The notes under the pieces were generated by a model. The model was not told the origin of the DNA. It was given only the letters and a program-made list of their open reading frames with translations, and ran no database searches. DNA of 64,000 nucleotides. Origin: an uncultured Gammaproteobacteria bacterium (GTDB taxonomy: Bacteria > Pseudomonadota > Gammaproteobacteria > DRLM01). The position numbers were made by a program, and so were the translations under genes. Below are positions 1-64,000 of the stretch, piece by piece; within the stretch, counting starts at the first letter, position 1, and every line of letters begins with the position of its first letter. Where the stretch lies: positions 18,750 through 82,749 of the forward strand of contig CAMYKQ010000038.1 of NCBI GenBank assembly GCA_947259075.1, written 5' to 3'.

Positions 1-1658
1 CGCTCTCGGTCTTTGTCGCCATTCTCACCGACACAACGAAGCGAAGTGCCGCTGAGGCGAAATACAAATATTTGTTTGATTCCTCTCCCGACGCCATCCT
101 GATAATGGATGATCGAAATTTCACGGAGTGTAATAGAGCCGCGCTGAAGATGTTCGGCGTGGACTCGCGAGAGTCCTTGTCGTCTTTATGGACTGGAATT
201 ATTTTAGAAGACATAACCGCTCCCCCAGCTTGGGCAAGCCGAATGGTGCGGTTGAGTAAGATTGTTGGCTTGGCGGAATTCAATGGTGAGATATTGTTGC
301 GGCGTGCCAATGGAGAATATTTTCCAGCATGGCTTATATTGAGTCCGCTTATGGAAAATGGCAGGGAGTCGAGTCAGCTGATTCTGCGCGACGTTAGCGC
401 GCAAAAGCGGATTGAGAATGCCTTGCGCGAAAGTGAGGAGCGCTTTTCCTTGGCCATCGCGGGCGCTAATGATGGCTTATGGGATTGGAATTTGAAGACG
501 AATGAAGTTATTTTTTCCCCGCGCTGGAAAAGTATGTTGGGTTATGAAGATCATGAGCTCGCCAATCATTTGAGTTCTTGGAGTGACAATGTGCATGCGG
601 ATGATATCGGTTCTGCGATGCGTGAGGTCGAGGACTATTTGAGCGGGAAGATAAGTGAGTATTCCATCGAGTTCCGGATGAGGCATAAGCTGGGTCATTA
701 CGTCGACTTGTTGTCGCGCGGTATTATCGTGCGTGATGGGGGCGGAGTGCCAAGCCGTTTTGTTGGTACCCACGTGGACATGAGCGAGAGAAAAAGATCA
801 GAACAGTTGTTGCGGTTGCGTTGCGGTGAATTGGCAAAAGCTAATGAAACTATTGCGATGACCCAGGCTCAATTATTTCAGTCTGAGAAAATGGCCTCTA
901 TCGGTGAGTTGGCTGCTGGTATCGCGCATGAGATCAATAATCCAGTGGGGTTTGTCAGTTCAAATTTAAGCACGCTCAAAGAGTATTCAGAAAATTTGCT
1001 TGGCTTGATTGAATTGTACGCGCGTATGGAGGTGTGTCCCGATGATGGGGCGCATTTGAAGGATATTATGGCGTTCAGGGCGCAGATCGATCTTGATTAT
1101 ATTAAAGGTGATGTGCATAAGCTGATCACGGAAAGTGAGGAGGGTGTTGGTCGGGTCGCACGTATCGTGAAGGATCTGAAGTCGTTTTCTCATGCGGGGC
1201 AAGGAGATTACCAGCTTAGTGATTTGCATGAAGGCTTGGAGTCAACCCTCAATATTGCGCATAACGAAATTAAATATAGAGCGGAGCTTGTGAGGAAGTA
1301 TGGCGACTTGCCGTCAATAAATTGTAATCCATCTCAGATCAATCAAGTGTTCATGAATTTAATCATTAACGCGGCTCAGGCGATTGAGTCGCGGGGTACA
1401 ATCACGATACGCAGTGGCAGGCGAGGTGATGAGTGGGGATGGGTGGAAATTAGTGATACGGGGTCCGGTATTCGCGATAATCTAAAAACCCGGATATTCG
1501 AGCCGTTCTTCACTACTAAAGAGGTAGGTAAAGGCACGGGCTTGGGTCTCGCCATCAGTTACCGGATTATTGAAAATCATGGCGGCCGCATTGAGGTGGA
1601 GAGCGTATTAGGTGAGGGCTCCACGTTTCGTGTGTTGTTGCCTCTCAAGATGGGATGA
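1..1658 (+). CDS. PAS/PAC-domain sensor histidine kinase (HisKA + HATPase_c). The reading frame is open to the window start, so the gene is probably 5'-truncated here; the ORF track gives a TTG at position 72 as the first start.
   Basis: Two PAS-like segments (LFDSSPDAILIMD; FSLAIAGANDGLWDWN). H-box SEKMASIGELAAGIAHEINNP. C-terminal G1/G2 ATPase motifs (ISDTGSGI, GKGTGLGLAIS). No in-frame stop between position 3 and position 72. Confidence 0.8.
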   Translation, partial: LSVFVAILTDTTKRSAAEAKYKYLFDSSPDAILIMDDRNFTECNRAALKMFGVDSRESLSSLWTGIILEDITAPPAWASRMVRLSKIVGLAEFNGEILLRRANGEYFPAWLILSPLMENGRESSQLILRDVSAQKRIENALRESEERFSLAIAGANDGLWDWNLKTNEVIFSPRWKSMLGYEDHELANHLSSWSDNVHADDIGSAMREVEDYLSGKISEYSIEFRMRHKLGHYVDLLSRGIIVRDGGGVPSRFVGTHVDMSERKRSEQLLRLRCGELAKANETIAMTQAQLFQSEKMASIGELAAGIAHEINNPVGFVSSNLSTLKEYSENLLGLIELYARMEVCPDDGAHLKDIMAFRAQIDLDYIKGDVHKLITESEEGVGRVARIVKDLKSFSHAGQGDYQLSDLHEGLESTLNIAHNEIKYRAELVRKYGDLPSINCNPSQINQVFMNLIINAAQAIESRGTITIRSGRRGDEWGWVEISDTGSGIRDNLKTRIFEPFFTTKEVGKGTGLGLAISYRIIENHGGRIEVESVLGEGSTFRVLLPLKMG

Positions 1659-1779
1659 GCGGTCCCATGCCGAGCCGCCAATGTGAAGCTATCTTCGTGC
1701 AAGTCCGATGAGTGCGTGAGTGCCGGCTAACGCGTCCGCGTTGGCCCGCCACGCGCCGTGGTATTTTTGACTTTCATTT

Positions 1780-2541
1780 ATGCAATGCTTATCATCGCGG
1801 CTCTTCGCTGCCATTCCTTATTTCATGTTTCGGATCAGTGTGATGACTTCCACCAAAAACATTGCGTCATTACGGCGCCTTAATGCCAATGAGCATGCCG
1901 TTCGCTTCTCTGGGCCGGCGGGTCAGCTGGAGGCGGTCGTGAGCGCTCCCGGGGTGGATGATCAGATTCGCGCGGTGGCGATCGTGTGTCACCCGCATCC
2001 CTTGCATGGTGGTAATCTCGATAATAAAGTTGCGCACACATTGGCGCGGAGCTTGTGCAATGTAGGCGCGGTGACGATTCGTTTTAATTTTAGGGGCGTG
2101 GGTGACAGTGCCGGCGCCTACGATCATGGTGTCGGTGAGACACAAGATTTGCTTGCGGTCATCCACTCGGCGCGGGCGGCGTACCCCGGCTATGAAGTAT
2201 GGCTCGCGGGGTTTTCCTTCGGCGCTTATGTCGCTTTGCATGCCACCCAATATGTCGCGGTTGATCGCCTTATCACCGTCGCGCCGCCGGTTAATATATT
2301 TAATCTCGCCGAGCTTGAAGCGCCTGCATGCCCGTGGCTGCTGGTGCAGGGTAAGTGTGACGAATTGGTGCCTTACAAAGATGTATTGCGTTGGACTTCT
2401 CGTCTCTATCCCGCCCCCGAGGCGATCTATCTCGATGATGCCTGCCATTATTTTCATGGCAAACTGTCTTTGCTGCGCGACGTGGTCGAGCATGCATTGA
2501 GGGAGGGCGAGCAGCGTTACGGTCTTGCGGGTAACGGCTAA
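1780..2541 (+). CDS. Alpha/beta hydrolase (COG2945-like). An internal Met at 1843 (MTSTKN...) may be the true start.
   Basis: CHPHPLHGGNLDNKV... and GFSFGAYVA nucleophile-elbow motifs typical of this hydrolase family. Confidence 0.7.
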   Translation: MQCLSSRLFAAIPYFMFRISVMTSTKNIASLRRLNANEHAVRFSGPAGQLEAVVSAPGVDDQIRAVAIVCHPHPLHGGNLDNKVAHTLARSLCNVGAVTIRFNFRGVGDSAGAYDHGVGETQDLLAVIHSARAAYPGYEVWLAGFSFGAYVALHATQYVAVDRLITVAPPVNIFNLAELEAPACPWLLVQGKCDELVPYKDVLRWTSRLYPAPEAIYLDDACHYFHGKLSLLRDVVEHALREGEQRYGLAGNG

Positions 2542-2659
2542 AGCTCAAATGGATTGTTCTCGGCGTGTTGCCCGTCCCGGGGCGGCAACACGGCCACATG
2601 ATCTGACTCGGTTGTACCAAAGGTCGCATCCGCATAACAGCGGGCAATATTGAACAAGA

Positions 2660-2690
2660 AACGGCCGGGGACTTTAAGTCCCCGGCCGTT
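2660..2690. terminator. Bidirectional GC-rich hairpin terminator between convergent genes.
   Basis: Near-perfect palindrome aacggccggggact-tta-agtccccggccgtt (13-14 bp stem). Lies between the stop of the hydrolase gene (+) and the stop of the first PEP-CTERM gene (-). A T-rich tract follows on the minus strand. Confidence 0.6.
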
Positions 2691-2712
2691 CGCATCTGCG
2701 GTGAGTGCTGGA

Positions 2713-3258
2713 TTAGCGCGCTTGTTTGCGGCGGCTTGCGAGGCGCATGCCCAAAATGCCCATGCCTAACAGCGCCAAGGTCGCCGGCTCGGGTATGCTG
2801 GCGCGATTGTCGTCGTAGTTAAGATCGACTTGGCCGACGACGTAATCACCACTGCTTGCGCCAAAGCCGTTGAAGCTGATGGTGTTGAGGCCGTCGAGCA
2901 GCAAGCCGGTGACGTCGAATGTGGTAAAGGAGGGGCCGGGGCTGCTGTAACCGGTATTGGCGATGAAGTCGCCGATTGTGGTGCCATTGATGGCCACGGA
3001 CACCAGTACATCGGGTGAATTCCACAGACCGTATTTCACGTCGACGCTGGCAGGCAGCGCGTTGGACGGGCTGCTGGCGTTCAAGAAGGCCTCAAACAGG
3101 CCCGCGCTGGAGATGACGTTGTTGCCCAGGTCGCCGGTGGAGGCAGTGACGGGAACCGCCTGTGCGGTTATGGGGCCGGCCGCTAGTGAGAGTGCAAGGA
3201 TGAGGGCGCGCGAGCTGGTGTTTAGGTGCTGAAACATGACTTCTCCGACGATTACCAA
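2713..3258 (-). CDS. Secreted PEP-CTERM sorting-domain protein (exosortase substrate). Likely start is MFQHL at about 3237.
   Basis: N-terminal signal peptide ALILALSLAAGPITAQA. C-terminus IPEPATLALLGMGILGMRLASRRKQAR is a PEP motif, a TM helix and an Arg-rich tail. Confidence 0.8.
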   Translation of the reverse strand: MVIVGEVMFQHLNTSSRALILALSLAAGPITAQAVPVTASTGDLGNNVISSAGLFEAFLNASSPSNALPASVDVKYGLWNSPDVLVSVAINGTTIGDFIANTGYSSPGPSFTTFDVTGLLLDGLNTISFNGFGASSGDYVVGQVDLNYDDNRASIPEPATLALLGMGILGMRLASRRKQAR

Positions 3259-3556
3259 AGCGATCGCATAATATTAATATGTAGTAAGCATTATGCAACG
3301 CAAATATTGCGCCATGGCTGATATTGTCTCTATCCGGCACCAGATTAGATGGGCTGAGGCGGTCGCCGCTGAGGGATGTGTAAAAAAAATCGACACATTA
3401 TCCTAGCCCATGACGAGTCACGGACAGCGAGGTGAGGTCGATTCGCGCATGAATGTGCGCATCGTTCCCTGATGGCCTGCGACAACCGCTTTTCATGCCT
3501 TGTGAGCTAGCGGGGTGCAGGCTATCCCGAGTCGAGGGGTTGGCCTGTCGGGCGAT

Positions 3557-3583
3557 GAAAAAACCGCCAAGCTCCGGGCTTGG
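3557..3583 (-). terminator. Rho-independent terminator of the second PEP-CTERM gene.
   Basis: Minus-strand hairpin gccaagc-ccgga-gcttggc immediately followed by ggtttttt. Located about 65 nt downstream of the stop at 3649. Confidence 0.7.
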
Positions 3584-3648
3584 CGAGCCCGGCTAAGGGT
3601 TCGGAGTGAATGGCGAGGAGCGGCGTATGGCCGCGTTCGCGGGCCTCA

Positions 3649-4440
3649 TTATGCAGTTCGAGTATTGGCTGAACGGCGGCGCGCAAGGCCGATCCCCGCC
3701 AGGCCCAAGCCCAAAAGCGCGAGCGAGGCGGGTTCGGGTACGGCGCCCGCTTCGCTGACAAAGGCGGAACCAAAGGCATTACCCAGCCCTGAGCCGCCGT
3801 AATTGACCAAGGTGGTGCCGGCTCCCGTGGTGAGGTTGATATTCAATACCGTGGTGCCGCTGATGCCGTAGAGGTCGATGTTGTTGTCGGTCGCCAGTCC
3901 GAACACGGCGCCGACACCGATGTTGCCGATCAAGCTGCCGATGCCGGTCGTGGGGTCAAGCTCAATCAAGCTGTCACCAGGGCTGGATGAGAGGTAGAGC
4001 TTGCCGCCGACGAAGGCCAGGTCGCCGGATGAGGAGTAGGGGGTGCCGCCGCTGCCGATCAAACTTGCCGTGCCGGTGCCGGTGTTGATCGAGTACAGAT
4101 TATTGTTGGCGGCGTAGAGCGTGCCGCTGCCGTCGAAGACCAAGGAGTTAACGGCGGTGCCGAGGTTGCCGATGAGGGTGGCGGCGGCGGTAGTTTTGTT
4201 GATTGAGTACAAGCTGCTGAAGGTGACGCCGTAGAGATTGCCGCTGGGGTCGAAGGCGATGTCGGTCATGGTCGTGCCCATGTTGCCGATGACGGTGGCG
4301 GCGCCGGTCGCGACATCGACCGTGCCCAGATTACCGCTGGAGTCACCGACCCACAGCACCGGCGCGGCGCCCGCGGCGGTGGCGAGTGACAGTCCGGCGC
4401 CAAGCGCCATAATGCGAAGATAGCGAGATAGACGAAGCAT
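3649..4440 (-). CDS. Secreted PEP-CTERM protein with internal ~40-aa repeats (possibly beta-propeller-like).
   Basis: ATG at 4440 is preceded by aaaggaa. Signal peptide MLRLSRYLRIMALGAGLSLATAAGA. Recurring G(N/T)LY(G/S) motifs. C-terminus VPEPASLALLGLGLAGIGLARRRSANTRTA. Confidence 0.8.
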   Translation of the reverse strand: MLRLSRYLRIMALGAGLSLATAAGAAPVLWVGDSSGNLGTVDVATGAATVIGNMGTTMTDIAFDPSGNLYGVTFSSLYSINKTTAAATLIGNLGTAVNSLVFDGSGTLYAANNNLYSINTGTGTASLIGSGGTPYSSSGDLAFVGGKLYLSSSPGDSLIELDPTTGIGSLIGNIGVGAVFGLATDNNIDLYGISGTTVLNINLTTGAGTTLVNYGGSGLGNAFGSAFVSEAGAVPEPASLALLGLGLAGIGLARRRSANTRTA

Positions 4441-4662
4441 GGTGATTCCTTTCACTTCTTGCTGTTTGATGGGTACGGCTATTCGCCGACAATGATGCGC
4501 TGATGGCCAGCAGATCCCGTGCCACATGGTTTAATGGTTTGAAATGGTTGCGGTTGGGTCCCGTTGGGCCTGCGAGCAGGGTGAAGGTGTAAGTTTTGCC
4601 GACAGCGCCTTGGGGCGCTCAAGCCGGGGCATGCGGCCCGGCTTGAGCGCGGCGGGGCGGTT

Positions 4663-5880
4663 TCAGCGTGCCGAGTGGCCGCTGAGTTTGACTTCGACCT
4701 TTTCGTGTTCCGCGAGATTGGCATAGTAGTCGCGCAAGATCGCCAGCACCTCGGGGCGCGAGAACTCCGCGGGGACCTCGCCGTTCTCGGAGAGGGCCTT
4801 GCGCAGCTTGGTGCCGGAGAGCAGCAGGCGGTCGCCGCCCTCGTGCGGACAGGTGCGCATGGAGGCCATGCCGCCGCACTTATAACAATAGAAGGTCCAG
4901 TCGATCTTGAGGGGCTGGGTCTGCAGGGAGCCCGCAGGGATCTCATCGAAGATGTGGTGGGCGTCGAAGGGACCGTAGTAGTCACCCACGCCGGCATGGT
5001 CGCGGCCGACGATGAGGTGCGAACAGCCGTAGTTCTGGCGGAACAGGGCGTGCAACAGGGCCTCACGCGGACCGGCGTAGCGCATGTCCAGCGGATAACC
5101 CGATTGCACCACGGTGTCCTTGACGAAGTAATTGTTGACCAGGGCGTTGATGGCCTTGACGCGCACATCGGAGGGGATGTCGCCGGCTTTCAATTTGCCC
5201 AGCAGCGAATGGATCATCACGCCGTCGCAAATTTCGATGGCGAGCTTCACCAGGTATTCATGCGAGCGATGCAGCGGGTTGCGGGTCTGGAAGGCGACGA
5301 CCGTGCTCCAGCCTTTTTCCTCGAACAGCGCGCGGGTCTGCGCCGGGGTCATGTAGACCTCGGCGAAGTCGATGGGGAAACGGCCCTGCGATAAGACCTT
5401 AACTGGTCCCGCCAGATTGACCTCACCCTGCTCCATCACCATCTTCACGCCGGGGTGCTCGGGGTCGGTGGTCTTGAACACCATCGCGCACTCGTGGGCC
5501 TTGTCGATACTGTATTTCTCCGTGACCTGCATGGTGGCCATGAACTCGCCGCTCTCGCGGTCCACCAGCGCCACCTCGGCGCCGGTCTTGATGCCGTCGG
5601 CGGTGTGTTTGTCGGTGGACAGGGTGATGGGGATGGGCCAGAACAGGCCGTTGGCCAGCTTCATGCCGTCGCACACGCCTTGCCAATCGGCGTGGCTCAT
5701 GAAGCCGTTCAGCGGGGTGAAGCCGCCGATGCCGAGCATGATGAGGTCGCCGACCTCGCGCGAGCTGATTTGCACCCGCGGCAGACTCTCGGCGCGTTGT
5801 TGCTCGGCGGTCAATGCCGCACCGGCTAGCAAAAGGGGCTTCAGCGTGTCGGCGCCGTGGGGTTTGACGAGTTTGGACAT
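4663..5880 (-). CDS. sat: Sulfate adenylyltransferase (single-polypeptide ATP sulfurylase).
   Basis: [15 protein letters not shown] and GRDHAGVG motifs diagnostic of ATP sulfurylase. About 405 aa. Confidence 0.85.
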
Positions 5881-5994
5881 GGTGTGGGGCTCCTGAAAGA
5901 TAAAGATGACCGCGCTGCGCGGACGATTCGAGCATGCCGCGAAAGGGCGCTATTTTAGCAATGAAATGTCCGCCGGGGCTATGCGGGGGACGGA

Positions 5995-8148
5995 TCAGTG
6001 ATCTTGGCCGCTGCGCGCCACCCAAAATTGTTTGATGAGCTGGGCGCGGTTACGCACCCCCAGTTTTTCAAAAATGCGGCTCATGTGTTTTTTAACGGTG
6101 ATTTCGCTGATGTTCAAGCGCCCGGCGATGGTGCAATTGGCCGCGCCGTCGAGCGCGGCATGCACGACTTCTTGCTCGCGAGGCGTGAGTTTGCCCAGCC
6201 ATTGCGCGGTCCGGTCCGGTCCGGGCAGGGCGCTGGCGGCGGGTTGCTGTTGAATGCTGGTCCAGCTGCTCAATTCGGCGGCCACGGCGCCGGCGAGGCG
6301 GTCATCCAGGCCGCCGGCCTCGCGCAGGCCGGTCTGTTCGCTGAGCAGGTGGCTCAAATGCGTGGCGAGGCGCGGGCCGCGCAGGTCCAGCAAAAAGGTG
6401 TGGGCGGGGCGGTCGGCGGCAAAGTCGTAATGAGGCGGGCAGGTGCTGCGCACGAAGCCGAAGCGCTGCAAGAGGTCTTGATAGAGCGTCAGCGGCGTGG
6501 AGGTGATGAACAGCGCGGGGCGGATCAGCAGGGTGACCAAGTCGCGCAGCAGGACCGCGCGGCCGGCGATGTCGGCGGGGTCGCGCACGTCGATGAGGCG
6601 CACGAACCAGCAGGCGGTTTGTTCGCGCGGGGTGGCGTATACCGCCAGTTCCTTGGGGTCGAGCTGCTGGAAATAATGACGCGTGACCGGCTGCGACATT
6701 AAATAATCCAGGGTGTGACGGTTGACGGGCAGCACGATTGAAATGCCGCGCAAGGCGCCGTCGGGTCCCTTTATTAAACGCACCACCCCGGGGTCGATGG
6801 CCAGTAATTCCCTCATATTGAGAAAGTCGGGCTCGCGCGGTTCGGAGACCACCAGCTCTTTGAAGCGTGCTTGGGTGTCGCGGTCCAGTAGCTCGAGTTG
6901 CACCGAGGTGTCTTCGCCGCGCAGTCGCCGCCATTCGTCCATATAGGCTTGCAGATCGGGTAAGTCTTGCGGCGTGGCGGGGACCATGCGCAGGTCGCTG
7001 ACGCTGAGTTCGGTGGCGCCGAAGAGCGCGGCGCGCACCAGGCCGTTACCCAGCAAGTAGAAAAATTCTTGTAAGGCCGCTTTGCGTTCCTCGGCATCGC
7101 CCGGCGTAGTCGCGACGCGGGCGAAATGGCGCAGGGCATTGAGGCGCATGGTTTGGAAGACATTGGGCCGCCGCCATTGCAGGTCGCGGGCCACGGCGCC
7201 GCGCAGTAAATCATGCAGCGCCCAGCCGCGCCGCGAGCGGCGCACGAAGGAGAGATGGGTCAGTTGTTTAAATTCTTGCAGCTGCACCGGCGCGCCGCTG
7301 AGTTGACCGAGCAGCTCTTGGTCGAAGTTGCGTACGATGGCGGCGGCTTCCACTTGTTCGCGCAAGGCTTGGTCGGGTATTTCCCGCAGCCAGCGTTGCG
7401 CGAGCGCGCTGATGACTTCCGGCCGTTGCGGCGCTTCGCTGAAGGCCGCCGGGCCTTCTTGTTTGACGAGGGCGGCCGCGAGGGATAAGGCCAGGGGATG
7501 GCCGCCGGTGAATTCGAGCGCTTGCGCGGTCAAGCCGGGATCGGTGACGCCGTGGTGCGCCAGGAATTCGCGGGTGTGTTCCAGATCGAAGCTGTCGAGC
7601 GGGATGGGCCGGATCAGTTCGCACCAGGCATCGTGATCGCGCCACCATTCATGCAGAGAGAAACGCCCGGCGATAACGACAACCGCGCGTTCGGGTAATT
7701 GCGGCAAAAACACATCGCGCAGCCAGCCATCCAGCGCGCCGATGTCTTCGTAGGTATCGAAGACGATGGCGATGCGGCGTTCCGCGCTGATGCGGTGCAG
7801 GGTGGTGAGATACGCTTCGTCGCGTTCGCCCTGCAAACCGGCCGCGGCGAGGGCCGTGTTCAGCCGCGACAATAAGGAATCAGGCTGGTCGGAGAGGTCG
7901 CGCGCATCGAAATGGAAATAGAGAGCGCCTTGTTGATCCGCGATGCGCCGGTAGGCATCGAGCAAGGTGCTCTTGCCTACGCCGCCCGGGCCAAAAGGAT
8001 TGAGGATTTCCCATTCGCGTTTTCCCGCCAAGGCCTGCGCGAATAAATCGCATTCGCGCGCGCGCCCCACAAAAAACCCTTTTTTTATGCGGGCTAAGCG
8101 CGCGCCAATAGTATTACGCGCGGCGGATGCGGGTGTCGTCGCGGTCAC
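5995..8148 (-). CDS. STAND/AAA-ATPase + LuxR-HTH transcriptional regulator (MalT-like).
   Basis: N-terminal P-loop LNPFGPGGVGKSTLL. C-terminal LuxR HTH LTPREQEVVHAALDGAANCTIAGRLNISEITVKKHMSRIFEKLGVRNRAQL. Confidence 0.75.
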   Translation of the reverse strand: MTATTPASAARNTIGARLARIKKGFFVGRARECDLFAQALAGKREWEILNPFGPGGVGKSTLLDAYRRIADQQGALYFHFDARDLSDQPDSLLSRLNTALAAAGLQGERDEAYLTTLHRISAERRIAIVFDTYEDIGALDGWLRDVFLPQLPERAVVVIAGRFSLHEWWRDHDAWCELIRPIPLDSFDLEHTREFLAHHGVTDPGLTAQALEFTGGHPLALSLAAALVKQEGPAAFSEAPQRPEVISALAQRWLREIPDQALREQVEAAAIVRNFDQELLGQLSGAPVQLQEFKQLTHLSFVRRSRRGWALHDLLRGAVARDLQWRRPNVFQTMRLNALRHFARVATTPGDAEERKAALQEFFYLLGNGLVRAALFGATELSVSDLRMVPATPQDLPDLQAYMDEWRRLRGEDTSVQLELLDRDTQARFKELVVSEPREPDFLNMRELLAIDPGVVRLIKGPDGALRGISIVLPVNRHTLDYLMSQPVTRHYFQQLDPKELAVYATPREQTACWFVRLIDVRDPADIAGRAVLLRDLVTLLIRPALFITSTPLTLYQDLLQRFGFVRSTCPPHYDFAADRPAHTFLLDLRGPRLATHLSHLLSEQTGLREAGGLDDRLAGAVAAELSSWTSIQQQPAASALPGPDRTAQWLGKLTPREQEVVHAALDGAANCTIAGRLNISEITVKKHMSRIFEKLGVRNRAQLIKQFWVARSGQDH

Positions 8149-8439
8149 GATCGGGTCTGTCTCCCTTAACTGAGCGGGTGGCTATTAGTGTTTTTTGCTT
8201 TGTGCCCGCTCAGTAACAACATTCTACTTTGGTATGCCTACTTTTGGATACTTTTATTATTCGTGCGCGCTGCGTAGTTTATCTCCACTTGGTTTGCAAG
8301 TTAGTTTTCAAACATCGCAAATTTCCGCTATCTATCCCGTGCGCGTCACCAGTGGCAGGGACAAGCTGCTGGTTTTGGCACAGGGATGTGTCTTTTGAGG
8401 TATTTCTTCAGGTCTTTGGTGTTTTAAGTATGTGGCGCG

Positions 8440-11064
8440 CTACCGTGTGCTCGCGAAGAAGGGCGGCACATCCTCCGCCGGTATTGGGCGGCTGAACAGG
8501 AACCCTTGCACCATATCGCAATGGTGTTCTCGCAAAAATTGCAATTGTCTTTCGTCTTCCACGCCTTCGGCGACTACGTTGAGCCGCAGATTATGGGCCA
8601 TGGCGATGATCGCCGCGGTGATAGCCATATCGTCGGGATCGTCGGGGATGTCTTTGACGAAGGAGCGATCTACTTTGAGGGTGTCGAGGGGGAAACGCTT
8701 TAAATAGCTCAGCGAGGAATAGCCGGTGCCGAAGTCGTCAATGGAGAGTTTAATGCCCATGGCTTTGAGCTCATGCAAGGTTTCCACGGTGGTGTCGGTG
8801 TTTTTCATGATGATGCCTTCGGTAAGTTCCAATTCCAGCAACTCGGGCGCTAAGCCGGTGTCTTTCAAAGCATGGCTCACCATGTCGATGAGATTTTTAT
8901 TGTTGAATTCACGATCCGAGAGATTGACTGCCACGCGCAGCGGGCCGAGGCCGGCTTCCTGCCACTGCCGTGCCTGACGGCAGGCGTTGTACAGCACCCA
9001 TTCACCGATGGGAATGATTAATCCGGTTTCCTCGGCGAGCGGGATGAAACTGAGCGGCGAGATCAAGCCCTGGTCTTCGCGGTCCCAGCGCAGCAAGGCC
9101 TCGGCGCTTATCATGCGCCGGCTCGCCATATCGATTTGCGGCTGATAGTGCAACACAAGTTCGCCGCGCAATAGGGCGCGGCGCAACGCGGCTTCCAGTT
9201 CCATGTTTTCCGCGGCGCGGGCATTCATCGCCGGGGAATAGAGTTGATAGGTGTTCTTGCCTTGTTCTTTGGCGCGGTACAGCGCGATGTCGGCATTGCG
9301 TAGCAGGGTGTGGGCGTCGCTACCGTCATCGGGGTAGAGGCTGATGCCCAGGCTCGCGGTGACGAAGAGCTCGCGCTTTTCCAGCAGAATGGGTTCGGAG
9401 AGGGCCGTGAAGACTTTTTCGACGATGTGCATCACGTCTTCGGTTTTACCCAGATCGGTGAGCAGCAGCGCGAACTCGTCGCCACCCAGACGCGCCACGC
9501 TGTCGCCGGGGCGCAGTAACGCGGAGAGGCGTTCCCCCGCGGCCTTGAGCAATTGATCGCCGGTGTTATGGCCGAGGGTGTTGTTGATGTTCTTGAAACG
9601 GTCGAGGTCAAGCATCAGCACCGCGACTTTATGCTTACGCCAGGGTGCGCGCGCCAAGGTCTGCTGGAGGCGGTCGGTGAATAATAGGCGGTTGGGCAGC
9701 AGGGTGAGCATGTCATGGGTGGCCATGTATTGCAGATTGCTCTCCGCCCGGCGTTGCTCGGAGAGGTCTTTCAACAGAAACACGCAGCCTTCGCCTTGGC
9801 CGGCGGCGCCGAGCCGGGCGCGTGAGACCAATACCTCGATCCGCTCGCCATTTTTGCGGCGTGCGAAGGTCTCCACGTTACGCAGGCGCAGGTGCAGCGC
9901 GTCCGCCGCGATGATGAAAGGTTCTTCTTTGGTTTCTTCCAGCAGCATGCCGATGGCCTTGTACGCCAGTTCTTCCTGGGCGTAGCCGAAGATTTCAGCG
10001 GCGGCTTGATTGCTGTGGCTGATCAGGCCATGGGTGTCGGTGACCAGCAGGGCGTCGGCCATGGAGGCGATGATATTGTCCAGATAGCTCTTGGCGGCGA
10101 GGTTTTCTTGGCTGGATTTTTTCAGCGCCTCGGCCATGGCGTTGAAGGTGAGGGCGAGCTCGCCCAGTTCGTCTTTATTGGCGACCGCGACGCGTGCATT
10201 GAGGTTGCCGGCGCTGATCCCGGCGCTGGCCTGCTGGAGCTGGCTGATGGGGGTGGCGATGGCCCGGGCGGCGAAGACCCCGAGCAGCAGGGCGATGGCG
10301 AAGGTGAGGGCGCCGGTGATGAGTAAGGCATTTTGCGTGGAGAGGATGGCGGTTTGCGCCGCCCCGCGGCGGTCGCTGAATTTTTGATTGGCGTGAGTGA
10401 TGGCGTCTTCGAGGGCGCTGAGCAAGGTCATTTCCCGCTCTTCCAAAATGTTTTTGCTGTCTAATACCGCGGCGTTCGTGGCCTGATGCTGCGAGAGGGT
10501 AATGAATTCATTGCTGGCCGCGATGAATTGATCGCCGGCCTGATCGATGCGCTCCGCCAGTTGGCTCGCCGTGGGCGAGGCGCTCTGCGCGAGGACTCGG
10601 TAACGGTGCAGATGGGTTTGATAGCGCTCGAGCCCCGCCTTGATAAGTTTGATTTCGGTTTGTGTCCCTTTCTCGCCGTCATGCCCTGGCAAGCCGCGGT
10701 CATCCGTTTCGAGCAGGGCGAGTTCGCTAGTGGAGGCCACCATCCGCAGGGTGCCGGCGCGCAATTCGTTCAAGGTGCTGATCAGGGGCAGGGTTTCGTC
10801 GGCGGCTTGGGAAAAGCTGGCGCCGATACGCTGCGTCGCCTCCAAGGAAAACGCCGCCACCCCGGCCACCAGCATGGCCACTAATAAATACCCAAGCAGC
10901 AGCCGGTTGCGAATGCTCAGAGAGGCTAATACAGCAGCGTGCGGTTTTGCGCGCGCCAGGGTGCTGGCGCCCGGGTTGCTGCCGGGCAGCGGCTTGGGGG
11001 CGGTCTCCTGGGGATGGGCTCTCTGGCGGCTGTCCGGAGGTAATGCGTGTATCGGTTCGCTCAT
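8440..11064 (-). CDS. Membrane sensor with HAMP, PAS, GGDEF (diguanylate cyclase) and EAL (phosphodiesterase) domains.
   Basis: Two TM segments flank a periplasmic region. HAMP present. [14 protein letters not shown] motifs EALLRW and [13 protein letters not shown]. Confidence 0.85.
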
Positions 11065-11372
11065 ATCCGTGCTGTGTGCTGTCGTTGCAACGGAGCGTCT
11101 CCGCCTGGGTTGTTTGCTGCACCTGTCTTTGGGTCTTGAACGGGCGTACCTTTTTAGCGGTCTGGCGAGGGAAAACTTAATCGCAATGCGCCGTATGCAC
11201 CGCGCTGGCCAGCTTAATTACCTACTTATTTGCTTGGTTTGCAGCGGGGCTGGAATTATGGCAAAAAGGCGGCACGCTTGCCCTTGGTCCGGGAGCTCAG
11301 GTTTGATGGCGCGGGGCCGATGTGTTCAGTGAACTTAGGCGGTGACGCGAGGATGGCTGGGAGGCGAAGGGC

Positions 11373-13019
11373 ATGGATGCGGACGAGGTAGCAAAACGCT
11401 TACAGCACTTGCGGGAACAATACACCAGCGAGTTGCCCGGCAAGTTCGAGGCCATTCGCGCGGCCTGGGAGCGGCTTGAGGCGGCTTGGGGAGCGGAAAA
11501 TTTAAAAACGATCATCCGGCTCAGCCACAATCTGGCCGGTTCGGGGGCGACCTTCGGATTCCCTTTGTTGAGTGCCGCCGCGCGGGATTTGGAAAACCGT
11601 TTGCGTCAATGCGAGGGCGCGGCCGCGCCCTCCGCCGCGGAGCTCGATGCCTTGCGGGCCGCTGTGCGGGCATTGATCGCGGCGGGCGGGGCGGGCATGG
11701 AGCAAGCGGCAGCCAAGCCGCTGGTCTTGCGCGCCAAGAGCCCGTTCCAGGCCACCGGGGAAAACCGCTTTATTTATATCGTCGATGACGATACGGCCAC
11801 GGCGGAACAATTGGCCCTCCAGCTGCGCCGCTATGGCTACGAGATCGACGTGTTTTCCTCGCCCGCCGCGGCGCTGGCCGCCGTGGCGGCCAAGCCGCCC
11901 GCGGCCGTGCTCATGGACATCATCTTCCCTGAAGGGCGCTTGGCGGGCGTGGAAGTGGTGGCCGCGATACAGCGCGCCCGTCAGCATCCCTTGCCGGTTA
12001 TGTTTATGTCCTCCCGCGATGATTTAGAGGCCCGCTTGCACGCCGTGCGTAACGGCGGTATCGCCTATTTGACCAAGCCGGTTGATGCGGGCGCGCTGGT
12101 GGATAAATTGGATGATTTGCTGGCGCCGTCGCCCACGGAGCATTACCGGGTGTTGGTGGTCGATGATTCACCCCAGCTGGCCGCCTATTACGCTGAGATT
12201 CTGCGTGATGCGGGCATGGAGGTGGAGGCGGTATCGGATACTACCGCCATCATCGACTTGCTCAAACAATTCCGCCCCGATCTCATCCTGCTCGATCTGT
12301 ATATGCCCGGTTGCGATGGGCTGGAGCTGGCGGCGGTGATCCGGCAGCAGGAGGAGTGGGTGAGTACCGCCATCGTATTCTTATCGGCGGAAACCGATCT
12401 CGATATTCAGATGGATGCCTTGCGCCGGGGCGGGGATGATTTTCTGATTAAGCCGGTGGAGCCGCATCATTTGGCGGCGGCGGTGACGGCGCATGTGCGC
12501 CGCGCGCGGGAATTGCGCTCATATATGGTGCGCGACGGCCTCACCGGCTTGCTCAATCACAGCGCTATAAAAGAACAATTAGGGTTAGAGCTGGCGCGCT
12601 GTCTGCGCGAAAACCGTCCCCTGTCTTTCGCCATGCTGGATATCGACCATTTCAAACAGGTCAATGACCGTTATGGCCATGCCGCCGGTGACCGGGTTAT
12701 CACGAATCTATCCCGCCTGCTGCGCGACCGGCTGCGGGCCTCCGATATGGTGGGCCGTTACGGCGGTGAGGAATTCGCGATGGTGTTGATAGGCGCCGGC
12801 GCGGAGGATGCCAGGCGCCTGCTCGAGGCCATTCGTGAGGATTTCGCCGCGATGCGGCACGCGAGTGAGCAGGGTGAGTTCAGCGTTAGTTTCAGCGCCG
12901 GTATCGCGGCCTTTGCGGGGCATGCCGATGCCGCGGACCTCAATGAATGCGCTGACAAGGCCTTGTACGAGGCCAAGCGGGCCGGACGTAACCGCATCAT
13001 AGTGGCCGGCGTATCCTGA
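11373..13019 (+). CDS. Hpt-REC-REC-GGDEF response regulator / diguanylate cyclase.
   Basis: Hpt motif SHNLAGSGATFGF. Two receiver domains (VLMDIIFP, ILLDLYMPG). RxxD I-site followed by RYGGEEFAMVL. Confidence 0.85.
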   Translation: MDADEVAKRLQHLREQYTSELPGKFEAIRAAWERLEAAWGAENLKTIIRLSHNLAGSGATFGFPLLSAAARDLENRLRQCEGAAAPSAAELDALRAAVRALIAAGGAGMEQAAAKPLVLRAKSPFQATGENRFIYIVDDDTATAEQLALQLRRYGYEIDVFSSPAAALAAVAAKPPAAVLMDIIFPEGRLAGVEVVAAIQRARQHPLPVMFMSSRDDLEARLHAVRNGGIAYLTKPVDAGALVDKLDDLLAPSPTEHYRVLVVDDSPQLAAYYAEILRDAGMEVEAVSDTTAIIDLLKQFRPDLILLDLYMPGCDGLELAAVIRQQEEWVSTAIVFLSAETDLDIQMDALRRGGDDFLIKPVEPHHLAAAVTAHVRRARELRSYMVRDGLTGLLNHSAIKEQLGLELARCLRENRPLSFAMLDIDHFKQVNDRYGHAAGDRVITNLSRLLRDRLRASDMVGRYGGEEFAMVLIGAGAEDARRLLEAIREDFAAMRHASEQGEFSVSFSAGIAAFAGHADAADLNECADKALYEAKRAGRNRIIVAGVS

Positions 13020-13088
13020 TCTTCCCTTCGCTTTTTCCCCCCGCCGCAAGCGTGTAATATTGAACCCTTTCCTTAAGGGGGTGCGGAT

Positions 13089-13634
13089 TTGGAGCAATTT
13101 CGAGGTACGACCATTCTGGCGGTGCGCCGCGGGGCGAAGGTGGCGATCGGCGGCGATGGCCAAGTGTCCTTGGGTAACACCGTGATGAAGGGCAACGCCC
13201 GCAAGGTGCGCCGCCTCTACGGCGAGCGCGTCATCGCCGGTTTCGCCGGCGGCACCGCCGACGCCTTCACTCTGTTCGAGCGCTTCGAAGGCAAGCTGGA
13301 GAAGCACTCCGGCAACTTGGTGCGCTCCGCGGTGGAGCTGGCCAAGGATTGGCGCACCGACCGCATGCTGCGGCGGCTGGAGGCCATGCTGATCGTGGCG
13401 GATCAACACAGCTCGCTGCTCATCTCCGGTAATGGCGACGTCATCGAGCCCGAACACGATCTCGCCGCCATCGGCTCCGGCGGTCCCTACGCGCAGTCGG
13501 CGGCGCGGGCGCTGATGCTGCACACCGACTTGGATGCGCGCGCGGTCGTCGAGCAGGCCTTGTCCATCGCCGCCGATATTTGCGTGTACACCAACCACAA
13601 CCTCACCATCGAGGAATTGGACGCGGCGCAGTGA
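13089..13634 (+). CDS. hslV: ATP-dependent protease subunit HslV (TTG start with a 6-aa N-terminal extension before the catalytic Thr).
   Basis: TTILAVRRG...[24 protein letters not shown]...[14 protein letters not shown] is near-identical to E. coli HslV. Confidence 0.9.
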
Positions 13635-13684
13635 GCGTCAGCGTGACTCTTCCAATAACGGCCCCCGGCGATCGAGAAGACCAG

Positions 13685-15016
<1,332 letters not shown>

Positions 15017-15104
15017 AAGGTGGTGAACGGCAATTTTAAAATTAGCTTAACCGGGAAACATACAACGCCTTACTCACCGTCCTCCGCCCGTAATCGAGAA
15101 CGTT

Positions 15105-15488
15105 ATGCCCCAGCAAAAATCCCGTCCCACTGATATTCGCCTTCACCGCGTTAGCCGCGTCTTGGAGGTCAGCTTCGACGATGGCAGTCATTACAAATTG
15201 CCCTGCGAATACCTGCGCGTGTATTCGCCCTCGGCCGAAGTGCGTGGTCACGGCCCCGGTCAGGAGGTGTTGCAGGTGGGCAAGGAGAATGTCAACATCA
15301 CCGCCATTGAGCCGACAGGGCATTATGCGGTGAAAATCTTTTTCGACGATGGCCATAGCTCTGGAATCTATACCTGGGATTTGCTGCACAATCTCGGCGA
15401 ACATCAGGCGGCGCTGTGGCAGGATTATTTGGATGCCCTGGCCAAGGCCGGCCATCAGCGCACACCCCCTTCAACAACGGCGCAATAG
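15105..15488 (+). CDS. DUF971 (gamma-butyrobetaine hydroxylase-like N-terminal domain) protein.
   Basis: [21 protein letters not shown] motif. Its stop codon abuts the ubiE ATG. Confidence 0.6.
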
Positions 15489-16242
15489 CATGACTGATCG
15501 TGACTCCTCCGGCTCCACTCACTTCGGCTACCAGCGCGTGGCCGCGGAAGACAAAGCGCGTTTGGTGGCGGGTGTCTTCGATTCGGTGGCCGGTAAATAC
15601 GACCTGATGAATGATCTGATGTCGCTCGGCGTGCATCGCCTGTGGAAGCGCTTCACCCTTGAGCTCAGCGGCGTGAGCGCGGGACAGCGGGTGTTGGACG
15701 TGGCCTCGGGCACGGGTGATCTCGCCGCCGCCTTCGCCGGACGCGTGGGCGCCGAAGGCAGGGTGATCTCCACCGATATCAACAACGCCATGCTCAGCCG
15801 CGGCCGTGACGCGATCATCGAGCGCGGCATCGCCGGCAACGTCGATTACGCTCAAGCCAATGCCGAAAGCCTGCCCTTCGCCGCCGCCAGTTTCGATTGC
15901 GTCAGCATCGCCTTCGGTCTGCGCAATGTCACTGACATTCCCGCCGCCCTCGCCTCGATGCATCGCGTGCTCAAACCCGGCGGGCGTTTGCTGGTGCTGG
16001 AATTTTCCAAGCCGCTGGCGCCGGTGCGGCCTTTATACGATGTGTATTCGAAAGTATTGCCCTGGCTGGGCAAGGCGGTGACCGGCGACGCCGACAGTTA
16101 CCGTTATCTGGTGGAGTCCATCCGCATGCACCCCGATCAAGCCACGCTGAAAAAAATGATGATCGCGGCCGGGTTCAGTCATTGTGATTTTTACAATTTG
16201 AGCGGCGGCATCGTCGCCCTGCACCGGGCCTATAAATTGTGA
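15489..16242 (+). CDS. ubiE: Ubiquinone/menaquinone biosynthesis C-methyltransferase UbiE.
   Basis: [34 protein letters not shown]...[12 protein letters not shown]. Confidence 0.9.
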
Positions 16243-16733
16243 TCCGCGGCGCGCAGGTCCAGTACGCCGGGTTTTGGCGGCGCGCCGCCGCCTCGCTGAT
16301 CGACACCTTGATTTTCGGATTGATAATCGGCGTGGCGTGGGCGCTGCTAGGCGTGAGTGGCGCACCGCAAACCGGCGCGGCGCCCGGACCGCAGCTCACC
16401 AACGCGGCCAGCATCCCGGTTCTGTTGGCGCAGAATTTATTGCCTGTACTGATCACGGTGTTCTTCTGGGTTAAATTTCTTGGCACGCCCGGCAAGCTCT
16501 TGCTGGGTTGCCAAGTGGTGGACGCGCGCAGCGGCGCGCGTTTAAACGTGGCGCAGGCGATCTTGCGTTATCTCGCCTATTTCGTCTCGGCCTTGCCGCT
16601 GGGTCTGGGTTTTTTGTGGGTCGCTTGGGATAAACGCAAACAAGGCTTCCACGATAAAATAGCCAAGACCGTGGTGGTGATGGAGGATGCGTCGCGCGCG
16701 CCGCTGCCGGATTTTGAAAAGGATTGGACGTGA
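16239..16733 (+). CDS. RDD-family membrane protein.
   Basis: [18 protein letters not shown]... is RDD-like. GTG start overlaps the ubiE stop (GTGA). Its stop overlaps the ubiJ start. Confidence 0.6.
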
Positions 16734-17356
16734 TTATTCCCTCGCTGTTGCTGGCCGGACTGGAAAGCGCCGTGAATCGTTATCTCGCGCTCGATCCCGC
16801 CACGCTGGCGCGCCTCGCGCCGCTCAGCGGCAAGGTCGTCGCCCTGGAATTGCGCGGTCTCAATCTCACTTTTTATATGGCGCCAAATGCGGGTGGCCTG
16901 CAATTGCTTGGTGATTACGCCGGGTTGCCCGACACCGTCATCAGCGGCGCGCCCTTCAGTCTGGCGCGCCTTGGCATTGCGCGCGGTGAGCGCGGCGCCT
17001 TGTTCAAAGGCGATGTGCAAGTGCGCGGTGATGTGGAAGCGGGTCAACGTTTCGAGGCGGTGCTGCGCGAGATCGACATCGATTGGGAAGAGCAGCTCTC
17101 GCGCCTGGTGGGCGATGTCGCGGCGCATCAAATGGGCGTGGCCTTGCGCGGCATGCGCGCCTGGGGCGCGCAAGGCTTGGATAATCTGGGGCGAGATGCC
17201 GCCGATTATCTGCAAGAGGAAAGCAGTCAGCTGCCGAGCCGTGAAGAGGTGAGTGAATTTCTCGCGGCGGTGGATGGCGTGCGGAGCGACGCCGATCGTC
17301 TCACGGCGCGGGTGAAGCGGATTGAGGCGTGGCTCGCGCCGCGTGACGCTTCATGA
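16724..17356 (+). CDS. ubiJ: Ubiquinone biosynthesis accessory factor UbiJ (SCP2 domain).
   Basis: [25 protein letters not shown]...LELRGLNLTFY matches UbiJ/YigP. TTG start. Confidence 0.75.
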   Translation: MDVIIPSLLLAGLESAVNRYLALDPATLARLAPLSGKVVALELRGLNLTFYMAPNAGGLQLLGDYAGLPDTVISGAPFSLARLGIARGERGALFKGDVQVRGDVEAGQRFEAVLREIDIDWEEQLSRLVGDVAAHQMGVALRGMRAWGAQGLDNLGRDAADYLQEESSQLPSREEVSEFLAAVDGVRSDADRLTARVKRIEAWLAPRDAS

Positions 17357-19059
17357 GTGTTGAACGGCGCGAGGAGCGCGGCGAAGGTTTTTTCATGCTG
17401 ATGTTTCATCCGCGGCAGTTGCTGCGGCTGTTGCACATTAATATCGTGCTGATGCGCAATGGTCTGGATGACATCGTGCTTGCCACGCATTTGTTCCGGC
17501 CGGTGCGCTTCGTGCGCTATTTTCTGCCGTGGCATTGGTTCCGCGGCGAGCAGCCGCCGCGCGGCGTGCGCATCCGCCGCGCGCTGGAAGAACTGGGGCC
17601 GATCTTCGTCAAGTTCGGGCAAATGCTCTCCACCCGCCGTGATTTGCTGGCGGACGATATCGCCGTGGAGCTCACTAAATTGCAAGATCGCGTGCCGCCG
17701 TTTCCCGGCGCGGAGTCGCGCGCCATCATCGAAAAGGCCTTGGGTAAACCGGTAGCTGAACTCTTCGCTTATTTCGAGGAGACGCCGCACGCCTCCGCCT
17801 CCATCGCCCAAGTGCATCTCGCGCGTTTGCATGACGGCCGCGAGGTGATCGTTAAAGTGGTGCGGCCGCACATCGGCAAAATCATCGGGCGCGACATCGG
17901 CTTGCTCTATGTGGTGGCCGGGCTCGCCGAACACTATTGGAGCGAGGGCCGGCGTTTGCGGCCGCGTGAAGTCGTGGCCGAATACGAAAAGACCATCAAC
18001 GACGAACTCGACCTGTTGCGCGAAGCGGCCAACGCCTCGCAGCTGCGGCGCAATTTTCAAGACTCGGACCTGCTCTACGTGCCCGAGATACATTGGCCGC
18101 TCAGCCGCCGCAATGTGATGGTGATGGAGCGCATTCACGGTACGCCCATCGGTGATATCGCCGCGCTCAAGGCGCAGAACATCGATCTCAAGCAGCTTTC
18201 CGAGCGCGGCGTGGAAATATTCTTCACCCAAGTGTTCCGCCACAGTTTTTTTCACGCCGATATGCACCCGGGTAATATTTTCGTCTCGCCACAGGGGCAA
18301 TACATCGCGGTGGATTTCGGCATCATGGGCACGCTCAATCCCGTGGATCAGCGTTATCTCGCGGAAAACTTCGTGGCCTTTTTCCGCCGCGATTACCGCC
18401 GTGTCGCCGAGCTGCACGTCTTGTCGGGCTGGGTGCCGGCGGGCACGCGGGTGGATGAATTCGAGGCGGCGATTCGCACCGTGTGCGAGCCGATCTTCGA
18501 ACGGCCGCTGAGTGAGATTTCCTTCGGTCAATTATTGTTGCGTCTGTTTCAAACCGCGCGGCGTTTCAATATGGAAGTGCAGCCGCAATTGGTGCTATTG
18601 CAAAAAACCCTGCTCAATATTGAAGGCCTGGGCCGCGATCTCTATCCCGAACTGGATTTGTGGCAGACCGCTAAGCCGTTTCTCGAGCGCTGGATGAGTG
18701 AGCAAGTCGGACCGCGCGCGTTTTTAAACGGCATCAAGGAAAACGCGCCGCGCTGGGCCGAGCGTCTGCCCGAAATCCCAGCCCTCTTGTTTGATGTCTT
18801 GCACCGTGTTGAGAACGGCCAGCTCAAAGTGAAAAGCGACAGCGCAGAATTGCACGAACTGCATCGTAGTTTGCGTCAAGGCCAGCAGCAGTTATACGTG
18901 GCCATTGTCGGCGCCGCATTGCTCATCGCCGCCGCGGTCATCCTCGGTCTCGACGGCTACGCGCCAGTGATGGCGGGTAACGCCCCCTTACTCTCTTGGG
19001 TATTGGGTGGCTTGGGCGGCGCGCTGTTGTTGCTGGCTTGGCCGGGGCGGCGGAATTGA
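17353..19059 (+). CDS. ubiB: Ubiquinone biosynthesis regulatory protein kinase UbiB.
   Basis: ATGA overlap with ubiJ. ABC1/UbiB kinase motifs (ASIAQVH, HADMHPGNIF, DFG). C-terminal TM helices. Confidence 0.9.
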   Translation: MSVERREERGEGFFMLMFHPRQLLRLLHINIVLMRNGLDDIVLATHLFRPVRFVRYFLPWHWFRGEQPPRGVRIRRALEELGPIFVKFGQMLSTRRDLLADDIAVELTKLQDRVPPFPGAESRAIIEKALGKPVAELFAYFEETPHASASIAQVHLARLHDGREVIVKVVRPHIGKIIGRDIGLLYVVAGLAEHYWSEGRRLRPREVVAEYEKTINDELDLLREAANASQLRRNFQDSDLLYVPEIHWPLSRRNVMVMERIHGTPIGDIAALKAQNIDLKQLSERGVEIFFTQVFRHSFFHADMHPGNIFVSPQGQYIAVDFGIMGTLNPVDQRYLAENFVAFFRRDYRRVAELHVLSGWVPAGTRVDEFEAAIRTVCEPIFERPLSEISFGQLLLRLFQTARRFNMEVQPQLVLLQKTLLNIEGLGRDLYPELDLWQTAKPFLERWMSEQVGPRAFLNGIKENAPRWAERLPEIPALLFDVLHRVENGQLKVKSDSAELHELHRSLRQGQQQLYVAIVGAALLIAAAVILGLDGYAPVMAGNAPLLSWVLGGLGGALLLLAWPGRRN

Positions 19060-19255
19060 TGTAGAAGGCGTGTCGTTTATTCGCGGCGGCAGCCGGGTTG
19101 GCTTTTTGCTTCTCTTAGGGTGCTCCGAGGAACTCAAGCCATCGCCACTCTGAAGGCGGGCATTCAATCCACGCCCCAATCGCAAGCGATGATGATTTTT
19201 CTTTCAATGCCGCTTGCTGCCCAGAAGCAGCCGGTCATCACTGGGTGTATATGTC

Positions 19256-19520
19256 CTAACAGGGCGCAGATCTCCTCGCCATTAACTGTTTAGTAATTGC
19301 GGCTAACGGATGGCTGGCTGCTGTTTTATCCAGCCCGTGATAACGCGCCTTGTTACAACCAAAGCGGCGTTTGGTGTGAGAGAATGCGTGTTTGACCTTG
19401 GCGCGCACGCTGGCTTTGATTCGCCCGGCTTGAGAGTGTGGCTGGCGTCTGGTAAATCGCCTGCTTGCCAGGGTGCGAGGTGACAGGTCAGTCCGCCTTG
19501 CGTTTGCGATGTTCTTTCCG
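19256..19520 (-). pseudogene. Remnant of an IS5-family transposase (C-terminal ~80 aa only).
   Basis: The translation RIKASVRAKVKHAFSHTKRRFGCNKARYHGLDKTAASHPLAAITKQLMARR matches the conserved IS5 C-terminus (...RAKVEHVFG..K..FG..KVRYRGL.KN..L..L.NLYMARR). There is no intact DDE N-terminal region. It sits in an 824-bp non-coding gap. Confidence 0.55.
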
Positions 19521-19883
19521 CTGTTGAATGTCCAGATAGTCTGCGTCACCTCACATCCCCTGATCTTAGCCATGCAATACTTTCCCGGCCATGGTGAGAT
19601 CTGTAGTTCGAGAGCGCATCGCCCATTACAGGATTGCCCGGGTTGTAGCCGAGCCGCAAGCAGTGAACACGAATTTTGATAGATTTGATACATGTTTTGC
19701 GGCGGCCACTGGAGCTGCCGGGCCGCGGCTGACCCGTGCGGAAACATCATGCTTTTATTTCACGGGTTTTCCGCCGTCATTACCAAGTTATGCGGGCGTT
19801 AATATCCCGGCATGAATTTACCCGTGGCCAATCGGCGGGCGATGTTATAATCAGCGAAAATTTATTGTATTTAAGGGCATATT

Positions 19884-21233
19884 ATGGAGCAGGAAAAACC
19901 TGAAAAGACCTCGGAGGCGCCTTTAGAGAAAGTCTTCGGCCGCATCATCAGTCCGTTCGAAGAGTTTATTCATAAGGAGACCACGAGCGGCATCTTGCTG
20001 ATGATTTGCGCCATCGCCGCGCTGATTATGGCCAATACGGCCTTGCAGCACAGCTATGAACATGTTCTGCACTTGCCGCTGTCGTTTGCCATCGGTGATT
20101 GGGTGTTGGAAAAGACCCTGCATCATTGGATCAATGACGGTTTGATGGCCTTGTTCTTTTTTGTCGTCGGTTTGGAAATTAAGCGCGAAATTTTAGTGGG
20201 GGAGCTGGCGGATATTCGCCAGGCGAGCTTGCCCATCATGGCGGCGATCGGCGGCATGGTGGTGCCCGCCGGCTTCTATGTCGCGATTAACCTTGGTGAG
20301 CCCTCCATCTCCGGCTGGGGCATACCCATGGCGACGGATATCGCCTTCGCCGTCGGTGCCATGGTGCTCTTGGGCAAGCGCGTGCCCAAGACCCTGCTCA
20401 CCTTTCTAGTGGCCTTGGCCATCGTCGATGACTTGGGCGGCGTCTTGGTCATTGCCTTGTTCTACACCGAGCAGATTCACTTCAACTTTTTGGGCATGGC
20501 CGCGTTTTTATTTCTGGTGCTGGTGGGCTGTAACTTGGCCGGAATACGCAATCCCGCGGTCTATCTTGTCTTCGGCTTATTGCTGTGGCTGGCGATGTTG
20601 AAATCCGGTGTTCACGCGACGCTGGCGGGCGTGCTGACGGCATTAACCATTCCAGCGCGCTCTAAATATGAACCGCTCCAATTCAGCCGCAAAGTGCGCG
20701 CCTTGCTGGACCGTTTTGATGCCAGCCACAAACCAGGGCGCGGAATTTTGCGGAATGCGGAGCAGCACTCGATACTGCAAACCTTGGAGAACGGTGTTCA
20801 CTTGGTGGAGACGCCTTTGCAGCGCCTGGAACGTGGCATGCATTTGCCCGTGGCATTTCTCATCATCCCCATCTTCGCCCTGGCCAATGCCGGCATTCCC
20901 TTGGAGCTGAGTTCCTTGGGTGAAGTCTTCTCGCATCCCGTTACCGCTGGCGTCATGGCCGGTTTGATCGCGGGTAAGTTTATCGGCATCAGTCTGTTCT
21001 CCTGGCTGGCGATCAAGTCCGGCATCAGCCGCTTGCCGCAGGGTGTGCGCTTTAGCCAGATCGGCGGTGTGGCCTTGCTGGCGGGTATCGGTTTTACCAT
21101 GTCGATCTTCATCGCCGAATTGGCCTTCAGCCAAGAGCCGCAGCAATTGCTGCTGGCCAAAACCGGCATCCTCTTCGCCTCCTTGATTGCCGGCGTCGGC
21201 GGTTATATCTGGTTGCGTTTAGTGTCGCGGTAA
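19884..21233 (+). CDS. nhaA: Na+/H+ antiporter NhaA.
   Basis: Full-length polytopic membrane protein with an NhaA-like N-terminus (TTSGILLMICAIAALIMANT) and conserved GMVVPA / DDLG segments. Confidence 0.85.
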   Translation: MEQEKPEKTSEAPLEKVFGRIISPFEEFIHKETTSGILLMICAIAALIMANTALQHSYEHVLHLPLSFAIGDWVLEKTLHHWINDGLMALFFFVVGLEIKREILVGELADIRQASLPIMAAIGGMVVPAGFYVAINLGEPSISGWGIPMATDIAFAVGAMVLLGKRVPKTLLTFLVALAIVDDLGGVLVIALFYTEQIHFNFLGMAAFLFLVLVGCNLAGIRNPAVYLVFGLLLWLAMLKSGVHATLAGVLTALTIPARSKYEPLQFSRKVRALLDRFDASHKPGRGILRNAEQHSILQTLENGVHLVETPLQRLERGMHLPVAFLIIPIFALANAGIPLELSSLGEVFSHPVTAGVMAGLIAGKFIGISLFSWLAIKSGISRLPQGVRFSQIGGVALLAGIGFTMSIFIAELAFSQEPQQLLLAKTGILFASLIAGVGGYIWLRLVSR

Positions 21234-21333
21234 CAGATGGGTTTTGAAAAATCTAAGTGGTCATTTGCGCGGCGCGTGGCCCCGTGTGGTATGGGGCCGT
21301 GTTTGGAGCGCGAGGTTTGATTTTCACGGCCGT

Positions 21334-21675
21334 TTAGGCTTTTTTGACAAATTCCGATTTTAACTTCATGGCGCCAATGCCGTCGATTTTGCAATCAATG
21401 TCGTGATCGCCGTCCACGAGGCGAATGTTTTTCACCTTCGTTCCCACCTTCACCACGGATGATGAGCCTTTGATCTTCAGGTCTTTGATGACGGTGATGG
21501 TATCGCCGTCGGCGAGCACATTGCCGTAGGCGTCTTTGAAAACGCGCGTAGTCTCGCCGCTCTTGGCCGCCGCGTCTTTTGCCCATTCGTGGGCGCATTC
21601 AGGGCAGATGTATAGTTCGCCGTCTTCGTAACTGAACGCCGAGCCGCAGGCCGGGCAGTTGGGTAAATCGCTCAT
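21334..21675 (-). CDS. phnA: PhnA-domain zinc-ribbon protein (YjdC-like).
   Basis: [25 protein letters not shown]...[50 protein letters not shown] is near-identical in pattern to E. coli PhnA/YjdC. Confidence 0.85.
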
Positions 21676-22021
21676 TCTCTATCCTATATCCGAGTTGCTT
21701 GGCTTGGTGTAATGCGTGATGACGCATAATGCAGCGCACACGCTACCATATATTTACCCGCTTGATGAATCCCTCCCATGCCCAGTTTCGTTTGTCGCCT
21801 AGGGCGCCAGTCATCGTCAGCCACGGCCCGCCAAACTCAGGCTCAAGTAACGGCGGTTTTTGCCGCTGTAGGCAAGGACACGGCGGCTTATCTCGTCGAA
21901 GGATAGCCGTATGACTGCCGAAATATGAGGGCGGGACGGTCGGCGCGCCAAGCTTATACCGGTCAAGTAATAGACGGCAACGATAACTGGCGCGGAAGGT
22001 TTAAAGATAAGTATCAGGGAA

Positions 22022-23941
22022 TTGATGATGCGGACGAGCCTGAAAAACAAGATCATGATTCCAGCCTTGGTGGTGGTCGTCGTAGGCTTGGGGGTGCTGT
22101 CGCTGGCATCGTACCGCAGTAGCAGCGAGGCCTTGTCGGCGACGATCACCGCGCAAGTGGAACAAATCGCCGAGAACCGCCGCCGTTTCATGGGCGCATG
22201 GCTCGCCGACCGCGAGCTCGATGTGAAGACCTGGAGTAATCAGCAGGTCTACCAAACCGCGGTGCAGGACAGCTTTATGGGCAAGGCCGCGCGCGCGGCG
22301 GCGAGCAATGAACTTAGCAAATTAAGGAATGAATACGGTTACTATGAATCGGTAAGCCTCGCGCTTGCCAGCGGCGAGGTCGTTGCCAGTTCGGAGCCGG
22401 CCGAGATCGGCACCGCCAATCCCCTCATGCGGGATGCGGCCACCCAAGCCGGAAACGGGCAAGTATATGTGTCCGACATATTCAAGAGCCCCAAGACCGG
22501 TAAGCCGGTTTTCGTGATCGCGGCGCCGATACGCGAGGGCGAGCGGATGGCCGGCACCCTCATCGCGGAATTGAATTTTGAGTATCTCGCGGAACAGTAC
22601 ATTTTGAGCGTCAAGGTGGGCGAATCGGGTTATGCCTATGCCGTGAACCGCCAGGGCCTGGTCGTCGCCCACCGGGAGCGGAACAAAGTCTTGACTGAAA
22701 ATCTGGCGCAGTACCCAGCCGGTAAAGCCATTTTGGCCGAAAAGAACGGTCTGCTTACCTATACCCGTGATGGCAAAGAAAACATCGAGGCCTTCCGCAC
22801 GCTGCAAGACGTGGGCTGGACTGTTGCGGTGGGTTCCGGCACTGAGGAATTATTGGCGCCGGCGCGGCGCATGGGCTATATCAATCTGGGCATTGCCGTC
22901 GTGGTGCTGCTCGCGGCGGCGGGCATCCTGGCGTGGATCGCGCAACAACTGGCGCAGCCGATTAAACACATCGCCAATCAATTGCGCGACATCGCCGAGG
23001 GTGATGGCGATCTGACCGTCACCCTCGATGCGCGCGGCGCCGACGAGGTCATTGAATTGGCGCAGGGCTTCAATAAGTTCGTCGCCAAGATCGCGGAGCT
23101 GGTGCGAGAAGCGAAGCAGACTACCGTGCAGCTCGCAGCTACAGCGGATGCGCTTTCATCCAGCACCGAACGGATCTCGGTAAATAACGGGAGCGTGGCG
23201 CGTGAATCACAAACCATGGCCGCGGCATCGATCGAGATGAGCGATACCGTGCAGGAGGTGGCGCGCAATGCGGCGCATGCCAATGAAGCATCGGAGCGCG
23301 CCAGCGTTGTGGCGCAGGACGGCTCGCGCGTGATCTCCGAGGCCTTGTCCGCGCTGCGGGAGATTGCCAGTCAAATGAAGGAGACGGGTAACAGCGTCAA
23401 GGCGCTTGAAGACAGTTTTCGCAGCATAGGCCAGGTGGTGGGGATTATCGAAGGTATTGCCGACCAAACGAATCTGCTCGCGCTCAATGCGGCGATTGAA
23501 GCGGCGCGTGCCGGTGAGTCCGGCCGGGGCTTTGCCGTGGTAGCGGATGAGGTGCGTAACCTGGCGGGAAAGACCGTCGAGGCGACCAAGGAAATCGCCC
23601 ATACCATCGATGTGACTCGCGGTCAGACCGAGCGCGCCGCCGCGGCGGCGCGGCAGGGCGAAACCTCGGTGACTAAAGGCGCGGAGCTCGGCCGCAAGGC
23701 GGAAGATGCAATCAGCGCGATCAGTTCGGAGGTGCAGGTCACGGCCAGTCAGATCAGTCAAATCGCCACGGCCACGGAACAATTGCGCATCGCCATTTTC
23801 GAAGTGGCCAATAACGCTGAGCATATCGCCGAGGGCATTAACAAAACCAAGGATGCCGTGGAGGGTATTTCCTCCACGGCAATCACCGTGGCAAACCGCG
23901 CCGATGAGTTGAGAACACTCACGGCACGCTTTAAGACATAG
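22022..23941 (+). CDS. Methyl-accepting chemotaxis protein with a periplasmic dCache-like sensor.
   Basis: TM1, a ~260-aa periplasmic domain, TM2 and HAMP. Highly conserved MCP signalling segment [34 protein letters not shown]. Confidence 0.85.
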
Positions 23942-24021
23942 GCGCTGACACGGCGGTAACGATGGTGTCGAGGGTGTCTCGTCCGTTCTCAGGTCAACAT
24001 CACTTGTAAGGAGGAAGCTAA

Positions 24022-24984
24022 ATGCGTAAGACGGTCGCTCTCATGGGCGCGCTTTTGTTGGCGGCCTTGCCCGCGATAGGCGCATTCGCCGCCGGCGTTC
24101 AAGGAAAGAAAGTACTTTATGTCGACTCATATCACGTAGGTTATGAATGGAGTGATGGCATCACGCGCGGTGTCCAAGATGGTTTGAAAGGTGCCGGCGT
24201 CGATATCAAGATCGTGCGCATGGATACCAAGCGCAACAAGGACGAGGCCTTCAAGGCGCAAGCCGGCGATAAGGTCAAAGCCATCATCGAAGAGTATAAG
24301 CCCGATGTGGTCATCCTCTCCGACGATAACGCCGTCAAATATGTGCTGGCGAAACATTACAAGGATGCCGCCTTGCCCTTCGTGTTTTGCGGCCTGAATT
24401 GGGATGCGTCTATTTATAATCTCCCCTACAAGAATACAACCGGCATGATCGAGGTCAGTTCTATAGGTGAGTTGGTGAAGATGCTGGAGAAGTTTGGCAA
24501 AGGCAACCGCATTGGCGTGTTGACTGAGGACACGGAGACCGAGCATAAAGAGACCAGCTATTACAAGAATCGCCTGGGCCTGAATTTGGTCGAGGTGTAC
24601 GCGGCCGACTTCGCCGATTGGAAAAAGAAATACAGCGAGATCCAGGATAAGGTCGATGTGCTGGTGCTGGGGAATACCGCGAGCATGACCGATTGGAACG
24701 AACAGGAGGCCAACCAATATGCCTTGGCTCATGCCAAGGTGCCCAGCGGCGCTTTGCAGGAAGGCCCGATGCCGCGCGCGATGGTAGGTTATCTCAAGGT
24801 AGCCGAGGAACAAGGGCAATGGTCCGCCGAGCAGGCATTGCGTATCTTGGCTGGCACCGCGCCCGCGAGCATCAAGGTCACCGAGAACAAGGAGGGTAAG
24901 CTCAAGGTCAATATAAAAATGACGGAGAAACTGGGTATTCTTTTGCCCTTCGAGCTGCTGCAGGGCGCGGAGATCATCAAATAA
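24022..24984 (+). CDS. Periplasmic substrate-binding protein of the COG2984 / ABC_sub_bind family.
   Basis: Signal peptide. KKVLYVDSYHVGYEWSDGITRGV...PDVVILSDDNAVKYV... is typical of this family. Confidence 0.6.
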   Translation: MRKTVALMGALLLAALPAIGAFAAGVQGKKVLYVDSYHVGYEWSDGITRGVQDGLKGAGVDIKIVRMDTKRNKDEAFKAQAGDKVKAIIEEYKPDVVILSDDNAVKYVLAKHYKDAALPFVFCGLNWDASIYNLPYKNTTGMIEVSSIGELVKMLEKFGKGNRIGVLTEDTETEHKETSYYKNRLGLNLVEVYAADFADWKKKYSEIQDKVDVLVLGNTASMTDWNEQEANQYALAHAKVPSGALQEGPMPRAMVGYLKVAEEQGQWSAEQALRILAGTAPASIKVTENKEGKLKVNIKMTEKLGILLPFELLQGAEIIK

Positions 24985-25036
24985 TTTTGCCGTCATGAGC
25001 GCAGGCCGTGATGCCGCCCAGCCGCAGCGCTAAGCG

Positions 25037-25070
25037 CGTATTAGTATTTTAGGGCGCCTCCTTCGGCGCC
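25037..25070. terminator. Bidirectional rho-independent terminator downstream of the substrate-binding-protein gene.
   Basis: ttttagggcgcc-tccttc-ggcgccctaaaatttt is a perfect 9-bp GC stem flanked by A and T tracts. Confidence 0.65.
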
Positions 25071-25505
25071 CTAAAATTTTGCGTGGAACACGGCCGCTGG
25101 ATCAGGGCGCGGTTTATTCGAAATACCCCGCGGCTTGCCGCAGGGACGTTGGCGATGGGGTTTCCAAAGGGGAGCGGCGCAGCGCTCCCCTTTGGTCGCC
25201 CGCGAGGATCCATGCCTCACGGGCGACCTAATTTGACTACGCGATCCGCGTGCAGCGCCGTCTGCAATCGCTGGGGCCGGATTGAGCCCTTGCAGCGCGG
25301 CGCGGTGTTTCTTCACCTCTCTAAAAATCGGGTATCCGGGCTGGCGCGGGATTGCGGCGCCGGTCCGCGGCGGCTTGCCCGCGTGTATGCCCGCCACCTT
25401 TTCTCCATTGTTCCCTTTCTTCAGTCCGGCGCGGGACGTTATCATAGCGGCTGCGGTTTGGTCTTATAGGCCGGCCGCCTTGCCTATTAGAAAGAAAGTG
25501 GTGGT

Positions 25506-26753
25506 ATGGATCATTTTAATTATCGCGAGGGCCGCTTGTATGCCGAAGGCGTGTCCATGAACGACATCGCCGCGCGCTACGGCACGCCGTGTTACGTGTA
25601 TTCCCGCGCCACCATTGAGCGCCACTGGCACGCCTTTGACGCCGCCTTGGCTGGGGTCGAGCATTTGGTGTGTTATGCGGTGAAGGCGAATTCAAATCTC
25701 GGCGTGCTGAATGTGCTGGCGCGGCTGGGTTCCGGTTTCGACATCGTCTCGGCGGGTGAGCTGGAGCGGGTGCTGCGCGCCGGAGGCGAGCCGGGCAAGA
25801 TCGTGTTTTCCGGCGTGGGTAAGCGCGCCGATGAATTACGCCGCGCGCTGGAGGCGGGCATCCACTGTTTTAACGTGGAATCAGAGGCGGAGCTGGAACG
25901 GCTCAATACGGTGGCGGGAGAGATGCGGCGGCGCGCGCCCGTGTCGCTGCGCGTGAACCCCGATGTCGATGCGCAGACGCATCCTTATATTTCCACCGGC
26001 TTGAAGGAAAATAAATTCGGCATCGACATCGCCCAAGCCCCGGCTATTTACGCGCGCGCCGCGCGTATGCCGCATATCGAGATCGTGGGAGTGGACTGCC
26101 ATATCGGTTCGCAGCTCACTCAGGTCGCGCCCTTCGTCGCCGCCTTGGAACGGGTGCTGGCTTTAGTTGATGAGCTCGCGGCGCAAGGCATTGCCATTAA
26201 GCATCTCGATGTCGGCGGCGGCTTGGGTATCACCTACCGCGATGAGACTCCGCCCAGTCCGGCGGCGTATGCGGGCGCTTTACTTGATCGCCTGCGCCCG
26301 CGGGGTTTGAAACTGCTGATGGAACCGGGCCGCGCCATCGTCGGCAACGCCGGGCTGTTGCTCACCCGCGTCGAATATCTCAAGCACACGCCCCATAAAA
26401 ATTTCGCCATCGTCGATGCGGCCATGAATGATTTGCTGCGTCCCGCGCTCTACGGCGCCTGGCAGGAGATCGTGCCGCTGTTGCCGCGCGCGGGCGCGGC
26501 GCGGCAGTACGATGTGGTGGGTCCGGTGTGCGAGACCGGCGATTTTCTCGGCAAGGATCGCGCGCTGTGCATCGAACCTGGTGATCTGCTGGCGGTGCGC
26601 TCGGCGGGGGCTTACGGTTTCAGTATGAGTTCCACCTATAATTCGCGGCCACGCGTGGCGGAGCTGATGGTGGATGGCGATCAAGTCTTCGTGGTGCGGG
26701 CGCGGGAGACCGTCGAGGAGTTGATGGCGGGGGAGCGTGTGCTGCCTCAATGA
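25506..26753 (+). CDS. lysA: Diaminopimelate decarboxylase.
   Basis: N-terminus MDHFNYREGRLYAEGVSMNDIAARYGTPCYVYS. PLP-binding VCYAVKAN. EPGRAIVGNAG...CESGD motifs. Confidence 0.9.
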   Translation: MDHFNYREGRLYAEGVSMNDIAARYGTPCYVYSRATIERHWHAFDAALAGVEHLVCYAVKANSNLGVLNVLARLGSGFDIVSAGELERVLRAGGEPGKIVFSGVGKRADELRRALEAGIHCFNVESEAELERLNTVAGEMRRRAPVSLRVNPDVDAQTHPYISTGLKENKFGIDIAQAPAIYARAARMPHIEIVGVDCHIGSQLTQVAPFVAALERVLALVDELAAQGIAIKHLDVGGGLGITYRDETPPSPAAYAGALLDRLRPRGLKLLMEPGRAIVGNAGLLLTRVEYLKHTPHKNFAIVDAAMNDLLRPALYGAWQEIVPLLPRAGAARQYDVVGPVCETGDFLGKDRALCIEPGDLLAVRSAGAYGFSMSSTYNSRPRVAELMVDGDQVFVVRARETVEELMAGERVLPQ

Positions 26754-26932
26754 GGCGCACGCTGTCCGCGCGCGCTGATCTTGCCGCCTTGCCATCTTCG
26801 AGTGGGGCAAGATCGGTGTCGCTGCCTGGGTGAGAGGGAAATCCAGATTATTTTTTAAAGCCGAAGCGCGGCGGCTATTTCCCGTCTTTTTGAGCAGTGG
26901 GCGCATAACGCCGGCGTGCCGGCACAAGGCGG

Positions 26933-27655
26933 GTGGTTTTTGATGACACGGTGCATAAGCGAGCGTGTTCGCACAGCGGGGGAGCGGTGATGCAACGGGA
27001 GCCGGAGGCGGAGTTGATGAACGGCGCGGCGCAGGCCGCCGCGTACGCGCATGCGGATTTTGCCGAGGCGCATTCCCGTTTCATCACGCTTTTTCAAGAG
27101 GACTTTCCCGCGGAAGAGATCAGCGGCACGGTGCTGGATTTAGGCTGCGGCCCCGCCGATATTTCCGTGCGGTTCGCCCGCGCCTATCCGCGTTGCGTGG
27201 TGCATGGCGTGGACGGCGCGGCGGCGATGCTGGCGCACGGCCGCGCGCGTTTGCAGCACGAGGGTTTCGAGCGGCGGGTGCGTTTGTTTCACGGCTATTT
27301 GCCGGGCGCTGAATTGCCGCTCGATCTTTACGACGCGGTGATCAGCAACAGTCTGTTGCATCATCTGCATGATCCCGCCGTTATGTGGGCGGCGGTGCGC
27401 GATTACGCTAAGCCCGGCGCGCCAATCCTGGTGATGGACCTGCTGCGCCCGGACAGTCACGCGGCGGCGCAGGCCTTGGTGGATCACTATGCCGCCGCTG
27501 AGCCGGAAATCTTGCAGTATGATTTTTTTCATTCGCTGCTGGCGGCCTATGAAATTGGCGAGGTGCGGCAGCAGTTGCGGGACGCGGGTTTGACGAAGCT
27601 GCGAGTGCGCCAGGTTTCCGATCGTCATTTCTGCGTGAGCGGGCGCGCCGCTTGA
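26933..27655 (+). CDS. Class I SAM-dependent methyltransferase (true start probably the internal Met near 26990).
   Basis: Motif I VLDLGCGPADISVRFA. Confidence 0.6.
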   Translation: MVFDDTVHKRACSHSGGAVMQREPEAELMNGAAQAAAYAHADFAEAHSRFITLFQEDFPAEEISGTVLDLGCGPADISVRFARAYPRCVVHGVDGAAAMLAHGRARLQHEGFERRVRLFHGYLPGAELPLDLYDAVISNSLLHHLHDPAVMWAAVRDYAKPGAPILVMDLLRPDSHAAAQALVDHYAAAEPEILQYDFFHSLLAAYEIGEVRQQLRDAGLTKLRVRQVSDRHFCVSGRAA

Positions 27656-27714
27656 GGCTGATGCGCGCGGCCCCGTTTTATCAAAACACTTTGGCGATAG
27701 TGGAGGGGCGCGCG

Positions 27715-28185
27715 CTATATTTCACCGGCGCCGGCGAAGTCGCGTTGCCGCCAGGCTTCATAAAGAATAATCGCCACCGCGTTGGAGAGATTCAGGCTGC
27801 GGTTGTTGGGCAGCATGGGAATGCGCAGGCGTTGCTCGGGAGGGACGGCGTTGATGAGCTCCATGGGCAGGCCGCGGGTTTCGGGGCCGAAGACTAAGGC
27901 GTCGCCCGCTGCGTAACGCGCGTCGCTGTAGCGGGTGCGGCCGCGGGTGGAGCAAGTGAATAGGCGTTGCGGTTGCGCTGCGAGAATGAAATCGTCGAAA
28001 CGTTCGTGTACTTGCATCCGCGCGAATTCGCGGTAATCCAAACCGGCGCGGCGCATGCGGCTGTCATCGAGCTCGAATCCCAGGGGGCGGATTAGATGCA
28101 GGGTGGCGCCGCTGTTGGCGCAGAGGCGGATGATGTTGCCGGTGTTGGGCGGTATTTCCGGTTGATAGAGTACGATGTGAAACAT
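27715..28185 (-). CDS. trmL: tRNA (cytidine/uridine-2'-O)-methyltransferase TrmL (SpoU-TrmD fold).
   Basis: MFHIVLYQPEIPPNTGNIIRLCANSGATLHLIRPLGF matches YibK/TrmL. Confidence 0.8.
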   Translation of the reverse strand: MFHIVLYQPEIPPNTGNIIRLCANSGATLHLIRPLGFELDDSRMRRAGLDYREFARMQVHERFDDFILAAQPQRLFTCSTRGRTRYSDARYAAGDALVFGPETRGLPMELINAVPPEQRLRIPMLPNNRSLNLSNAVAIILYEAWRQRDFAGAGEI

Positions 28186-28357
28186 GGGCTCCATTATGAG
28201 CTAGCCGAGGCGATGAGGCACGGGAAAATAATTCATCGCGCCTGTTGGCGTGTTTGCCGCGGGGAATGACGGGCGCGGGATTTACCCCCAACTTTCGTGA
28301 TCGCGGCATTCGGCGCGTCCTTGCGCCGCACGCAAGCGCTAATAAATCAGCGCTTCC

Positions 28358-29782
28358 TCAATCGTCGTTTTCTTCGCCATCGCCGTCTCCCATGCCCAGT
28401 TCCTTGATCTTGCGGGTGAGGGTATTGCGGCCCCAGCCTAAGAGTTTGGCGGCGTCTTGGCGGCGGCCGCCGGTGTGTTTGAGCGCGGTGTCGATCATGA
28501 TACGTTCGAAGGCGGGCGTGGCGCTGTCGAGCAGTTTGCTGTCACCGGCATTCAGCCGTTGCTCGGCCCATTGTTTCAAACCGTCTTCCCAGCTTGCGCC
28601 GCCGGCGGCGCCCGGGGTGTGAGTTTTCAATTCGGGCGGTAAGTCTTCCACATGGATTTCACTGCCCGAGGCCATGACCGTGAGCCAGCGGCAGGTGTTT
28701 TCCAGTTGACGCACATTGCCGGGCCAGTCGAGGCGGCTTAAATAATCCGCCACCTCGGGGCGCAGGGTTTTCGCCTCCATGTCCAATTCCACCGCGGCGC
28801 GTTTGAGGAAGTGGCGGGTGAGTATCGCGATGTCTTCGCGCCGCTCACGCAGCGAGGGGATGTGGATGCGGATGACGTTGAGACGATGAAATAAGTCCTC
28901 GCGGAACAGGCCGGCTTGCACCCGCTCCTCAAGATTTTGATGGGTGGCGGCGATGATGCGCACGTCGACTTTGATCGGCGTTTGGCCGCCGACGCGATAG
29001 AACTCGCCGTCGGCGAGGACGCGCAGTAAACGGGTTTGGCACTCGGGCGGCATGTCGCCGATTTCGTCGAGAAACAGCGTGCCGCCGTCGGCCTGCTCGA
29101 AGCGGCCGCGGCGCGCGGCGGTGGCGCCGGTGAAGGCACCGCGTTCATGGCCGAACAGTTCCGATTCCAACAGGTCGCGGGGAATGGCCGCGGTGTTGAG
29201 GGCGATGAAGGGTTTGTCGGCGCGCGGGCTGTGACGGTGCAGGGCGTGGGCCACTAATTCCTTGCCGGTGCCCGACTCGCCGTTGATGAGTACGGTGATG
29301 TTGGAGCGCGACAGGCGACCGATGGCGCGAAACACTTCTTGCATCGCCGGGGCTTCGCCGATGATTTCGGTGGGCTTGCTGTCGGCGTCATTGGCGGGCG
29401 CGGTGCGGCGTTTGTGCTGGTTGATGGCGCGACGCGCCAAATCCACCGCGTCGTCGACGTCGAAGGGTTTGGGCATGTATTCGAAGGCGCCGCCTTGATA
29501 GGCGGAGACCGCGCTGTCCAAATCGGAATGGGCGGTCATGATGATGACCGGCAATTCGGGGTGGCGGTCGTGTATGGAATCGAGCAGCGCCAAGCCGTCC
29601 ATGCCCGGCATGCGGATGTCGGTGATGATGGCGTCGGGCGGGGTGCGGTCCAGCGCCTCCAGCACGCCGGCGGCGCTGTCGAAGGAGGTGACCTCCATGT
29701 CGGCTTGGCGCAGCGCTTTTTCCAAGACCCAGCGGATGGAGCGGTCGTCGTCGATGACAAAGATGTGATTACTGCTGTTCAT
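28358..29782 (-). CDS. ntrC: Nitrogen regulation sigma54-dependent response regulator NtrC.
   Basis: REC domain (IITDIRMPGMDG). AAA+ sigma54-interaction domain (GESGTGKELVAHALH, GAFTGA). C-terminal Fis-type HTH. Lies downstream of ntrB and glnA. Confidence 0.85.
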   Translation of the reverse strand: MNSSNHIFVIDDDRSIRWVLEKALRQADMEVTSFDSAAGVLEALDRTPPDAIITDIRMPGMDGLALLDSIHDRHPELPVIIMTAHSDLDSAVSAYQGGAFEYMPKPFDVDDAVDLARRAINQHKRRTAPANDADSKPTEIIGEAPAMQEVFRAIGRLSRSNITVLINGESGTGKELVAHALHRHSPRADKPFIALNTAAIPRDLLESELFGHERGAFTGATAARRGRFEQADGGTLFLDEIGDMPPECQTRLLRVLADGEFYRVGGQTPIKVDVRIIAATHQNLEERVQAGLFREDLFHRLNVIRIHIPSLRERREDIAILTRHFLKRAAVELDMEAKTLRPEVADYLSRLDWPGNVRQLENTCRWLTVMASGSEIHVEDLPPELKTHTPGAAGGASWEDGLKQWAEQRLNAGDSKLLDSATPAFERIMIDTALKHTGGRRQDAAKLLGWGRNTLTRKIKELGMGDGDGEENDD

Positions 29783-30854
29783 GATGGGTCTCTAGCGGTA
29801 GAAAAATGGTGAAGGCGGTCTTGCCCGGCTGGCTGCTGCACTCGATCAGGCCGTGGTGTTGATTGACCAAGGCTTGAGCGATGGGCAGGCCCAGCCCGGT
29901 GCCATCGGCGCGGGTGGTGACCATGGGAAAGAAAATATTTTCCAGCATATCCGGCGCGATGCCGGGGCCGTTGTCGATGACGTCGATGCGTATGCTCAGT
30001 TTGTGCAGTTGATGCCCCAGCGTGACCTGGCGCACGGTACGGGTGCGCAGAATGATTTGACCCTCTTGCCCCACCGCCTGCAGCGCGTTGCGCACGATAT
30101 TGAGCAGCGCTTGGATGAGTTGATCGGGGTCGGCGCTGAACTCCGGGATGCTGGGGTCGTAGTCACGCACGATGCGCACCCCGGGCGGCGCCTCGGCGGC
30201 GGTGAGGGTGCGTACCCGTTCGATGACTTGATGGATATTGATGTTGCGCTGGTGTGGCAATGCGTTGGGGCCGAGCATGCGGTTGAGCAGGTTTTGCAGG
30301 CGGTCGGCCTCGCCGATGATGATGCCGGTGTATTCCTTGAGCGCCTCGTTGTGCAGTTCGCGTTCTAATAGTTGCGCCGCGCCGCGCAAGCCACCCAAGG
30401 GATTTTTGATCTCATGGGCGAGGCCGCGTACCAAGGCGCGGCTGGCTTGGTGCTGCGCCAGCAGGTTTTCCTCGCGCAGGATGCGGCGCTGGCGGTCCAC
30501 CCGCTGTAATTCCATGAGCAGTTCGCTGGGCTGGTGGGCCTCCTGCAAGGGGGTGACGGTGCAGTCGGCGGTGAGGTGGCGGCCGTTGGCCAGCATCAAG
30601 CTGACTTCCCGCTCGGTGAACGGATGGCCGGAACGCAGCGTTTGCAGGCAGGACCTCACCAGTTCGTGTTCGCCCGACAGTAAGTCTTTCAAGTTCACGC
30701 CCCGCACTTGCCGGGCGCTCGCCGCTAGCAGCACTTCGGCCGCGGGATTGAGGTAGGTCAGATTCAGCTGGCGGTCGAATAGCAGGACCGCCAAATTGAG
30801 ATTGTCCAAAATGCGTCGCGGAATATCCATTTCCTGGGCACTTAATTGCGTCAT
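29769..30854 (-). CDS. ntrB: Nitrogen regulation sensor kinase NtrB (NRII).
   Basis: N-terminal PAS LDNLNLAVLLFDRQLNLTYLNPAAEVLL. H-box LAHEIKNPLGGLRGAAQLLE. HATPase. Confidence 0.85.
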   Translation of the reverse strand: MTQLSAQEMDIPRRILDNLNLAVLLFDRQLNLTYLNPAAEVLLAASARQVRGVNLKDLLSGEHELVRSCLQTLRSGHPFTEREVSLMLANGRHLTADCTVTPLQEAHQPSELLMELQRVDRQRRILREENLLAQHQASRALVRGLAHEIKNPLGGLRGAAQLLERELHNEALKEYTGIIIGEADRLQNLLNRMLGPNALPHQRNINIHQVIERVRTLTAAEAPPGVRIVRDYDPSIPEFSADPDQLIQALLNIVRNALQAVGQEGQIILRTRTVRQVTLGHQLHKLSIRIDVIDNGPGIAPDMLENIFFPMVTTRADGTGLGLPIAQALVNQHHGLIECSSQPGKTAFTIFLPLETHHEQQ

Positions 30855-31107
30855 ACAAGACCTTTAGCAAGAACTAAACCAAGCGGCGCGAGCTTGTGCA
30901 TGGCTACGCTGCCTTGCGCGTTCGTTTTTCGTCTGAGTAGGCGTTTCAGCAGCTTACCGTGTTGTCAGTCTGCTTTAGAACGGTGCGGGAGGCGGGCCGC
31001 CGCCGCTTGGGCGCGCAGACCACTGGGTGAGCATAGCCGAATTGGAGCGTGCCCGCACCCAATTGGTGCGCTCATGGCCCGTGCCCACTGCAGCAGGTGC
31101 GGCGGGT

Positions 31108-31629
31108 TTACTTGAGTCCGCTGACGCGGTGTAAATGGAAGGTGACGGTGGGGGAGGAGATCAGGCTTTCTCCCTGCTTGGAGAGGATGCTGGCATAGAG
31201 GGTGTGGCTGCCCCTGTCGATGTTGTTGAGGGTGGCGCTGGCGCCGGTTTCTTCGGCAACGAGGTGGCCGTCGAGATAGACCGCGATGGTGTGCCCCGCG
31301 TCTATGAGCAGGCCGGGATTAACGCTGACGGTGATGGCGACGGTGCCGGTGTTGTCGCGTACCGTGCCGTCCTGCGTTGGGCTGGTGATGTCGATGCTCT
31401 GGTAATAGTTTTTCTTCTCGGCCTTATCCGGACTGGGGGGTGTGTCCGTGACGGCGGGTGGCGGGGGCGCGGGGATGAGCTGAATAGGAGGTAGTTCAGC
31501 CGGCGTGGCGTCCACCGCGGGCGGTCGGTCGGAATAAATGACCGTGCCATCGGGCAATACGGTTTTATAGACCGCGGCGGTGGCCGAGGCGGAGAGGCAG
31601 ATTAACAAAAAGATAAATGGCAGTTTCAT
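31108..31629 (-). CDS. DUF4124-like secreted proline-rich protein between glnA and ntrB.
   Basis: Signal peptide MKLPFIFLLICLSASATA. VYKTVLPDGTVIYSDRPP DUF4124 motif followed by a Pro-rich linker. Confidence 0.55.
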   Translation of the reverse strand: MKLPFIFLLICLSASATAAVYKTVLPDGTVIYSDRPPAVDATPAELPPIQLIPAPPPPAVTDTPPSPDKAEKKNYYQSIDITSPTQDGTVRDNTGTVAITVSVNPGLLIDAGHTIAVYLDGHLVAEETGASATLNNIDRGSHTLYASILSKQGESLISSPTVTFHLHRVSGLK

Positions 31630-31734
31630 GTGTGGCGCCTTTTGCCATCTTTGTAGCCTGCCGGCGCGGTGCTTGTCAAAAAAAACGCCCCTGGGCGTGA
31701 ACACCAGGGGCGTTTTTGGTTTTGCGCAGCGCTG

Positions 31735-33144
<1,410 letters not shown>

Positions 33145-33235
33145 GTTGAGAGCTCCTCCAGCAGGTGCAATAAATAATTTCAGTAAACTAGCCGCGTCGT
33201 TCGAAGCGGCGCCAAAAACATTGAGTGTCTAGTCA

Positions 33236-33251
33236 GGCATTAAGCATGCCA
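33236..33251 (-). promoter_or_regulatory. Candidate sigma54 (-24/-12) promoter of glnA.
   Basis: The minus strand reads TGGCATG-CTTA-ATGCC (consensus TGGCACG-N4-TTGCW; two mismatches). About 90 nt upstream of the glnA ATG. Confidence 0.35.
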
Positions 33252-33346
33252 CGATAAAAACTGTCTGATAGGACATGGATTTTAGTTGTTGTCGGTCGGA
33301 TACAGGCGGGGTTTGCGCTCGATTGTAGTGCGTCTTTGCGAGGTTT

Positions 33347-33363
33347 TGCACCATCCGGGCGCA
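33347..33363. promoter_or_regulatory. Candidate NtrC-binding palindrome upstream of glnA.
   Basis: TGCACCATCCGGGCGCA versus consensus TGCACC-N5-GGTGCA (1 mismatch). About 100 nt upstream of the putative sigma54 promoter. Confidence 0.4.
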
Positions 33364-33366
33364 AGC

Positions 33367-33603
33367 TTAGGCCGAATCTTTCGCGATCTTTATGGTGATG
33401 ATCACTTCCTTATCGATATTCTGTGTATCCAGTACGCTGTGGCCGTTGATTCTGCACCACGCGGGGATATCACTCAAGGCCCCTGGGTCGGTGCAGATTA
33501 CCTTGAGGGTATCGCCGTCCGCAAGAGTCTGGGCTTTACTCTGCACGCGGATGACGGGCAGGGGGCAAAGGAGGTTGCGGGCATCTAAAGTGTGTTCGCT
33601 CAT
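33367..33603 (-). CDS. tusA: TusA-family sulfur carrier protein.
   Basis: LDARNLLCPLPVIRV contains the CPxP active-site motif; ~78 aa. Confidence 0.75.
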   Translation of the reverse strand: MSEHTLDARNLLCPLPVIRVQSKAQTLADGDTLKVICTDPGALSDIPAWCRINGHSVLDTQNIDKEVIITIKIAKDSA

Positions 33604-34643
33604 AAGTACCATTCCTGCGGTATTTCTTCACTGGTAAACGGGGTGACGTCGACATCATACGCCGGGCCGTCTTTTTCCGTCACGCTCATGCGCACGCTCG
33701 CCAGGTCGCGGCCTTGACTAAAGCGGGCGGTCAGGCGCGCGGCGAGATGGATATCGTCCGCGCCGGCGTGGCCGTCGATCAGCGCCAGCGAGCCATTGTG
33801 CTCGGCCGGCCGCAAATGCGTGAATTGGCGGCGGTAGCCTTCGAGGTAATTATTTTCGCCCTCTTCGCGGCCGATGATGAGTTTGAAATGCGGCCGCGGC
33901 CGCAGGTGGCGGCCGACCTTGAGCAGCATGATGTCATCCAGCTCGTAGTGCTTGCCGGCCCCGGTTTGCCACAGGTCTTGCAGCTTGCGGGTGTAATTGG
34001 GGTCGGTGAGAAAACAGCAGCCGCCGGCGGGCTGGGCGTATTCGCTGATATTGAATTGTTCGGCCAGCGCGATTTGCGGTTTGCGCGAACGGCCGCTGAA
34101 TTTAAGCAGGCGTTCGCGGTCGACCCAGCCTTCGCGCTCGGGCAGGGTGGGGGGTAATAATTGAGCGCAGAGCGGCCGCAATAGGCGCTCGCCCGCGCCG
34201 GATTCCCGCGCGATGACGGGAAAGGTGTCGCGCCGCTGTGACATAGGGCGCTGGCCGAGCACCTCGCCGGTGATGATGAAGTCGAAGCCGTGCTCCTCCA
34301 TCCAGCGGCGCGCCTGGCCCACCATGAAGCCTTTGCAGTCGAGGCAGGGGTTGAGATGGGCGCCATAACCGTGTTTGGGATTGAGCACGACGTCCTTGTA
34401 TTCCTCCACCACGTCGATGATGTGCAGCTTGATGCCCAACTGCTCGGCGACCCAGAGGGCGTTGTTGCGCTTGGGTTTGGCGCCGTCGTGTTTGCGGATG
34501 GCGTGGGTGTGACCCTCGACGCAAAAGCCGGTGAAGAAATTGATGCCTTCGACGTGTACGCCTTGCTCAAGAATGAGCTGCGCGGCCAACATCGAGTCGA
34601 GGCCGCCGGAGATGAGCGCTACGGCTTTGCGCGGTGGATTCAT
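33600..34643 (-). CDS. PP-loop ATP pyrophosphatase of the MnmA (tRNA 2-thiouridylase) family, a Cys-rich variant.
   Basis: KAVALISGGLDSMLAAQLILEQGVHVEGINF aligns with the MnmA N-terminus ([31 protein letters not shown]). NPCLDCK aligns with MnmA NPDILCN. GGCCFL aligns with TGICFI. Confidence 0.6.
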   Translation of the reverse strand: MNPPRKAVALISGGLDSMLAAQLILEQGVHVEGINFFTGFCVEGHTHAIRKHDGAKPKRNNALWVAEQLGIKLHIIDVVEEYKDVVLNPKHGYGAHLNPCLDCKGFMVGQARRWMEEHGFDFIITGEVLGQRPMSQRRDTFPVIARESGAGERLLRPLCAQLLPPTLPEREGWVDRERLLKFSGRSRKPQIALAEQFNISEYAQPAGGCCFLTDPNYTRKLQDLWQTGAGKHYELDDIMLLKVGRHLRPRPHFKLIIGREEGENNYLEGYRRQFTHLRPAEHNGSLALIDGHAGADDIHLAARLTARFSQGRDLASVRMSVTEKDGPAYDVDVTPFTSEEIPQEWYL

Positions 34644-34732
34644 GACTGCTTGGTGTCGCTGGGTCGGGTGAGGGCGAAGAATAGCAAAAATCGGGATGGG
34701 CGTGGGGATTCGCGGTCCCGCTTAGCGGCGGT

Positions 34733-35311
34733 TCAGTGGCGGGGTCCGTCCTCTTTATCGGGCAGGGCGAGCGGGGTGGCGCGGGTGCGCCGGCGCAGGG
34801 TTTTCAGTGCTTGGGCGCTGCCGGTGTCACGCCACAGCTCGTAGGCGTGCAAGGCGTCGAGCCGCGATGGTTGGCCTAGCTCGCGCATGGCGTGCAGCAC
34901 GTCCATCAGGCTCACAAAGGTGGTGGCGAGACGCTGATATAAAGTGGCGCTGCTATTTTTAAGGCGCTGGCCGAGTTGATCGTAGGCGCCGCGGCCCAAG
35001 TCGACGAAATAACTTGCCTGCACCCGGCGGCGCGTGGCGCGCTCGGGAAACAAGCCGGAGTAGAGCAGACATTTATCGCCCACGTCGCGCAATTGATCTT
35101 GCGCCATTTGACCGGAGAGTTGCATGCCGCGCAGGTAATCGAGGGCTAATACGCCGGACGCCAGCTCCGGTTTATCGGTAAAGCGTATCAACAGGAAGAC
35201 CAGGTAACTTTCCATATCGTCGTCCAAGGGATGCTCGGCGGCGGCTTCCGCCTCGTTGACCAGCGTCACCCATTCTTCCATGGCACTTGCTCTGACTACG
35301 ATTTTTTTCAT
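34733..35311 (-). CDS. Conserved hypothetical protein.
   Basis: ORF with good codon usage; likely start is MKKIVV. No recognisable motif. Confidence 0.4.
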   Translation of the reverse strand: MKKIVVRASAMEEWVTLVNEAEAAAEHPLDDDMESYLVFLLIRFTDKPELASGVLALDYLRGMQLSGQMAQDQLRDVGDKCLLYSGLFPERATRRRVQASYFVDLGRGAYDQLGQRLKNSSATLYQRLATTFVSLMDVLHAMRELGQPSRLDALHAYELWRDTGSAQALKTLRRRTRATPLALPDKEDGPRH

Positions 35312-35554
35312 GCGGCCCTCCACTCGAACCTGCTAACGCATGCCGGGCCTTTTTACCGTGCTTGGTGTGTAATAGGCCCTTATTACAGCTATCGGCTGTC
35401 CTGGAGATGATTAAAGCGATCTACTCCTTTGCTGTGTCAGTGTGATAGCTTTTGTGGCCGGTTGCTTTATATGACCATCGTTCGGGGCGGCGGTGCGGCT
35501 AGATTTGGCGCGGCGCTGTGCGGCTGGAGCGATTATTAACCTAAGGAGTGGGGC

Positions 35555-36553
35555 ATGCCGCGATTAGCTGGCCAACAAGAACAGATCTCCGCATGGCGCC
35601 GCGGCGGGCGGCGGCCGGCCCTGCGTGCCTGGATCGGCGTGGCCCTATTCGCCGCACCGCCCGGTCTGGGTTTTGCCGCCGGGCTGGAGGGCGACGCGTC
35701 CTTGGGTTTGGGTTATAGCGTCTCTGAATTGAACTGGAATATCGCGGGCAGCCTGGCGGGCACGGCGCCCAATATCCTCTCCGAACTCGAATGGAAGGAC
35801 CTGAACGTGGCCATGCTCCACGCCGCTGGCGAGTTGAGCGTGGACAAGCAGCTGCTGCTGCGCGGCCGTGCCGCTTACGGCGAGGTGATTTCGGGTGACA
35901 ACCAAGATTCCGATTACAACGGCGATGATCGCAGCCTGGAATTCAGCCGCTCTAATAATCGCGGCGACGGCCAGGTCATCGAGGCCAGCCTCGGCGTGGG
36001 TTATCAGTTTTGGTGGTACGACAACACCGCCGGCCGTTACGCGCGCATCATCCCCATGTTCGGTTATGCCTGGCGCGGACAGTATCTCAGCATCAGCGAG
36101 GGCCAGCAGGTCATTCCCGCCAGCGAGGCGGGTCCCATCGCCAATCTCAACAGCAGTTATGATGCGCGGTGGCAAGGGCCATGGATGGGCCTCAGCCTGC
36201 TCATGGATACCAGCGAGCGCACGCGCGTGACCCTGGACGTGGAATATCACTTCGCCGATTACCGCGCCGAGGCCAACTGGAATCTGCGCACTGACCTAGA
36301 TCATCCCCTGAGTTTTTTGCACGAGACCCGCGGCACCGGCGTGGTCGCGGCCTTGTCCGTGCGTCACGACCTCAGCGCCAACTGGGCCCTCACCGCCCGC
36401 GTCGAATCACAACGTTTCGAGGGCGACCCCGGCCTCGACACCATTAACCTCATCGATGCGGCGAGCGGCGCCCTCGACCCGGCCGTGACCCGCCTCAATG
36501 CGGTGGAATGGCAATCCCTCGGCGGCATGCTGGCGCTCACCCGGCGCTTTTGA
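35555..36553 (+). CDS. Outer-membrane beta-barrel protein, omptin (peptidase A26)-like.
   Basis: Signal-peptide-like N-terminus. [20 protein letters not shown] resembles OmpT SQLDWKFNNAAIIKGAINWD. C-terminal ...[11 protein letters not shown] matches the beta-signal. Confidence 0.45.
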
Positions 36554-36639
36554 GGGGGGGCGCGTTACATAAGCCTGGCCGCCCAGGCTATAATCGCCCC
36601 CTTCTGAACCGAACCCCGATACGCACAAGAGTCGACGCC

Positions 36640-37584
36640 ATGCCGCAAACTACCAGCGCGCCCCAGAGCGCGCGTGATGTCCTCAGCTTTCAAGATCTGA
36701 TTCTGGCGTTGCAGGAATATTGGGCCGCGCAAGGCTGCGTGATCCTGCAACCCTACGATATGGAAGTGGGCGCGGGCACGTTTCACCCCGCCACCTTTCT
36801 GCGCGCCATCGGTCCCGAGCATTGGCGCGCCGCCTATGTGCAGCCCTCGCGCCGTCCCGCCGACGGCCGTTACGGCGACAACCCCAACCGCCTGCAGCAC
36901 TACTATCAATTCCAAGTGGTGCTCAAACCCTCGCCGCTGGACATTCAAGATTTATATCTCGGTTCGCTGCGCCGTCTCGGCCTCGACCCGCTCACCCACG
37001 ACATCCGTTTCGTCGAAGACAACTGGGAATCGCCGACGCTGGGTGCTTGGGGTCTCGGCTGGGAAGTGTGGCTCAACGGCATGGAAGTGACGCAGTTCAC
37101 TTATTTCCAGCAAGTGGGCGGCCTCGATTGCTTTCCCGTCACCGGCGAGATCACCTACGGCCTGGAGCGTATCGCCATGTACCTGCAAGGCGTGGAGAGC
37201 GTCTACGACCTGACCTGGACCGACGGCCCCGCCGGTAAAGTGACTTACGGTGACGTCTTTCACCAAAACGAAGTGGAGATGTCCACGTATAACTTCGAGC
37301 AGGCCGACACCGCCGTGCTGTTCGCGCGCTTCGATACCTGCGAAAAAGAGAGCAGCAAGCTCATCGAGGCCGGTCTGCCGCTGCCCGCTTACGAAATGGT
37401 GTTGAAGGCCTCGCACACCTTCAACCTGCTCGACGCGCGCCGCGCCATCTCCGTCACCGAGCGTCAGCGTTACATCCTGCGCGTGCGCGCTTTAGCGCGC
37501 GCCGTGGCCGCGGCCTATTACGCGCGGCGTGAGGCCCTGGGCTTTCCCCTCGCGGCGCAATCAGAGGAGGTTGCCCGTGGCTGA
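36640..37584 (+). CDS. glyQ: Glycine--tRNA ligase alpha subunit.
   Basis: [50 protein letters not shown] is near-identical to GlyQ. Confidence 0.9.
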
Positions 37585-39649
37585 TACACGTGATTTATTG
37601 ATTGAGCTGGGCACGGAAGAACTGCCGCCCAAGGCCTTGCGCCGTCTCGCCGCGGCCTTCGCCGAGGGTGTGCGCGCCGCTTTAGCGAAGCACGAATTGC
37701 AACACGGCGAACTGCGTTATTTCGCCACCCCGCGCCGTTTAGCGCTGCTGGTGCAGGATCTGCCAGTCAGCCAAAGCGACCGCATTGCCGAACGCCGCGG
37801 TCCGGCGCTCAACGCCGCCTTTGATGAAGAAGGTAATCCCACTAAGGCGTCTCAGGGTTTCGCCCGCTCTTGCGGCGTGGAGGTGGACGAACTCGAACGT
37901 TTGGAAACAGCGCAAGGGGCCTGGCTGGTGTGCCGCAGTACGCAACGCGGCGTGGCCACGCGCGAACTGATCCCCGCGCTCGCCGGGCAGGCCCTCGCCA
38001 ATCTGCCCGTGCCCAAACGCATGCGCTGGGGCAGCTTGCGCGCCGAATTCGTGCGGCCGGTGCACTGGCTGGTGCTGCTCTTCGGCGACGAGGTGATCGA
38101 CGCGGAATTGTACGGCGTGCGCGCCGGGCGCGAGACCCGCGGCCACCGTTATCATCACCCGGCGCCGATTTACCTCACCGGCCCGCGCGCCTACGCGCCC
38201 TTGCTCGAGACCGAAGGCCATGTGCTGCCGGATTTCGATGCACGCAAAGAGGCGATACGCGGACAAATCTTGCAGGCGGGATTAACGGCGGGCGGCCGCG
38301 CGGTGATCGACGAGGCGCTGCTGGAAGAAGTGGCCGGCCTGGTGGAATGGCCGGTGGCCTTGCTCGGTGATTTCGAAGCGCGTTTTCTCGAACTGCCGCC
38401 CGAGCCGCTGATCTCGACGATGAAGGGCAATCAAAAATATTTTCACGTCGTCGATGGCGCGGGCAAATTGCTGCCGCACTTCATCACCGTGTGCAATATT
38501 GAAAGCCGCGACCCCGCGCAAGTGCGCGCCGGTAACGAACGCGTGATCCGCCCGCGCTTCAGCGACGCCGCGTTTTTCTGGGAGCAGGACCGGCGGCAAA
38601 CTTTGGCGTCGCGCGTCGAGACCCTCAAGACCGTGCTGTTTCAAGCCAAGCTCGGCAGCGTCTACGACAAGTCGCAACGCGTCGCGGCCCTGGCCGGTGA
38701 CATCGCCGCGCAACTCGGCGGCGAGCGCGGCTTGGCGGAACGGGCGGCGCGTCTCGCCAAGTGCGACCTGCTCACCAATATGGTGGGTGAGTTTCCCGAG
38801 CTGCAAGGTTTGATGGGCCGCTATTACGCCTTGGCGGAAGGCCTGCCCGCTGAGCTCGCCGAGGCCTTGGACGAGCAATACTTGCCGCGTCAGGCTGGCG
38901 ACCGCCTGCCCGCCGGCGTCACCGGCCGCGCGCTGGCCGTCGCCGACAAACTCGACACCTTGCTGGGTATCTTCGCCATCGGCCAAGTGCCCAGCGGCGA
39001 TAAAGACCCCTACGCCCTGCGCCGCGCCGCGCTGGGCGTGCTGCGCATCATCATCGAAGGCGCGCTGCCGCTGGATTTGAACGCCTTGCTGCAACGCGCC
39101 GCGGCAAATTACCAGGCCAGCGTGCCCGCCGCGGGCGTGGCCGAGGCGGTGTTCGATTACATGATGGAACGTCTGCGCGCTTACTATCTCGATGCCGGTA
39201 TCCGGCCGGATGTCTTCGAGGCCGTGCTCGCCAATCGCCCCAGCCGTCCGCACGATTTTGATCTGCGCATCCGCGCCGTCGCCGCTTTTCGCGAACTGCC
39301 CGAGGCGGAAAGTTTGGCGGCCGCCAACAAGCGCATACGCAATATTCTCAAACAAGCGGAAGGCGAGGCGGTGGGCGCGGTGGACGCGGCTCAATTGCAG
39401 GAACCCGCCGAGCGCGCGCTGCAGCGGCAATTGAGCGCCTTGCACGACGAGGTTTCATCTTCGTTCGACGCCGGAGATTACACCGCCGCGCTGCGCCGTT
39501 TGGCGGGTTTGCGCGAAACCGTGGACGCCTTCTTCGATACCGTGATGGTGATGGCGGACGACGCGGCGCTGCGCCGCAACCGCATCGCGCTACTGGCGGC
39601 GCTGCACGCTTTGTTCTCGCGCGCGGCGGACTTGTCGCGCTTGCAGTGA
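37577..39649 (+). CDS. glyS: Glycine--tRNA ligase beta subunit.
   Basis: GTG start overlaps the glyQ stop. N-terminus [20 protein letters not shown]. ~690 aa. Confidence 0.9.
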
Positions 39650-39804
39650 GGTGAGGCGCCGCTGTCCCGCGATGGGCGGGGGAAATTCAGTAAACGCGAT
39701 TTGCCGCCGTGCGCCGCCGCCGTGGCGTGAGCGCGCCGCGATTGCGGCGAGTGCGCGGGGCGCGGCTTTACTGCGCGGCTGGCACGCAAAGGGTTTGTTC
39801 TAAT

Positions 39805-40368
39805 ATGAAACTTATCATTCTCGATCGCGACGGCGTGATTAATGAAGACTCCGACGAGTACATCAAGTCGCCGGAGGAATGGCGGCCGATTCCCGGCAGC
39901 CTTGACGCCATCGCCCGTTTGAATCGCGCCGGCTACCGGGTGGTGGTGGCCAGCAACCAATCAGGTTTGGCGCGCGGCTTGTTCGATATGGATGCCCTGC
40001 TGGCGATACACGACAAGCTGCATCGCAATCTGGCGGCGGCGGGCGGCGCGGTGGACGCCATCTTTTTTTGTCCGCACGGACCCGAGGACGCGTGCGCCTG
40101 CCGCAAACCCAAACCCGGCTTGCTGCTTGATATCGCCGCGCGTTTGCAGGTGTCTTTGCAGGGCGTGCTGGTGGTGGGCGATAGCTTGCGCGATCTGCAA
40201 GCGGCGCAGGCCGTGGGCGCGCGGCCGCTGCTGGTGCGCAGCGGCAAGGGCGCGGGCACCGAGGCGCAGGGTAAAGGTTTAGCGGGCGTGCCGGTATTCG
40301 ATGATCTCGCCGCCGCCGTGGATGCCTTGCTCGGCGAACAGCTTGGCGCGGAGTCCTCGAAGCCGTGA
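39805..40368 (+). CDS. gmhB: D-glycero-beta-D-manno-heptose-1,7-bisphosphate 7-phosphatase.
   Basis: MKLIILDRDGVINED...WRPIPGSLDAI...CACRKPKPGLLLD; HAD motifs I-III. Confidence 0.85.
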   Translation: MKLIILDRDGVINEDSDEYIKSPEEWRPIPGSLDAIARLNRAGYRVVVASNQSGLARGLFDMDALLAIHDKLHRNLAAAGGAVDAIFFCPHGPEDACACRKPKPGLLLDIAARLQVSLQGVLVVGDSLRDLQAAQAVGARPLLVRSGKGAGTEAQGKGLAGVPVFDDLAAAVDALLGEQLGAESSKP

Positions 40369-41162
40369 GCGCGACGCCAGCGGACACCCGCGCGCGTGAG
40401 CAGGTTCCCGGACCCGGTTCGGCCTGGCGCTCGGCCTTGTTCGCGCTGGGCATGGCGCTGTCGACGCTGATCTTCGCGCCGCTCAGCGTGCTCACTTTTC
40501 CTTTTCCTTACCGCTGGCGTTACGGTTTTATCACGCAGTGGACGCGTTTCAATCTGTGGTGGCTGGGCGTGACTTGCCGTGTGCATTACGTGGTGGAGGG
40601 GCGCGAGCATCTGCCCGCGGGGCCGGCCATCGTGCTCGCCAAGCATCAATCGGCCTTCGAGACCCTGGCCTTTCAACGCATCTTTCCGCCGCAGGTGTGG
40701 CTGCTCAAGCGCGAATTATTGTGGGTGCCGTTCTTCGGCTGGGGTTTGGCGATGCTGGAACCCATCGCCATCAATCGCCAGGCCAAGCGCAAGGCCTTGC
40801 AGCAATTGCTCAACGGCGGCACGCAACGGCTGCAACACGGGCGCTGGGTGGTGATTTTTCCCGAGGGCACGCGCGTGGCGCCCGGGGAACAGCGGCGTTA
40901 TGCGCCCGGCGGCGCCATGCTCGCGGCGCGCAGCGGTTTCCCCGTGGTGCCGGTGGCGCACAACGCGGGAGAGTTTTGGCCGCGGCAGGGTTTCATCAAA
41001 CGCCCGGGCACGGTGCGTATCATCATCGGCCCGCCCATCGCCAGCCAGGGGCGCAGCGCGCAGGAGATCAACACGCTGACGGAGCAATGGATAGAAGCGG
41101 CGATGGAAAAAATCAGCGGGACGCCGCGGCTGGCGGCGCCCCGTGATGAAGCTGGCGTTTAA
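40365..41162 (+). CDS. plsC: 1-acyl-sn-glycerol-3-phosphate acyltransferase.
   Basis: Acyltransferase motifs AKHQSAFET (HX4D-like region) and FPEGTR. Confidence 0.8.
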   Translation: MSATPADTRAREQVPGPGSAWRSALFALGMALSTLIFAPLSVLTFPFPYRWRYGFITQWTRFNLWWLGVTCRVHYVVEGREHLPAGPAIVLAKHQSAFETLAFQRIFPPQVWLLKRELLWVPFFGWGLAMLEPIAINRQAKRKALQQLLNGGTQRLQHGRWVVIFPEGTRVAPGEQRRYAPGGAMLAARSGFPVVPVAHNAGEFWPRQGFIKRPGTVRIIIGPPIASQGRSAQEINTLTEQWIEAAMEKISGTPRLAAPRDEAGV

Positions 41163-42166
41163 AGATCGGCCCAGTTGCCGGTGACGGTGCTCTCCACGCT
41201 GCCGTCATCACCAAGATCGACATCGACGCGATAGCTCGTGTTCGACAGGGCGCTGAGGGTGGCCTTACCGTTGGCGCCCGTGGCGGTGAGGGTGCCTGAG
41301 GACGGATAGTCATCGATGCTCATGATCTCCAAGGCCAAGGGCGTGGCGAGGGTGACATAGCCTTCGTCCGGATTGTAGTAGCGGCCGCTGATCGTGACGC
41401 CGTCAGAGCCGATGCCGGGGGTGATGGCGAGGACGAAATTATTCAACCACTGCGTTTTCTGCGTGGTGTTGTCGCGCAGCACCATCTCGATGCTGACGGT
41501 TTGGGTGAGATTGCCGAGCACGATGCTGACATCGCCCTTGATGGTGTAATTATCACGACTGGAGGCGAGCGTGAGGCTATTGGTGCTGATAGTCATGTTG
41601 ATGAAATCTTCGGTCATGGGGTCGACCTGGCCGTTGAGGCTGGCGCTGCCGGTAAGTGTTTCGCCCGCTTCGCAGTAGTTATTGTAAAGAGCGCTGCCAG
41701 AGAAACTGCCCGTCACGTCGTCGAAGGTGAAATTGACTTGCACTTCGCCGGTAGGCGTCGTATTGCCGCCGCAGCTTTCCTGACTGGGGACGGTATCAGT
41801 ATAGGTTTGCACTGCCCGCCCCAGATTGTTGCTGGAGGCGGAAGTCGGTTCCAGACGGTTTATGAAACCGAGCAGGCTGTGATACAGCGCGAGGGTGCGA
41901 GGCGGCGCGCTGCCGCTGCGCTCCTGTGCGTCAAGGGTTCCAGCGAAGCTGCCGAGCGCGCTAGTGCCAGCACCCGCGGCAAAGGCTTCCGTCGCCAAAT
42001 CCGCGCCGTTACTGGTGGTGAGGGTGGCAGGGTTGGTACTGCCGTTATAGCTGATGCCGCTGTTTATATTTCCCCCGTCACCGCCCCCGCCGCACGCGCC
42101 GAGTATTGATATTGCCGCCGCGCCACAAAATATGCGGGCATGGTTCCGCGAACTGGTTTTTTTCAT
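41159..42166 (-). CDS. Lipoprotein of unknown function.
   Basis: The ATG at 42166 gives MKKTSSRNHARIFCGAAAISILGAC... (lipobox-like ILGAC). Ser/Thr/Gly-rich mature region. Confidence 0.5.
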   Translation of the reverse strand: MKKTSSRNHARIFCGAAAISILGACGGGGDGGNINSGISYNGSTNPATLTTSNGADLATEAFAAGAGTSALGSFAGTLDAQERSGSAPPRTLALYHSLLGFINRLEPTSASSNNLGRAVQTYTDTVPSQESCGGNTTPTGEVQVNFTFDDVTGSFSGSALYNNYCEAGETLTGSASLNGQVDPMTEDFINMTISTNSLTLASSRDNYTIKGDVSIVLGNLTQTVSIEMVLRDNTTQKTQWLNNFVLAITPGIGSDGVTISGRYYNPDEGYVTLATPLALEIMSIDDYPSSGTLTATGANGKATLSALSNTSYRVDVDLGDDGSVESTVTGNWADL

Positions 42167-42315
42167 ATGATCCCCCCCCCGATAGAGTGATAGATAGCCA
42201 CCGTATTGTAATTCACGATGGTGTTTCGACAATTTAAAGCATTGGTGAGCTAAAGCATTGGTGGGGGTCTTCCCCTGAGTTAGAATGTCCCCCTCACGGA
42301 CGATAGGATGTACTC

Positions 42316-43140
42316 ATGCAAGCGTGGTTGGCAAATCCCGCGGTGCAGGCGGGGATCGCACCTTTCATCGCCGCCGTGGTGAGCGTGGCCTTGCTCAAAC
42401 GCGCGGGCGGGTATTGGGCGGGCGCCGCGGTGACGGCGGGCTTCGCCGTCGCGGTGTACCTCAGCACCGGTTTTCAATTTCAACCCTGGACCAGCACCCG
42501 CAAGATCGTCGCGCTCACCTTGGGCGCCGCCGCCTTGGGCGTGCTCTTCGATCTCTATCCTTATTCGCGCCGCTGGTTGCCGCCCTTGGTGTTCGCGCTG
42601 GGCGCCGCCGCGGTATTGTGGCTGGTGTGGCCGGTGCTGTCGCGCCGTGAAGGCTTGGACTATTGGCTGCTCGCCGCCGGCGCGGCGCTGTACGCGGGCT
42701 GGTGCGTGGCGGCGCTGGAGAGTCTGCGCGCCAAGCCGCAGGCCATGGTGAGCGCGGCGCTGGCCTTGGGTTTCGGTACGGGCATATCGGCCTTGCTGGG
42801 GGCCTCGGCGCTGCTGGGTCAATGGGGCATCGCCTTGGGCGCGTCGGTCTCGGCCTTGTGGCTGTTCACCGTGTTCATGCGTAAGCTCGCGCTGGGCTCG
42901 CAACTGGCGCTGCCGGCGGGCTTGGGCGCGGCGTTGATCGGCTGCGCCGCTTGCGTCTATGCCAAGCTGCCCTGGTATAGTTTGGCGATATTAGCTACGG
43001 TACCCTTGTCGGCGCAGCTGTTTTGGTGGCCACGTCTGCCGCGTCTCGCGCAGATCGTCATTTCATTGTTCGCGGCACTGGTCCCCGCCGCGCTCGCCGC
43101 ATGGTTCACTTTTAAGGAAACGGGGGCGCCGCCTCTATAA
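42316..43140 (+). CDS. Polytopic inner-membrane protein of unknown function.
   Basis: About 7 predicted hydrophobic helices; no motif recognised. Confidence 0.45.
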   Translation: MQAWLANPAVQAGIAPFIAAVVSVALLKRAGGYWAGAAVTAGFAVAVYLSTGFQFQPWTSTRKIVALTLGAAALGVLFDLYPYSRRWLPPLVFALGAAAVLWLVWPVLSRREGLDYWLLAAGAALYAGWCVAALESLRAKPQAMVSAALALGFGTGISALLGASALLGQWGIALGASVSALWLFTVFMRKLALGSQLALPAGLGAALIGCAACVYAKLPWYSLAILATVPLSAQLFWWPRLPRLAQIVISLFAALVPAALAAWFTFKETGAPPL

Positions 43141-43176
43141 GTTTTTATCCCCCGCCACAGCGACAGGAGAGTTGTC

Positions 43177-43749
43177 ATGAAGAAAATGCTGATCGTAGCC
43201 ATATTCGCCGCCGTGCCCCTGCCGGTGTTCGCCGCGGAGTCGTTCACTATCGACCCAATGCACACCTACCCTCACTTCAGCATCAATCATCTCGGGTTTT
43301 CCACCATGCACGGCCGTTTCGGCAAGACCACGGGCACGCTGACCGTCGATGCGGCCAAGAAGACCGGTTCCGTGGAGGTGGTGATCGACGCCGCCTCGGT
43401 CGATACCGGTTTCGTGAAGCGCGATGATCATCTGCGCTCGCCGGACTTCCTCAACGTGGTAGAGTTTCCCGAGATCACCTATAAGTCGACCAAGGTGGTG
43501 ATCAACGACGACAAGTCCGCGGTGGTGGACGGCGATCTCACCATCGCCGGGGTGACCAAGCCGGTGCGCTTGGATGTGAAGAGCATGAACTGCGGCATCA
43601 ATCCCATGGACCCGAAGAAACAGATTTATGTGTGTGGCTTTGACGCCGAGACCAAGATCAAACGCTCCGATTTCGGAGTGAAGTTTGCCCTGCCTGCCGT
43701 CGGCGATGAGATGCGTCTCGTTTTCGAAGTGGAAGCGATCCGTAATTAA
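43177..43749 (+). CDS. yceI: YceI-family periplasmic polyisoprenoid-binding protein.
   Basis: Signal peptide. IDPMHTYPHFSINHLGFSTMHGRFGKTTGTL is a YceI signature. Confidence 0.85.
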   Translation: MKKMLIVAIFAAVPLPVFAAESFTIDPMHTYPHFSINHLGFSTMHGRFGKTTGTLTVDAAKKTGSVEVVIDAASVDTGFVKRDDHLRSPDFLNVVEFPEITYKSTKVVINDDKSAVVDGDLTIAGVTKPVRLDVKSMNCGINPMDPKKQIYVCGFDAETKIKRSDFGVKFALPAVGDEMRLVFEVEAIRN

Positions 43750-43804
43750 ACCGCTGATGGCGTAAACGCACCGCCGGGTGCCGCGTAAGCGGCCCCGGCG
43801 TTTT

Positions 43805-44602
43805 TTATTTGGCGGCGGCGCGATTGGCCAGCGCGGCGAATTGCGCCAGACTCAATACTTCGGCGCGCAGACCGGGGTCGATGCCCGCCGCGCGGATACC
43901 CGCTTCATCGAGCAGTTCCTTCAGCGTATTGCGCAAGGTCTTGCGGCGCTGACTGAAGGCGCGGCGCACCAGATCGCTGAACACGTTTTCATCGTCGATC
44001 TGCACCGGCGGCGCGGCATGCGGCACCAGGCGCACGAAGGCCGAGTCGACCTTGGGCGCGGGGCGGAAGGCGCCAGGCCCCACCGGGAATAGCAGCTCCA
44101 CCGCGCAACGCCATTGCAGCATCACGCTTAAGCGGCCGTAGTCACCGCCGCCCGGCGCCGCGGCCATGCGCAGCGCCACTTCTTTTTGCACCATGAAATA
44201 CATGTCGGCGATCAGCGGCGCGAAGTCGAGCAGATGAAACAACAGCGGCGTCGAAATGTTATAGGGCAGATTGCCCACCACGCGCAGGCTGTCCTCGCCG
44301 TGAGCCAGCGAGGCGAAATCGAATTTGAGCGCGTCGAGCTGATGAACGTGGAGTTCACCCTTGCCCGCGCAGCTTTGTTGCAGATGCGGAATCACGTCGC
44401 GGTCCAGTTCGACCACATGCAGCGTGTGCGCCGTTTCCAGTAAGGGGACGGTGAGCGCGCCGAGGCCCGGGCCGATTTCCACTAGCGTCTGTCCGGGGCG
44501 GGGGGCGATGGCGCGCAGGATGCGGTCGATGACGGCCTCGTCGTGCAGAAAATTTTGCCCGAAACGTTTGCGCGCGCGGTGACCTTGATCGAATTGACTC
44601 AT
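43805..44602 (-). CDS. rsmA: 16S rRNA (adenine1518-N6/adenine1519-N6)-dimethyltransferase.
   Basis: [18 protein letters not shown]...[11 protein letters not shown]...NLPYNISTP. Confidence 0.9.
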
Positions 44603-45612
44603 GCGTTCTCTCGCGCCGCGATATCGACGGCCAATTGCAAGGCCGCATCCAGGCTGCCGGACTCGGCGCCGCCCTTGCCCGCCAATTCCAGCGCGGTGCC
44701 GTGATCGACCGAGGTGCGGATGATGGGCAAGCCCAGGGTGATGTTCACCGCTTGGCCGAAGCCTTTGAACTTGAGCACCGGCAGGCCTTGATCGTGATAC
44801 ATCGCCAGCACCGCGTCGGCGGTATCGAGATGTTTGGGAATGAACAAGGTGTCGGCGGGCAGGGGGCCGATCAGGTCCATGCCCGCGCCGCGCAGCGCGT
44901 TGAGTACCGGCTCGACCACGTCGCGGTCTTCCGTGCCCAGATGGCCGCCTTCACCCGCGTGGGGATTGAGGCCGCACACCACGATGCGCGGCGCGGCGAT
45001 GCCGAAGCGCGCGCGCAGATCGTGATGCAGGATCCGTATCACCCCCGTGAGGTGCGGCGCGGTGATGGCGTCCGCCACGTCGCGCAGCGGCAAGTGGGTG
45101 GTGGCCAGCGCCACGCGCAGGCCTGCGGTGAGCAGCATCATCACCACTTGATCGCTTCGGGTGTGCTCGGCGAGAAATTCAGTGTGGCCGGAGAAGGCGA
45201 AGCCGGCGTCATTGATGACGCCTTTGTGCACCGGGCCGGTGACCAGGGCGGCGAAGTCACCCTGCACGCAGCCCTGGGTGGCCGCGCGCAGGGTGTCGAG
45301 CACGTAAGCGGCGTTGGCCGTATTGAGCTGGCCGGCTTGTACCGCGGCGCGCAAGGGCACGGGCAAGACCGTCAGCGTGCCGGCCGCTTGCGCGCGCGGC
45401 GGCTGTTCGGCATTGAATTCATTGAGCGCGAGGGGCAAGTCCAGTTGCGCCGCGCGTTGCGACAATAAAACCTGATCGGCGACCACCACCAGCTCGGCGG
45501 GATACGGGCGCTGCGCCAGCATCACGCAGAGGTCGGGGCCGATGCCGGCGGGCTCACCGGGGGTGATGGCGATGCGCGGCACGGCGGGCGGATAATTTCG
45601 GGGCTGAGTCAT
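44599..45612 (-). CDS. pdxA: 4-hydroxythreonine-4-phosphate dehydrogenase.
   Basis: [15 protein letters not shown]...GHTE...; its stop overlaps the rsmA start. Confidence 0.9.
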
Positions 45613-45693
45613 GGGAAGGGCTTTTTATCACTTCCCCCGCCGCGGGTCCACTGCGGCCGTGATCCGCGTGCCCTGGCGCGCGGCGGCTGGCGT

Positions 45694-48600
45694 TTAATAG
45701 GTGCCTTGCAGGCGCAGGAACCAGCCGTGTACCGAGTAGTCGTTGTCGGAGAATTCACTGTCGGAGAAATCGGTGAAATTGTAGCCGCCGCCGACGCGCA
45801 CATGCTCCATGGCACGCCACATCACGTCGGCGGCCCAGCCTTGGCGCTGGTCGTCGGTCTCTTGCTGGCTTAACAGCCGGTATTCGGCGCCGAGGTCGAT
45901 GCGCGGGCGGATACGGTAATTGAGCCGGTTGATGGACAAGAAGGTAGTGGTGGCGATGCTGGGGCGGCCGCCCGCGCGTTCTTCTTTCATGCGCAACGCC
46001 AGTTTGTCCACCCATTCCAAGGCGGGCGTGAGCTCCAGCGACCATTCGATGGAGGCGATGTCGCGGCTGATGTTTTGCATATCGCCGGCGCCGAGACTGA
46101 GCGGGCGCTGATCGGCTTGGCGGGTGTAGCGCGCCAGGGCGTTGAAACGGTCGCTGGCCACGGGGCGGTAGGCTAGCCCTAAGCTGCTTTCTTCAAACTC
46201 CGCTTCCACGACATCGTTGTCGAGGTCGCGGCTGAGGCTGTAGCGGTATTTGCCCAGCAGGGTGTAATCGGGATCGAGCTTCAATTCCGCGCTATTGGTC
46301 GAGAGGAATTGCTCGCGTTCTTGTACCCCGCTTTCGCGGCGCAGTTCGTTGCGGGTGCTGGCGCTGAGTCCGCGCGGATGGCTGTAAGACAAGCCGGTGG
46401 CGATGGCGTAGCGGTCCGAGCCGCCGCTGGCGGCTTGGATCTTGCCCAGTTCCGCCGCCAGCAATAATTGCAGGCCGCGCCGCAGCCGCCATTTTTGTTC
46501 GGCGCCGATCAAGGAGACGTTGCGGTCGCCTTGGTCCGCTACTTCCCATTGGTATTCGGAATAGACCTTGCCGTCACGGCCCAGCGGTGATTGGGCGCCG
46601 ACGATGGTGGTATTGCGGCCGTTGTTTTGCATATCGCGGCTGAGGCGCTGGGTGAGGTAGAGGCGGTTGCCGTCGAGATTGAATTCCGCGCCCAATTCCG
46701 CGGCCTGCCCCAGGCTGCCGCTGATGCCTTTGGCCTTCAAGGTCAAGGCGGAGCTGAGGCTGTAATCAACGCCGATACCGGTTTGATCGTTGTCCGCGCC
46801 GCTGAGGGTGAATTGCTGCTCAATGGAGGCGGTGAGTTTTTCGGTGACGCGCAGACGCAGCTCGGCGGCCATCAGGCTGCTGTCATTGATGCCCGTGGCG
46901 GCGTTGCTGGTCTCTTTTTGCTGGTATTCCGCCGTGGCGCTCCAGCGTTCGGCGGCATGGCGCAGTTGCGCCGTCGTGGTACTGCTTTCGCTGTCACCGC
47001 TGGCGGACAGGATCTTTTCCTGATCTTGGCGCAGCAACACCTTGTCACGCTCGCTCACTTGCAGGCTCATGTTCAGTCCGCTTTTCTCCGACGAGATTTC
47101 ACTGCTATTGCCGTTGGAGATGAAGCCCGGCCCCAGGCGTTTCATGTAGGCGCCCATGCGATAGCGGTTGGCCTGGCCGAACCATTCGCCGATGTCCATT
47201 TCCGCGGCGAGTTTCCACGCTTGGCCGCTGCTGGTGTCGAGCGGCGTGGTTTCCTTGAAGCTGAGACCGCCGTCGTCACTGTAGAAGCTCTGGCCGTCGC
47301 TGCCTTCGCTCTGCGCCATTTCGGCGAGCAGGCGGGTGCCCTTGCCCAAGCGGATTTCGGTGTCGAGGCCTTGCAATTGATATTGTCCGGCGGCGCCTTC
47401 GTCTTGCACGTAGGTGCCGCCGATGGCGACGTGGTCGTTGAGCTGCTGGCGCACACGGCCGCCGCTGGCGCTCTTCTCGAAGAAGGCGGCTTCGGTTTCA
47501 TAGTCCACTTCGATGGAGACGGGATTGCCGCCCAGCAGCGCGCGATCGACGAGGCGGCTGTCGGCTTGGGTGCTGGCCAGCGGCCGGGTGAAGAGGATGC
47601 GGCCTTCGACGTAACGGATATTGTAATCGGTGTTTTGCTGCTGCGGCTGGCGTGAGAGCACCAGGCCGGTGTCTTTATCGCGCACCACCAACGTGACTTG
47701 TTCGCTGCCTTCGATGATGTCGCCGTGGCTCAAATAATAGAGTGAGCCGCCGGTGGCGCGCAGTTCGTCGCGCACGTGCATTTGCCGCACCGCCGCGCTG
47801 AATACCGCGACTTGGGTATCGGGGGCGCCGTATTGAGTGCGCGCCAGGCTTTGATAGGCGAGACGGCCGCCGAAGAGGGTGCGCTGATAGGTGGCGAGTT
47901 CGGTGTCGGTGAAATTCACCGGGTAGTTGCCGATCACCGCATGCAGTTCATCGCTGTCCACCGCGAGATAGAATTTGCCGCTGCTCTCGCTGTCGTAGAC
48001 CACGGTGCTGTCGTCGCCGTAGACCGGATAGAGTTTGTCGGGATCGATGTTGGTGAGCAGGCGGTCGTTCTCGGCGCGGTCGAGGTCTTTGAACATATCG
48101 CCCAGCTCGTTCGTGCCGCTGTCGAAGGCGGAGGTGACGAGGTATTTGCCCGCGATCACGCCTTTCAAGTAATAGGCAATGCGGCCCTCGCTGTAGAATT
48201 GCGAGGCGCCATCCATGCCCGCCCCCTGCACATAACCCTTGGCCTGCATCTGGCCGATCTTGCCGTCGGCGAAGGCGAGCAGGAAGAGTTTGGAATCGCG
48301 CACCTCGATATCGCGGCTGATGCGCCCGCTGTTGCCCGCCGGATCGCTCACGTTCACCTCGATGCTGCTGTGGCCCAGTGGCAGGGTCACGGTGGTGCTG
48401 AAGCGGCCGTCGTCTTGCAGCGCCACCTCTTTGGCGTTGACGCTAACCTTATTGCCCGGCTCGGTGGCGCCGCTCACCACCAGCACCGGCGAGGTGAGTG
48501 CCGCGTCCTTGGGCGGGAAGTTCACCGCGAGGCGCGGCACGGGTTGCACCAGCAGATACAGCGCGCCGTTTTCATCGCGTGCGCTCACCTTGACCTTCAA

Positions 48601-51600
48601 GTCCACCACGCGGGTGAAGTTGGCCTCGTTGCGCAGCAGCAGGGTGAAGAAGTTGACACCCTGTTTGAGTTTGATGTCGGCGGCGAAGCGGCCCGCGGCT
48701 TCGACGGGCAAGCGCCGGTCATCCAGCTGCACGATATTGCCCGGCTCGGTGCGCCCGTGCAGACGGAAGCCCATGACGATCTCTTCTGGCGCGGCGCGCG
48801 CCACGACATCGCGCGCGTCGGCGTAATAACCTTGTTCATCATCGCGCGCGCCGTAAGGCACGCGGACTTCACCGGCGGGCAGGTTTAAACTGGGCACGGC
48901 GATACGCGCCAGCGAGGACTTATCCTGCGCGCTGGTCAACTGAATATCGAACTCCGTGGCCGAGGCCGGCTCGATTTGGGTTTGGAAGACGCCGCCACCC
49001 TGCAATGGCAGTGTTTTACCGTTGATGACGGCGCCGGGTTCGGCGCGGTATTGATCGGTGACGCTGATGGTCTCGACCTTGCCCACCAGACCTTTGATCT
49101 CCACGCGGCGGTTCAGCTCGCGGCCCTCGGGCAGGCCGTTGCTCGCCATGGGCCGCCGCGAGCCGAAGCCGCGCACCACCAGCCGCTCACGCGGGATGTC
49201 TTCCTCTTCCATGAGATATCTCGCCGCCGCTTCGGCGCGTTCTTGCGAGAGGCGTAGATTGGCCTCATCGCTGCCGATGGAGTCGGTGTGGCCTTCGATC
49301 ACCACCTTCTCTTCCGGGAAGCGCAACAACAGCGCCGAGGATTCGCGCAGCGCCTGCCGCGCGGCGGGGCTGAGCTGGGACGAACCCAGTTCGAAGGCGC
49401 CGCCGGTGAGATTGACGGCGATGGCCGAGCTGCGATTGACGCCCACTAAACGCCGCGCGCTGCGCGCGACGCCGTCATCGGCGTAATCCAGCTCCAGTTG
49501 ATATTCGTAAATCTCGCCGCCTTCGAGCAAGTCGCCGTGATCGTCGCGCGCATCCCATTCGATGACGGGCGGCGGCGCGCCCTCGCCGCGCAGGGTGCGC
49601 ACGGTCTGGTGCGCGGCATTGTTCACGGTGAACAACCAGGCGTTCACCTTTGCTTTGCTATCGATGTTGACGCTGAGCCGCAGCGGTTGTTCGAGTTTGC
49701 CGCTGTTGATATTGATGAGATCATCCACGCTGGTGAGGCCGAGTTTGATGTCGCCGTTGGGCAGCGCCAGCGAATAACCGTTGACCAGCGCGGTGAGCAT
49801 TTCCACGCTGCCGAAGACGCTGGCGGGTTTTTCACCGAGTTCGGTTTGCGCGCGCAGGCCGTGGTTGGCGGCGCGGCCTATGATCTCGACCTCGTGCTGG
49901 TAAATCACGCCGAAATTGGCCTTGGCGAGCAGACCGGGCGTGATGTTCACCACGGTGATTTCCTCGGTCGTGACTTCGGCGCCGGCGTCCAGCGCCTGCA
50001 GATTTATTTTCAGCGCGCGCGGTCCCGGTTTGACCGCGGGGAAGTGGTAACGGCCGTGTTCATCGGTGAGGGCGTAGCTGCCGTTGTCCAGCACCACCAT
50101 GGCGCCGCTCACGCCTTTTTCGCCCTGGTCCTGTTTGCCGTTGCGGTTGGGGTCTTGGAAGACCTTGCCGATGATGGTGCCGAGATCGAAGACCGGATCG
50201 AGCGTCACGCTCACCCGGGCCTCGGCGTTATTGGAGATGTAGCAGACATCGCAGACGTCGAGGGCGTAAACGGTGTTGACGTATTCGCGCGGCGTGGCGC
50301 CCGCGCCGACGATCAATTGATAGCTGAGCGTGGTGTAGCCCTGTTCGCCGGGATCGGCGCTGCCATTGCCGTTGCTGTCCACCCGCGCGAGCAGGGTGCC
50401 GAGGCCGAAGATCAAGGGCCGGTGACCCGCCGGGTCGGGCGCCAGCGCGCCATTGAGGCGGGTGCTGCCGGGCACGTATTTGAAATTGGGCGGCAGGGCG
50501 TCATGCAGTTTGACTTGCAGCACGTCCTTGTCGGTGATGTTTTTGATGATGAGCGTATAGGTGACGACATCGCCGATCACCACCTCGTCTTTGTTGGCGA
50601 GCTTGGTGATGTCGAGCACGCGGCCTTGAGTGAAATACACCTTGGGCTGCGTGAGCAACACGATATTGTCGCTGATGTCGGTGGCGCGCAGGGTGGCGAC
50701 GCCGATGGTGTTGGAGCGGATCTGGGCGATGGCGCTGCCGTCGGCGCCGGTGGGCGCGCCGGCTTGGGTGATCGTATCCAAGGCGCCGCGATCGGAATCG
50801 AACACGACGGTTTTGCCCGGCACCCGCAAGCCGCTGGTGTCGATGAGGGTGGCGCTGAGCGTGCTGGCGGCGCTGCCGTCGGCGATGACGATGAGCGGTT
50901 GCGCGGTGACGATGGAGGCGAGCGGATCGACGCCGAACACGGTGCTGACGGCTAGGCCGTTGCCGTCGCCGGGATCGCCGTCGGCGTCACCCGCGCTCAC
51001 CGCTTGCGGCGCGGCGGGCGTGGCGCTGTCATCGACCGTGGCGCTGAAGACGCTGGCGCCGCTTACCAGCGGGGCGTTGGCGCTGAAACGCAATTGCAGA
51101 TTGCCGCTGGCGCTGAGTTTGGCGCCGAGTTTGACGCTCATGGTGGCGCCGCTGATGCTGGCGCAGTATTGGCCCGCGGCAGGCGCGGGGCACGCGGCCG
51201 CGAGCGCGCCGCCGTTGACGCTGAAGCCGGTGATGGCCAGCCCCATGAAGCCGGTGGGCGCGGTGACGCTGAGCAGATCGACGCCGCTGTCGCCGGGGTT
51301 GATGGCGGGCAGCACGTCGAAGGTAAAGGCGATGCCGGTGGCGCCCACCACCACGCTGGCCGGGGTGATTTCGCCCACGGCCGCGGTGACGGCATTGGCG
51401 TTGTCGTCGTTGTCGATGCTGTGCACGTGTTGCGCGATCGCGCCCAGGGTGGCGTTGAGCGGATTGCTGAGATTGACCACGACGGTCTCGTTGCTCTCCG
51501 TATCGGCGTCGTCGATGATCGCGAGGCTGATGTCCTTGCTGGTCTCGCCGGGATTGAAGATGAGCGTGCCGCTGGCGAGGGTGTAATCCACGCCGCCGCC

Positions 51601-54600
51601 GGTGGCGGTGCTGGCGGGATCGACGCCGTAATCCACGCTGACGGGCAGGCCGCTGGCGGCGGAGAGCGTGACGGTGATTAATGCGCTGGGGATATTCTCC
51701 AGCGCATTGCCGCCGGCGGCGGCGAAGGCGGCGCTGGGCGCGGCGTCGTTATCGTTGAGGGTGTAGCTGTGTTGCGGCGTCGCGCCGAGGATGGCGTTGA
51801 CGGGCGCGCTTAAATTGATGACCACGGTTTCGTCGCTTTCGTCCAAGGCGTCGTCGTTCACCGCGAGCGAGATGGCCTTGAGGGTGTCGCCGGGGTTGAA
51901 GGTGAGCGTGCCGCTGGCGAGGGTGTAATCGACGCCGCCGCCGCTGGCGGTGCCGGCGGCGTCGATGCTGTAATTGACGGTGATGATTTGGGTGCTGGCC
52001 GTGGAGAGCGTGACATTGACGCTGACCGGCGTGAAGGCTTCATCGCCGTTGGCGCTGGCGGCGGCGAAGTTGATTACCGCGGTGTCGTTGTCGCTTACGT
52101 TTACCGTGATGTTGGGAATGGCGAGGGCGTTGTAGTTCAAATCCGCGCTCGCGGCGCCGTGGGTGATGCTGGCACTGTGCGGGCCTTCGGCGATGGCATC
52201 GTCGATGGCGATGACGGTGACGGTCTGCGCGTTATTCCAATTGAGCGGAGTGAAGGTGAGCGCGACGGCCGTGCCCGCGCCGGCGCCCAAATCGGCTTGC
52301 GCGTCGGGGGTGACGGTAATGACGACGTTGGCGCCGGGCGCGGAGTCGAGCACCACGGTGTAGCTGTCGCCGGCGCCGCCCTCGCTGGCCGTGGTCGCGC
52401 CGCCGGACTCGTTAAACGTGACGCCGGGCAGATCGTTGTCGCTGATGGACACCACGATATTGGGAATGGCGAGGGCGTTGTAATTTAAATCCGCGCTCGC
52501 GGCGGCGTGGGTGATGACGGCGCCGTGCGGACCTTCGGCGCTGGCGTCGTCGACGGCGGTGACGGTGACGGTCTGCGCGTTGTTCCAATTGAGCGGGGTG
52601 AAGCTGAGCGCGACGGCCGTGCCCGCGCCCGCGCCTAAATCCACTTGCGCATCGGGGGTGACGGTGATGACGACGTTGGCGCTGGGCGCGGAGTTGAGCA
52701 CCACGGTGTAGCTGTCGCTGCCCGGGCCGGTTTCAGCGACGCTGGTGCCGCCGCCGGATTCGCTCAGGGTCACGCCGGGCGTGTCGTTGTCGGCGATGTT
52801 CACCGTGATAGTGGGGATGGCGAGGGCGTTGTAGTTCAAATCCGCGCTCGCGGCGCCGTGGGTGATGGTGGCGCTGTGCGGACCCTCGGCTATCGCGTCG
52901 TCCACCGCGGTGACGTTGACGGTCTGCGCGCTATTCCAGTTGAGCGGGGTGAAGCTGAGCACGACGGCCGTGCCCGCGCCCGCGCCCAAATCCACTTGCG
53001 CATCGGGGGTGACGCTGACGGTGACGTTGGCGCTGGGCGCGGTGTTGAGCACCACGGTGTAGCTGTCGCCGGCGCCGCCTTCGCTGGCCGTGGTGACGCC
53101 GCCGGATTCGTTGAGCGTCACGCCGGGCACGTCGTTGTCGCTGATGTTCACGAGCACATTGGCGATGACCAGGCCGTTGTACGCGGCATCGGCGCTGTTC
53201 GCGCTGTGGGTGATGCTGCTGTTGTGCGGGCCTTCGGCGCTGGCGTCATCCACCGCGGTGACGGTGACGCTCTGCGCAAGATTCCAGTTGAGCGGGGTGA
53301 AGCTGAGCACCACGGCCGTGCCCGCGCCGCCGCCTAAATCCACTTGCGCGTCGGGGGTGACCGTGAGGGTAACATTCGCCGCCGGTTGCGTGGCGAGCAC
53401 TAAGGTGTAGCTGTCGCTGCTCGGTCCGGTCTCGTTGACATTGGTGGCGCCGCCGGATTCGCTGATCGTCACCGCGGCCGCGTCGTTGTCGTTCACGGTG
53501 TAAACCTGTTGCGGGGTGGCGCCGAGGCTGGCGTTGCTGGGATTGGCAAGATCGATCATAACGGTTTCATTGCCTTCGGCGATGAGGTCATCGTTCACCG
53601 CGAGGCTGATGACTTTGCTGGTCTCGCCGGGGTTGAAGGTCAGCGTGCCGTTGGCGAGGGTGTAATCGATGCCGCCGCCGCTGGCGCTGCTGGCGCCGTT
53701 CACCGCGTAATCCACGGTGACGGTTTTACTCGAGGCGGCGGACAAGGCCACCGTGATGTTCACCGGCGTCACGGATTCCGCGCCGCTGGCCGCGGCGGCG
53801 GCGAAGCTCACGCTGGGCGCGGGGTCGTCGTCGGTGATGGTCGCGGTATGCACGGTCGTGCCGCCCGCGAAGGCATTGACGGGCGTGCCCATGGTCACAA
53901 CGACGGTTTCGCCGTCTTCGTCGAGCGCGTCGTTGACGACGGTCACGGTGATATCCGCGCTCAAACTGCCCGCGCTGATAATGAGAGGGCTGGCGGTGAT
54001 GGTGTAATCCGCCGGGTTGTTTGCCGTGCCGCCCAGGGTGAAGGGCAGGCTGACGTTCTGCGCCGAGACTTGTGACAGTTGCGCGGTGATGGTGAGCGTG
54101 CCCGCGTTTTCGGCGCCGCTTTGACTGGCGGCGGTGAAGCTGACTTGCGGCAAGACCGTCACGCCTTGCGTGTTGGCGTCCGCCGCGTCGCCATCGGCAT
54201 TGCCCGCGGTGGTGGCCTGCGCGGCGATAGAGCCGGTGCCGGTGTCGTCGACAGTGGACGTGAAGTTGCCGCTGCCGAGTGCGCCGGGCGCATCCGCGTT
54301 GAAGCTGATCTTGATGTTGGTGCCGGTTACGCTGACCTTGCTCCCCAAGCGGATGGTCATCACTTGTCCCGCGACGCCTGCGCAGTATTCACCCGCGGCG
54401 GGGGCGGGACAACTGCCCGACGCCGTTTGCGCGCCGCCGCCCAGCGATACGCCGGTGACGCTCAAACCGCCATAGCCCGCCGGGGCGGTGATGGCGATTT
54501 GATCGATGCCGGTGTTGCCGGGATTGATAGCGGGCAGTACATCGTAGGTGAAGTTGATGCCGCTGCTGGCGGCCGGTACCGCGGCGGGATCGATTTCAGC

Positions 54601-54780
54601 AACGACCGTGGTGACGGCGGCGTTTTCAGCGGTGACGCTGATTTGTCCCGAGGAGAGCAGGGTGACGCTGCCGCCACCGGGGTCGGTGGCTTCGTTAGTC
54701 GCGGTGCCCGCGCCATGGGCAAAGAGGGACCACAACAGCCCTGCTATGCACAAAAGGCCGGCGCGCATGCGTTGCGGCAT
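45694..54780 (-). CDS. Giant (~3030-3060 aa) secreted multidomain cell-envelope protein. Domain order: signal peptide, DUF11-like N-module, Calx-beta domains, 4 tandem 116-aa repeats, Big_1, DUF11, SdrD-B-like, internal OmpA-like peptidoglycan-binding domain, Ig-like domains, and a ~865-aa C-terminal beta-rich (barrel-like) domain.
   Basis: Probable start MPQRMRAGLLCIAGLLWSLFAHGA (signal peptide). Calx-beta motifs (VNDALDEDGETVVVTM, DDALDESDETVVINL). OmpA-like segment FPEEKVVIEGHTDSIGSDEANLRLSQERAEAAARYL...NRRVEI at about 49130-49430. Alternating-hydrophobic C-terminal 865 aa ending WFLRLQGTY. Confidence 0.8.
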   Translation of the reverse strand: MPQRMRAGLLCIAGLLWSLFAHGAGTATNEATDPGGGSVTLLSSGQISVTAENAAVTTVVAEIDPAAVPAASSGINFTYDVLPAINPGNTGIDQIAITAPAGYGGLSVTGVSLGGGAQTASGSCPAPAAGEYCAGVAGQVMTIRLGSKVSVTGTNIKISFNADAPGALGSGNFTSTVDDTGTGSIAAQATTAGNADGDAADANTQGVTVLPQVSFTAASQSGAENAGTLTITAQLSQVSAQNVSLPFTLGGTANNPADYTITASPLIISAGSLSADITVTVVNDALDEDGETVVVTMGTPVNAFAGGTTVHTATITDDDPAPSVSFAAAAASGAESVTPVNITVALSAASSKTVTVDYAVNGASSASGGGIDYTLANGTLTFNPGETSKVISLAVNDDLIAEGNETVMIDLANPSNASLGATPQQVYTVNDNDAAAVTISESGGATNVNETGPSSDSYTLVLATQPAANVTLTVTPDAQVDLGGGAGTAVVLSFTPLNWNLAQSVTVTAVDDASAEGPHNSSITHSANSADAAYNGLVIANVLVNISDNDVPGVTLNESGGVTTASEGGAGDSYTVVLNTAPSANVTVSVTPDAQVDLGAGAGTAVVLSFTPLNWNSAQTVNVTAVDDAIAEGPHSATITHGAASADLNYNALAIPTITVNIADNDTPGVTLSESGGGTSVAETGPGSDSYTVVLNSAPSANVVITVTPDAQVDLGAGAGTAVALSFTPLNWNNAQTVTVTAVDDASAEGPHGAVITHAAASADLNYNALAIPNIVVSISDNDLPGVTFNESGGATTASEGGAGDSYTVVLDSAPGANVVITVTPDAQADLGAGAGTAVALTFTPLNWNNAQTVTVIAIDDAIAEGPHSASITHGAASADLNYNALAIPNITVNVSDNDTAVINFAAASANGDEAFTPVSVNVTLSTASTQIITVNYSIDAAGTASGGGVDYTLASGTLTFNPGDTLKAISLAVNDDALDESDETVVINLSAPVNAILGATPQHSYTLNDNDAAPSAAFAAAGGNALENIPSALITVTLSAASGLPVSVDYGVDPASTATGGGVDYTLASGTLIFNPGETSKDISLAIIDDADTESNETVVVNLSNPLNATLGAIAQHVHSIDNDDNANAVTAAVGEITPASVVVGATGIAFTFDVLPAINPGDSGVDLLSVTAPTGFMGLAITGFSVNGGALAAACPAPAAGQYCASISGATMSVKLGAKLSASGNLQLRFSANAPLVSGASVFSATVDDSATPAAPQAVSAGDADGDPGDGNGLAVSTVFGVDPLASIVTAQPLIVIADGSAASTLSATLIDTSGLRVPGKTVVFDSDRGALDTITQAGAPTGADGSAIAQIRSNTIGVATLRATDISDNIVLLTQPKVYFTQGRVLDITKLANKDEVVIGDVVTYTLIIKNITDKDVLQVKLHDALPPNFKYVPGSTRLNGALAPDPAGHRPLIFGLGTLLARVDSNGNGSADPGEQGYTTLSYQLIVGAGATPREYVNTVYALDVCDVCYISNNAEARVSVTLDPVFDLGTIIGKVFQDPNRNGKQDQGEKGVSGAMVVLDNGSYALTDEHGRYHFPAVKPGPRALKINLQALDAGAEVTTEEITVVNITPGLLAKANFGVIYQHEVEIIGRAANHGLRAQTELGEKPASVFGSVEMLTALVNGYSLALPNGDIKLGLTSVDDLININSGKLEQPLRLSVNIDSKAKVNAWLFTVNNAAHQTVRTLRGEGAPPPVIEWDARDDHGDLLEGGEIYEYQLELDYADDGVARSARRLVGVNRSSAIAVNLTGGAFELGSSQLSPAARQALRESSALLLRFPEEKVVIEGHTDSIGSDEANLRLSQERAEAAARYLMEEEDIPRERLVVRGFGSRRPMASNGLPEGRELNRRVEIKGLVGKVETISVTDQYRAEPGAVINGKTLPLQGGGVFQTQIEPASATEFDIQLTSAQDKSSLARIAVPSLNLPAGEVRVPYGARDDEQGYYADARDVVARAAPEEIVMGFRLHGRTEPGNIVQLDDRRLPVEAAGRFAADIKLKQGVNFFTLLLRNEANFTRVVDLKVKVSARDENGALYLLVQPVPRLAVNFPPKDAALTSPVLVVSGATEPGNKVSVNAKEVALQDDGRFSTTVTLPLGHSSIEVNVSDPAGNSGRISRDIEVRDSKLFLLAFADGKIGQMQAKGYVQGAGMDGASQFYSEGRIAYYLKGVIAGKYLVTSAFDSGTNELGDMFKDLDRAENDRLLTNIDPDKLYPVYGDDSTVVYDSESSGKFYLAVDSDELHAVIGNYPVNFTDTELATYQRTLFGGRLAYQSLARTQYGAPDTQVAVFSAAVRQMHVRDELRATGGSLYYLSHGDIIEGSEQVTLVVRDKDTGLVLSRQPQQQNTDYNIRYVEGRILFTRPLASTQADSRLVDRALLGGNPVSIEVDYETEAAFFEKSASGGRVRQQLNDHVAIGGTYVQDEGAAGQYQLQGLDTEIRLGKGTRLLAEMAQSEGSDGQSFYSDDGGLSFKETTPLDTSSGQAWKLAAEMDIGEWFGQANRYRMGAYMKRLGPGFISNGNSSEISSEKSGLNMSLQVSERDKVLLRQDQEKILSASGDSESSTTTAQLRHAAERWSATAEYQQKETSNAATGINDSSLMAAELRLRVTEKLTASIEQQFTLSGADNDQTGIGVDYSLSSALTLKAKGISGSLGQAAELGAEFNLDGNRLYLTQRLSRDMQNNGRNTTIVGAQSPLGRDGKVYSEYQWEVADQGDRNVSLIGAEQKWRLRRGLQLLLAAELGKIQAASGGSDRYAIATGLSYSHPRGLSASTRNELRRESGVQEREQFLSTNSAELKLDPDYTLLGKYRYSLSRDLDNDVVEAEFEESSLGLAYRPVASDRFNALARYTRQADQRPLSLGAGDMQNISRDIASIEWSLELTPALEWVDKLALRMKEERAGGRPSIATTTFLSINRLNYRIRPRIDLGAEYRLLSQQETDDQRQGWAADVMWRAMEHVRVGGGYNFTDFSDSEFSDNDYSVHGWFLRLQGTY
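52074..53475 (-). repeat. Four near-identical in-frame tandem repeats (~348-351 bp, 116-117 aa each) inside the giant gene.
   Basis: Protein units VT(I/L/F)(S/N)ESGG...TVTPDAQVDLGAGAGTAV.LSFTPLNWN.AQTVTVTAVDDA.AEGPH...ITH.A.SAD.NYNALAIPNI.VNISDND. The periodicity is also visible in antisense ORFs at 52163, 52511, 52862 and 53213. Confidence 0.85.
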
Positions 54781-54959
54781 GCGTGGATCGCCCATGGCGT
54801 GACGACTTCGCACTATGTGCTCATCGACGTTGCTGACATCGGGAACTAAGACGAATTCACGCGGGCCTGCGTGCAAACGCGGACGCGCGCCGTGGCGCGC
54901 CGTGCCCTAGCGTGAAATCATCCGAGCCGTGCCGGCATGTAAGCCGGCAAGGCCCGGTC

Positions 54960-55571
54960 TTAGTTCTTGACCGCCTGGAACATCAGCGCGAAGGTCTTGT
55001 TGGCGCCCAAGCTGACGCTGCTGTTGGCCTGACCCGTTACCGCGCCCACCGTGATGGTGCCCGCCACATGGGAGGCGAAGTCATCCGGAGCGCCGAGGGC
55101 GTCGGTTTGCGCCGTGCCGCCGTTAGCCGCGGTATAGAGGTTGGCGATGGTGGCGTTGTCGGCTTGAGCCGAGTCGTATTTCAGCGAGGCCGCCGTGTAG
55201 GTAAAGCCGGTGCCGCTGGTATCCAAGACGTCTTGGAAGCGGACGTCGGTCAAGGCGATCGCCGTGGCGTTACGCACGAAGATCATGAACTTGAGCGGTG
55301 TGCCGACCGGGACGGTCACCGAGGTGGCGCCACCGTTACAGCCGGCATCCGTCGGACTGCTGGCCAAGCAATTGCCGCTGGCGTCGTAGACTTGTTTCAC
55401 CAGCGCGAGCTGCGTGGAATTGACGGTAACGTTGCCTGATCCCGTCAAGCTCACGCCGCCGCCGCCCGGGTCGGTGACCGCGTTGGTGGCCGCCTGCGCG
55501 CCGAGCGTGAACAGGCTGGACAGCAAAGACAGCCCTATGACTAGGGATAGGCGCTTGAATAAAAATTTCAT
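54960..55571 (-). CDS. Small secreted DUF11-domain protein.
   Basis: Signal peptide MKFLFKRLSLVIGLSLLSSLFTLGAQA. LALVKQV...KFMIFVRNATAIALTDVRFQDVLDTSGTGFTY fits the DUF11 pattern. The mature N-terminus ATNAVTDPGGGGVSL is shared with the giant protein (ATNEATDPGGGSVTL). Confidence 0.65.
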   Translation of the reverse strand: MKFLFKRLSLVIGLSLLSSLFTLGAQAATNAVTDPGGGGVSLTGSGNVTVNSTQLALVKQVYDASGNCLASSPTDAGCNGGATSVTVPVGTPLKFMIFVRNATAIALTDVRFQDVLDTSGTGFTYTAASLKYDSAQADNATIANLYTAANGGTAQTDALGAPDDFASHVAGTITVGAVTGQANSSVSLGANKTFALMFQAVKN

Positions 55572-56333
55572 CTTCGTCTCCTCAATAAAACGGACCTATT
55601 GATCTGGGCCGCAGCCGGTCCGCTGAGCGGCTGCGCCAGGTGTTGGCCATCCTTTGCCGGTGACTTTCATGTCGTGACATTTCCTGAGCCCCTTCCAGGG
55701 CTGGACTTTTTTGGCGAGGACAAGAGCTTGAGCGAACGCGAACGCGTTATGACGGCGGGCGGAAGGGATGAGATTGCCCAGATAAACTGTGAGAGTGCTG
55801 TGTGGGTACTGCTTCGTTAGCACTGTTTGCTCAACTCGTTGTTCCCCGTACCCCTCGGGTGCTGCTCATAAAGCCAATCCCACTAAAATTACAAATCAAG
55901 TCGTTATGGTTTTTCGTGAGGCATGCTTGGGCCGGCATCGCGCGCTAAAGCGATGTGCCGGGGATTACAACTTGGTTTTGCCAAGCGGTAAGGCCGGTGC
56001 TTAAAACATGAACTCCGTCATGGAAAGATGTCGGCAGCAGGGGGGATTAATTGAGTGAAGTATGCAGGGGGTTGCTGGGGAGCGTATCTGCATAAGGCCG
56101 AAGTGAATTGAGGGCGCCATGCCACGGCTTAGCGTATTGGGGTAACGGGTTTGCGCGCGGGGGGCACCCCCCGCACCCGGAAAAATATTTGCCCGTCCGG
56201 CGGAAATACAGCCGTGCCGTATGGGGAGTAAGGCCGCCCTGCCGTGGCGGCTTGATGCGGTGTATTGCTGGGATGGTGGGTGCGGCGGTGCGGGCGTCAA
56301 TGCTTGCCGCGGCGCGTTCGACATCTTTTGAGC

Positions 56334-57257
56334 TTATCGCGGCGCGAATGTTTCGTAACTGTGTTCGATGAGGGCGCCGCTGGTCGCGCCATGCTCGGGA
56401 AAGGTGGCAAACCCCGCGATGATGATGACATGCCCGGTGGCAAAGGTTTCCTGTCCCGGGAACGCGTGCTGGTTGATTCTTGCCGTCAATCTATCGAGAA
56501 GCGCCAGCGCGCCGTCGATATTGGTTTCAGGCAGCAACAAGGCGAATTCGTTGTCAGCGTAGCGCGTCAGCGTGTCGGAAGTGCGGATGAAATTGTGCAA
56601 GAACTTACCCAGCGAATAAAGTAATAAATCACTGGCTTTGCTGCCATGCTGGGCTTGATAAGCGCTGAAATCCATGATGCCAGTAATGACCACGGAAAAC
56701 TTGCGTTCATAGCGTTGTGAACGGGAGAGCTCCATGGCCAATATTTCGTGAAAATGTTTTTTGTTGTGCAGTCCGGTGAGTTCATCGATGGTGGCGAGCC
56801 GGTGCAGCTTGCGCGTGACGTTATTCAGCCCGTCGGCGTGTTGTTTTACTCGGTCCGATAATAAGCGATTATCGTGCATCAGCTGGTATTTTTCCGCGGC
56901 GCGTTCGATGACGGTGACGATGATGCCGCTTTCGTCGGTGGGCACGGTAACGCAATCATAGGCGCCCGCTTCCAAGGCATGTTTGGCGATATTCAGCTGT
57001 ACGCGGTGTACGACCGCCACGGTTTGGGTGTTCGTTGAGCGCAAACGGACGTCTTGGATCAGGCGCAGGCCGCCCGCGCTGTCGCGCGTGGTGTTGATCG
57101 CGATAACCGCGAACTGAGTTTTTCTCAACATGCTCAGGGCTTGGGCCGCGTCCGTGGCGCGCATCACGTTGTGTCCGCGCTGGGTGAGCGCCGTGGAGAT
57201 TGAGCTGGCGACGGTTTCTTCGTCGTCGACAATGAGGATGTGCGCTGGATTGGACAT
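56334..57257 (-). CDS. Degenerate REC-GGDEF protein: pseudo-receiver and catalytically inactive GGDEF with a retained I-site.
   Basis: Receiver-like N-terminus ILIVDDEE, but the phospho-acceptor position reads VIAIN (Asn, not Asp) and the conserved Thr and Lys are lost. GGDEF motif replaced by RYADNEF. RTSD I-site retained. Confidence 0.7.
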   Translation of the reverse strand: MSNPAHILIVDDEETVASSISTALTQRGHNVMRATDAAQALSMLRKTQFAVIAINTTRDSAGGLRLIQDVRLRSTNTQTVAVVHRVQLNIAKHALEAGAYDCVTVPTDESGIIVTVIERAAEKYQLMHDNRLLSDRVKQHADGLNNVTRKLHRLATIDELTGLHNKKHFHEILAMELSRSQRYERKFSVVITGIMDFSAYQAQHGSKASDLLLYSLGKFLHNFIRTSDTLTRYADNEFALLLPETNIDGALALLDRLTARINQHAFPGQETFATGHVIIIAGFATFPEHGATSGALIEHSYETFAPR

Positions 57258-57288
57258 TCAGTCGTTACATTTGTAAATATTGTTTGGG

Positions 57289-58281
57289 TTATAGGTCATG
57301 GCTGTAGCCGGTCACTTTGTTGCGTCCTGAGCGTTTGGCGCTATACAGGGCCTTGTCGGCCTTTTCGATAAGGATGCCGGGTTCGTTGCCGTCATCGGGG
57401 AAGTTGGCCAATCCGATGCTGACGGTGATCTTGCCGCCGGGTTGGCATTCTCCCCCGTAGAACGCATGTTCCGCGATATGCTGGCGAAGATTGTTGGCCA
57501 AGATTAAGGCGCCGTCCTTCGTGGTTTCAGGAAGAATCAATACGAACTCCTCCCCGCCGTAGCGGGCCACGGTGTCGGATTGGCGCAGGCGATGGCTGAA
57601 TATGTCGGCCAGATTTTTTAATAGCTCGTCACCTTGCGGATGACCGTGAGTGTCGTTGTAGTGCTTGAATTGATCGACATCGATGAAGAGCAAGGAATAT
57701 TGGCGCTTATGGCGCAAGGCGCGCGCGTGCTCGATGCCGATGGCTTCGAAAAAATAGCGGTGGTTGTAGAGGCCGGTCAGACCGTCCTTAACCGCCAGTT
57801 CTTGCAAGACGTGATTGACCTTTTCCAGTTCGACATTGTGTTTTTTCAGGCGGCTGACCAGCAGCTTGTTGTCATGAATAAGCCGGATTCGTTCCACGCT
57901 GCGATTAATGACATTGGTCACGATCTCGAATTGTTCGAAAGGTTTAATCAGATAATCAGTCGCGCCGGCGCGCAGGGCGCACACCGCCGAATGCAGGGAG
58001 GCGTAGCTGGTTATGATGATGACTTGGGTGTCGGGCTCGCTGGCCTTGATTTTCTCCAGCACCTCCAGTCCGCTGATATTGGGCAGGCGGATATCGACCA
58101 GCACCAGCGGGTGGCGCCCTTGTTCGAATAAGGCTAAAGCGTGTTCGCCGTCGGCGGCCGTGGTGACTTTGTGGCCTTCATCCGTCAAGAGTTCTTCGAG
58201 GACGTTGCGCAGGCTTTCTTCGTCATCGATCACTAAAATATCGATACCGGAACTCATGTCATTATGGCCGGCATTATTCAT
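57289..58281 (-). CDS. Response-regulator diguanylate cyclase (REC-GGDEF).
   Basis: LVLVDIRLP receiver Asp. RQSD I-site. RYGGEEFVLILPE. Confidence 0.85.
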   Translation of the reverse strand: MNNAGHNDMSSGIDILVIDDEESLRNVLEELLTDEGHKVTTAADGEHALALFEQGRHPLVLVDIRLPNISGLEVLEKIKASEPDTQVIIITSYASLHSAVCALRAGATDYLIKPFEQFEIVTNVINRSVERIRLIHDNKLLVSRLKKHNVELEKVNHVLQELAVKDGLTGLYNHRYFFEAIGIEHARALRHKRQYSLLFIDVDQFKHYNDTHGHPQGDELLKNLADIFSHRLRQSDTVARYGGEEFVLILPETTKDGALILANNLRQHIAEHAFYGGECQPGGKITVSIGLANFPDDGNEPGILIEKADKALYSAKRSGRNKVTGYSHDL

Positions 58282-59279
58282 TTTTTTGGCGAAGACAGGC
58301 CGGGGTTCGAAGTCTCGGCCTTGATGACTTGATTTCGCCCCGATTTTTTTGCCTTGTAAAGCGCTTGGTCGGCTTGGTGAAGTACGCTGGAAGCGTCGTC
58401 GCCGTCTTCCTTGAAGGTTGAGACGCCGATGCTGGCCGTGAGTTTGCCGCCAGGCTGAGTTTCTCTGCCCGCGAAGGGATGATTCTCAACTTCTTCTCTG
58501 ATGCTTTCCGCCAGGATGGTGGCGCCTTCCTTGCCGGTTTCCGGCAGTAAGAGCACGAATTCCTCGCCGCCATAGCGCGCGGCGATATCGGAGGTGCGCA
58601 AGCGCTCGCGCAGCAGCTCGCCGAGCTTATGCAGCAACTGATCGCCCAAGGGGTGTCCATGGGTATCGTTGTACTTTTTGAAATAATCCACGTCGATAAA
58701 GATGAGTGAGAAGGGACGCTGGTGGCGCCGCGCGCGGGCGACTTCCATGGTCAGGGTTTCTTGAAAATAACGGTGATTGTACAGTCCGGTGAGGCCGTCG
58801 CGGATGGCGAGCTCCCGCAATACTTGGTTGACGTTTTCGAGTTCATTGTTGTAACTCTTGAGTTTCTCCACCAGCTGCTTGTTTTCGATGACGAGACGGA
58901 TTTTCTCGGTGGCGCGATTGACCACCGCGGAGATCAGCTCCAAGTCTTCAAAGGGTTTTATTAAATAGTCATAAGCGCCGGCGCGCAGCGCGTTCAAAGC
59001 GGTGTCGAGCGAGGCGTGGCTGGTCATGATGACGACTTGGGTCTCCGGATTTATTTCTTTAATTTTATTCAGAAGATCGATGCCGCTCATGCCGGGCATG
59101 CGGATGTCGGTGATGACCAGGACATAGTGGGATTGCGTGAAAAAGGTCAGCGCCTCTTCCGCGCTGGCTGCCGTGGTAACCGGATAACCGTCGTCGGTCA
59201 GCACCTCATGCAGTACTTCGCGCAGGCTTTCTTCGTCGTCCACGACGAGGATGGGCAGTGAATTCTTTTCACTCATCAA
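58278..59279 (-). CDS. Response-regulator diguanylate cyclase (REC-GGDEF), paralog of the downstream gene.
   Basis: VLVITDIRMPGMSG. RTSD I-site. RYGGEEFVLLLPE. 4-bp overlap with the next gene. Confidence 0.85.
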   Translation of the reverse strand: MMSEKNSLPILVVDDEESLREVLHEVLTDDGYPVTTAASAEEALTFFTQSHYVLVITDIRMPGMSGIDLLNKIKEINPETQVVIMTSHASLDTALNALRAGAYDYLIKPFEDLELISAVVNRATEKIRLVIENKQLVEKLKSYNNELENVNQVLRELAIRDGLTGLYNHRYFQETLTMEVARARRHQRPFSLIFIDVDYFKKYNDTHGHPLGDQLLHKLGELLRERLRTSDIAARYGGEEFVLLLPETGKEGATILAESIREEVENHPFAGRETQPGGKLTASIGVSTFKEDGDDASSVLHQADQALYKAKKSGRNQVIKAETSNPGLSSPKK

Positions 59280-59454
59280 GTCAGCCTCTTTACACGTGCC
59301 GCATCATTGCGGGCTACGAAAGGCGCCGCGGTGCTAGACGCGTTCGACGGCACATTCAGGGTGGACGCATCCATTGATGGATACTTACGTCGGAATAATC
59401 GTCATAATCCGGTATTTCTTGAGTGGGTAAATTCCCGTGGGACGCCAGATCCGT

Positions 59455-61314
59455 TCAGCCCGCGGCGGCGCGCGCGTCAACCTCCTTGGGCGAGACCGTG
59501 GCCGGCAGGGTGATGACGAAGCTGGCACCCTGTCCCGGCTCGCTTTCGATATGAATCTCGCCTTGGTGATCGCGGATGATGCCATAGCTCACCGATAGCC
59601 CCAGGCCGGTGCCTTTGCCGACCGCCTTGGTGGTGAAGAAGGGCTCGAAGATCTTGGCTTGAATTTCCTTGGGGATGCCGGGGCCGGTGTCGCTCACGCG
59701 CACCTCGAGCTTATCGCCGTCCAGCAAGCGCGTGCTCACGGTGACCGAACCGTTCTTGCCGTCCATGGCCTGTTGGGCGTTGATCATTAAATTCATCAGC
59801 ACTTGCTGCAGCTGATTGCCATTACCCATGAATTTGGGCAGGTCCGGCGTGAGCTCTTTGTTGAGCTTGACCTGGTTGATGGTGAGCTGGTGATCGACGA
59901 TGGCGCAGGCCTCGCTTACCACGTTATTGAGCTCGGTGATTTCCATCGCCACTTTTTCCTGACGGGCGAACCTCATGAGATTTTCGATGATCTCCTTGCA
60001 GCGTTTGGTCTCTTTTTCGATGAGACTCAAGTGCCGGTACACGGGGCTTTCCTTGTCGACCTTGCGCATCGACAGTTGCGCGTAGCCGAGGATGCCCGCC
60101 AGCGGGTTCTTCACCTCATGGGCGATACCGGCGCTGAGCTGGCCGAAGGCGGACATTTTTTCCGACTGCACCAGCGCGGCCTGCGCCTGTTTGAGTGCCT
60201 CCTCGCGGCTGTGCAGCTCGGTGGCCATGTGATTGAAGCTGTGGGCGAGCTCACCCATCTCGTCATTGCTGGTGATGTCGACGTGGATATCGAATTTACC
60301 CTGCCCGACCTCGCGGGCGGCGAGGGAGAGCTGTTCCACCGGCCGGGTGATTTGCCGCGACCAAAACAGGCTCATGAGCGCGGAGAGGACCAGCAGACCC
60401 AAGCTGACGCCGGTTAAGTTGTTGAGCAATTCGCGCGCGGTCAAATAGGCGGCGGATTTGGGTATCTGCGTGCCCAGCACCATTTTCGACACCTCGACGC
60501 GGGCGAAGGCGCCCACCATCTCGTTGCCGTTGGCGAGGTATTCCAATGAACTGGCCGCGGTTTGGCCTTTTATCAAAGGTTCCAGCGCGCGCAGGGTGTC
60601 CAAGGGCAGCCAGTCCAGCGGCGCGCGGGCGCTGACGTGTTGCGGCTCGCGGCTGACGAGAATGTTTCCGGCGTTGTCGACGATGAAGATCTCGAACACG
60701 CTGGTGCGGTCCGCCACCCGCAGCAAGGCGTCCATTTTAATGGTGGCGGCGGCGATGACGGGCGCTTCGGTGTCGGTCAAGGCCACCGGCGTGGCGAGGA
60801 CGAAGGCCGGGAGTTTATCGTTGAGGGTGGCATTGAACACGAAAGGCCGTTCCGTGGTGATTTTGTCGAAGGGCAGCGGGTTGGCGTCGCGAAAGGCTTG
60901 CAGGTCTTGTTTGGCGAGCCCCGCGCCCTGCAGGCCGCGGGCGTCGAACACCGTGGCTTGTTCAGTTTTGTTTTGATAGAGCGTGACGGCGATGAATTCC
61001 GGGAAGTCTTCGAACAGACCCTCCAGTAATTTGGCCTTTTCCTGTTGCGGCAGGAAGGGGTCGTACATCACGCGGCCGAAGACCTGTAAGCGCTCGTTAT
61101 ACCCTTGCACGATGGAGTTCACCTCTTCCGCGGCGTGCACCGCCACCAAGGAGGTCAAGTCACGAATATAGGTGCGCTTGTCGCTGTGAAACAGATTGGC
61201 CATGGTGAAGGTGATGACGCTCACCACGATGGTAATCACCACCAGCAAGGACAGCAGGATTTTGAAGCGCAGCGGAATGCGCAGGCCGCGGCGTGGCGTG
61301 GTAACGGCGCTCAT
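59455..61314 (-). CDS. Sensor histidine kinase with a periplasmic (Cache-like) domain, HAMP, HisKA and HATPase.
   Basis: TM1 ILLSLLVVITIVVSVITFTM. ~270-aa periplasmic region. TM2. HAMP. H-box SEKMSAFGQLSAGIAHEVKNPLAGI. G-boxes DTGPGI and GKGTGLGLSVS. Confidence 0.85.
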   Translation of the reverse strand: MSAVTTPRRGLRIPLRFKILLSLLVVITIVVSVITFTMANLFHSDKRTYIRDLTSLVAVHAAEEVNSIVQGYNERLQVFGRVMYDPFLPQQEKAKLLEGLFEDFPEFIAVTLYQNKTEQATVFDARGLQGAGLAKQDLQAFRDANPLPFDKITTERPFVFNATLNDKLPAFVLATPVALTDTEAPVIAAATIKMDALLRVADRTSVFEIFIVDNAGNILVSREPQHVSARAPLDWLPLDTLRALEPLIKGQTAASSLEYLANGNEMVGAFARVEVSKMVLGTQIPKSAAYLTARELLNNLTGVSLGLLVLSALMSLFWSRQITRPVEQLSLAAREVGQGKFDIHVDITSNDEMGELAHSFNHMATELHSREEALKQAQAALVQSEKMSAFGQLSAGIAHEVKNPLAGILGYAQLSMRKVDKESPVYRHLSLIEKETKRCKEIIENLMRFARQEKVAMEITELNNVVSEACAIVDHQLTINQVKLNKELTPDLPKFMGNGNQLQQVLMNLMINAQQAMDGKNGSVTVSTRLLDGDKLEVRVSDTGPGIPKEIQAKIFEPFFTTKAVGKGTGLGLSVSYGIIRDHQGEIHIESEPGQGASFVITLPATVSPKEVDARAAAG

Positions 61315-62621
61315 GGGAAGCGTCCTTGCACCAGTTGCGAGCGAAAGCTGACATTGCCGGCGGGGTCCAGGGCTTGCACCACCAGCACATTGCTGCCGCT
61401 CTCCAATTCGAGCTCATATTCGAAGTCGCCGTCGGCCCGCGGGGTGACCGGCTTGCCGGCGATCAGCAGCCGTGCGCCGGGCTCGGTGTGGCCGCGCACT
61501 CTTTGTTTGGACTCAGTGGTGATAGCCGGAGGAAATTCCACGCTCAGCAGCGGCGGGTCGGTGTCGCGCACTAATTCGAAGGCGCGCGCCGCGCTGGGCG
61601 GGCTTTCCGCCAAGGACGTCAGGCCGCTGACCCGCCAATAGTATTTCCCCGGCTTTAAATTGCCGTGAGTGTAGTGTTTCTCGGCGAGCGTGGTGGAGAT
61701 CACGATGTTGCCGAAGGCGGGATCGCGCGCCAGACTGAAATGAAAACGTTCCGTTTTTTCCTTCGTGTCCCAGCGGAATTGCACTTGCGGCGCTAGATCG
61801 CGGTAGTAATACACGCTGGCGTCGCCGGGTGCCGTGGGCAGCGGCGCCTTGGGCGGGGTGATGGCGCGGGTCGCCACGCCCGCGTCGCTGATGGTGGCGG
61901 CTTGATTGGCTTCGATGCGCAAGGCTTTGCCGCTGGCGGTGAGTAATTCCGCCATGCCGCTGAACACCGCGAGGGTGGATGTGTTATCGGGATTCACGGT
62001 GATCTTGAAGTCGGTCTCGCCCCGCGCCGCGGCGGTGGAGCTTAGCCGCGCCACGCCGTTGGGCGTGGCGACTTCCAAATGAATCGCGTCGCCGCTACTG
62101 GCCGTGAGTGTGCCGGACAGTTCGCCGTCCACCGCCATGGAGAAGGCGCGCCGGCCGCGCAATATAGGATCGCTTTCCATGCGGCGTATCACCACCAGCG
62201 AGTTCTCGCCCAGTTGCAGACGGTTATTTTCATCGAAGGCGATGACCGCCGTGGCGCCTTTCTGTGTTTGCACGGCGTCGCGATCGCGCAGCGCCATGCC
62301 GGCTTGGGCGTCGCGCCAGGCAATGGCGTCGGCCTGTTTGCTTTTCACCGTTTGCTGCGTGGTGCTGAGGGTGGCTACCACCGAGCTCGCATCGCCCAAA
62401 TGACCGTCCGCGCCGGGTCCCGACACCAATATATCCCGTCCGCCGGCGCCGCCGCGCGCCGCGCCCTTATCGCCGCGCATCAGGTCTTGGAAGCCGGTGC
62501 CGAGGGGAAAGAAGGTTTGCATCATGCCGAGGATGATGGCAAAGAAAACCAGCACCAAAACGATCGCGGCGACCGTTTCGGCGGATTTCGCCATAGCTGA
62601 CTTTAGCCGTCCAGGCACCAT
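61311..62621 (-). CDS. Membrane-anchored FecR-domain protein with a C-terminal Ig-like domain.
   Basis: N-terminal TM AAIVLVLVFFAIILGMM. FecR-like segment AVIAFDENNRLQLGENSLVVI. C-terminal beta-sandwich-like RVRGHTEPGARLLIAGKPV...ALDPAGNVSFRS. Its stop overlaps the HK start (ATGA). Confidence 0.7.
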   Translation of the reverse strand: MVPGRLKSAMAKSAETVAAIVLVLVFFAIILGMMQTFFPLGTGFQDLMRGDKGAARGGAGGRDILVSGPGADGHLGDASSVVATLSTTQQTVKSKQADAIAWRDAQAGMALRDRDAVQTQKGATAVIAFDENNRLQLGENSLVVIRRMESDPILRGRRAFSMAVDGELSGTLTASSGDAIHLEVATPNGVARLSSTAAARGETDFKITVNPDNTSTLAVFSGMAELLTASGKALRIEANQAATISDAGVATRAITPPKAPLPTAPGDASVYYYRDLAPQVQFRWDTKEKTERFHFSLARDPAFGNIVISTTLAEKHYTHGNLKPGKYYWRVSGLTSLAESPPSAARAFELVRDTDPPLLSVEFPPAITTESKQRVRGHTEPGARLLIAGKPVTPRADGDFEYELELESGSNVLVVQALDPAGNVSFRSQLVQGRFP

Positions 62622-62807
62622 GTTGTTGCGCAGTCCTCGTCATCGCTAAGCACAAGCGTTTGTCCCCAATAAAATTTCGGTCTCTCGGGGGAGAACTTGA
62701 GCCGGGGCGGGACGGTGGGCGGGGCTGCGCTCGCCCTTGGTTTATCAGTGGTTAAAACAAGGGTTTGCGAGGCTCGCGGTGCGGAGGCGATCGCCGGGGG
62801 CCGGCGT

Positions 62808-64000
62808 TTAGCCGGCGTTCAGACGGTTCTCGACGTGGGCCTCGTCGCGCAGGCGGGTCAGCCAGGTTTGGAGTTCTTCGTCTATTTTGCGCTGGCGCAG
62901 GGCCTCGCGCGCCTGGCCGCGCATGAGGTTGGCGGTGTTGTCGTGACGGCGCCGCTCCAGCACTTGCACGATGTGCCAGCCGAAGTTGCTTTTAAAGGGC
63001 TGGCTGATCTCGCCCTCGCCCAAGACATTCATCGCTTTTTCAAAGTCCGGGGTCATGTCGCCGGGATTGGCCCAGCCCAGGTCGCCGCCGTTGGCCGCCG
63101 AGGCGGTGTCGTCCGACAGTTCCCGCGCCAGTTGCGCGAAATCCGCGTCCTGTTCGAGGCGGGCCCGCGCATCACGCAGCTGTTTTTCCGCGGTGCCGTC
63201 GCTGGTCATTTCGTCGGGGCGGATGAGGATGTGGCGGGCGTGGGTTTGGGTGACGATCTGGCGCTGGCCGTTACGTTTATCCAGTAATTTGATGATGTGA
63301 TAGCCGCTGGCGCTGCGGATCACGTCGCTGACGCCGCCCTTGTCCATGGCCGTCACCGCTTCGGTGAACAGGGTCGGCAGTTCCGCGAGCTTGCGCCAGC
63401 CCAGGTCGCCGCCTTCCAAGGCTTGCTGGCCGTCGGAGACCGCGATCGCGGTTTCTTGGAAATCGGCGCCGGCGCGCAGATTTTTTAGCGTGTCCTCCGC
63501 CTTTTCGCGCGCGGCGCGCAGGCGCTCGGGAGAGGCGGCGTCGGGCACGGCGATGAGGATATGGGCGAGATGGAATTCTTCGCCGGCATTGCCCTGCGCC
63601 TGCTGGGTGGCGAGGAAATTGTCGATTTCTTGTTCGGAGATGGTGACGCGGTCGGCGATTTGGCGCTGTTGCACGCGGCTGATGAGGATTTCCTTGCGAA
63701 TGTCTTCGCGGAAGGTGGCGAAGTCATAGCCGTCTTGCTCCAGCACGGCGCGGAATTCGCTGAGGCTCATGCGGTTTTCCTCGGCGATGCGGGCGATGGT
63801 GCGGTTGAGGGTTTCGTCATCCACCCGCACCCCGGAGCGCTCGGCCAATTGCAATTGCAGGCTGGCGAGGATCATGCGGTCGAGCACCTGTTTTTCCAGC
63901 ACGGCCTGCGGCGGCATGGGCGCGCGCTGTTGCTGCAGCTGTTGTTTGACGGTGCGCAGGCGGTTATTCAATTCGCCGCGGGTAATCACGTCGTTGTTGA
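62808..64000 (-). CDS. surA: Periplasmic chaperone / peptidyl-prolyl isomerase SurA. N-terminal part lies beyond the window end.
   Basis: Two parvulin domains (HILI..P...; GGDLGW...FGWHI). Aligns with E. coli SurA from about residue 40 onward. The frame stays open to position 64000. Confidence 0.85.
   Translation of the reverse strand, partial: NNDVITRGELNNRLRTVKQQLQQQRAPMPPQAVLEKQVLDRMILASLQLQLAERSGVRVDDETLNRTIARIAEENRMSLSEFRAVLEQDGYDFATFREDIRKEILISRVQQRQIADRVTISEQEIDNFLATQQAQGNAGEEFHLAHILIAVPDAASPERLRAAREKAEDTLKNLRAGADFQETAIAVSDGQQALEGGDLGWRKLAELPTLFTEAVTAMDKGGVSDVIRSASGYHIIKLLDKRNGQRQIVTQTHARHILIRPDEMTSDGTAEKQLRDARARLEQDADFAQLARELSDDTASAANGGDLGWANPGDMTPDFEKAMNVLGEGEISQPFKSNFGWHIVQVLERRRHDNTANLMRGQAREALRQRKIDEELQTWLTRLRDEAHVENRLNAG

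Follow-up and report, generated by a model that had tools for sequence, protein, structure and literature searches.

Burroughs and Aravind (RNA Biol 2014; PMC4075521) described a "ThiI+DUF814/NFACT-R + TusA" family, reported from "some gamma-proteobacteria", which they predicted to be a THUMP-less replacement of ThiI in tRNA 4-thiouridylation. The family motifs given there are SGGxDS, a CxxC with an internal Cys, GRxRxxQ and TxxE, and the NFACT-R domain opens with two nearly invariant arginines. According to the same authors, the NFACT-R subfamily fused to a PP-loop domain shows conserved arginines rather than the DxxxH motif; of these two features, the arginines alone were confirmed here. In their model, TusA stands in for the rhodanese domain. 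The family was also reported to be in near-complete mutual exclusion with THUMP-containing ThiI, a pairing that was made against ThiI and not against MnmA. This prediction goes unmentioned in a 2022 primary study and in a 2023 review of s4U synthases, and no experimental work on any PP-loop-NFACT-R family member was found in the searchable literature.

The archaeal TtuI/ThiI enzymes of M. maripaludis and Pyrococcus furiosus (PMC9825150) resemble the protein described below in being PP-loop thiolases without a rhodanese domain, with a CXXC + C set by the ATP site and a proposed s4U8 product. They still have ferredoxin-like and THUMP domains at the N-terminus and work with sulfide in vitro, whereas our protein ends in an NFACT-R_2 domain and comes with its own TusA. 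Both M. maripaludis TtuI (PMC9825150) and T. thermophilus MnmA (PMC7025502) depend on a [4Fe-4S] cluster that is bound by this CXXC + C set. Canonical bacterial ThiI (E. coli b0423, B. anthracis 2C5S, T. maritima 4KR6) shares the PP-loop core, a TGE-LGQ-SQ...RPL segment and the catalytic Cys with our protein, which has neither the NFLD/THUMP nor the rhodanese domain, carries a CxxC absent from E. coli ThiI, and has an active-site loop that is about 40 residues longer and contains its own conserved motifs.

Judged by its architecture and motifs, the 347-aa protein encoded on the reverse strand of the window analysed here (the whole stretch of 64,000 nucleotides) is a member of this ThiI+NFACT-R family. 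The PP-loop with SGGxDS, the NFACT-R domain without THUMP or rhodanese, the CxxC and additional Cys, GRxRxxQ, TxxE, the arginines and the TusA neighbour were all found (Table 1). Domain order, motifs and a TusA with a conserved Cys are the same as in the system of 2014, with no difference in kind; the architecture and the TusA neighbour were already described at that time. What this clade adds is a CC doublet, a stop codon that often overlaps the tusA start, and glnA and glyQS as syntenic neighbours. An Fe-S interpretation of the Cys triad postdates the 2014 paper and is absent from it. As our main reading, to which we assign a probability of roughly 0.6, the gene pair may form a two-component RNA-thiolation system (ThiI+NFACT-R + TusA) that likely makes s4U at tRNA position 8, with a [4Fe-4S] route being favoured.

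Table 1. Features of the gene pair and its neighbour, in positions of the window.
Feature	Position	Strand	Basis
347-aa PP-loop + NFACT-R_2 protein	33600..34643	-	ORF, Pfam, homologues, AF2 model
Catalytic PP-loop (N-type ATP pyrophosphatase) domain, residues 1-243, with elaborated active-site loop	33915..34643	-	hhalign, profile matches to MnmA and ThiI structures
PP-loop ATP-binding motif SGGLDS, residues 12-17	34593..34610	-	translation
CLDC (C100-x-x-C103) within NPCxDC, first two Cys of the triad	34335..34346	-	translation, alignment
GRSRKPQ, residues 184-190, family-specific GRxRxxQ motif	34074..34094	-	translation; motif named in PMC4075521
CC doublet C209-C210, C210 being the third triad Cys	34014..34019	-	translation, alignment
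C-terminal NFACT-R_2 domain, residues 244-346, predicted RNA-binding module	33606..33914	-	PF18297, 3.1e-33
Stop/start overlap ATGA of both genes	33600..33603	-	read from sequence
78-aa TusA-family sulfur carrier	33367..33603	-	PF01206, 3.7e-22
Active-site CPLP of the TusA-family protein	33556-33567	-	sequence
glnA (glutamine synthetase)	31735..33144	-	ORF; syntenic neighbour

The first-pass annotation had proposed that the stop codon of the longer gene overlaps a tusA-like start, that the two genes form a dedicated sulfur-relay pair and that they lie upstream of glnA, and each of these points stands. The junction reads ...TGG TAC TTA TGA GCG... from the 347-aa gene into the TusA gene, where the stop TGA (33600-33602) shares letters with the ATG (33601-33603) in a 4-nt ATGA overlap, and an AGGA is located 9 nt 5' of this ATG. 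A more distal ATG at 33612 would yield a protein of 81 aa (33367-33612) and a 13-nt overlap; the public record of the TusA-family protein is the 78-aa form. Based on the overlap, both genes are probably translationally coupled. The small protein scores 78.4 bits against PF01206 (cut-off 28.6) and 54.2 bits against NF001423, the equivalog model of E. coli TusA (cut-off 78). Since the Pfam TusA domain is recognised and the NF001423 cut-off is missed, this protein is, by these scores, a TusA-family paralogue that falls below the E. coli TusA equivalog.

The neighbourhoods of 80 gammaproteobacterial relatives were compared, with flanks of 5-6 kb on either side. Of the 79 loci with enough room downstream, 69 have a TusA gene directly 3' in the same orientation. 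Within these 69, the stop codon is overlapped in 35 and the 4-nt geometry is kept in 26. Of 70 TusA neighbours, 99% retain the CPxP cysteine. A natural TusA-PP-loop-NFACT-R_2 fusion was found in two independent assemblies. An adjacent TusA is absent from the other 10 of the 79 loci (nine with at least 860 nt downstream, the tenth, L029, with 300 nt) and from all four distant members sampled, the small downstream ORFs of which are not TusA. In eight of the TusA-less gammaproteobacterial loci, ORF lists read by eye contained no other sulfur carrier beside the gene.

The glnA gene starts 222 nt 3' of the TusA stop. Of the 59 related loci that leave room for it, 36 have glnA downstream in the same orientation, often with a CDF-transporter gene in between, and glnA probably stands outside the thiolation system as plain synteny. 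In Pseudomonas, thiI presumably adjoins glnA. An in-situ replacement of thiI beside glnA is nevertheless unsupported, as a glnA-centred metagenome scan of 80 loci recovered PP-loop-NFACT-R + TusA upstream of glnA in 17 and E. coli-type ThiI in none, and the adjacency is therefore treated as synteny. A candidate sigma-54 promoter 5' of glnA (TGGCATGCTTAATGCC, 33236-33251) is suitably placed, but matches of this kind do not rise above chance in the window. Between tusA and glnA, no terminator-like site was found. The 64-kb window contains no tRNA genes and no Rfam matches. No tusBCDE was detected by tblastn of the window, for which E. coli ThiI, E. coli MnmA and the window's own proteins were the only queries, or by Pfam on a subset of the ORFs. 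A further ThiI-like match was found neither in the window nor in the 80 family-centred or the 80 glnA-centred loci, all of these being loci rather than whole genomes.

The family comprises more than 8000 homologues (about 900 clusters at 50% identity), which means that the ORF is not a chance one. It spans many gammaproteobacterial orders, and methanotrophs as well as sulfur oxidisers are among its carriers; the closest homologues of the 347-aa protein are 72-91% identical. The closest genome matches are 73-74% identical. To count conserved residues, 66 diverse family members were aligned, all 66 of which carry the NFACT-R_2 domain. In the PP-loop motif, S12, G14, L15, D16 and S17 are invariant. 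Further on, C100, D102 and C103, located in NPCLDC (residues 98-103), are each present in 66/66, as is C210 in GGCCFL (residues 207-212). The GRxRxxQ and TxxE (T166/E169) motifs are conserved in 62-66 of the 66, with G184 and R187 invariant and R185 and Q190 each in 65, and the start of NFACT-R_2 is marked by R245 (66/66), R248 (60/66) and R259 (64/66). The first-pass annotation had likened the extra cysteines to those of the [4Fe-4S]-dependent MnmA class. This idea is reasonable, as C100, C103 and C210 are invariant and occupy positions equivalent to the cluster ligands of [4Fe-4S]-dependent MnmA and ThiI (PMC7025502, PMC9825150). Of the CC doublet, C210 alone is conserved across the family; C209 occurs in 21/66 sequences, yet in all 80 gammaproteobacterial loci, and is clade-specific.

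From the observed architecture, motifs, TusA linkage and family size, we infer substrate, position, cluster and sulfur route as follows. An IscS-type cysteine desulfurase, encoded elsewhere, would place a persulfide on the CPxP Cys of the 78-aa TusA. The NFACT-R_2 domain of the 347-aa enzyme would dock the tRNA, a task for which canonical ThiI has its THUMP domain, after which the PP-loop domain would adenylate the target uridine with ATP and the sulfur from TusA would displace the activated oxygen. As product, 4-thiouridine at tRNA position 8 is the most likely, which would make the enzyme a non-orthologous replacement of ThiI. Passage of the sulfur via a [4Fe-4S] cluster is favoured over a Cys-persulfide/disulfide cycle because the invariant CxxC + C triad sits at the cluster site of archaeal TtuI/ThiI, C-type MnmA and TtuA; from this motif position, cluster binding by C100, C103 and C210 is a reasonable expectation. 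The AF2 model of the protein is otherwise very confident (pLDDT 94.6, pTM 0.91), with its lowest values, dropping to a pLDDT of 75, at residues 201-210 in the loop with C210. Likewise, low confidence in cluster-ligand loops was noted by He et al. (PMC9825150).

The same target and partners could also be served without a cluster, which we consider possible but doubtful. In that scheme, which has been put forward for E. coli ThiI and D-type MnmA, TusA-persulfide would pass its sulfur to C210 for attack on the adenylated uridine, the intermediate would be resolved as a disulfide by C103 or C100, and the CxxC would be either a redox-active pair or a site for Zn. This is exactly the model of 2014, with TusA in place of rhodanese (PMC4075521), and persulfide carriers like TusA are typical of cluster-free relays (PMC7025502). 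C210 indeed aligns with the persulfide-carrying or catalytic Cys of the cluster-free E. coli enzymes. However, cluster-free MnmA has Asp rather than Cys at the first motif position, whereas all three cysteines are invariant in the 66 sequences, and the tested members with CxxC + C, T. thermophilus MnmA and M. maripaludis TtuI, required [4Fe-4S] (PMC7025502, PMC9825150).

The protein begins at the PP-loop, with the motif starting at residue 12. Within the catalytic domain, MnmA and ThiI are matched about equally. Pfam returns tRNA_Me_trans (4.9e-12, 46.4 bits) and ThiI (1.8e-10), the PDB profile matches include MnmA 2der and 9hln, and family-profile hhalign aligns residues 1-235 of the protein with residues 1-225 of E. 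coli MnmA (probability 97.6, E 3.5e-12) and also covers residues 179-351 of E. coli ThiI (probability 96.6, E 5e-10), with C210 on the catalytic C344 of ThiI. By Pfam, PDB profile, hhalign and Foldseek, the catalytic domain thus lies about as near to ThiI as to MnmA, with a slight lean towards MnmA, and the scores are so nearly equal that none of these methods separates the two. As these comparisons favour neither, the choice of U8 over U34 rests on the phyletic argument of 2014.

A divergent MnmA-type enzyme, which would make s2U at wobble position 34 with sulfur taken straight from its TusA partner, a shorter relay than TusA-TusBCD-TusE in E. coli, is unlikely. MnmA is the name in database records, and an MnmA-like enzyme is what the first-pass annotation had seen, but as a family assignment this fails with both equivalog models (NF001138, 48.2 vs 284 bits; TIGR00420, 42.4 vs 236.95 bits; residues 7-127 only), the bit scores being about 5-fold or more under the cut-offs. 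The ThiI model TIGR00342 gives 41.3 vs 264.5 bits. With phmmer, the match to E. coli MnmA (E 5.6e-5) is confined to the PP-loop half, residues 5-129. The hhalign match goes further and bears out the earlier observation that the PP-loop and both catalytic-Cys regions align: NPCxDC and GGC fall on the NP(D/C)xxC and G-I-C-F catalytic cysteines of MnmA, with C103 on C102 and C210 on C199, before the match stops at MnmA residue 225. The middle and C-terminal domains of MnmA, which reportedly hold the anticodon arm (2DER structure), are absent. In Pfam, THUMP, rhodanese and MnmA C-terminal domains gave no match, and beyond the HUP domain there is only NFACT-R_2, matched over its full length (profile positions 1-104 of 104). 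The first-pass annotation was therefore right that the MnmA C-terminal region is missing, but calling the protein an MnmA shortened by 21 aa would be wrong, since an unrelated NFACT-R_2 domain replaces that region from residue 244; its idea of a different substrate gains from this, as a non-MnmA C-terminus points in that direction. In addition, hhalign places TGEVLGQRPMSQ on TGEALGQVSSQ of ThiI, in agreement with the second stretch of 2c5s, and this ThiI-type TGE-LGQ-SQ...RPL segment (TGEVLGQRPMSQ...RPL) stands where MnmA has TGHY...DQSYFL. T. thermophilus C-type and E. coli D-type MnmA (PMC7025502) nevertheless remain the best-scoring relatives of the catalytic domain, with the cysteines of NPCxxC and G-x-C-F aligned, and the best single-family scores are those to MnmA. 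TusA, too, is common to this pathway, as the entry of the E. coli s2U34 relay (PMC7025502); the phyletic pairing of 2014 is against ThiI (PMC4075521).

Assignment to QueC or LarE was rejected by the HMM searches, with QueC reaching 14.5 bits (cut-off 22) in the PP-loop only, which keeps the enzyme within the tRNA-thiolase group where the first-pass annotation had put it. The C-terminal domain is homologous to NFACT-R of RqcH/NEMF and FbpA (7AQC, 8S1U, 5H3W), both by profile (E 2e-7 to 9e-6; 2.3e-7 for RqcH NFACT-R, together with the FbpA C-terminus, in the PDB profile search) and by fold (Foldseek matches 5h3w, 8s1u and 7aqc). RqcH NFACT-R proteins have a ribosome-associated function; unlike the 347-aa protein, RqcH/NEMF and FbpA also contain NFACT-N and HhH domains, and their role is in ribosome quality control. 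These matched structures (RqcH, ribosome-bound RQC complexes), a whole architecture shared by no solved structure in Foldseek, a catalytic domain lying between established families and a Foldseek match to [4Fe-4S]-LarE (1.9e-6, close to the MnmA and ThiI scores) would suit a target other than tRNA U8 or U34, be it another tRNA position, rRNA or another RNA, or a LarE-like non-RNA metabolite. Bacteria are not known to have a thiolated nucleoside in their rRNA. Such a target is improbable, as the fused RNA-binding domain speaks against a small-molecule substrate, a family that is large and 72-78% identical across gammaproteobacterial orders suggests a housekeeping role, and the reported mutual exclusion with ThiI favours U8 (PMC4075521).

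A bolder reading is a long shot: the family might substitute for neither ThiI nor MnmA and be a [4Fe-4S]- and TusA-dependent thiolase of an RNA position or class without an assigned enzyme or, more mildly, a third class of s4U8 synthase, a bacterial one. In the former case, the enzyme would be steered to its new target by the NFACT-R domain, which is otherwise known from ribosome-associated proteins; in the milder one, the TusA persulfide would feed the free iron of the [4Fe-4S] cluster.

A large conserved family thus carries the MnmA name in public records yet fails the MnmA models. Because of this naming, s2U34 synthesis may be mis-assigned and s4U synthesis wrongly called missing in pathway reconstructions. 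The THUMP-less, TusA-fed 4-thiouridine pathway of 2014 is a standing prediction. If the CxxC + C triad does bind a [4Fe-4S] cluster, TusA would be a persulfide carrier serving a cluster-dependent thiolase, which would link two known strategies of sulfur insertion.

Pfam assigns an NFACT-R_2 domain to the 347-aa protein (PF18297, E 3.1e-33, residues 244-346, entire profile covered), preceded by a PP-loop region matching both tRNA_Me_trans, the MnmA HUP domain (E 4.9e-12, residues 6-126), and ThiI (E 1.8e-10, residues 6-158). The NCBIfam equivalog cut-offs are far from being reached, with 48.2 versus 284 bits and 42.4 versus 236.95 for MnmA, and 41.3 versus 264.5 bits for ThiI. Given these MnmA scores, the MnmA-like family label of the first-pass annotation is wrong. 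A QueC match in NCBIfam is confined to the PP-loop motif, and this assignment was rejected. More than 8000 homologues were scored; those listed are 72-91% identical and all combine PP-loop and NFACT-R_2, while the named ones are called 'tRNA (5-methylaminomethyl-2-thiouridylate)-methyltransferase' or 'MnmA/TrmU'. The family comprises about 900 representatives (E <= 1e-30, 50% clustering), and all 66 diverse members aligned carry NFACT-R_2. In one representative, P0229 (604 aa), the PP-loop is joined to an incomplete NFACT-R_2 and then to Formyl_trans_N and Formyl_trans_C, as in methionyl-tRNA formyltransferase; this could reflect either a genuine fusion with a second tRNA enzyme or a faulty gene call.

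As described by Burroughs and Aravind (RNA Biol 2014, PMC4075521), ThiI-like PP-loop domains fused to DUF814, renamed NFACT-R, occur in many bacterial phyla, including 'some gamma-proteobacteria'. These proteins have neither a THUMP nor a rhodanese domain, but keep CxxC and an internal cysteine, show family-specific GRxRxxQ and TxxE motifs within an enlarged active-site loop and have two nearly invariant arginines in NFACT-R. Their sole conserved gene neighbour is TusA, with one TusA fusion, and they almost completely exclude THUMP-ThiI. From this architecture, the motifs, the TusA neighbour and the exclusion, the authors predicted a new tRNA 4-thiouridylation route. On the 66-member alignment (34-65% identity to the window protein), the PP-loop residues, C100, D102, C103, C210, G184, R187 and R245 are invariant, followed by R185 and Q190 (65/66 each), E169 and R259 (64/66 each), T166 (62/66) and R248 (60/66). 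C209, the second cysteine of the doublet pointed out earlier, is present in only 21/66, yet in all 80 gammaproteobacterial loci. Since the published features are conserved across the alignment, the window protein is, judged by its sequence, a typical family member.

Whether the catalytic domain is closer to ThiI or to MnmA is not discriminated by profile, hhalign, Foldseek or Pfam comparisons. The family profile matches MnmA (2.8e-11, residues 4-126) and ThiI (1.9e-9, residues 6-50 and 103-157) in the PDB. The MnmA alignment reported earlier is real (hhalign with E. coli MnmA: probability 97.6, E 3.5e-12, residues 1-235), and E. coli ThiI aligns over residues 7-216 (probability 96.6, E 5e-10). 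Foldseek retrieves MnmA (4e-7), ThiI (7.7e-7 and 1.4e-6), [4Fe-4S]-LarE (~2e-6) and TtuA (~6e-6) from the PDB, with no solved structure spanning the entire protein, and Pfam matches MnmA in 63 and ThiI in 65 of the 66 members. The protein resembles MnmA around NPCxDC and ThiI over the TGEVLGQRPMSQ...RPL segment, where E. coli MnmA has TGHY in place of TGEVLGQRPMSQ; C210 lines up with the catalytic cysteine in MnmA and ThiI alike. The catalytic domain itself falls into a branch of its own within the ThiI/MnmA group. The predicted assignment to U8 is based on the published phyletic complementarity (PMC4075521).

AlphaFold2, run on the 66-sequence alignment, gives a model of very high confidence (pLDDT 94.6, pTM 0.91), whose sole clear dip is at residues 201-210 (block mean 75), the loop with C209/C210. 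For the C-terminal domain, both profile search and Foldseek return the FbpA C-terminal fragment and RqcH. By position, the cysteine triad matches the CxxC + C motif through which T. thermophilus MnmA (PMC7025502) and the TtuI proteins of M. maripaludis and P. furiosus (PMC9825150) bind an essential [4Fe-4S] cluster, whereas cluster-free MnmA has Asp instead of Cys at the first motif position. Because of this equivalence and difference, we favour a cluster route: the target uridine would be adenylated in an ATP-dependent step, TusA-persulfide would deliver sulfur via the [4Fe-4S] cluster, and NFACT-R would position the tRNA. A persulfide/disulfide cycle without a cluster, as proposed in 2014 (PMC4075521), is a serious alternative.

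Features of the window and motifs of the 347-aa protein
Feature	Position	Strand	Basis or content
PP-loop gene, 347 aa	33600-34643	-	ORF call
Small TusA-like ORF	33367-33612 as listed	-	ORF call; overlaps PP-loop gene
tusA-glnA spacer	33145-33366	-	222 nt from TusA stop to glnA
Sigma-54-like TGGCATGCTTAATGCC	33236-33251	-	within tusA-glnA spacer
glnA	31735-33144	-	ORF call
196-aa ORF	34733-35323	-	90 nt upstream of PP-loop gene, same strand
332-aa protein	35555-36553	+	'Protochlamydia outer membrane protein' family (Pom, PF17251), E 7e-61
Giant ORF, 3060 aa	45694-54876	-	Calx-beta repeats, Big_1, SdrD_B-like, Glucodextran_B, internal OmpA domain
SGGLDS	residues 12-17		translation
NPCLDC	residues 98-103		translation
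GGCCFL	residues 207-212		translation

NPCLDC and GGCCFL, as quoted in the first-pass annotation, are found in the translation together with SGGLDS, and the proposed stop/start overlap exists: the junction reads TGG TAC TTA TGA GCG, with ATGA at 33600-33603, three bases being common to the stop and the ATG. This ATG has an AGGA 9 nt ahead of it, and its product equals a 78-aa TusA-like form in the public protein collection. The small ORF belongs to the TusA family (PF01206, 78.4 bits, CPLP motif) but does not reach the NCBIfam equivalog threshold for E. coli TusA (54.2 versus 78). A genome scan gave at least 600 matching stretches and 599 confirmed relatives, of which the best 80 were analysed. 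These are all Gammaproteobacteria, including Alkalilimnicola, Sulfuricaulis, Acidiferrobacterales, Thiotrichales, Chromatiales, Arenicellales, uncultured Pseudomonadales and Methylococcales such as Methylobacter tundripaludum SV96. A same-strand TusA follows the PP-loop gene in 69/79 loci with room, bearing out the suggested dedicated partner. The overlap is identical to the 4 nt of the window in 26 loci, the stop codon is overlapped in 35, and the start lies within 15 nt in 50. Neighbouring TusA proteins keep the CPxP cysteine in 99% and the WCR cysteine in 93%; one family representative, found in two independent assemblies, is a TusA-PP-loop-NFACT-R_2 fusion. Adjacent TusA is missing from 10/79 loci, several from Thiothrix/Thiotrichaceae; one of the ten (L029) has only 300 nt of downstream sequence. 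ORF lists of eight TusA-less loci (L058, L063, L067 and L079 from Thiothrix/Thiotrichaceae; L034, L037, L039 and L075) show no obvious alternative sulfur carrier beside the gene; presumably, the partner is encoded elsewhere. None of four distant members sampled has an adjacent TusA. In one distant member (L089, 2314-3117), a DUF116 gene overlaps the PP-loop-NFACT-R gene start, in TusA's place.

glnA lies downstream in 36/59 related loci with room, after TusA either directly or with an intervening CDF-transporter gene, and a glnA-centred scan found the pair upstream of glnA in 17/80 loci. We read this adjacency as synteny inside a gammaproteobacterial clade rather than a functional link. In L005, a ~400-aa cation-diffusion-facilitator-like membrane protein (7258-8454, sequence reading only) separates tusA and glnA; 19 of the 36 loci have a gap of similar size (gap size only), and the window has no such gene. 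From low to high coordinates, the window holds a trmL-like SpoU methylase, ntrC, ntrB, a DUF4124 gene, glnA, the tusA-like gene, the PP-loop gene and the 196-aa ORF, all on the minus strand and thus transcribed from the 196-aa ORF towards the methylase. The Pom-family gene, glyQ and glyS follow on the opposite strand. The 196-aa ORF, without matches in Pfam and NCBIfam, may form one operon with the PP-loop gene. Homologues lie upstream of the PP-loop gene in 14/80 loci (7 within ~300 nt, the rest 1-3 kb off), between it and divergent glyQ. In the tusA-glnA spacer, TGGCATGCTTAATGCC and TGCACC/GGTGCA-type half-sites would fit a glnAp2/NtrC-type promoter, the sigma-54-like pattern being no more frequent in the window than by chance. 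No terminator-like site was found between tusA and glnA.

Elsewhere in the window, the 3060-aa ORF is probably a large surface adhesin, and the surroundings of the Pom-family protein are otherwise gammaproteobacterial. G+C is lower at 1-2000 (0.50) and 56001-60000 (0.555-0.558) than elsewhere (0.60-0.66); these stretches may be acquired segments.

In a full-text search, with most subscription-journal papers outside its scope, only the 2014 study tied NFACT-R/DUF814 to thiouridine or sulfurtransferases, and neither the 2022 TtuI-class paper (PMC9825150) nor a 2023 ThiI/THUMP-enzyme review mentions the family. The first-pass observation is borne out. Its interpretation was right in spirit as to predicted function (a thiolase whose cysteines are of the Fe-S type, with its own TusA partner and a substrate other than that of MnmA), but put the protein in the wrong family. 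The locus is a further member of a computationally described, apparently uncharacterised family, whose naming in databases is a widespread annotation error, and offers a clean test case for the prediction made in 2014.

Follow-up and report, generated by a model that had tools for sequence, protein, structure and literature searches.

Genes of the locus

The window analysed here is a stretch of 64,000 nucleotides from an uncultured Gammaproteobacteria bacterium (GCA_947259075.1, CAMYKQ010000038.1:18750-82749). It contains an operon, with all genes on the minus strand, in which a FecR-like gene is accompanied by genes for a sensor histidine kinase (HK), three REC-GGDEF proteins, a small secreted DUF11 protein and a giant envelope protein (Table 1); surA and pdxA are further neighbours.

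Table 1. Position of the genes and domains discussed, counted from the first letter of the window.
Feature	Position	Strand	Description and basis
Giant envelope protein (ORF)	45694..54876	(-)	3060 aa; Pfam, NCBIfam
C-terminal outer-membrane beta-barrel region of giant	45697..48288	(-)	aa 2197-3060; AF2, Foldseek
Giant Ig2	48301..48540	(-)	aa 2113-2192, canonical PF09136 copy; Pfam, hhalign, AF2
Giant Ig1	48541..48789	(-)	aa 2030-2112, divergent PF09136-like copy; hhalign, AF2 strands
OmpA-like peptidoglycan-binding domain of giant	49108..49395	(-)	aa 1828-1923; PF00691, 81 bits
Small secreted DUF11/CLIPPER-like protein	54960..55571	(-)	203 aa; weak NCBIfam DUF11 repeat, signal peptide
REC-GGDEF 3, degenerate	56334..57257	(-)	weaker Pfam scores; sequence
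REC-GGDEF response regulator 2	57289..58281	(-)	Pfam; intact GGEEF and RxxD I-site
REC-GGDEF response regulator 1	58278..59279	(-)	Pfam; intact GGEEF and RxxD I-site
Sensor histidine kinase	59455..61314	(-)	HAMP, HisKA, HATPase_c (Pfam); hydropathy
FecR-like periplasmic protein	61311..62621	(-)	436 aa; Pfam, hydropathy, AF2, Foldseek
C-terminal Ig of FecR-like protein (FecR-Ig)	61323..61559	(-)	aa 355-433, PF09136 Glucodextran_B type; Pfam, AF2

The true start of the giant protein is likely M37, at 54768, with a signal peptide. Its domain order is Calx-beta (four copies), Big_1, DUF11, SdrD_B, OmpA, Ig1, Ig2 and a C-terminal barrel of about 860 aa. As proposed in the initial annotation, the two Ig copies (together aa 2030-2192, window 48301-48789) lie between the OmpA domain and the C-terminal domain, and about 4 residues lead from the end of Ig2 to the first barrel strand in the AF2 model. 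Both copies are probably periplasmic, given where OmpA-like domains are known to lie and the general topology of outer-membrane proteins. No Pfam model matched the C-terminal region, and one of its distant homologues passed the Pfam cut-off for OMP_b-brl. AF2 predicted about 40 long strands in this region (pLDDT 83.4), which ends in ...GWFLRLQGTY, and its best Foldseek matches were MtrB, SlpA, SprA, LptD and FimD, barrels of 26-36 strands, all with TM ≤ 0.26. The Pfam scan of the giant protein showed no Plug, STN or TonB_dep_Rec match. A classical or inverse autotransporter was rejected, as there was no Autotransporter or IAT_beta Pfam match and as about 40 strands, not 12, were predicted. The C-terminal part has more than 1069 homologues, and at least 575 giant-type loci were counted in species genomes.

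The FecR-like protein is composed of one TM helix (aa 16-34; hydropathy, AF2), a disordered linker of about 40 aa (39-79), a FecR beta domain (approximately 81-255), an FN3-like domain (262-350) and the PF09136 Ig (355-433), which forms the end most distant from the membrane anchor. The model has an overall pLDDT of 81.8, and of 94-96 in the Ig. The PF04773 (FecR) score of the window protein, 21.8 bits, is slightly under the cut-off of 24. Nevertheless, 15 of 18 family members matched PF04773 (best E 2e-13) and 17 of 18 matched PF09136, and the model resembled 4m0n, a putative anti-sigma factor FecR domain (Foldseek; TM 0.49, rmsd 3.3 Å), so that the presence of a periplasmic FecR domain is supported by family matches and by the predicted structure. 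This protein had been described as a periplasmic anti-sigma-like sensor. The first half of that description stands, the protein being almost wholly periplasmic behind its single helix; the second half does not. Only about 15 aa precede the helix, which leaves no cytoplasmic anti-sigma domain, neither DUF4880 nor FecR_C was matched by the window protein or its 18 relatives (Pfam), the C-terminal half being composed of FN3 and Ig, and Pfam detected no ECF sigma gene in the operon. A role as anti-sigma factor was therefore rejected.

The end of the FecR-like gene and the beginning of the histidine kinase gene overlap by 4 nt, and hydropathy gave two TM helices (19-37 and 296-314) around a periplasmic region of about 258 aa. 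In REC-GGDEF 3, YADNEF replaces GGEEF and an Asn stands at the receiver Asp position. Judged by domains and motifs, these genes encode a two-component system with diguanylate-cyclase output, in which phosphotransfer is putative. The N-terminus of the small DUF11 protein shares 44% identity over 57 aa with that of the giant protein, and most related loci carry one or two homologues of this small protein ahead of the giant gene.

The giant gene is adjacent to the FecR-like, kinase and REC-GGDEF genes in about 30 species genomes of several phyla, almost all of them metagenome-assembled. Usually, one or more small DUF11 genes come first and are followed by the giant, FecR-like, histidine kinase and REC-GGDEF genes; the window has a rearranged order that begins with the signalling genes, and its module is an insertion between surA and pdxA. 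Across the loci we observed three gene orders and various genomic settings: the module follows surA in loci L001 and L005 and an MCP gene in L003, and L007 has the order giant-FecR-HK-RG. In 30 loci the FecR-like gene comes directly after the giant gene, the median gap being about 0 nt, and the kinase gene is next after it in every locus with enough flank. Together, the giant gene and the FecR-like, kinase and c-di-GMP genes make up a previously unstudied operon, which is conserved in many phyla, and this conservation is a more notable result than the sharing of the Ig. It also bears out the functional link with the signalling genes that had been suggested for the giant protein, and we consider such a coupling very probable.

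The Ig-like domain common to the two proteins

The initial annotation had proposed that the FecR-like C-terminus and the giant protein share an Ig-like domain, and this was confirmed. With the FecR C-terminus as BLASTP query against giant aa 1993-2192, identity reached 39% over 69 aa (41.6 bits, pairwise E 1e-10), and 32% over 38 aa (E 2e-4) with the weaker copy. The quoted peptides were found as claimed: RVRGHTEPG...NVSFRS at aa 374-428 of ORF 61311-62621, LVVSGATEPG...GRISR at aa 2132-2188 and HGRTEPGNIV...FAADIKL at aa 2040-2070 of ORF 45694-54876. Both proteins exceed the PF09136 (Glucodextran_B) gathering cut-off of 27 bits, the FecR-like protein with 28.5 bits as a whole and 31.9 for the Ig alone, the giant protein with 34.9 bits as a whole and 43.4 for Ig2 alone. 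Among related loci, PF09136 was matched by 27 of 28 FecR-type Igs and by all 29 giant Ig2 domains.

Ig1 is seen as a PF09136 relative by profile comparison only. Profile-profile similarity, one of the checks on which the initial annotation had let its proposal depend, was high: hhalign related 36 FecR-type Igs to 45 giant Ig2 domains with a probability of 99.6% (E 2e-24), and to 40 giant Ig1 domains with 98.9% (E 2e-17). The second, weaker copy described earlier is thus present, and is more than a fragment, as AF2 places the strands of a full domain at aa 2035-2097 (pLDDT ~85-89). All three Igs are predicted to be all-beta sandwiches of about 80 aa (pLDDT 85-96). Their profiles match residues 691-769 of glucodextranase domain B, 1ug9/1ulv (E 7e-5 and 8e-6), their sole solved sequence relative. 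The motifs G.TEPG, DG.F and D.AGN are indeed common to both proteins. However, they align to PDB 1ug9 and are hallmarks of the whole PF09136 family, not of this pair. What the two proteins have in common is an unremarkable Ig-like beta-sandwich of the PF09136 (Glucodextran_B) type, which bacterial envelope proteins use as one of their most frequent stalk or spacer domains.

Interpretation of the module

The reading to which we lean, with moderate confidence, is that of an envelope-spanning module coupling a peptidoglycan-anchored surface protein to c-di-GMP synthesis. The barrel would hold the giant protein in the outer membrane and the OmpA domain would fix it to peptidoglycan, and we therefore propose that Ig1 and Ig2 lie at the periplasmic rim of the barrel. 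The FecR-like protein would sit in the inner membrane by its one helix, with the stalk formed by linker, FecR, FN3 and Ig spanning the periplasm and the Ig at the far tip. It could then pass the state of the periplasmic module of the giant protein (assembly, load or ligand binding) to the co-translated kinase, which would phosphorylate the REC-GGDEF proteins and change c-di-GMP levels. That the FecR-like stalk directly touches the giant protein is a tentative part of this proposal.

Information may also flow in reverse, with c-di-GMP controlling the giant protein. In its full form, which we find rather unlikely, this alternative states that the FecR-like protein and the kinase sense an unrelated periplasmic or envelope cue, that c-di-GMP governs production, export or retention of the giant protein, and that the Igs are length-setting spacers. 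The nature of PF09136 as a generic stalk repeat agrees with this, as do the kinase's own periplasmic domain and c-di-GMP as the operon's only output. Also, the degenerate REC-GGDEF 3 could serve as c-di-GMP receptor, and LapD/LapG provide an established case of large adhesins under c-di-GMP control (PMC3032553). However, Pfam detected no LapD/LapG-like, PilZ or transcription-factor gene among the operon genes. Giant and FecR-like genes that overlap or abut suggest stoichiometric co-production, more typical of interacting partners, and conservation of the FecR-Ig equals or exceeds that of the FecR domain, beyond what is expected of a pure spacer.

Under the envelope-spanning reading, the stalk could touch the giant protein by pairing of the FecR-Ig with Ig2 or Ig1, through homotypic contact or beta-strand augmentation, and this pairing would be the sensing event. 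The initial annotation had taken the shared Ig as a sign of such contact; we hold it to be unlikely. The geometry fits, with the FecR-Ig at the tip farthest from the inner membrane and Ig2 directly under the barrel (AF2). The FecR-Ig is the most conserved part of its protein (36.5% mean pairwise identity, 35 orthologues), and in one locus (L039) a 253-aa protein encoded after the giant gene consists of TM helix, linker and FecR-type Ig alone. The FecR-Ig is also closer on average to Ig2 (26-28% identity) than Ig1 is to Ig2 (23%). Finally, a FecR-like partner was found in 31 loci with two-Ig giants vs 0 among one-Ig or no-Ig relatives; a few two-Ig giants (loci L037 and L021) have no FecR-like gene within 5-10 kb. 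A single phylogenetic origin nevertheless confounds the association of two Ig copies with a FecR-like partner, which is tracked almost as well by the OmpA domain.

The likeness itself carries little weight because PF09136 is a very common bacterial family, and a common fold does not by itself predict binding. The FecR-Ig query matched 3465 representative proteins at E ≤ 1e-3, the top matches holding 4-44 repeats. Among the best 150 of these 3465, a single copy scored at least as high as giant Ig2 (41.2 bits) in 128 proteins by BLASTP (median 48, maximum 66) and in 125 by phmmer, which places the likeness at family background level. The architectures among the matches included subtilase, beta-helix, BamB-like and FecR with 4-5 x PF09136, so that FecR with PF09136 recurs in unrelated proteins without a giant. 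Identity between FecR-Ig and Ig2 was 27.6% within loci vs 26.2% across loci, without same-locus excess. The distance matrices of the barrel, kinase and FecR-like parts are congruent (r = 0.76-0.84), and after control for barrel and kinase distances no residual co-evolution of the FecR-Ig was seen (partial correlation 0.09 with Ig2, 0.19 with Ig1). In a distant barrel subfamily, about half of the members retain a single pre-barrel Ig and have no FecR-like or kinase gene as neighbour. As the likeness is not specific, co-evolution is not seen and the pre-barrel Ig occurs without FecR, homotypic Ig-Ig contact is unsupported; the common Ig reflects family membership. Taken as a whole, the initial interpretation is partly supported.

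Recent duplication or exchange of the domain between the neighbouring genes, to which the window pair (37-39% identity, the top of the same-locus range) might point, is extremely improbable and effectively refuted by the orthologous conservation of both Ig positions across phyla, by closer copies elsewhere (in 24 of 116 other giants and, as given above, in 128 of 150 unrelated proteins) and by the absence of same-locus excess.

Comparison with known systems

The FecA-FecR-FecI system comprises a cytoplasmic anti-sigma domain, an ECF sigma factor, a transducer-binding FecR_C and a TonB-dependent transducer with an STN signalling domain. The window shares with it an inner-membrane-anchored periplasmic FecR-domain protein encoded beside a large outer-membrane barrel protein and, in the proposed logic, a path from the state of an outer-membrane protein through a periplasmic FecR-type protein to a cytoplasmic response. 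It differs in having none of these four elements, its output being a histidine kinase with REC-GGDEF proteins.

YfiB-YfiR-YfiN (TpbB) is an envelope-stress c-di-GMP system made of the OmpA-like lipoprotein YfiB, the periplasmic YfiR and the membrane diguanylate cyclase YfiN. Here too, an outer-membrane-associated OmpA-like protein would be tied via a periplasmic protein to c-di-GMP synthesis, whereas the window cyclases are cytoplasmic response regulators. Membership in YfiBNR was rejected, as the giant OmpA domain scored 65 bits vs a YfiB model cut-off of 128 and no operon gene is YfiR- or YfiN-like. Lap-type control was also discarded, the operon genes showing no LapG protease, LapD receptor or T1SS adhesin domains; the giant protein carries a signal peptide and a C-terminal barrel of its own.

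The window Igs align to the Arthrobacter glucodextranase domain B (1ug9/1ulv; PF09136, kin to Big_6 and Big_13) and are likewise predicted as sandwiches of about 80 aa. Unlike repeats of a secreted enzyme or of an S-layer-type protein, the window Igs are single or double copies at predicted periplasmic positions, in a signalling and an outer-membrane protein.

DbfQ of Vibrio cholerae is reported to be a co-encoded periplasmic accessory protein that regulates the histidine kinase DbfS (PMC12714742). As in the window, its gene lies immediately upstream of, and is translationally coupled to, that of a biofilm-output sensor kinase; the window accessory protein differs in being membrane-anchored, in having several domains (FecR-FN3-Ig) and in its genetic link to a giant outer-membrane protein. 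Lastly, fibrillar adhesins of Gram-negative bacteria that combine a CLIPPER/DUF11 stalk and an OmpA-like anchor (bioRxiv 10.1101/2025.04.25.650565) resemble the giant protein, in which DUF11/CLIPPER, SdrD_B, Big_1 and Calx-beta stalk-type domains are followed by an OmpA-like domain, and to this plan the giant protein adds two Igs, a C-terminal barrel region and a dedicated signalling cassette.

The giant protein and the FecR-like protein

The N-terminal 1700 aa of the giant protein are a series of domains typical of adhesin stalks (Calx-beta, Big_1, DUF11/CLIPPER and SdrD_B). Of these, CLIPPER has been described in the stalks of fibrillar adhesins as a domain stabilised by isopeptide bonds, and some of these adhesins have OmpA-like anchors (bioRxiv 10.1101/2025.04.25.650565). 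The OmpA domain is followed by two Ig-like domains, Ig1 and Ig2, then by about 4 residues and by about 40 long predicted β-strands that run up to the C-terminal ...LRLQGTY (AF2 pLDDT 83.4). Foldseek matches of this barrel region were large outer membrane barrels only (MtrB, Deinococcus SlpA, SprA, LptD, FimD and TonB-dependent transporters), all at TM ≤ 0.26; neither a Pfam model nor a close solved structure was found for it (best TM 0.26, with barrels of 26 to 36 strands). A distant homologue of the barrel passes the cut-off of Pfam OMP_b-brl. If all strands close into one barrel, it would rank with the largest known. OmpA-like domains have peptidoglycan as their ligand and outer membrane barrels start on the periplasmic side, so that Ig1 and Ig2 would lie at the barrel's periplasmic rim.

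The mechanical ORF call probably opens the giant gene too early, with TTG at 54876; the true start is most likely M37 at 54768, behind which a typical signal peptide was found. Also, the small DUF11-like protein and the giant N-terminus (54600-54768) are alike in the signal peptide and in the ~35 residues that open the mature chain (44% identity over 57 aa; ATNxxTDPGGGxVxL..SG). This common segment may be a sorting or assembly signal.

The FecR-like protein comprises about 15 cytoplasmic residues, one TM helix, a disordered linker of ~40 aa, a β domain, an FN3-like domain and an Ig domain (FecR-Ig). Its β domain matches the FecR-domain structure 4m0n, and PF04773 was matched in 15 of 18 relatives. 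As the protein has neither an anti-sigma domain nor FecR_C, and no sigma factor gene is located nearby, it counts as a FecR-domain protein but not as an anti-sigma factor of the FecR type. With so short a cytoplasmic part, the label "anti-sigma-like" of the initial annotation had to be dropped.

Features of the region (the coding strand of all relevant genes is the minus strand; nucleotide positions in the window, residue numbers marked aa)
Feature	Position	Remarks
pdxA-rsmA	43805-45612	
Giant ORF	45694-54876	3060 aa
Giant, barrel region	45697-48288	last ~860 aa
Giant, OmpA domain	aa 1828-1923	Pfam
Giant, Ig1	aa 2030-2112	
Giant, Ig2	aa 2113-2192	
Giant, Glucodextran_B (PF09136)	aa 2114-2192	Pfam, above curated cut-off
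Small secreted DUF11-like protein	54960-55571	neighbour of giant
Gap between last REC-GGDEF and small DUF11 gene	55572-56333	~760 nt
REC-GGDEF, three genes	56334-59279	two with intact GGEEF and I-site, one degenerate
Third REC-GGDEF (degenerate)	56334-57257	YADNEF in place of GGEEF; Asn at receiver Asp position
Sensor histidine kinase (HK)	59455-61314	HAMP-HisKA-HATPase; start overlaps FecR-like stop
FecR-like protein	61311-62621	436 aa
FecR-like, PF09136	aa 357-431	Pfam, above curated cut-off
surA	62808-63989	

Conservation of the operon

The signalling genes and the giant gene form a block of ~17 kb between surA and pdxA-rsmA (region 43805-63989), which are usually adjacent, in an lptD-surA-pdxA-rsmA cluster. 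In close relatives (loci L001 and L005/L006), the FecR-like gene directly follows lptD-surA, and in more distant ones the module is located elsewhere. In locus L003, the FecR-like orthologue follows an MCP gene with the gene order of the window, and the order in locus L007 is small protein, giant, FecR-like, HK and three REC-GGDEF. The closest genome is the Gammaproteobacteria MAG nzgw582 (L006/L010), with 68-79% identity.

For the C-terminal part of the giant (Ig1-Ig2-barrel), the protein database yielded more than 1069 homologues, and GTDB species genomes at least 575 loci. They occur in Gammaproteobacteria (Woeseia, Tenderia, Acidiferrobacterales), Nitrospirota, Desulfobacterota, Acidobacteriota, Eisenbacteria and others, and the family carries no name beyond "OmpA family protein". 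Among 79 fetched loci, annotated with profiles built in this analysis, 30 have a FecR-like gene (E 1e-86 to 1e-172) right behind the giant stop codon, with a median gap of ~0 nt. In these loci the kinase comes next, then one to three REC-GGDEF genes where the contig allows, and one or two small DUF11-like genes lie upstream of the giant. The barrel, kinase and FecR-like distance matrices are congruent (r = 0.76-0.84), which indicates that the cassette is inherited as a unit. Gene neighbourhood thus provides a strong argument that the giant is functionally linked to the FecR-like, HK and REC-GGDEF genes. A literature search on the operon or on the function of PF09136 returned nothing, and the operon appears to be undescribed so far, with known parts in a new and widely conserved arrangement.

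A promoter and terminator scan of 45500-63000 gave background level. The gap upstream of the small DUF11 gene is probably the regulatory region of the DUF11-giant transcription unit. An ORF at 56001-56324 (107 aa), low-complexity and Pro/Arg-rich, lacks homologues in the related loci and was treated as non-coding. The degenerate third REC-GGDEF may be a c-di-GMP receptor or adaptor instead of a cyclase.

The Ig-like domain of both proteins

The initial annotation had noticed an Ig-like domain common to the FecR-like protein and the giant, and the peptides that it quoted were located where it had placed them, at aa 374-428 of the former and at aa 2132-2188 (strong copy) and aa 2040-2070 (weaker copy) of the latter. 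By BLASTP, the C-terminal segment of the FecR-like protein showed 39% identity over 69 aa with the strong copy (41.6 bits, pairwise E 1e-10) and 32% over 38 aa with the second one. The profile-profile similarity on which the claim depended was significant: with profiles built from the equivalent Ig domains of related loci, hhalign gave probabilities of 99.6% (E 2e-24) for FecR-type Ig and Ig2, 98.9% for FecR-type Ig and Ig1, and 99.4% for Ig1 and Ig2. Both regions are confident β-sandwiches in AF2 models. PF09136 was matched by 27 of 28 FecR-type and by all 29 giant Ig2 domains, with weaker overlaps to Big_6 and Big_13. Its sole solved sequence relative is domain B of the Arthrobacter glucodextranase (1ug9/1ulv), to which the motifs G.T.., DG.F and the D.aG. 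turn also align. The module in both proteins belongs to a known family, within which it is ordinary.

Control could run inside-out, c-di-GMP governing the giant and the Ig domains being spacers. In a distant barrel subfamily (29-33% identity; Kangiella, Leucothrix, Hydrogenophaga, Omnitrophota), FecR-like and HK neighbours are never present, and about half of the proteins carry one Ig directly before the barrel, as detected with a sensitive Ig profile, some also OmpA. It follows that Ig2 belongs to the barrel module ancestrally and exists without a FecR-like partner. Against mere spacers, a role of FecR-Ig beyond that is favoured by three observations. It is the best-conserved segment of the FecR-like protein (36.5% mean identity vs 33.0% for the FecR domain); it is the tip most distant from the membrane anchor in the AF2 model; and in one MAG (L039:13131-13892) the gene behind the giant encodes 253 aa made of a TM helix, an Ala/Pro/Ser-rich linker and a FecR-type PF09136 Ig, with neither FecR nor FN3 domains and with the downstream kinase absent.

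In a distant subfamily (Leucothrix arctica, L075:409-12859; L061-L066, L077, L085), the barrel is a separate protein of ~1240 aa, and an independent giant ORF lies upstream (2845 aa in L075), with no FecR-like or HK genes. This arrangement suggests that the same surface structure also exists in a version split over two genes.

A specific pairing between the Ig domains of the FecR-like protein and the giant is possible but unsupported, and the conservation pattern points to these domains weakly. FecR-like partners were found in 31 loci of two-Ig giants vs 0 for others; these giants form a single clade, so that Ig1 is not separable from other clade-specific features. When barrel and kinase distances were controlled, the residual correlation of FecR-Ig was 0.09 with Ig2 and 0.19 with Ig1, none of it specific, in a mirror-tree/partial-correlation test of low power (27 loci, 80-aa domains).

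The similarity itself is also not special. When 1.84 billion representative proteins were searched exhaustively by phmmer, the 85-aa FecR-Ig matched 3465 of them at E ≤ 1e-3, of which 1023 at E ≤ 1e-10. The best 150 contain 4 to 44 tandem copies each, at 30-40% identity, and FecR-Ig is closer to one of these copies than to Ig2 of the window in 125 of them by phmmer per-domain score (22.3 bits for Ig2) and in 128 by BLASTP best HSP (41.2 bits for Ig2; median 48 and maximum 66 bits for the 150). Similarly, 24 of 116 other giants outscore the window's own giant. The better-scoring proteins include a subtilase, β-helix proteins, a BamB-like propeller protein and two unrelated proteins that have a FecR domain and four or five repeats of PF09136. 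Together with a fusion of FecR, Ig, barrel and OmpA in one chain (P0017, L008:8772-10748), the latter two indicate that FecR with PF09136 is a recurrent architecture by itself. Across the operon family, FecR-Ig and Ig2 share 27.6% identity within the same locus vs 26.2% across loci, and FecR-Ig and Ig1 22.4% vs 21.0%; these values give no sign of concerted evolution, the window pair being at the top of the range. Gene conversion, or a recent duplication or exchange between the two genes, was rejected in view of this lack of a same-locus excess and of the closer copies elsewhere.

Thus, the sharing of the domain, which had been taken as a sign of contact, does not serve as one. It carries little weight by itself, the domain being a generic building block, and a domain common to neighbouring genes should not be taken as evidence of interaction. 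Three single-chain proteins (P0017, P0154 and P0177) combine a FecR domain and PF09136 repeats with OmpA/OM-barrel or LysM, suggesting that FecR-Ig modules are in general associated with the outer membrane and the peptidoglycan layer.

A possible route from the giant to c-di-GMP

The operon context matters more than the shared Ig domain, as it ties a family of giant outer membrane proteins to a cassette of FecR-like, HK and REC-GGDEF genes in several phyla. The model with the best support is a module that spans the envelope and couples the giant to c-di-GMP, for which we infer the contact, its interface and the direction of signalling. The FecR-like stalk protein, presumably made together with the giant and with the kinase, would connect the kinase with the periplasmic segment of the giant (OmpA-Ig-Ig), and the kinase would act through the REC-GGDEF cyclases on c-di-GMP. 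In its way of working, the module would resemble FecA-FecR cell-surface signalling or YfiB-YfiR-YfiN; the features that define these two families, for which we tested, are absent here. If the coupling is physical, the operon would offer a tractable case of a surface-adhesin state converted to c-di-GMP, and would extend FecR-type trans-envelope signalling beyond sigma factors.

We also put forward, as a speculative and rather doubtful extension of this model, an undescribed form of cell-surface signalling. A peptidoglycan-anchored giant fibre with its own ~40-strand outer membrane barrel would be read mechanically or conformationally in the periplasm by the FecR-like stalk, perhaps through the Ig modules of both proteins, switching the HK and setting c-di-GMP. 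This would be a trans-envelope relay in the style of FecA/FecR whose output is a second messenger, and its conservation would extend from Gammaproteobacteria to Nitrospirota and Acidobacteriota.

Follow-up and report, generated by a model that had tools for sequence, protein, structure and literature searches.

The gene C locus

In this work we analyzed a window of 64,000 nucleotides (the whole stretch of DNA considered here) from the genome of an uncultured gammaproteobacterium (GenBank assembly GCA_947259075.1, contig CAMYKQ010000038.1), in which three neighboring genes on the minus strand code for proteins composed of a receiver (REC) and a GGDEF domain. Paralog A (58278..59279) and paralog B (57289..58281), which overlap by 4 bp, are intact, full-length REC-GGDEF diguanylate cyclases with strong Pfam scores. 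The third gene, named gene C (56334..57257), starts 31 bp downstream of B and encodes a putative REC-stalk-GGDEF pseudoenzyme of 307 aa, 100% identical to the database protein P0001 and about 33% identical to its own paralogs. On the same strand, upstream of A, lies a HAMP-HisKA-HATPase sensor histidine kinase gene (59455..61314). Gene C is followed by genes for a 203-aa secreted protein and a 3060-aa surface protein, with pdxA and rsmA just beyond the giant gene; the genes further downstream are housekeeping genes.

Pfam places a Response_reg domain at residues 7-113 of the gene C product (E 2.4e-14; minus strand 56919..57239) and a GGDEF domain (PF00990) at residues 155-300 (E 7.1e-25; 88.1 bits against a cutoff of 23.8; minus strand 56358..56795), so that the protein belongs to the GGDEF superfamily. 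The latter match spans only positions 1-147 of the 161 positions of the profile, and the domain is without the final helix and strand of the fold. The two domains are joined by a long helical stalk (residues 110-156; minus strand 56790..56930). The AF2 model (mean pLDDT 89.6) shows a receiver fold, a single continuous helix at 110-156 and a GGDEF fold, the last of which matches GGDEF structures in Foldseek searches. The best full-length structural matches are the WspR structures 3BRE and 3I5A (TM 0.65-0.72 over about 305 columns), and the same proteins, from P. aeruginosa and P. syringae, are matched by phmmer with E 1.3e-19 to 1.6e-19 at about 23-24% identity. As modelled, gene C is of the WspR-type architecture, composed of REC, coiled-coil stalk and GGDEF. 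Stalk residues at coiled-coil core spacing (L126, N130, L133, L144, L151 and L154) are common to gene C and the active paralogs. Pfam recognised no output domain in gene C, be it DNA-binding, membrane or of another kind, and the secondary structure elements of the AF2 model are those of REC, stalk and GGDEF only, with no separate membrane helix.

Receiver domain

The residue opposite the phospho-acceptor aspartate is N55 (in AVIAINTTRD), both in a three-way alignment of the paralogs and in the HMMER alignment to WspR (3BRE and 3I5A); its codon, AAC at 57095-57093, was read directly. In the paralog and WspR alignments V83 and V105 take the positions of the conserved Thr and Lys, and in the AF2 model the receiver strands b3, b4 and b5 end at residues 55, 84 and 105. 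Paralogs A and B each carry the DD pair, the acceptor D, T and K, together with RxSD and RYGGEEF. The earlier note had described an Asn acceptor position and the loss of T and K in the third gene, next to two intact upstream paralogs, and these alignments bear out both statements.

The residue set of a canonical phospho-receiver (DD, D, T/S and K) is incomplete in gene C. Its DD pair is present, D12 is missing from the other members of the gene C family, the acceptor column across the family reads N/S/R/A/D, and T and K are gone in every member. Judged from these residues the domain is a pseudo-receiver, specifically an aspartate-less receiver as defined in PMC12632262, and gene C is predicted to be incapable of being phosphorylated.

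Catalytic site

The GG(D/E)EF signature of the catalytic site (A-site) is replaced in gene C by ADNEF (residues 234-238; minus strand 56544..56558), as seen in the alignments and in the codons GCT GAC AAC GAA TTC read directly at 56558-56544. The segment RTSD(225-228)-TLTRY-ADNEF(234-238) stands opposite RSSD-LAARY-GGEEF of WspR, and RTSD thus lies exactly five residues upstream of the motif, as in the paralogs and as had been claimed for RYADNEF from the letters alone. An alignment with PleD and WspR had been called for in case the active-site motif was misplaced; it was run here, with the PleD sequence and numbering taken from the PDB and with gene C mapped without gaps between its DxLTGL and GGDEF motifs, and it confirms the position given for the active-site motif.

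In PleD, D327 is a metal ligand, N335 and D344 contact guanine, and K442 and R446 contact phosphate (PMC7288161). The corresponding residues of gene C are G193 for D327, Q201 for N335 and D210 for D344, the last being kept, while the PleD motif residues G368, G369, E370 and E371 correspond to A234, D235, N236 and E237. K442 and R446 are missing: gene C stops where the paralogs run on with AKRSGRNKV, and the segment ALYxAKxxGRN that contains both residues is lost. The features of an active diguanylate cyclase are therefore absent at the motif itself (ADNEF), at G193 and Q201 and in the K442/R446 segment, and by this alignment the catalytic site is more damaged than the earlier note saw. On these grounds the GGDEF domain appears catalytically dismantled, and gene C is predicted to be unable to make c-di-GMP.

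The same site has drifted across the gene C family. In 17 orthologs the motif columns read A/N/T/E/D/H, D/E, N/H/T/D, E(Q) and F, which gives a motif x-[DE]-x-[EQ]-F, with both glycines lost in all. A-site positions vary among the orthologs, and one of the seven retained A-site positions (E237) is conserved in at least 16 of the 17.

Allosteric site

The allosteric c-di-GMP site (I-site) of PleD is made up of R359, D362 and R390, together with R313 from the neighboring domain (PMC7288161). In gene C the primary RxxD motif is RTSD (residues 225-228; minus strand 56574..56585; codons CGC ACT TCC GAC read directly at 56585-56574), which lies opposite R242-D245 of WspR and R359-D362 of PleD. R225 is invariant in 17 of 17 orthologs and D228 is found in 16, with Glu in the other one. 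The third primary residue, equivalent to PleD R390, is R256 (minus strand 56490..56492), which, as in PleD, follows the RxxD arginine at an ungapped distance of +31. The secondary (trans) site is represented by R179 and R182 (minus strand 56712..56723), both invariant and in ungapped register from DxLTGL; these are the equivalents of PleD R313 and of WspR R198, which we take to be the trans I-site residue of WspR. Gene C consequently has RxxD five residues upstream of the motif as well as the equivalents of R390 and R313.

Each of the five I-site positions is the same in 16 or all 17 of the orthologs, the sole change being D to E in one sequence. The chance of drawing five such positions from the polar positions of the same domain is p ~0.011, a value that is only indicative as the sequences are related. 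R179, R182 and R225 are almost universally conserved in the REC-GGDEF subfamily, active or not, and they are for this reason weaker evidence than R256 and D228. The R256 position is Arg in 17 of 17 gene C orthologs in the family alignment and in all nine gene C copies read from the loci described below; at the same position the 11 co-encoded active paralogs never have Arg (S/N/H/D/Q instead), and the wider homologs are variable.

An inactive enzyme has no use for a feedback site, and the selective retention of this site leads us to argue that c-di-GMP binding may itself be the function of gene C. The earlier note had proposed gene C as a candidate c-di-GMP receptor; the dead A-site and the conservation of all five I-site residues under purifying selection support this candidacy, at the level of sequence only. 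A number of other, independent degenerate REC-GGDEF proteins with RxxD (P0108, P0118, P0121 and P0129) show that the pattern recurs. Some degenerate GGDEF proteins that carry RxxD are, however, not known to bind c-di-GMP.

Gene C family and selection

A search of 5.8 billion proteins retrieved the query and 18 relatives at 43-65% identity, almost all of 306-317 aa, below which there is a sharp drop to ordinary active GGEEF proteins at 37% identity or less. The family used throughout this work comprises 17 full-length members (43-99% identity) that are nearly all equal in length. A profile search of 1.84 billion representatives gave about three to five family members followed by a continuum of ordinary active REC-GGDEF proteins, and a scan of genome contigs with single-protein patterns found only distant REC-GGDEF or REC proteins and no close locus. 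The family is small, and is known only from metagenome-assembled genomes (MAGs) and metagenomes of uncultured Gammaproteobacteria. In a taxonomic placement through PdxA, proteins above 70% identity came from MAGs and metagenomes only, and the closest hits that carry a name, at 67-70%, were from a 'Gammaproteobacteria bacterium' MAG, Dickeya and Exilibacterium.

For the closest ortholog pairs the dN/dS of gene C is 0.07-0.19, the same range as that of the adjacent active cyclase, and the point of C-terminal truncation is common to all orthologs. Gene C is under purifying selection and is a real, functional gene. The presence of the same degeneracies in 17 full-length orthologs means that they are not an error or a chance event. 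A frameshift or pseudogene was considered as the cause of the short C-terminus and rejected, given that there is no remnant of ALYxAKxxGRN in any of the three frames downstream of the stop codon and that the orthologs end alike.

Genomic context

Exact-protein look-ups identified nine further loci, giving ten in total (the window, L081, L082/L083 and L084 to L090); for P0001 itself the look-up gave no record. In all ten, gene C directly follows an active REC-GGDEF gene, at a spacing that ranges from an overlap of 4 bp to a gap of 31 bp, and the pair is placed between surA and pdxA, with contig ends cutting some of the loci (L084 upstream and L085 after gene C). Three of them (the window, L081 and L082/L083) carry a full cassette of lptD, surA, a FecR/Ig-like gene, the kinase, A, B, C, giant surface-protein genes, pdxA and rsmA; for the L082/L083 MAG the pdxA-proximal end is seen on L091. 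Locus L085 has surA, the kinase, A, B and C but lacks the FecR/Ig-like gene, and gene C is close to the end of its contig. The minimal cassette of L086 to L090 consists of surA, one active REC-GGDEF gene and gene C, followed by pdxA or, where the contig ends, by a partial ORF that was not called; the kinase and giant genes are both missing. In L084 the active gene, gene C, pdxA and rsmA are arranged as in the minimal form, the upstream end being cut by the contig. The kinase gene is accordingly found in L081, L082/L083 and L085 in addition to the window, as part of the fuller version of the cassette, and is missing from L086 to L090. As L090 shows, the minimal form occurs in the lineage closest to the window too.

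The conserved unit is the active cyclase together with gene C, while the kinase, the second cyclase and the giant or adhesin genes come and go. A literature search for surA, pdxA and GGDEF in combination found no paper. In one homolog in the databases, P0106, a degenerate and an active REC-GGDEF protein are naturally fused.

Discussion

The best explanation of these data, to which we would give about an even chance, is that gene C encodes a dead WspR-type paralog which has been kept for the binding of c-di-GMP at its I-site and which forms a source-and-sensor pair with the cyclase encoded upstream. According to this explanation gene C would be a diverged paralog of WspR layout that is neither phosphorylated nor making c-di-GMP, and it would bind c-di-GMP, probably as an intercalated dimer, at a complete I-site composed of R225, D228 and R256 with R179 and R182 in trans. 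Together with the active REC-GGDEF protein encoded immediately upstream it would form a local pair of source and sensor, most likely as a mixed oligomer assembled through the shared stalk and receiver surfaces, so that the product of the cyclase might be read, or fed back, through gene C. As there is no output domain, the output would presumably pass through protein-protein contacts. Support for this explanation comes from the loss of catalytic and acceptor residues, the fixation of the I-site, the purifying selection and the invariant pairing; c-di-GMP binding, physical association with the cyclase and any output are what we infer from them. With regard to the mixed oligomer, which is suggested by gene adjacency and shared stalk residues, a homodimer fits the stalk residues equally well. 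The GGDEF domain is without its last helix and strand, which could disturb its fold and weighs against the explanation as a whole.

A second reading, which we regard as unlikely, is that of an enzyme-pseudoenzyme complex in which product sensing has moved to the dead subunit, so that the cyclase would be subject to feedback inhibition in trans. Here (c-di-GMP)2 would cross-link the I-site of gene C to the GGDEF domain of the partner and lock the latter in an unproductive position. The basis for this reading is the reciprocal distribution of the R390 equivalent: the complete primary I-site, that is RxxD plus this Arg, is found only in gene C, and the co-encoded cyclases have RxxD and the trans arginines without that Arg.

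With a similarly low probability, gene C may be a regulatory subunit that acts independently of c-di-GMP, pairing with the active paralog through the stalk or the a4-b5-a5 face of the receiver. As two competent GGDEF domains are required for catalysis, it would simply titrate or scaffold the cyclase, in a dominant-negative way or as a coincidence partner, and the conservation of the I-site would then be inherited inertia. The invariant adjacency and close spacing with the active paralog, the shared core residues of the stalk including N130, and the natural fusion P0106 all agree with such a role, as does the fact that R179, R182 and R225 are conserved across the subfamily whatever the activity. 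Pseudo-receivers are moreover known or proposed to pair with genuine receivers, as in WhiI/BldM and CmrT/CmrR (PMC12632262). What this account leaves unexplained is R256, fixed in gene C but variable in active relatives and non-Arg in the co-encoded partners, and it also has to face the fixation of D228 and other exposed charged I-site residues while the A-site drifts, at a paralog identity of only about 33%.

The earlier note had further suggested that gene C, as the last gene before the DUF11/giant genes, could be the output effector of the cascade. Worked out in full, such a cascade would have gene C as the terminal c-di-GMP effector of a kinase-to-cyclase pathway, governing how the DUF11-like and giant surface proteins are expressed, secreted or displayed. 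This was not borne out, and we consider it improbable. Gene C is indeed the last signalling gene before the 203-aa and 3060-aa proteins in the window, giant genes also follow gene C in L081 and in the MAG of L082/L083 and L091, and a module of about 150 aa, which is free-standing as the 203-aa protein in the window, recurs at the C-terminus of the giants of L081 and L091. The synteny nevertheless weakens the idea of an adhesin-effector cascade: in six loci (L084 and L086 to L090, L084 with its upstream end cut) gene C is kept with one active cyclase and with no kinase or giant gene, and there is no homology between the giant proteins found in the window and in L081. Gene C and the 203-aa gene are 763 bp apart; patches of this gap are collinear with the sequence that precedes the counterpart of the 203-aa gene in L091, and the conservation of these patches suggests that the 203-aa gene has its own control region and belongs to a separate transcription unit. 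Promoter and terminator consensus patterns were looked for in 54800-57400, but neither a site resembling sigma-70 nor a convincing terminator behind gene C on the minus strand came up, which speaks neither way. A c-di-GMP riboswitch, considered as an alternative output, was not detected, as no Rfam family reached its gathering score in the whole window and the match in 54700-56500 was at chance level (E 0.5); under the effector hypothesis a protein effector would then be needed. The lack of a recognisable DNA-binding, membrane or other output domain in gene C counts against this role.

Two remaining readings are contradicted by the data. That gene C is still an enzyme, either a diguanylate cyclase with a non-canonical motif or a protein with another nucleotide-dependent activity, is very improbable: the AGDEF protein VCA0965 of V. 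cholerae is reported to synthesise c-di-GMP (PMC3974145), and E237 and D210, the equivalents of PleD E371 and D344, are kept, but both glycines, the equivalents of E370, D327 and N335 and the whole K442/R446 phosphate-binding segment are missing, and the residues in their place differ freely from ortholog to ortholog, contrary to the behavior of an active site. That it is a decaying duplicate with no function is hardly credible despite its multiple lost motifs and truncated C-terminus, as the ORF is intact at near-equal length in 17 orthologs down to 43% identity, dN/dS equals that of the neighboring active gene, the truncation point is conserved and the AF2 model is confident.

Comparison with known systems

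WspR, PleD and DgcR are the best sequence and structure matches of gene C and have in common with it the REC-stalk-GGDEF layout and the I-site residues. WspR oligomerises through its stalk and cross-links its GGDEF domains through I-site-bound c-di-GMP. These proteins are phosphorylatable and active and use the I-site for feedback inhibition, whereas gene C has neither a phospho-acceptor nor a catalytic activity to inhibit.

PopA has the composition REC-REC-GGDEF, with two receiver domains. Gene C differs in its single receiver with a long stalk, in the missing C-terminal helix and strand and in adjoining an active paralog; this architecture, and the WspR-type proteins being its closest solved relatives, set gene C apart from the PopA family, and orthology is not indicated. 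PopA (Caulobacter crescentus CC1842, a paralog of PleD) is in other respects like gene C, being of the response-regulator type with a degenerate A-site and a retained RxxD, which in PopA binds c-di-GMP; it goes back to a duplicated active REC-GGDEF cyclase, and the receivers of PopA take part in protein interaction and not in phospho-signalling (PMC2952852, PMC12564702). Its role as a c-di-GMP receptor has been verified (PMC2952852; PMC12564702). Gene C is likewise distinct from the PelD family, with no GAF domain in Pfam, no membrane helix in the AF2 model and no polysaccharide genes nearby. PelD is a membrane protein with a GAF domain, which binds c-di-GMP through its RxxD I-site and is encoded in the polysaccharide synthesis operon that it activates. 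Gene C is predicted to be soluble, has a pseudo-receiver and has no associated synthase. The PelD protein of Pseudomonas aeruginosa is nonetheless a degenerate GGDEF receptor with a Kd for c-di-GMP of 0.5-1.9 uM (PMC12564702), and the likening of gene C to PelD and PopA as proteins with an inactive A-site and a kept I-site is legitimate (PMC2952852, PMC12564702).

WhiI/BldM and CmrT/CmrR resemble gene C in having a receiver-like domain without catalytic residues that is known or proposed to pair with a genuine receiver encoded nearby (PMC12632262); they are transcription factors, whereas gene C and its partner both carry GGDEF domains and would pair by our inference only. Compared with VCA0965, which remains active (PMC3974145), the damage in gene C is far more extensive.

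Degenerate GGDEF domains with a kept I-site are an established receptor class, exemplified by PopA and PelD. [quoted passage not shown] For proteins of this class the pattern described here was predicted by comparative genomics in 2010, and the current understanding of c-di-GMP signalling is left unchanged. What is modestly new is that gene C is obligately paired with an active cyclase in the interval from surA to pdxA, that its C-terminal truncation is conserved, and that the R390 equivalent shows a reciprocal pattern. If gene C binds c-di-GMP, a small and sharply delimited family, confined to an uncultured gammaproteobacterial lineage, would join the class of degenerate-GGDEF receptors. The usefulness of this family lies in a catalytic site that is cleanly and completely dismantled and in the obligate genomic pairing with an active cyclase short of one I-site residue; this pairing would make the family a convenient natural system for studying the physical coupling of a local c-di-GMP source and its sensor.

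Position and forms of the cassette

The entire signalling cassette forms an insertion in the conserved lptD-surA-pdxA-rsmA cluster, where it separates surA from pdxA, both in the window (43805-63989) and in the related loci L081-L091 from other genomes and metagenomic contigs. Two forms of this unit were found: a full form, composed of a FecR/Ig-like protein, a sensor kinase, the cyclases A and B, the pseudoenzyme gene C and the giant genes, and a minimal form which consists of C and a single active cyclase.

In the window the first gene of the full form encodes a 436-aa protein (61311-62621, minus strand) with weak matches to the FecR, Ig-like and Glucodextran_B families, two of which barely exceed the Pfam cutoff. 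As this gene and the beginning of the sensor kinase gene (59455-61314, minus strand) share 4 bp, and as the two proteins are also found together in L081 and L082, the 436-aa protein may act as a co-sensor.

Active cyclases of the cassette

The single active partner in three of the minimal loci (L084:1345-2370; L086:8200-9225; L089:8247-9239) resembles a chimera of A and B, with identities of 62-65% and 54-56% to paralogs A and B of L085, respectively; its N-terminus is like that of paralog A and its C-terminal tail like that of paralog B. This pattern suggests that recombination between the tandem paralogs led to a deletion. The partner in L089, a metagenomic contig, carries GSEEF in place of GGEEF, which could be a true variant or an assembly error.

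Paralog B of L085 (L085:8991-10004) combines an intact GGEEF catalytic set with a degenerate receiver, in which Gly occupies the phospho-acceptor position and Ala the Thr position. Receiver decay thus also arose independently in one of the cassette's active cyclases.

Genes and intergenic region following gene C

Gene C is followed by an unusually long intergenic region of 763 bp (window 55572-56333). Patches of it align collinearly, at 78-85% identity, with the ~690 bp that precede the gene for the 203-aa protein in L091. The region had no match in Rfam and may function as a conserved leader or promoter.

The 203-aa secreted proteins of the window (54960-55571, minus strand) and of L091 (L091:1038-1649) are near-identical as judged by eye; in contrast, gene C shares only 59% identity with its ortholog in L082, which belongs to the same MAG as L091. 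The protein matched no Pfam family at E <= 0.01. Over its final ~150 aa it is homologous to a module at the C-terminus of the 2765-aa giant surface protein of L081 (L081:11104-19401; 40% identity, E 2e-28), which is unrelated to it outside that module; this stretch is also similar to the C-terminus of the 3766-aa protein of L091.

The giant surface protein of the window (3060 aa; 45694-54876, minus strand) contains Calx-beta, Big_1 and SdrD_B domains and an internal OmpA domain, and is not homologous to the L081 giant protein (best BLASTP E 0.32). Because its terminal residue is aromatic, a putative C-terminal outer-membrane barrel is suspected. A motif early in the N-terminal region is common to the 203-aa and 3060-aa proteins (ATNAVTDPGGGGVSLTGSGNVTV and ATNEATDPGGGSVTLLSSGQISVT, respectively) and could represent a shared sorting or assembly signal.

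Other degenerate REC-GGDEF proteins

Among the database proteins, P0106 (649 aa) joins a degenerate REC-GGDEF (RRSD...FYREQTF) and an active one in a natural fusion, and P0108 is C-like but more distant, with RTSD...DRSEF and a truncated C-terminus. The RxxD motif is also kept in the independent degenerate REC-GGDEF proteins P0118, P0121, and P0129.

What the first reader, a model, noticed from the sequence alone, without database searches (positions are those of the whole stretch)
57289..62621. FecR-domain protein translationally coupled to a periplasmic-sensor HK feeding two tandem paralogous REC-GGDEFs
- FecR-like proteins normally partner ECF sigma factors. Here there is no sigma gene; the FecR ORF overlaps (ATGA) a classical HAMP-HisKA kinase, which overlaps tandem response-regulator diguanylate cyclases (about 55% identical, likely a local duplication).
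- This would be an unusual rewiring of a cell-surface-signalling sensor into a two-component/c-di-GMP output.
Basis: partly seen in the sequence, partly recalled or inferred. Interest (0 to 1): 0.55.

Follow-up and report, generated by a model that had tools for sequence, protein, structure and literature searches.

The report
FecR-like co-sensor, kinase and c-di-GMP module
The genes are real and form a conserved, uncharacterised signalling cassette in which a membrane-anchored periplasmic FecR-like protein, a sensor kinase and c-di-GMP-making response regulators sit beside a giant outer-membrane protein; it is not a rewired iron-type sigma regulator.

Summary
Observation partly confirmed. Four minus-strand genes lie at 57289-62621:
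- a 436-aa membrane-anchored periplasmic protein;
- a 619-aa dCache-HAMP-HisKA-HATPase kinase, overlapping it by ATGA;
- two REC-GGDEF regulators, 59% identical and also overlapping by ATGA.

- The kinase does not overlap RR1; a 178-nt gap separates them.
- The FecR Pfam match is below threshold in this protein (21.8 vs 24 bits). It is backed by the family (14 of 17 relatives match) and by a fold match to an anti-sigma periplasmic domain.
- A third, doubly degenerate REC-GGDEF lies just outside the coordinates.

The protein is not a FecR-type sigma regulator. It has about 16 cytoplasmic residues, no DUF4880, no FecR_C, and no ECF sigma gene was found in the 64-kb window. FecR-domain partners of non-sigma sensors (CHASE2 kinases and cyclases) are already described.

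What is new is the cassette itself. FecR-like protein, then kinase, then REC-GGDEF is kept in every contig long enough to judge, from Gammaproteobacteria, a Geomonas MAG and unnamed metagenome contigs. It usually sits beside a giant OmpA/β-barrel repeat protein, and here it lies between surA and pdxA.

Likely function: an envelope- or surface-linked signal drives c-di-GMP synthesis. I rate it a new variant of a known kind, of moderate interest.

The parts
61311..62621 (-). FecR-like/FN3/Ig co-sensor candidate (436 aa). About 16 cytoplasmic residues, one TM helix, a disordered linker (42-78), a β-domain (83-253) with a weak FecR match, an FN3-like domain (261-352) and a Glucodextran_B-type Ig domain (359-433).
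   Evidence: Pfam. AF2 model with pLDDT 82.2. Foldseek hit to 4m0n, a putative anti-sigma factor (E 7.8e-6, TMt 0.51), among many tandem Ig/FN3 hits. Hydrophobic N-terminal segment. Family alignment A1.
59455..61314 (-). Sensor histidine kinase (619 aa): TM1, a periplasmic dCache domain (about 45-295), TM2, HAMP (319-368), HisKA with invariant H399, and HATPase_c (498-606). It overlaps the upstream gene by ATGA (61311-61314).
   Evidence: Pfam. Homologues carrying PF02743 (dCache_1). AF2 model of residues 1-322 with pLDDT 91. Foldseek top hits are dCache ligand-binding domains (E about 1e-10, TM up to 0.68). Invariant H-box. TM segments.
59277..59454 (-). A 178-nt non-coding spacer between the kinase and RR1. 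A Shine-Dalgarno-like AAGAGG lies 8 nt before the ATG.
   Evidence: Sequence. No Rfam match. No minus-strand promoter- or terminator-like site inside it. Not conserved at DNA level in related loci.
58278..59276 (-). RR1, the core REC-GGDEF diguanylate cyclase response regulator (332 aa). It has D13/D14, acceptor D57, T85, K107, I-site RTSD (227-230) and GGEEF (236-240).
   Evidence: The exact 332-aa product from the ATG start is a called gene in the public collection. Identity to the single or first regulator in other loci is 61-71%.
57289..58281 (-). RR2, a paralogous REC-GGDEF (330 aa) with all catalytic and phospho-acceptor residues intact. It overlaps RR1 by ATGA.
56334..57257 (-). RR3, a doubly degenerate REC-GGDEF (307 aa). 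Acceptor Asp is Asn, Thr is Val, Lys is Val, GGEEF is ADNEF and substrate-binding Asn is Gln. The I-site RxxD (RTSD) is kept. It is a candidate c-di-GMP-binding effector or modulator.
   Evidence: The same degeneracy appears in the positional orthologue of L001 (N, ADNQF, RVSD).
54960..55571 (-). Small secreted DUF11/CLIPPER-like protein (203 aa) with a Sec-type signal peptide. The motif following its predicted signal peptide is shared with the giant protein.
   Evidence: Weak DUF11 hits. 44% identity over 57 aa to the N-terminus of the giant protein. The same small-plus-giant gene pair occurs in L003, L005 and L007.
45694..54876 (-). Giant envelope protein (ORF 3060 aa; likely start near 54795). 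It has a signal peptide, 4 Calx-β domains, Big_1, SdrD_B, an OmpA peptidoglycan-binding domain (1828-1923), a Glucodextran_B Ig domain (2114-2192) and a conserved 868-aa C-terminal domain ending ...GWFLRLQGTY.
   Evidence: Pfam. The C-terminal 1268 aa is 50% identical to the L005 giant protein. The C-terminal domain has at least 603 homologues, and the distant ones carry OMP_b-brl, Porin_4 or DUF2490. Its Ig domain is 35% identical to the C-terminal Ig of the FecR-like protein.

Best explanation
This is a conserved envelope-linked two-component/c-di-GMP cassette.

Proposed mechanism:
1. The 436-aa protein is anchored in the inner membrane by one N-terminal helix. It projects a FecR-like β-domain, an FN3-like domain and an Ig domain into the periplasm.
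2. It acts as an accessory co-sensor of the dCache-HAMP histidine kinase encoded by the overlapping gene.
3. A periplasmic or envelope cue changes kinase activity. The cue most likely relates to the genetically linked giant protein, which has a peptidoglycan-binding domain and an outer-membrane barrel.
4. The kinase autophosphorylates on His399 and transfers phosphate to Asp57 of RR1 (the core regulator kept in all loci) and to RR2.
5. Phosphorylation promotes WspR/PleD-type dimerisation, and the GGEEF sites make c-di-GMP under RxxD I-site feedback.
6. RR3 can be neither phosphorylated nor catalytic but keeps the I-site. It reads c-di-GMP or modulates RR1/RR2.

Shown: the gene structure, the domains, the intact or degenerate residues, and the conserved linkage.
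Inferred: physical contact between the FecR-like protein and the kinase, phosphotransfer, the nature of the signal, and the role of RR3.
For: Gene order:
- FecR-like then kinase is kept in all 11 informative contigs: the window, L001/L002, L003, L005, L006, L007, two ENA contigs without DNA, L008, L010 and L014.
- The two genes overlap by 1-4 nt in four gammaproteobacterial loci (window, L001, L003, L008). Gaps elsewhere are 11-131 nt.
- At least one REC-GGDEF follows in every contig long enough to show it.

Breadth of the family:
- The Geomonas neighbour is a full-length homologue of the FecR-like protein (hhalign probability 100%, 33% identity).
- About half of the top 150 representatives at 50% clustering are full-length proteins of about 430 aa.

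Link to the giant protein:
- The cassette keeps its link to a giant OmpA-domain protein in 7 contigs, in two different gene orders.
- The giant protein and the FecR-like protein share the same Ig domain type.

Sensor and kinase:
- The kinase sensor is a dCache fold.
- Residues next to the membrane are the conserved ones in both partners: F38/P39/G41 in the FecR-like protein and M38...D45 K46 Y49 D52 L53 in the kinase.

Kinase-regulator match:
- They belong to matching subclasses. The kinase's best NCBIfam hits are AtoS and ZraS. The receiver domains match NtrC, AtoC and ZraR.
- RR1 and RR2 have all REC and GGDEF catalytic residues. RR3 lacks them but keeps RxxD, as does its orthologue in L001.
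Against: - No direct evidence of protein-protein contact or phosphotransfer.
- A 178-nt gap separates the kinase from RR1, so they need not be co-translated or even co-transcribed.
- dCache domains usually bind small ligands by themselves, so the kinase may not need the FecR-like protein.
- The FecR match in this protein is below Pfam's threshold, and the family shows no significant similarity to E. coli FecR.
- One contig (ENA KSe-6340) lacks an adjacent giant OmpA protein. It has a ShlB-type transporter gene nearby instead.
- The context sample is small (11 contigs) and was not drawn at random.
Confidence: 0.6

Rival explanations
1. The FecR-like protein is an assembly, anchoring or quality-control factor for the giant outer-membrane protein. 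It is only co-expressed with the kinase. The kinase senses a small molecule through its dCache pocket, independently of the FecR-like protein.
For: The FecR-like protein shares an Ig domain type with the giant protein and is linked to it in 7 contigs. The top structural matches of the dCache domain are ligand-binding chemoreceptor domains.
Against: The FecR-like gene is always immediately upstream of the kinase, even where the giant gene lies on the other side or is not seen (L001, L008, KSe-6340). In four gammaproteobacterial loci the two genes overlap by 1-4 nt. Where the gene order differs between loci, FecR-like, kinase and regulators stay together as one block.
Confidence: 0.2
2. Information flows the other way (inside-out). 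The kinase senses a ligand and the regulators make c-di-GMP. That signal controls display, retention or assembly of the giant protein, through RR3 and possibly the FecR-like protein, as in the Lap system.
For: RR3 is a conserved degenerate GGDEF with an intact I-site, as expected for a receptor. The giant repeat protein resembles adhesins: Calx-β, Big_1 and SdrD_B domains. Tandem-Ig structural matches of the FecR-like model include the adhesin SiiE and the ice-binding adhesin.
Against: RR3 is absent from loci with a single regulator (L003, L007, L014). No LapD/LapG-like genes or PilZ domains were seen among the cassette genes. The FecR-like protein has almost no cytoplasmic part to receive a cytoplasmic signal.
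Confidence: 0.12
3. This is a true FecR-type anti-sigma / cell-surface-signalling regulator whose ECF sigma and TonB-dependent transducer are encoded elsewhere.
For: A weak PF04773 match and a Foldseek hit to a Bacteroidales putative anti-sigma periplasmic domain.
Against: Only about 16 residues precede the TM helix, and the ORF cannot be extended upstream. There is no DUF4880 and no FecR_C, whereas the E. coli FecR control has both. No ECF sigma was found in the 64 kb. hhalign against E. coli FecR gives probability 0.7%.
Confidence: 0.03
4. The adjacency is incidental. The kinase is an orphan whose cognate regulator lies elsewhere, and the REC-GGDEFs are served by another kinase.
For: A 178-nt gap separates the kinase from RR1.
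Against: Kinase then REC-GGDEF is kept in every contig long enough to show it, across distant lineages, with gaps from 15 to 215 nt. The kinase and receiver subclasses match.
Confidence: 0.05

Closest known systems
FecR/FecI/FecA cell-surface signalling (E. coli FecR; PupR-type sigma regulators)
   Same: A single-pass inner-membrane protein with a periplasmic β-domain that matches PF04773. The match is weak here but clear in relatives. It is genetically linked to an outer-membrane β-barrel protein, so a trans-envelope relay is conceivable.
   Different: There is no cytoplasmic anti-sigma domain (DUF4880), no FecR_C, no ECF sigma and no TonB-dependent transducer. FN3 and Ig domains are present instead. 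The output is a histidine kinase and c-di-GMP.
COG4254 LysM-FecR proteins next to CHASE2 histidine kinases (Burkholderia 'BiofilmReg' operon; a related two-gene operon in P. aeruginosa PAO1) - PMC5192318
   Same: A stand-alone periplasmic FecR-domain protein encoded immediately upstream of a sensor kinase, without a sigma factor. That system has a biofilm-related phenotype.
   Different: There the partner sensor is CHASE2, the accessory protein carries LysM, and the regulator is a CreB-type DNA-binding regulator. Here the sensor is dCache, the accessory protein carries FN3 and Ig domains with a TM anchor, and the regulators are REC-GGDEF.
FecR-domain outer-membrane protein + CHASE2 adenylate cyclase clusters (Campylobacterota, PMC9239204); FecR-domain lipoprotein at the Myxococcus pmxA locus (PMC8844925)
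   Same: A FecR-domain envelope protein clustered with a membrane-bound second-messenger enzyme.
   Different: The sensor domain (CHASE2), the messenger (cAMP) or the enzyme (HD-GYP) differ. There is no two-component step.
WspR / PleD REC-GGDEF response regulators (established knowledge)
   Same: RR1 and RR2 have a receiver domain with a complete phospho-acceptor pocket, a coiled-coil-like linker, a GGEEF active site and an RxxD inhibition site. Their best NCBIfam hits are the PleD family and Leptospira DgcR.
   Different: All equivalog scores are below cut-off (for example PleD 258 vs 474). They have a single receiver domain (WspR-like), not PleD's two. They are fed by a classical kinase, not a chemosensory CheA.
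PopA-type degenerate GGDEF c-di-GMP receptors (established knowledge)
   Same: RR3 has lost the GGDEF active site and receiver phosphorylation residues but keeps the RxxD I-site.
   Different: It has a single receiver domain. Binding has not been tested, and no known partner is identified.
YfiBNR (OmpA-like lipoprotein YfiB, periplasmic YfiR, membrane cyclase YfiN) and RcsF-IgaA envelope sensing (established knowledge)
   Same: The logic matches: an outer-membrane or peptidoglycan-associated protein communicates through a periplasmic intermediary to an inner-membrane signalling enzyme that controls c-di-GMP or the envelope response.
   Different: No sequence relationship was found. Here the outer-membrane partner is a giant repeat protein, and the cyclases are separate response regulators.

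Membership tests
FecR-type sigma regulator (ECF anti-sigma of cell-surface signalling) | N-terminal cytoplasmic anti-sigma domain (Pfam DUF4880) of about 60-80 residues | tested here: not met
   Only about 16 residues precede the TM helix, and the ORF already starts at the first start codon after a stop. There is no DUF4880 hit. The E. coli FecR control gives DUF4880 at E 3.6e-10.
FecR-type sigma regulator (ECF anti-sigma of cell-surface signalling) | Central periplasmic FecR domain (PF04773) above the gathering score | tested here: inconclusive
   21.8 bits against a cut-off of 24, E 2.6e-4, covering 95 of 97 profile positions. 14 of 17 relatives match, best E 5.1e-9. Foldseek hit to 4m0n at E 7.8e-6. 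hhalign against E. coli FecR gives probability 0.7%, and there is no FecR or PupR hit in the PDB sequence search.
FecR-type sigma regulator (ECF anti-sigma of cell-surface signalling) | C-terminal FecR_C (DUF4974) domain that contacts the transducer | tested here: not met
   No hit. The C-terminus is FN3-like plus Glucodextran_B Ig. The E. coli FecR control is positive.
FecR-type sigma regulator (ECF anti-sigma of cell-surface signalling) | Adjacent ECF sigma factor gene and TonB-dependent transducer | tested here: not met
   The neighbours are surA and the kinase. No RpoE- or FecI-like ORF was found in the 64 kb at E<=10. TonB-dependent receptors elsewhere in the window were not searched for.
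Stand-alone FecR-domain accessory proteins of non-sigma sensors (COG4254-like) | Periplasmic FecR-domain protein encoded directly upstream of a membrane sensor kinase, with no sigma factor | tested here: met
   ATGA overlap with the kinase. The adjacency holds in 11 of 11 informative contigs.
Stand-alone FecR-domain accessory proteins of non-sigma sensors (COG4254-like) | LysM domain in the accessory protein and a CHASE2 sensor in the partner | tested here: not met
   No LysM or CHASE2 hits. The partner sensor is dCache.
dCache-HAMP-HisKA-HATPase_c sensor histidine kinase | Two TM helices flanking a double-Cache periplasmic domain; HAMP; H-box histidine; ATPase domain | tested here: met
   Pfam HAMP, HisKA and HATPase_c. 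TM segments. AF2 pLDDT 91 with dCache Foldseek hits at E about 1e-10. Invariant H399. The protein's own dCache_1 Pfam hit is absent at E<0.01, but homologues carry it.
REC-GGDEF diguanylate cyclase response regulator (WspR/PleD type) | Receiver acidic pocket, acceptor Asp, Thr and Lys; GG[D/E]EF active site; substrate-binding Asn/Asp; RxxD I-site | tested here: met
   RR1 and RR2 have DD, D, T, K, GGEEF, N, D and RxxD, all present. Enzymatic activity is not testable here.
REC-GGDEF diguanylate cyclase response regulator (WspR/PleD type) | The same features in RR3 | tested here: not met
   Acceptor Asp is Asn, Thr is Val, Lys is Val, GGEEF is ADNEF and Asn is Gln.
Degenerate-GGDEF c-di-GMP receptor (PopA-like) | Inactive A-site with a retained RxxD I-site that binds c-di-GMP | not testable with these tools
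   The sequence prerequisites are met (ADNEF with RTSD; the L001 orthologue has ADNQF with RVSD). Binding needs an experiment.

The most novel reading that the evidence does not exclude
The cassette may be a sigma-independent analogue of cell-surface signalling. In this reading, the giant outer-membrane β-barrel protein, which binds peptidoglycan and carries long repeats, reports its state (surface contact, load or assembly). It does so through its periplasmic OmpA/Ig region to the Ig/FN3/FecR-like inner-membrane protein. That protein gates a dCache kinase and so triggers c-di-GMP synthesis. This would be an outside-in surface-sensing route, widespread in uncultured Gammaproteobacteria and also seen in a Geomonas MAG.
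Probability: 0.25. Interest if true: 0.75.

Novelty: new variant of a known kind. Interest (0 to 1): 0.45.

Why it matters
- FecR-domain proteins without a sigma partner are common, but none has a worked-out mechanism.
- This cassette is a clean, recurrent case. It has a defined partner (a dCache kinase), a defined output (c-di-GMP) and a candidate input (a giant outer-membrane protein that binds peptidoglycan).
- If the relay is real, it would show how bacteria couple the state of a huge surface protein to second-messenger signalling.
- It would also assign a role to a large, unannotated protein family of about 430 aa, and to an 868-aa C-terminal barrel-like domain with at least 603 homologues.
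- If the relay is not real, the locus is still an ordinary two-component system feeding diguanylate cyclases.

Tried and rejected
- **Genome-collection scan.** A scan with the broad alignment A2 failed because it had no conserved stretch to search with. The narrower alignment A3 found only 2 loci, since the two peptide patterns were very specific. It therefore gives no distribution estimate.
- **First word-indexed protein search.** It found only 19 relatives and badly underestimated the family. The exhaustive profile search corrected this. Its total counts (64,760 at E<=1e-3) are inflated by Ig/FN3 repeat proteins and cannot be read as family size.
- **Rfam scan of 54700-62900 at E<=1.** This was aimed at a possible c-di-GMP riboswitch in the 762-nt gap before the small-protein gene. 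Only a chance IRES match turned up.
- **Promoter and terminator scan.**
  - Promoter-like sites did not exceed the shuffles (2 vs 2.9).
  - No minus-strand site falls in the intergenic gaps.
- **DNA conservation of the spacers.** Only 73 nt just upstream of the FecR-like start are 71% identical to L008. The other spacers are not conserved.
- **Sequence links to solved FecR/PupR structures.**
  - The PDB profile search found only glucodextranase Ig and FN3 hits.
  - hhalign against E. coli FecR was not significant.
- **Whole-model Foldseek of the FecR-like protein.** It is dominated by tandem Ig/FN3 matches, and the β-domain could not be searched alone.
- **Hypr-GGDEF (cGAMP) reading, considered and rejected.** The specificity Asp (the PleD D344 equivalent) is Asp in RR1 and RR2.
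- **The OmpA-FecR fusion protein P0017.** It sits in an unrelated context and does not inform this cassette.
- **Organism name.** It was not recovered. The cluster look-up gave no names or accessions.

Full report
**1. What is in the sequence**

All relevant genes are on the minus strand. In order of transcription:

| Gene | Coordinates | Size | Junction with the next gene |
|---|---|---|---|
| surA | 63989..62808 (runs off the window) | - | 186-nt spacer |
| FecR-like ORF | 62621..61311 | 436 aa | overlaps by ATGA |
| Histidine kinase | 61314..59455 | 619 aa | 178-nt spacer |
| RR1 | 59276..58278 | 332 aa from the ATG | overlaps by ATGA |
| RR2 | 58281..57289 | 330 aa | 31-nt spacer |
| RR3 | 57257..56334 | 307 aa | 762-nt spacer |
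| Small secreted protein | 55571..54960 | 203 aa | - |
| Giant ORF | 54876..45694 | 3060 aa | followed by pdxA and rsmA |

- The exact 332-aa RR1 product is a called gene in the public collection.
- The stated overlap between the kinase and the regulators is not real.

**2. The 'FecR' protein**

Pfam places a FecR match at residues 115-223, covering 95 of 97 profile positions. The score is 21.8 bits, under the gathering score of 24. The only above-threshold hit is a C-terminal Glucodextran_B Ig domain.

At family level the assignment holds. 14 of 17 aligned relatives match PF04773, with a best E of 5.1e-9.

An AlphaFold2 model (pLDDT 82.2) shows these parts:
- a TM helix at residues 5-37;
- a disordered linker at 42-78;
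- a β-domain at 83-253;
- an FN3-like domain at 261-352;
- an Ig domain at 359-433.

Foldseek against the PDB is dominated by tandem Ig/FN3 proteins. It also returns 4m0n, a putative anti-sigma factor periplasmic domain from Parabacteroides (E 7.8e-6, TMt 0.51).

The defining parts of a sigma regulator are absent:
- About 16 residues precede the TM helix.
- There is no DUF4880 and no FecR_C. E. coli FecR, run as a control, has all three domains.
- A family profile against E. coli FecR is not significant (hhalign probability 0.7%).
- No ECF sigma-like ORF was found in the 64-kb window.

So this is a FecR-domain-like periplasmic protein, not a FecR-family regulator.

**3. The kinase**

- HAMP, HisKA and HATPase_c are unambiguous.
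- The H-box histidine (H399) and the ATP-binding motifs are invariant among 30 homologues.
- The periplasmic part has no Pfam hit of its own at E<0.01. Homologues that are 40-50% identical carry dCache_1.
- An AF2 model of residues 1-322 (pLDDT 91) matches dCache ligand-binding domains of chemoreceptors and kinases (E about 1e-10, TM up to 0.68).

**4. The regulators**

- RR1 and RR2 are REC-GGDEF proteins, 59% identical by BLASTP. All receiver residues (DD, D57, T85, K107), the GGEEF site, the substrate-binding Asn and Asp, and the RxxD I-site are intact.
- RR3 is 33-34% identical to them. It is degenerate in both domains but keeps RTSD.
  - The acceptor Asp is Asn, Thr is Val and Lys is Val.
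  - GGEEF is ADNEF, and the substrate-binding Asn is Gln.
- The positional orthologue of RR3 in L001 shows the same pattern (N, ADNQF, RVSD).
- The identity matrix shows the paralogues are old. RR1 is 71, 69, 61 and 61% identical to the first or only regulator of L001, L003, L005 and the Geomonas locus L007, but only 57% to RR2. RR2 pairs best with L001_b (59%) and RR3 with L001_c (44%).
- RR1 is thus the core regulator of the cassette. RR2 and RR3 are later additions that have been retained.

**5. Conservation and context**

Every contig that is long enough has the FecR-like gene directly upstream of a HAMP-HisKA kinase, followed by one to three REC-GGDEF genes:

| Locus | Source | Arrangement |
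|---|---|---|
| L001 (same region as L002 and L009) | uncultured Chromatiaceae | LptD, SurA, FecR-like, kinase, three regulators |
| L008 | Gammaproteobacteria MAG | same as L001 |
| L003 (near-identical copy L004) | hydrothermal-vent gammaproteobacterium | FecR-like, kinase, one regulator, small protein, giant OmpA protein |
| L005, L006 | metagenome contigs | L005: small protein, giant protein, FecR-like, kinase, three regulators; L006: FecR-like, kinase, three regulators (contig starts just upstream) |
| L007 | Geomonas | CLIPPER protein, giant CLIPPER/SdrD_B/OmpA protein, 446-aa protein, kinase, regulator |
| Two ENA contigs | - | comparable arrangements |
| L010 | - | comparable arrangement |
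| L014 | - | comparable arrangement |

- The 446-aa Geomonas protein is a full-length homologue of the FecR-like family (hhalign probability 100%, 33% identity).
- The exhaustive profile search shows that about half of the best 150 cluster representatives are full-length, single-stretch proteins of 416-461 aa. The family is therefore large, and it has no curated model.
- The cassette occurs in two gene orders but keeps its parts. That argues for a functional unit.
- In the window, L001 and L008 the FecR-like gene directly follows surA. In the window the cassette is followed by pdxA and rsmA, so it appears inserted into the usually contiguous lptD-surA-pdxA-rsmA cluster. That these four genes are normally contiguous is established knowledge.

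**6. The giant protein**

- It has a signal peptide, Calx-β, Big_1 and SdrD_B repeats, an OmpA peptidoglycan-binding domain at 1828-1923, and a Glucodextran_B Ig domain at 2114-2192. That Ig domain is 35% identical to the C-terminal Ig of the FecR-like protein.
- Its 868-aa C-terminal domain has no Pfam match and ends in ...GWFLRLQGTY.
- The C-terminal 1268 aa is 50% identical to the L005 protein.
- The 868-aa domain has at least 603 homologues. Distant ones (31-33% identity over the full length) carry OMP_b-brl, Porin_4 or DUF2490. It is therefore probably a large outer-membrane barrel.
- The small 203-aa protein and the giant protein share a motif directly after their signal peptides (ATNxxTDPGGG..L..SG..V). 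The motif is also seen in L003 and L005.

**7. Mechanism**

The best-supported reading is that the FecR-like protein is a membrane-anchored periplasmic partner of the dCache kinase.
- Shown: coupled genes and conserved membrane-proximal motifs in both proteins.
- Inferred: the two proteins make contact.

The kinase would phosphorylate RR1 and RR2.
- Shown: matching NtrB/NtrC-like subclasses and conserved linkage.
- Inferred: phosphotransfer itself.

RR1 and RR2 would then make c-di-GMP.
- Shown: catalytic residues are intact.
- Inferred: enzymatic activity.

RR3 would bind c-di-GMP through its I-site (inferred).

The signal is most plausibly tied to the giant protein, which has an outer-membrane barrel and binds peptidoglycan. 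This rests only on linkage and the shared Ig domain type. The rival readings are scored separately:
- the FecR-like protein as an assembly factor;
- inside-out control;
- a true anti-sigma factor;
- incidental adjacency.

**8. Comparison with what is known**

Stand-alone FecR-domain proteins next to sensors without a sigma factor are already documented:
- LysM-FecR with CHASE2 kinases, in the Burkholderia 'BiofilmReg' operon and in P. aeruginosa PAO1 (PMC5192318).
- FecR-domain outer-membrane proteins with CHASE2 adenylate cyclases in Campylobacterota (PMC9239204).
- A FecR-domain lipoprotein at the Myxococcus pmxA locus (PMC8844925).

None of my full-text searches found this particular cassette: TM-FecR-like/FN3/Ig, a dCache kinase, REC-GGDEF regulators and a giant OmpA/barrel protein.

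**9. Verdict**

- The 'rewired sigma sensor' interpretation is overstated.
- The locus is a new variant of a known kind, and it belongs to a sizeable uncharacterised family.
- Interest is moderate at 0.45. It would be higher if the trans-envelope relay proves real.

Noticed in passing
window 56334-57257 (-): A third REC-GGDEF paralogue (RR3) lies just outside the finding. It has lost the phospho-acceptor Asp (Asn), Thr and Lys, and the GGEEF site (ADNEF), but keeps the RxxD I-site. The same degeneracy is conserved in the orthologue of L001. It is a candidate c-di-GMP receptor.
   Followed up: yes
window 43805-63989: The seven-gene cassette of about 17 kb (45694-62621) sits between surA and pdxA/rsmA, genes that are normally contiguous (lptD-surA-pdxA-rsmA). 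L001 and L008 also show LptD, SurA and then the FecR-like gene. In other loci the cassette lies elsewhere, which suggests it moves as a unit.
   Followed up: partly
window 45694-48300 (-): The giant protein ends in an 868-aa domain with no Pfam model. The domain has at least 603 homologues in many phyla. Distant ones carry OMP_b-brl or Porin_4, and the chain ends ...GWFLRLQGTY. It is probably a large uncharacterised outer-membrane barrel placed after an internal OmpA domain.
   Followed up: partly
window 55480-55571 and 54700-54795 (-); L003, L005: The small 203-aa secreted protein and the giant protein share a conserved motif directly after their signal peptides (A-T-N-x-x-T-D-P-G-G-G...L...S-G...V), 44% identical over 57 aa. 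The motif recurs in the gene pairs of L003 and L005. It may be a sorting signal or a strand-complementation segment.
   Followed up: partly
window 55572-56333: A 762-nt gap with no convincing gene lies between RR3 and the small-protein gene. The 107-aa ORF at 56324..56001 has no Pfam support and an odd composition. There is no Rfam match, and the DNA is not conserved in related loci.
   Followed up: partly
window 56334-59276: The three regulator genes have lower G+C (0.54-0.56; GC3 about 0.69) than their neighbours (0.60-0.65; GC3 0.77-0.83).
   Followed up: no
window 62622-62700; L008 8864-8936: The 73 nt just upstream of the FecR-like start codon are 71% identical between the window and L008. 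This is the only non-coding stretch of the cassette with detectable DNA conservation, and it may be a promoter or 5' leader.
   Followed up: no
window 49500-48301 vs 61311-61600 (-): The Ig domain after the OmpA domain of the giant protein and the C-terminal Ig of the FecR-like protein are the same domain type. Both carry the PPxLxVxFPP...G.TEPG...DG.F...G.N...D.AGN motif and are 35% identical (hhalign probability 96.9%).
   Followed up: partly
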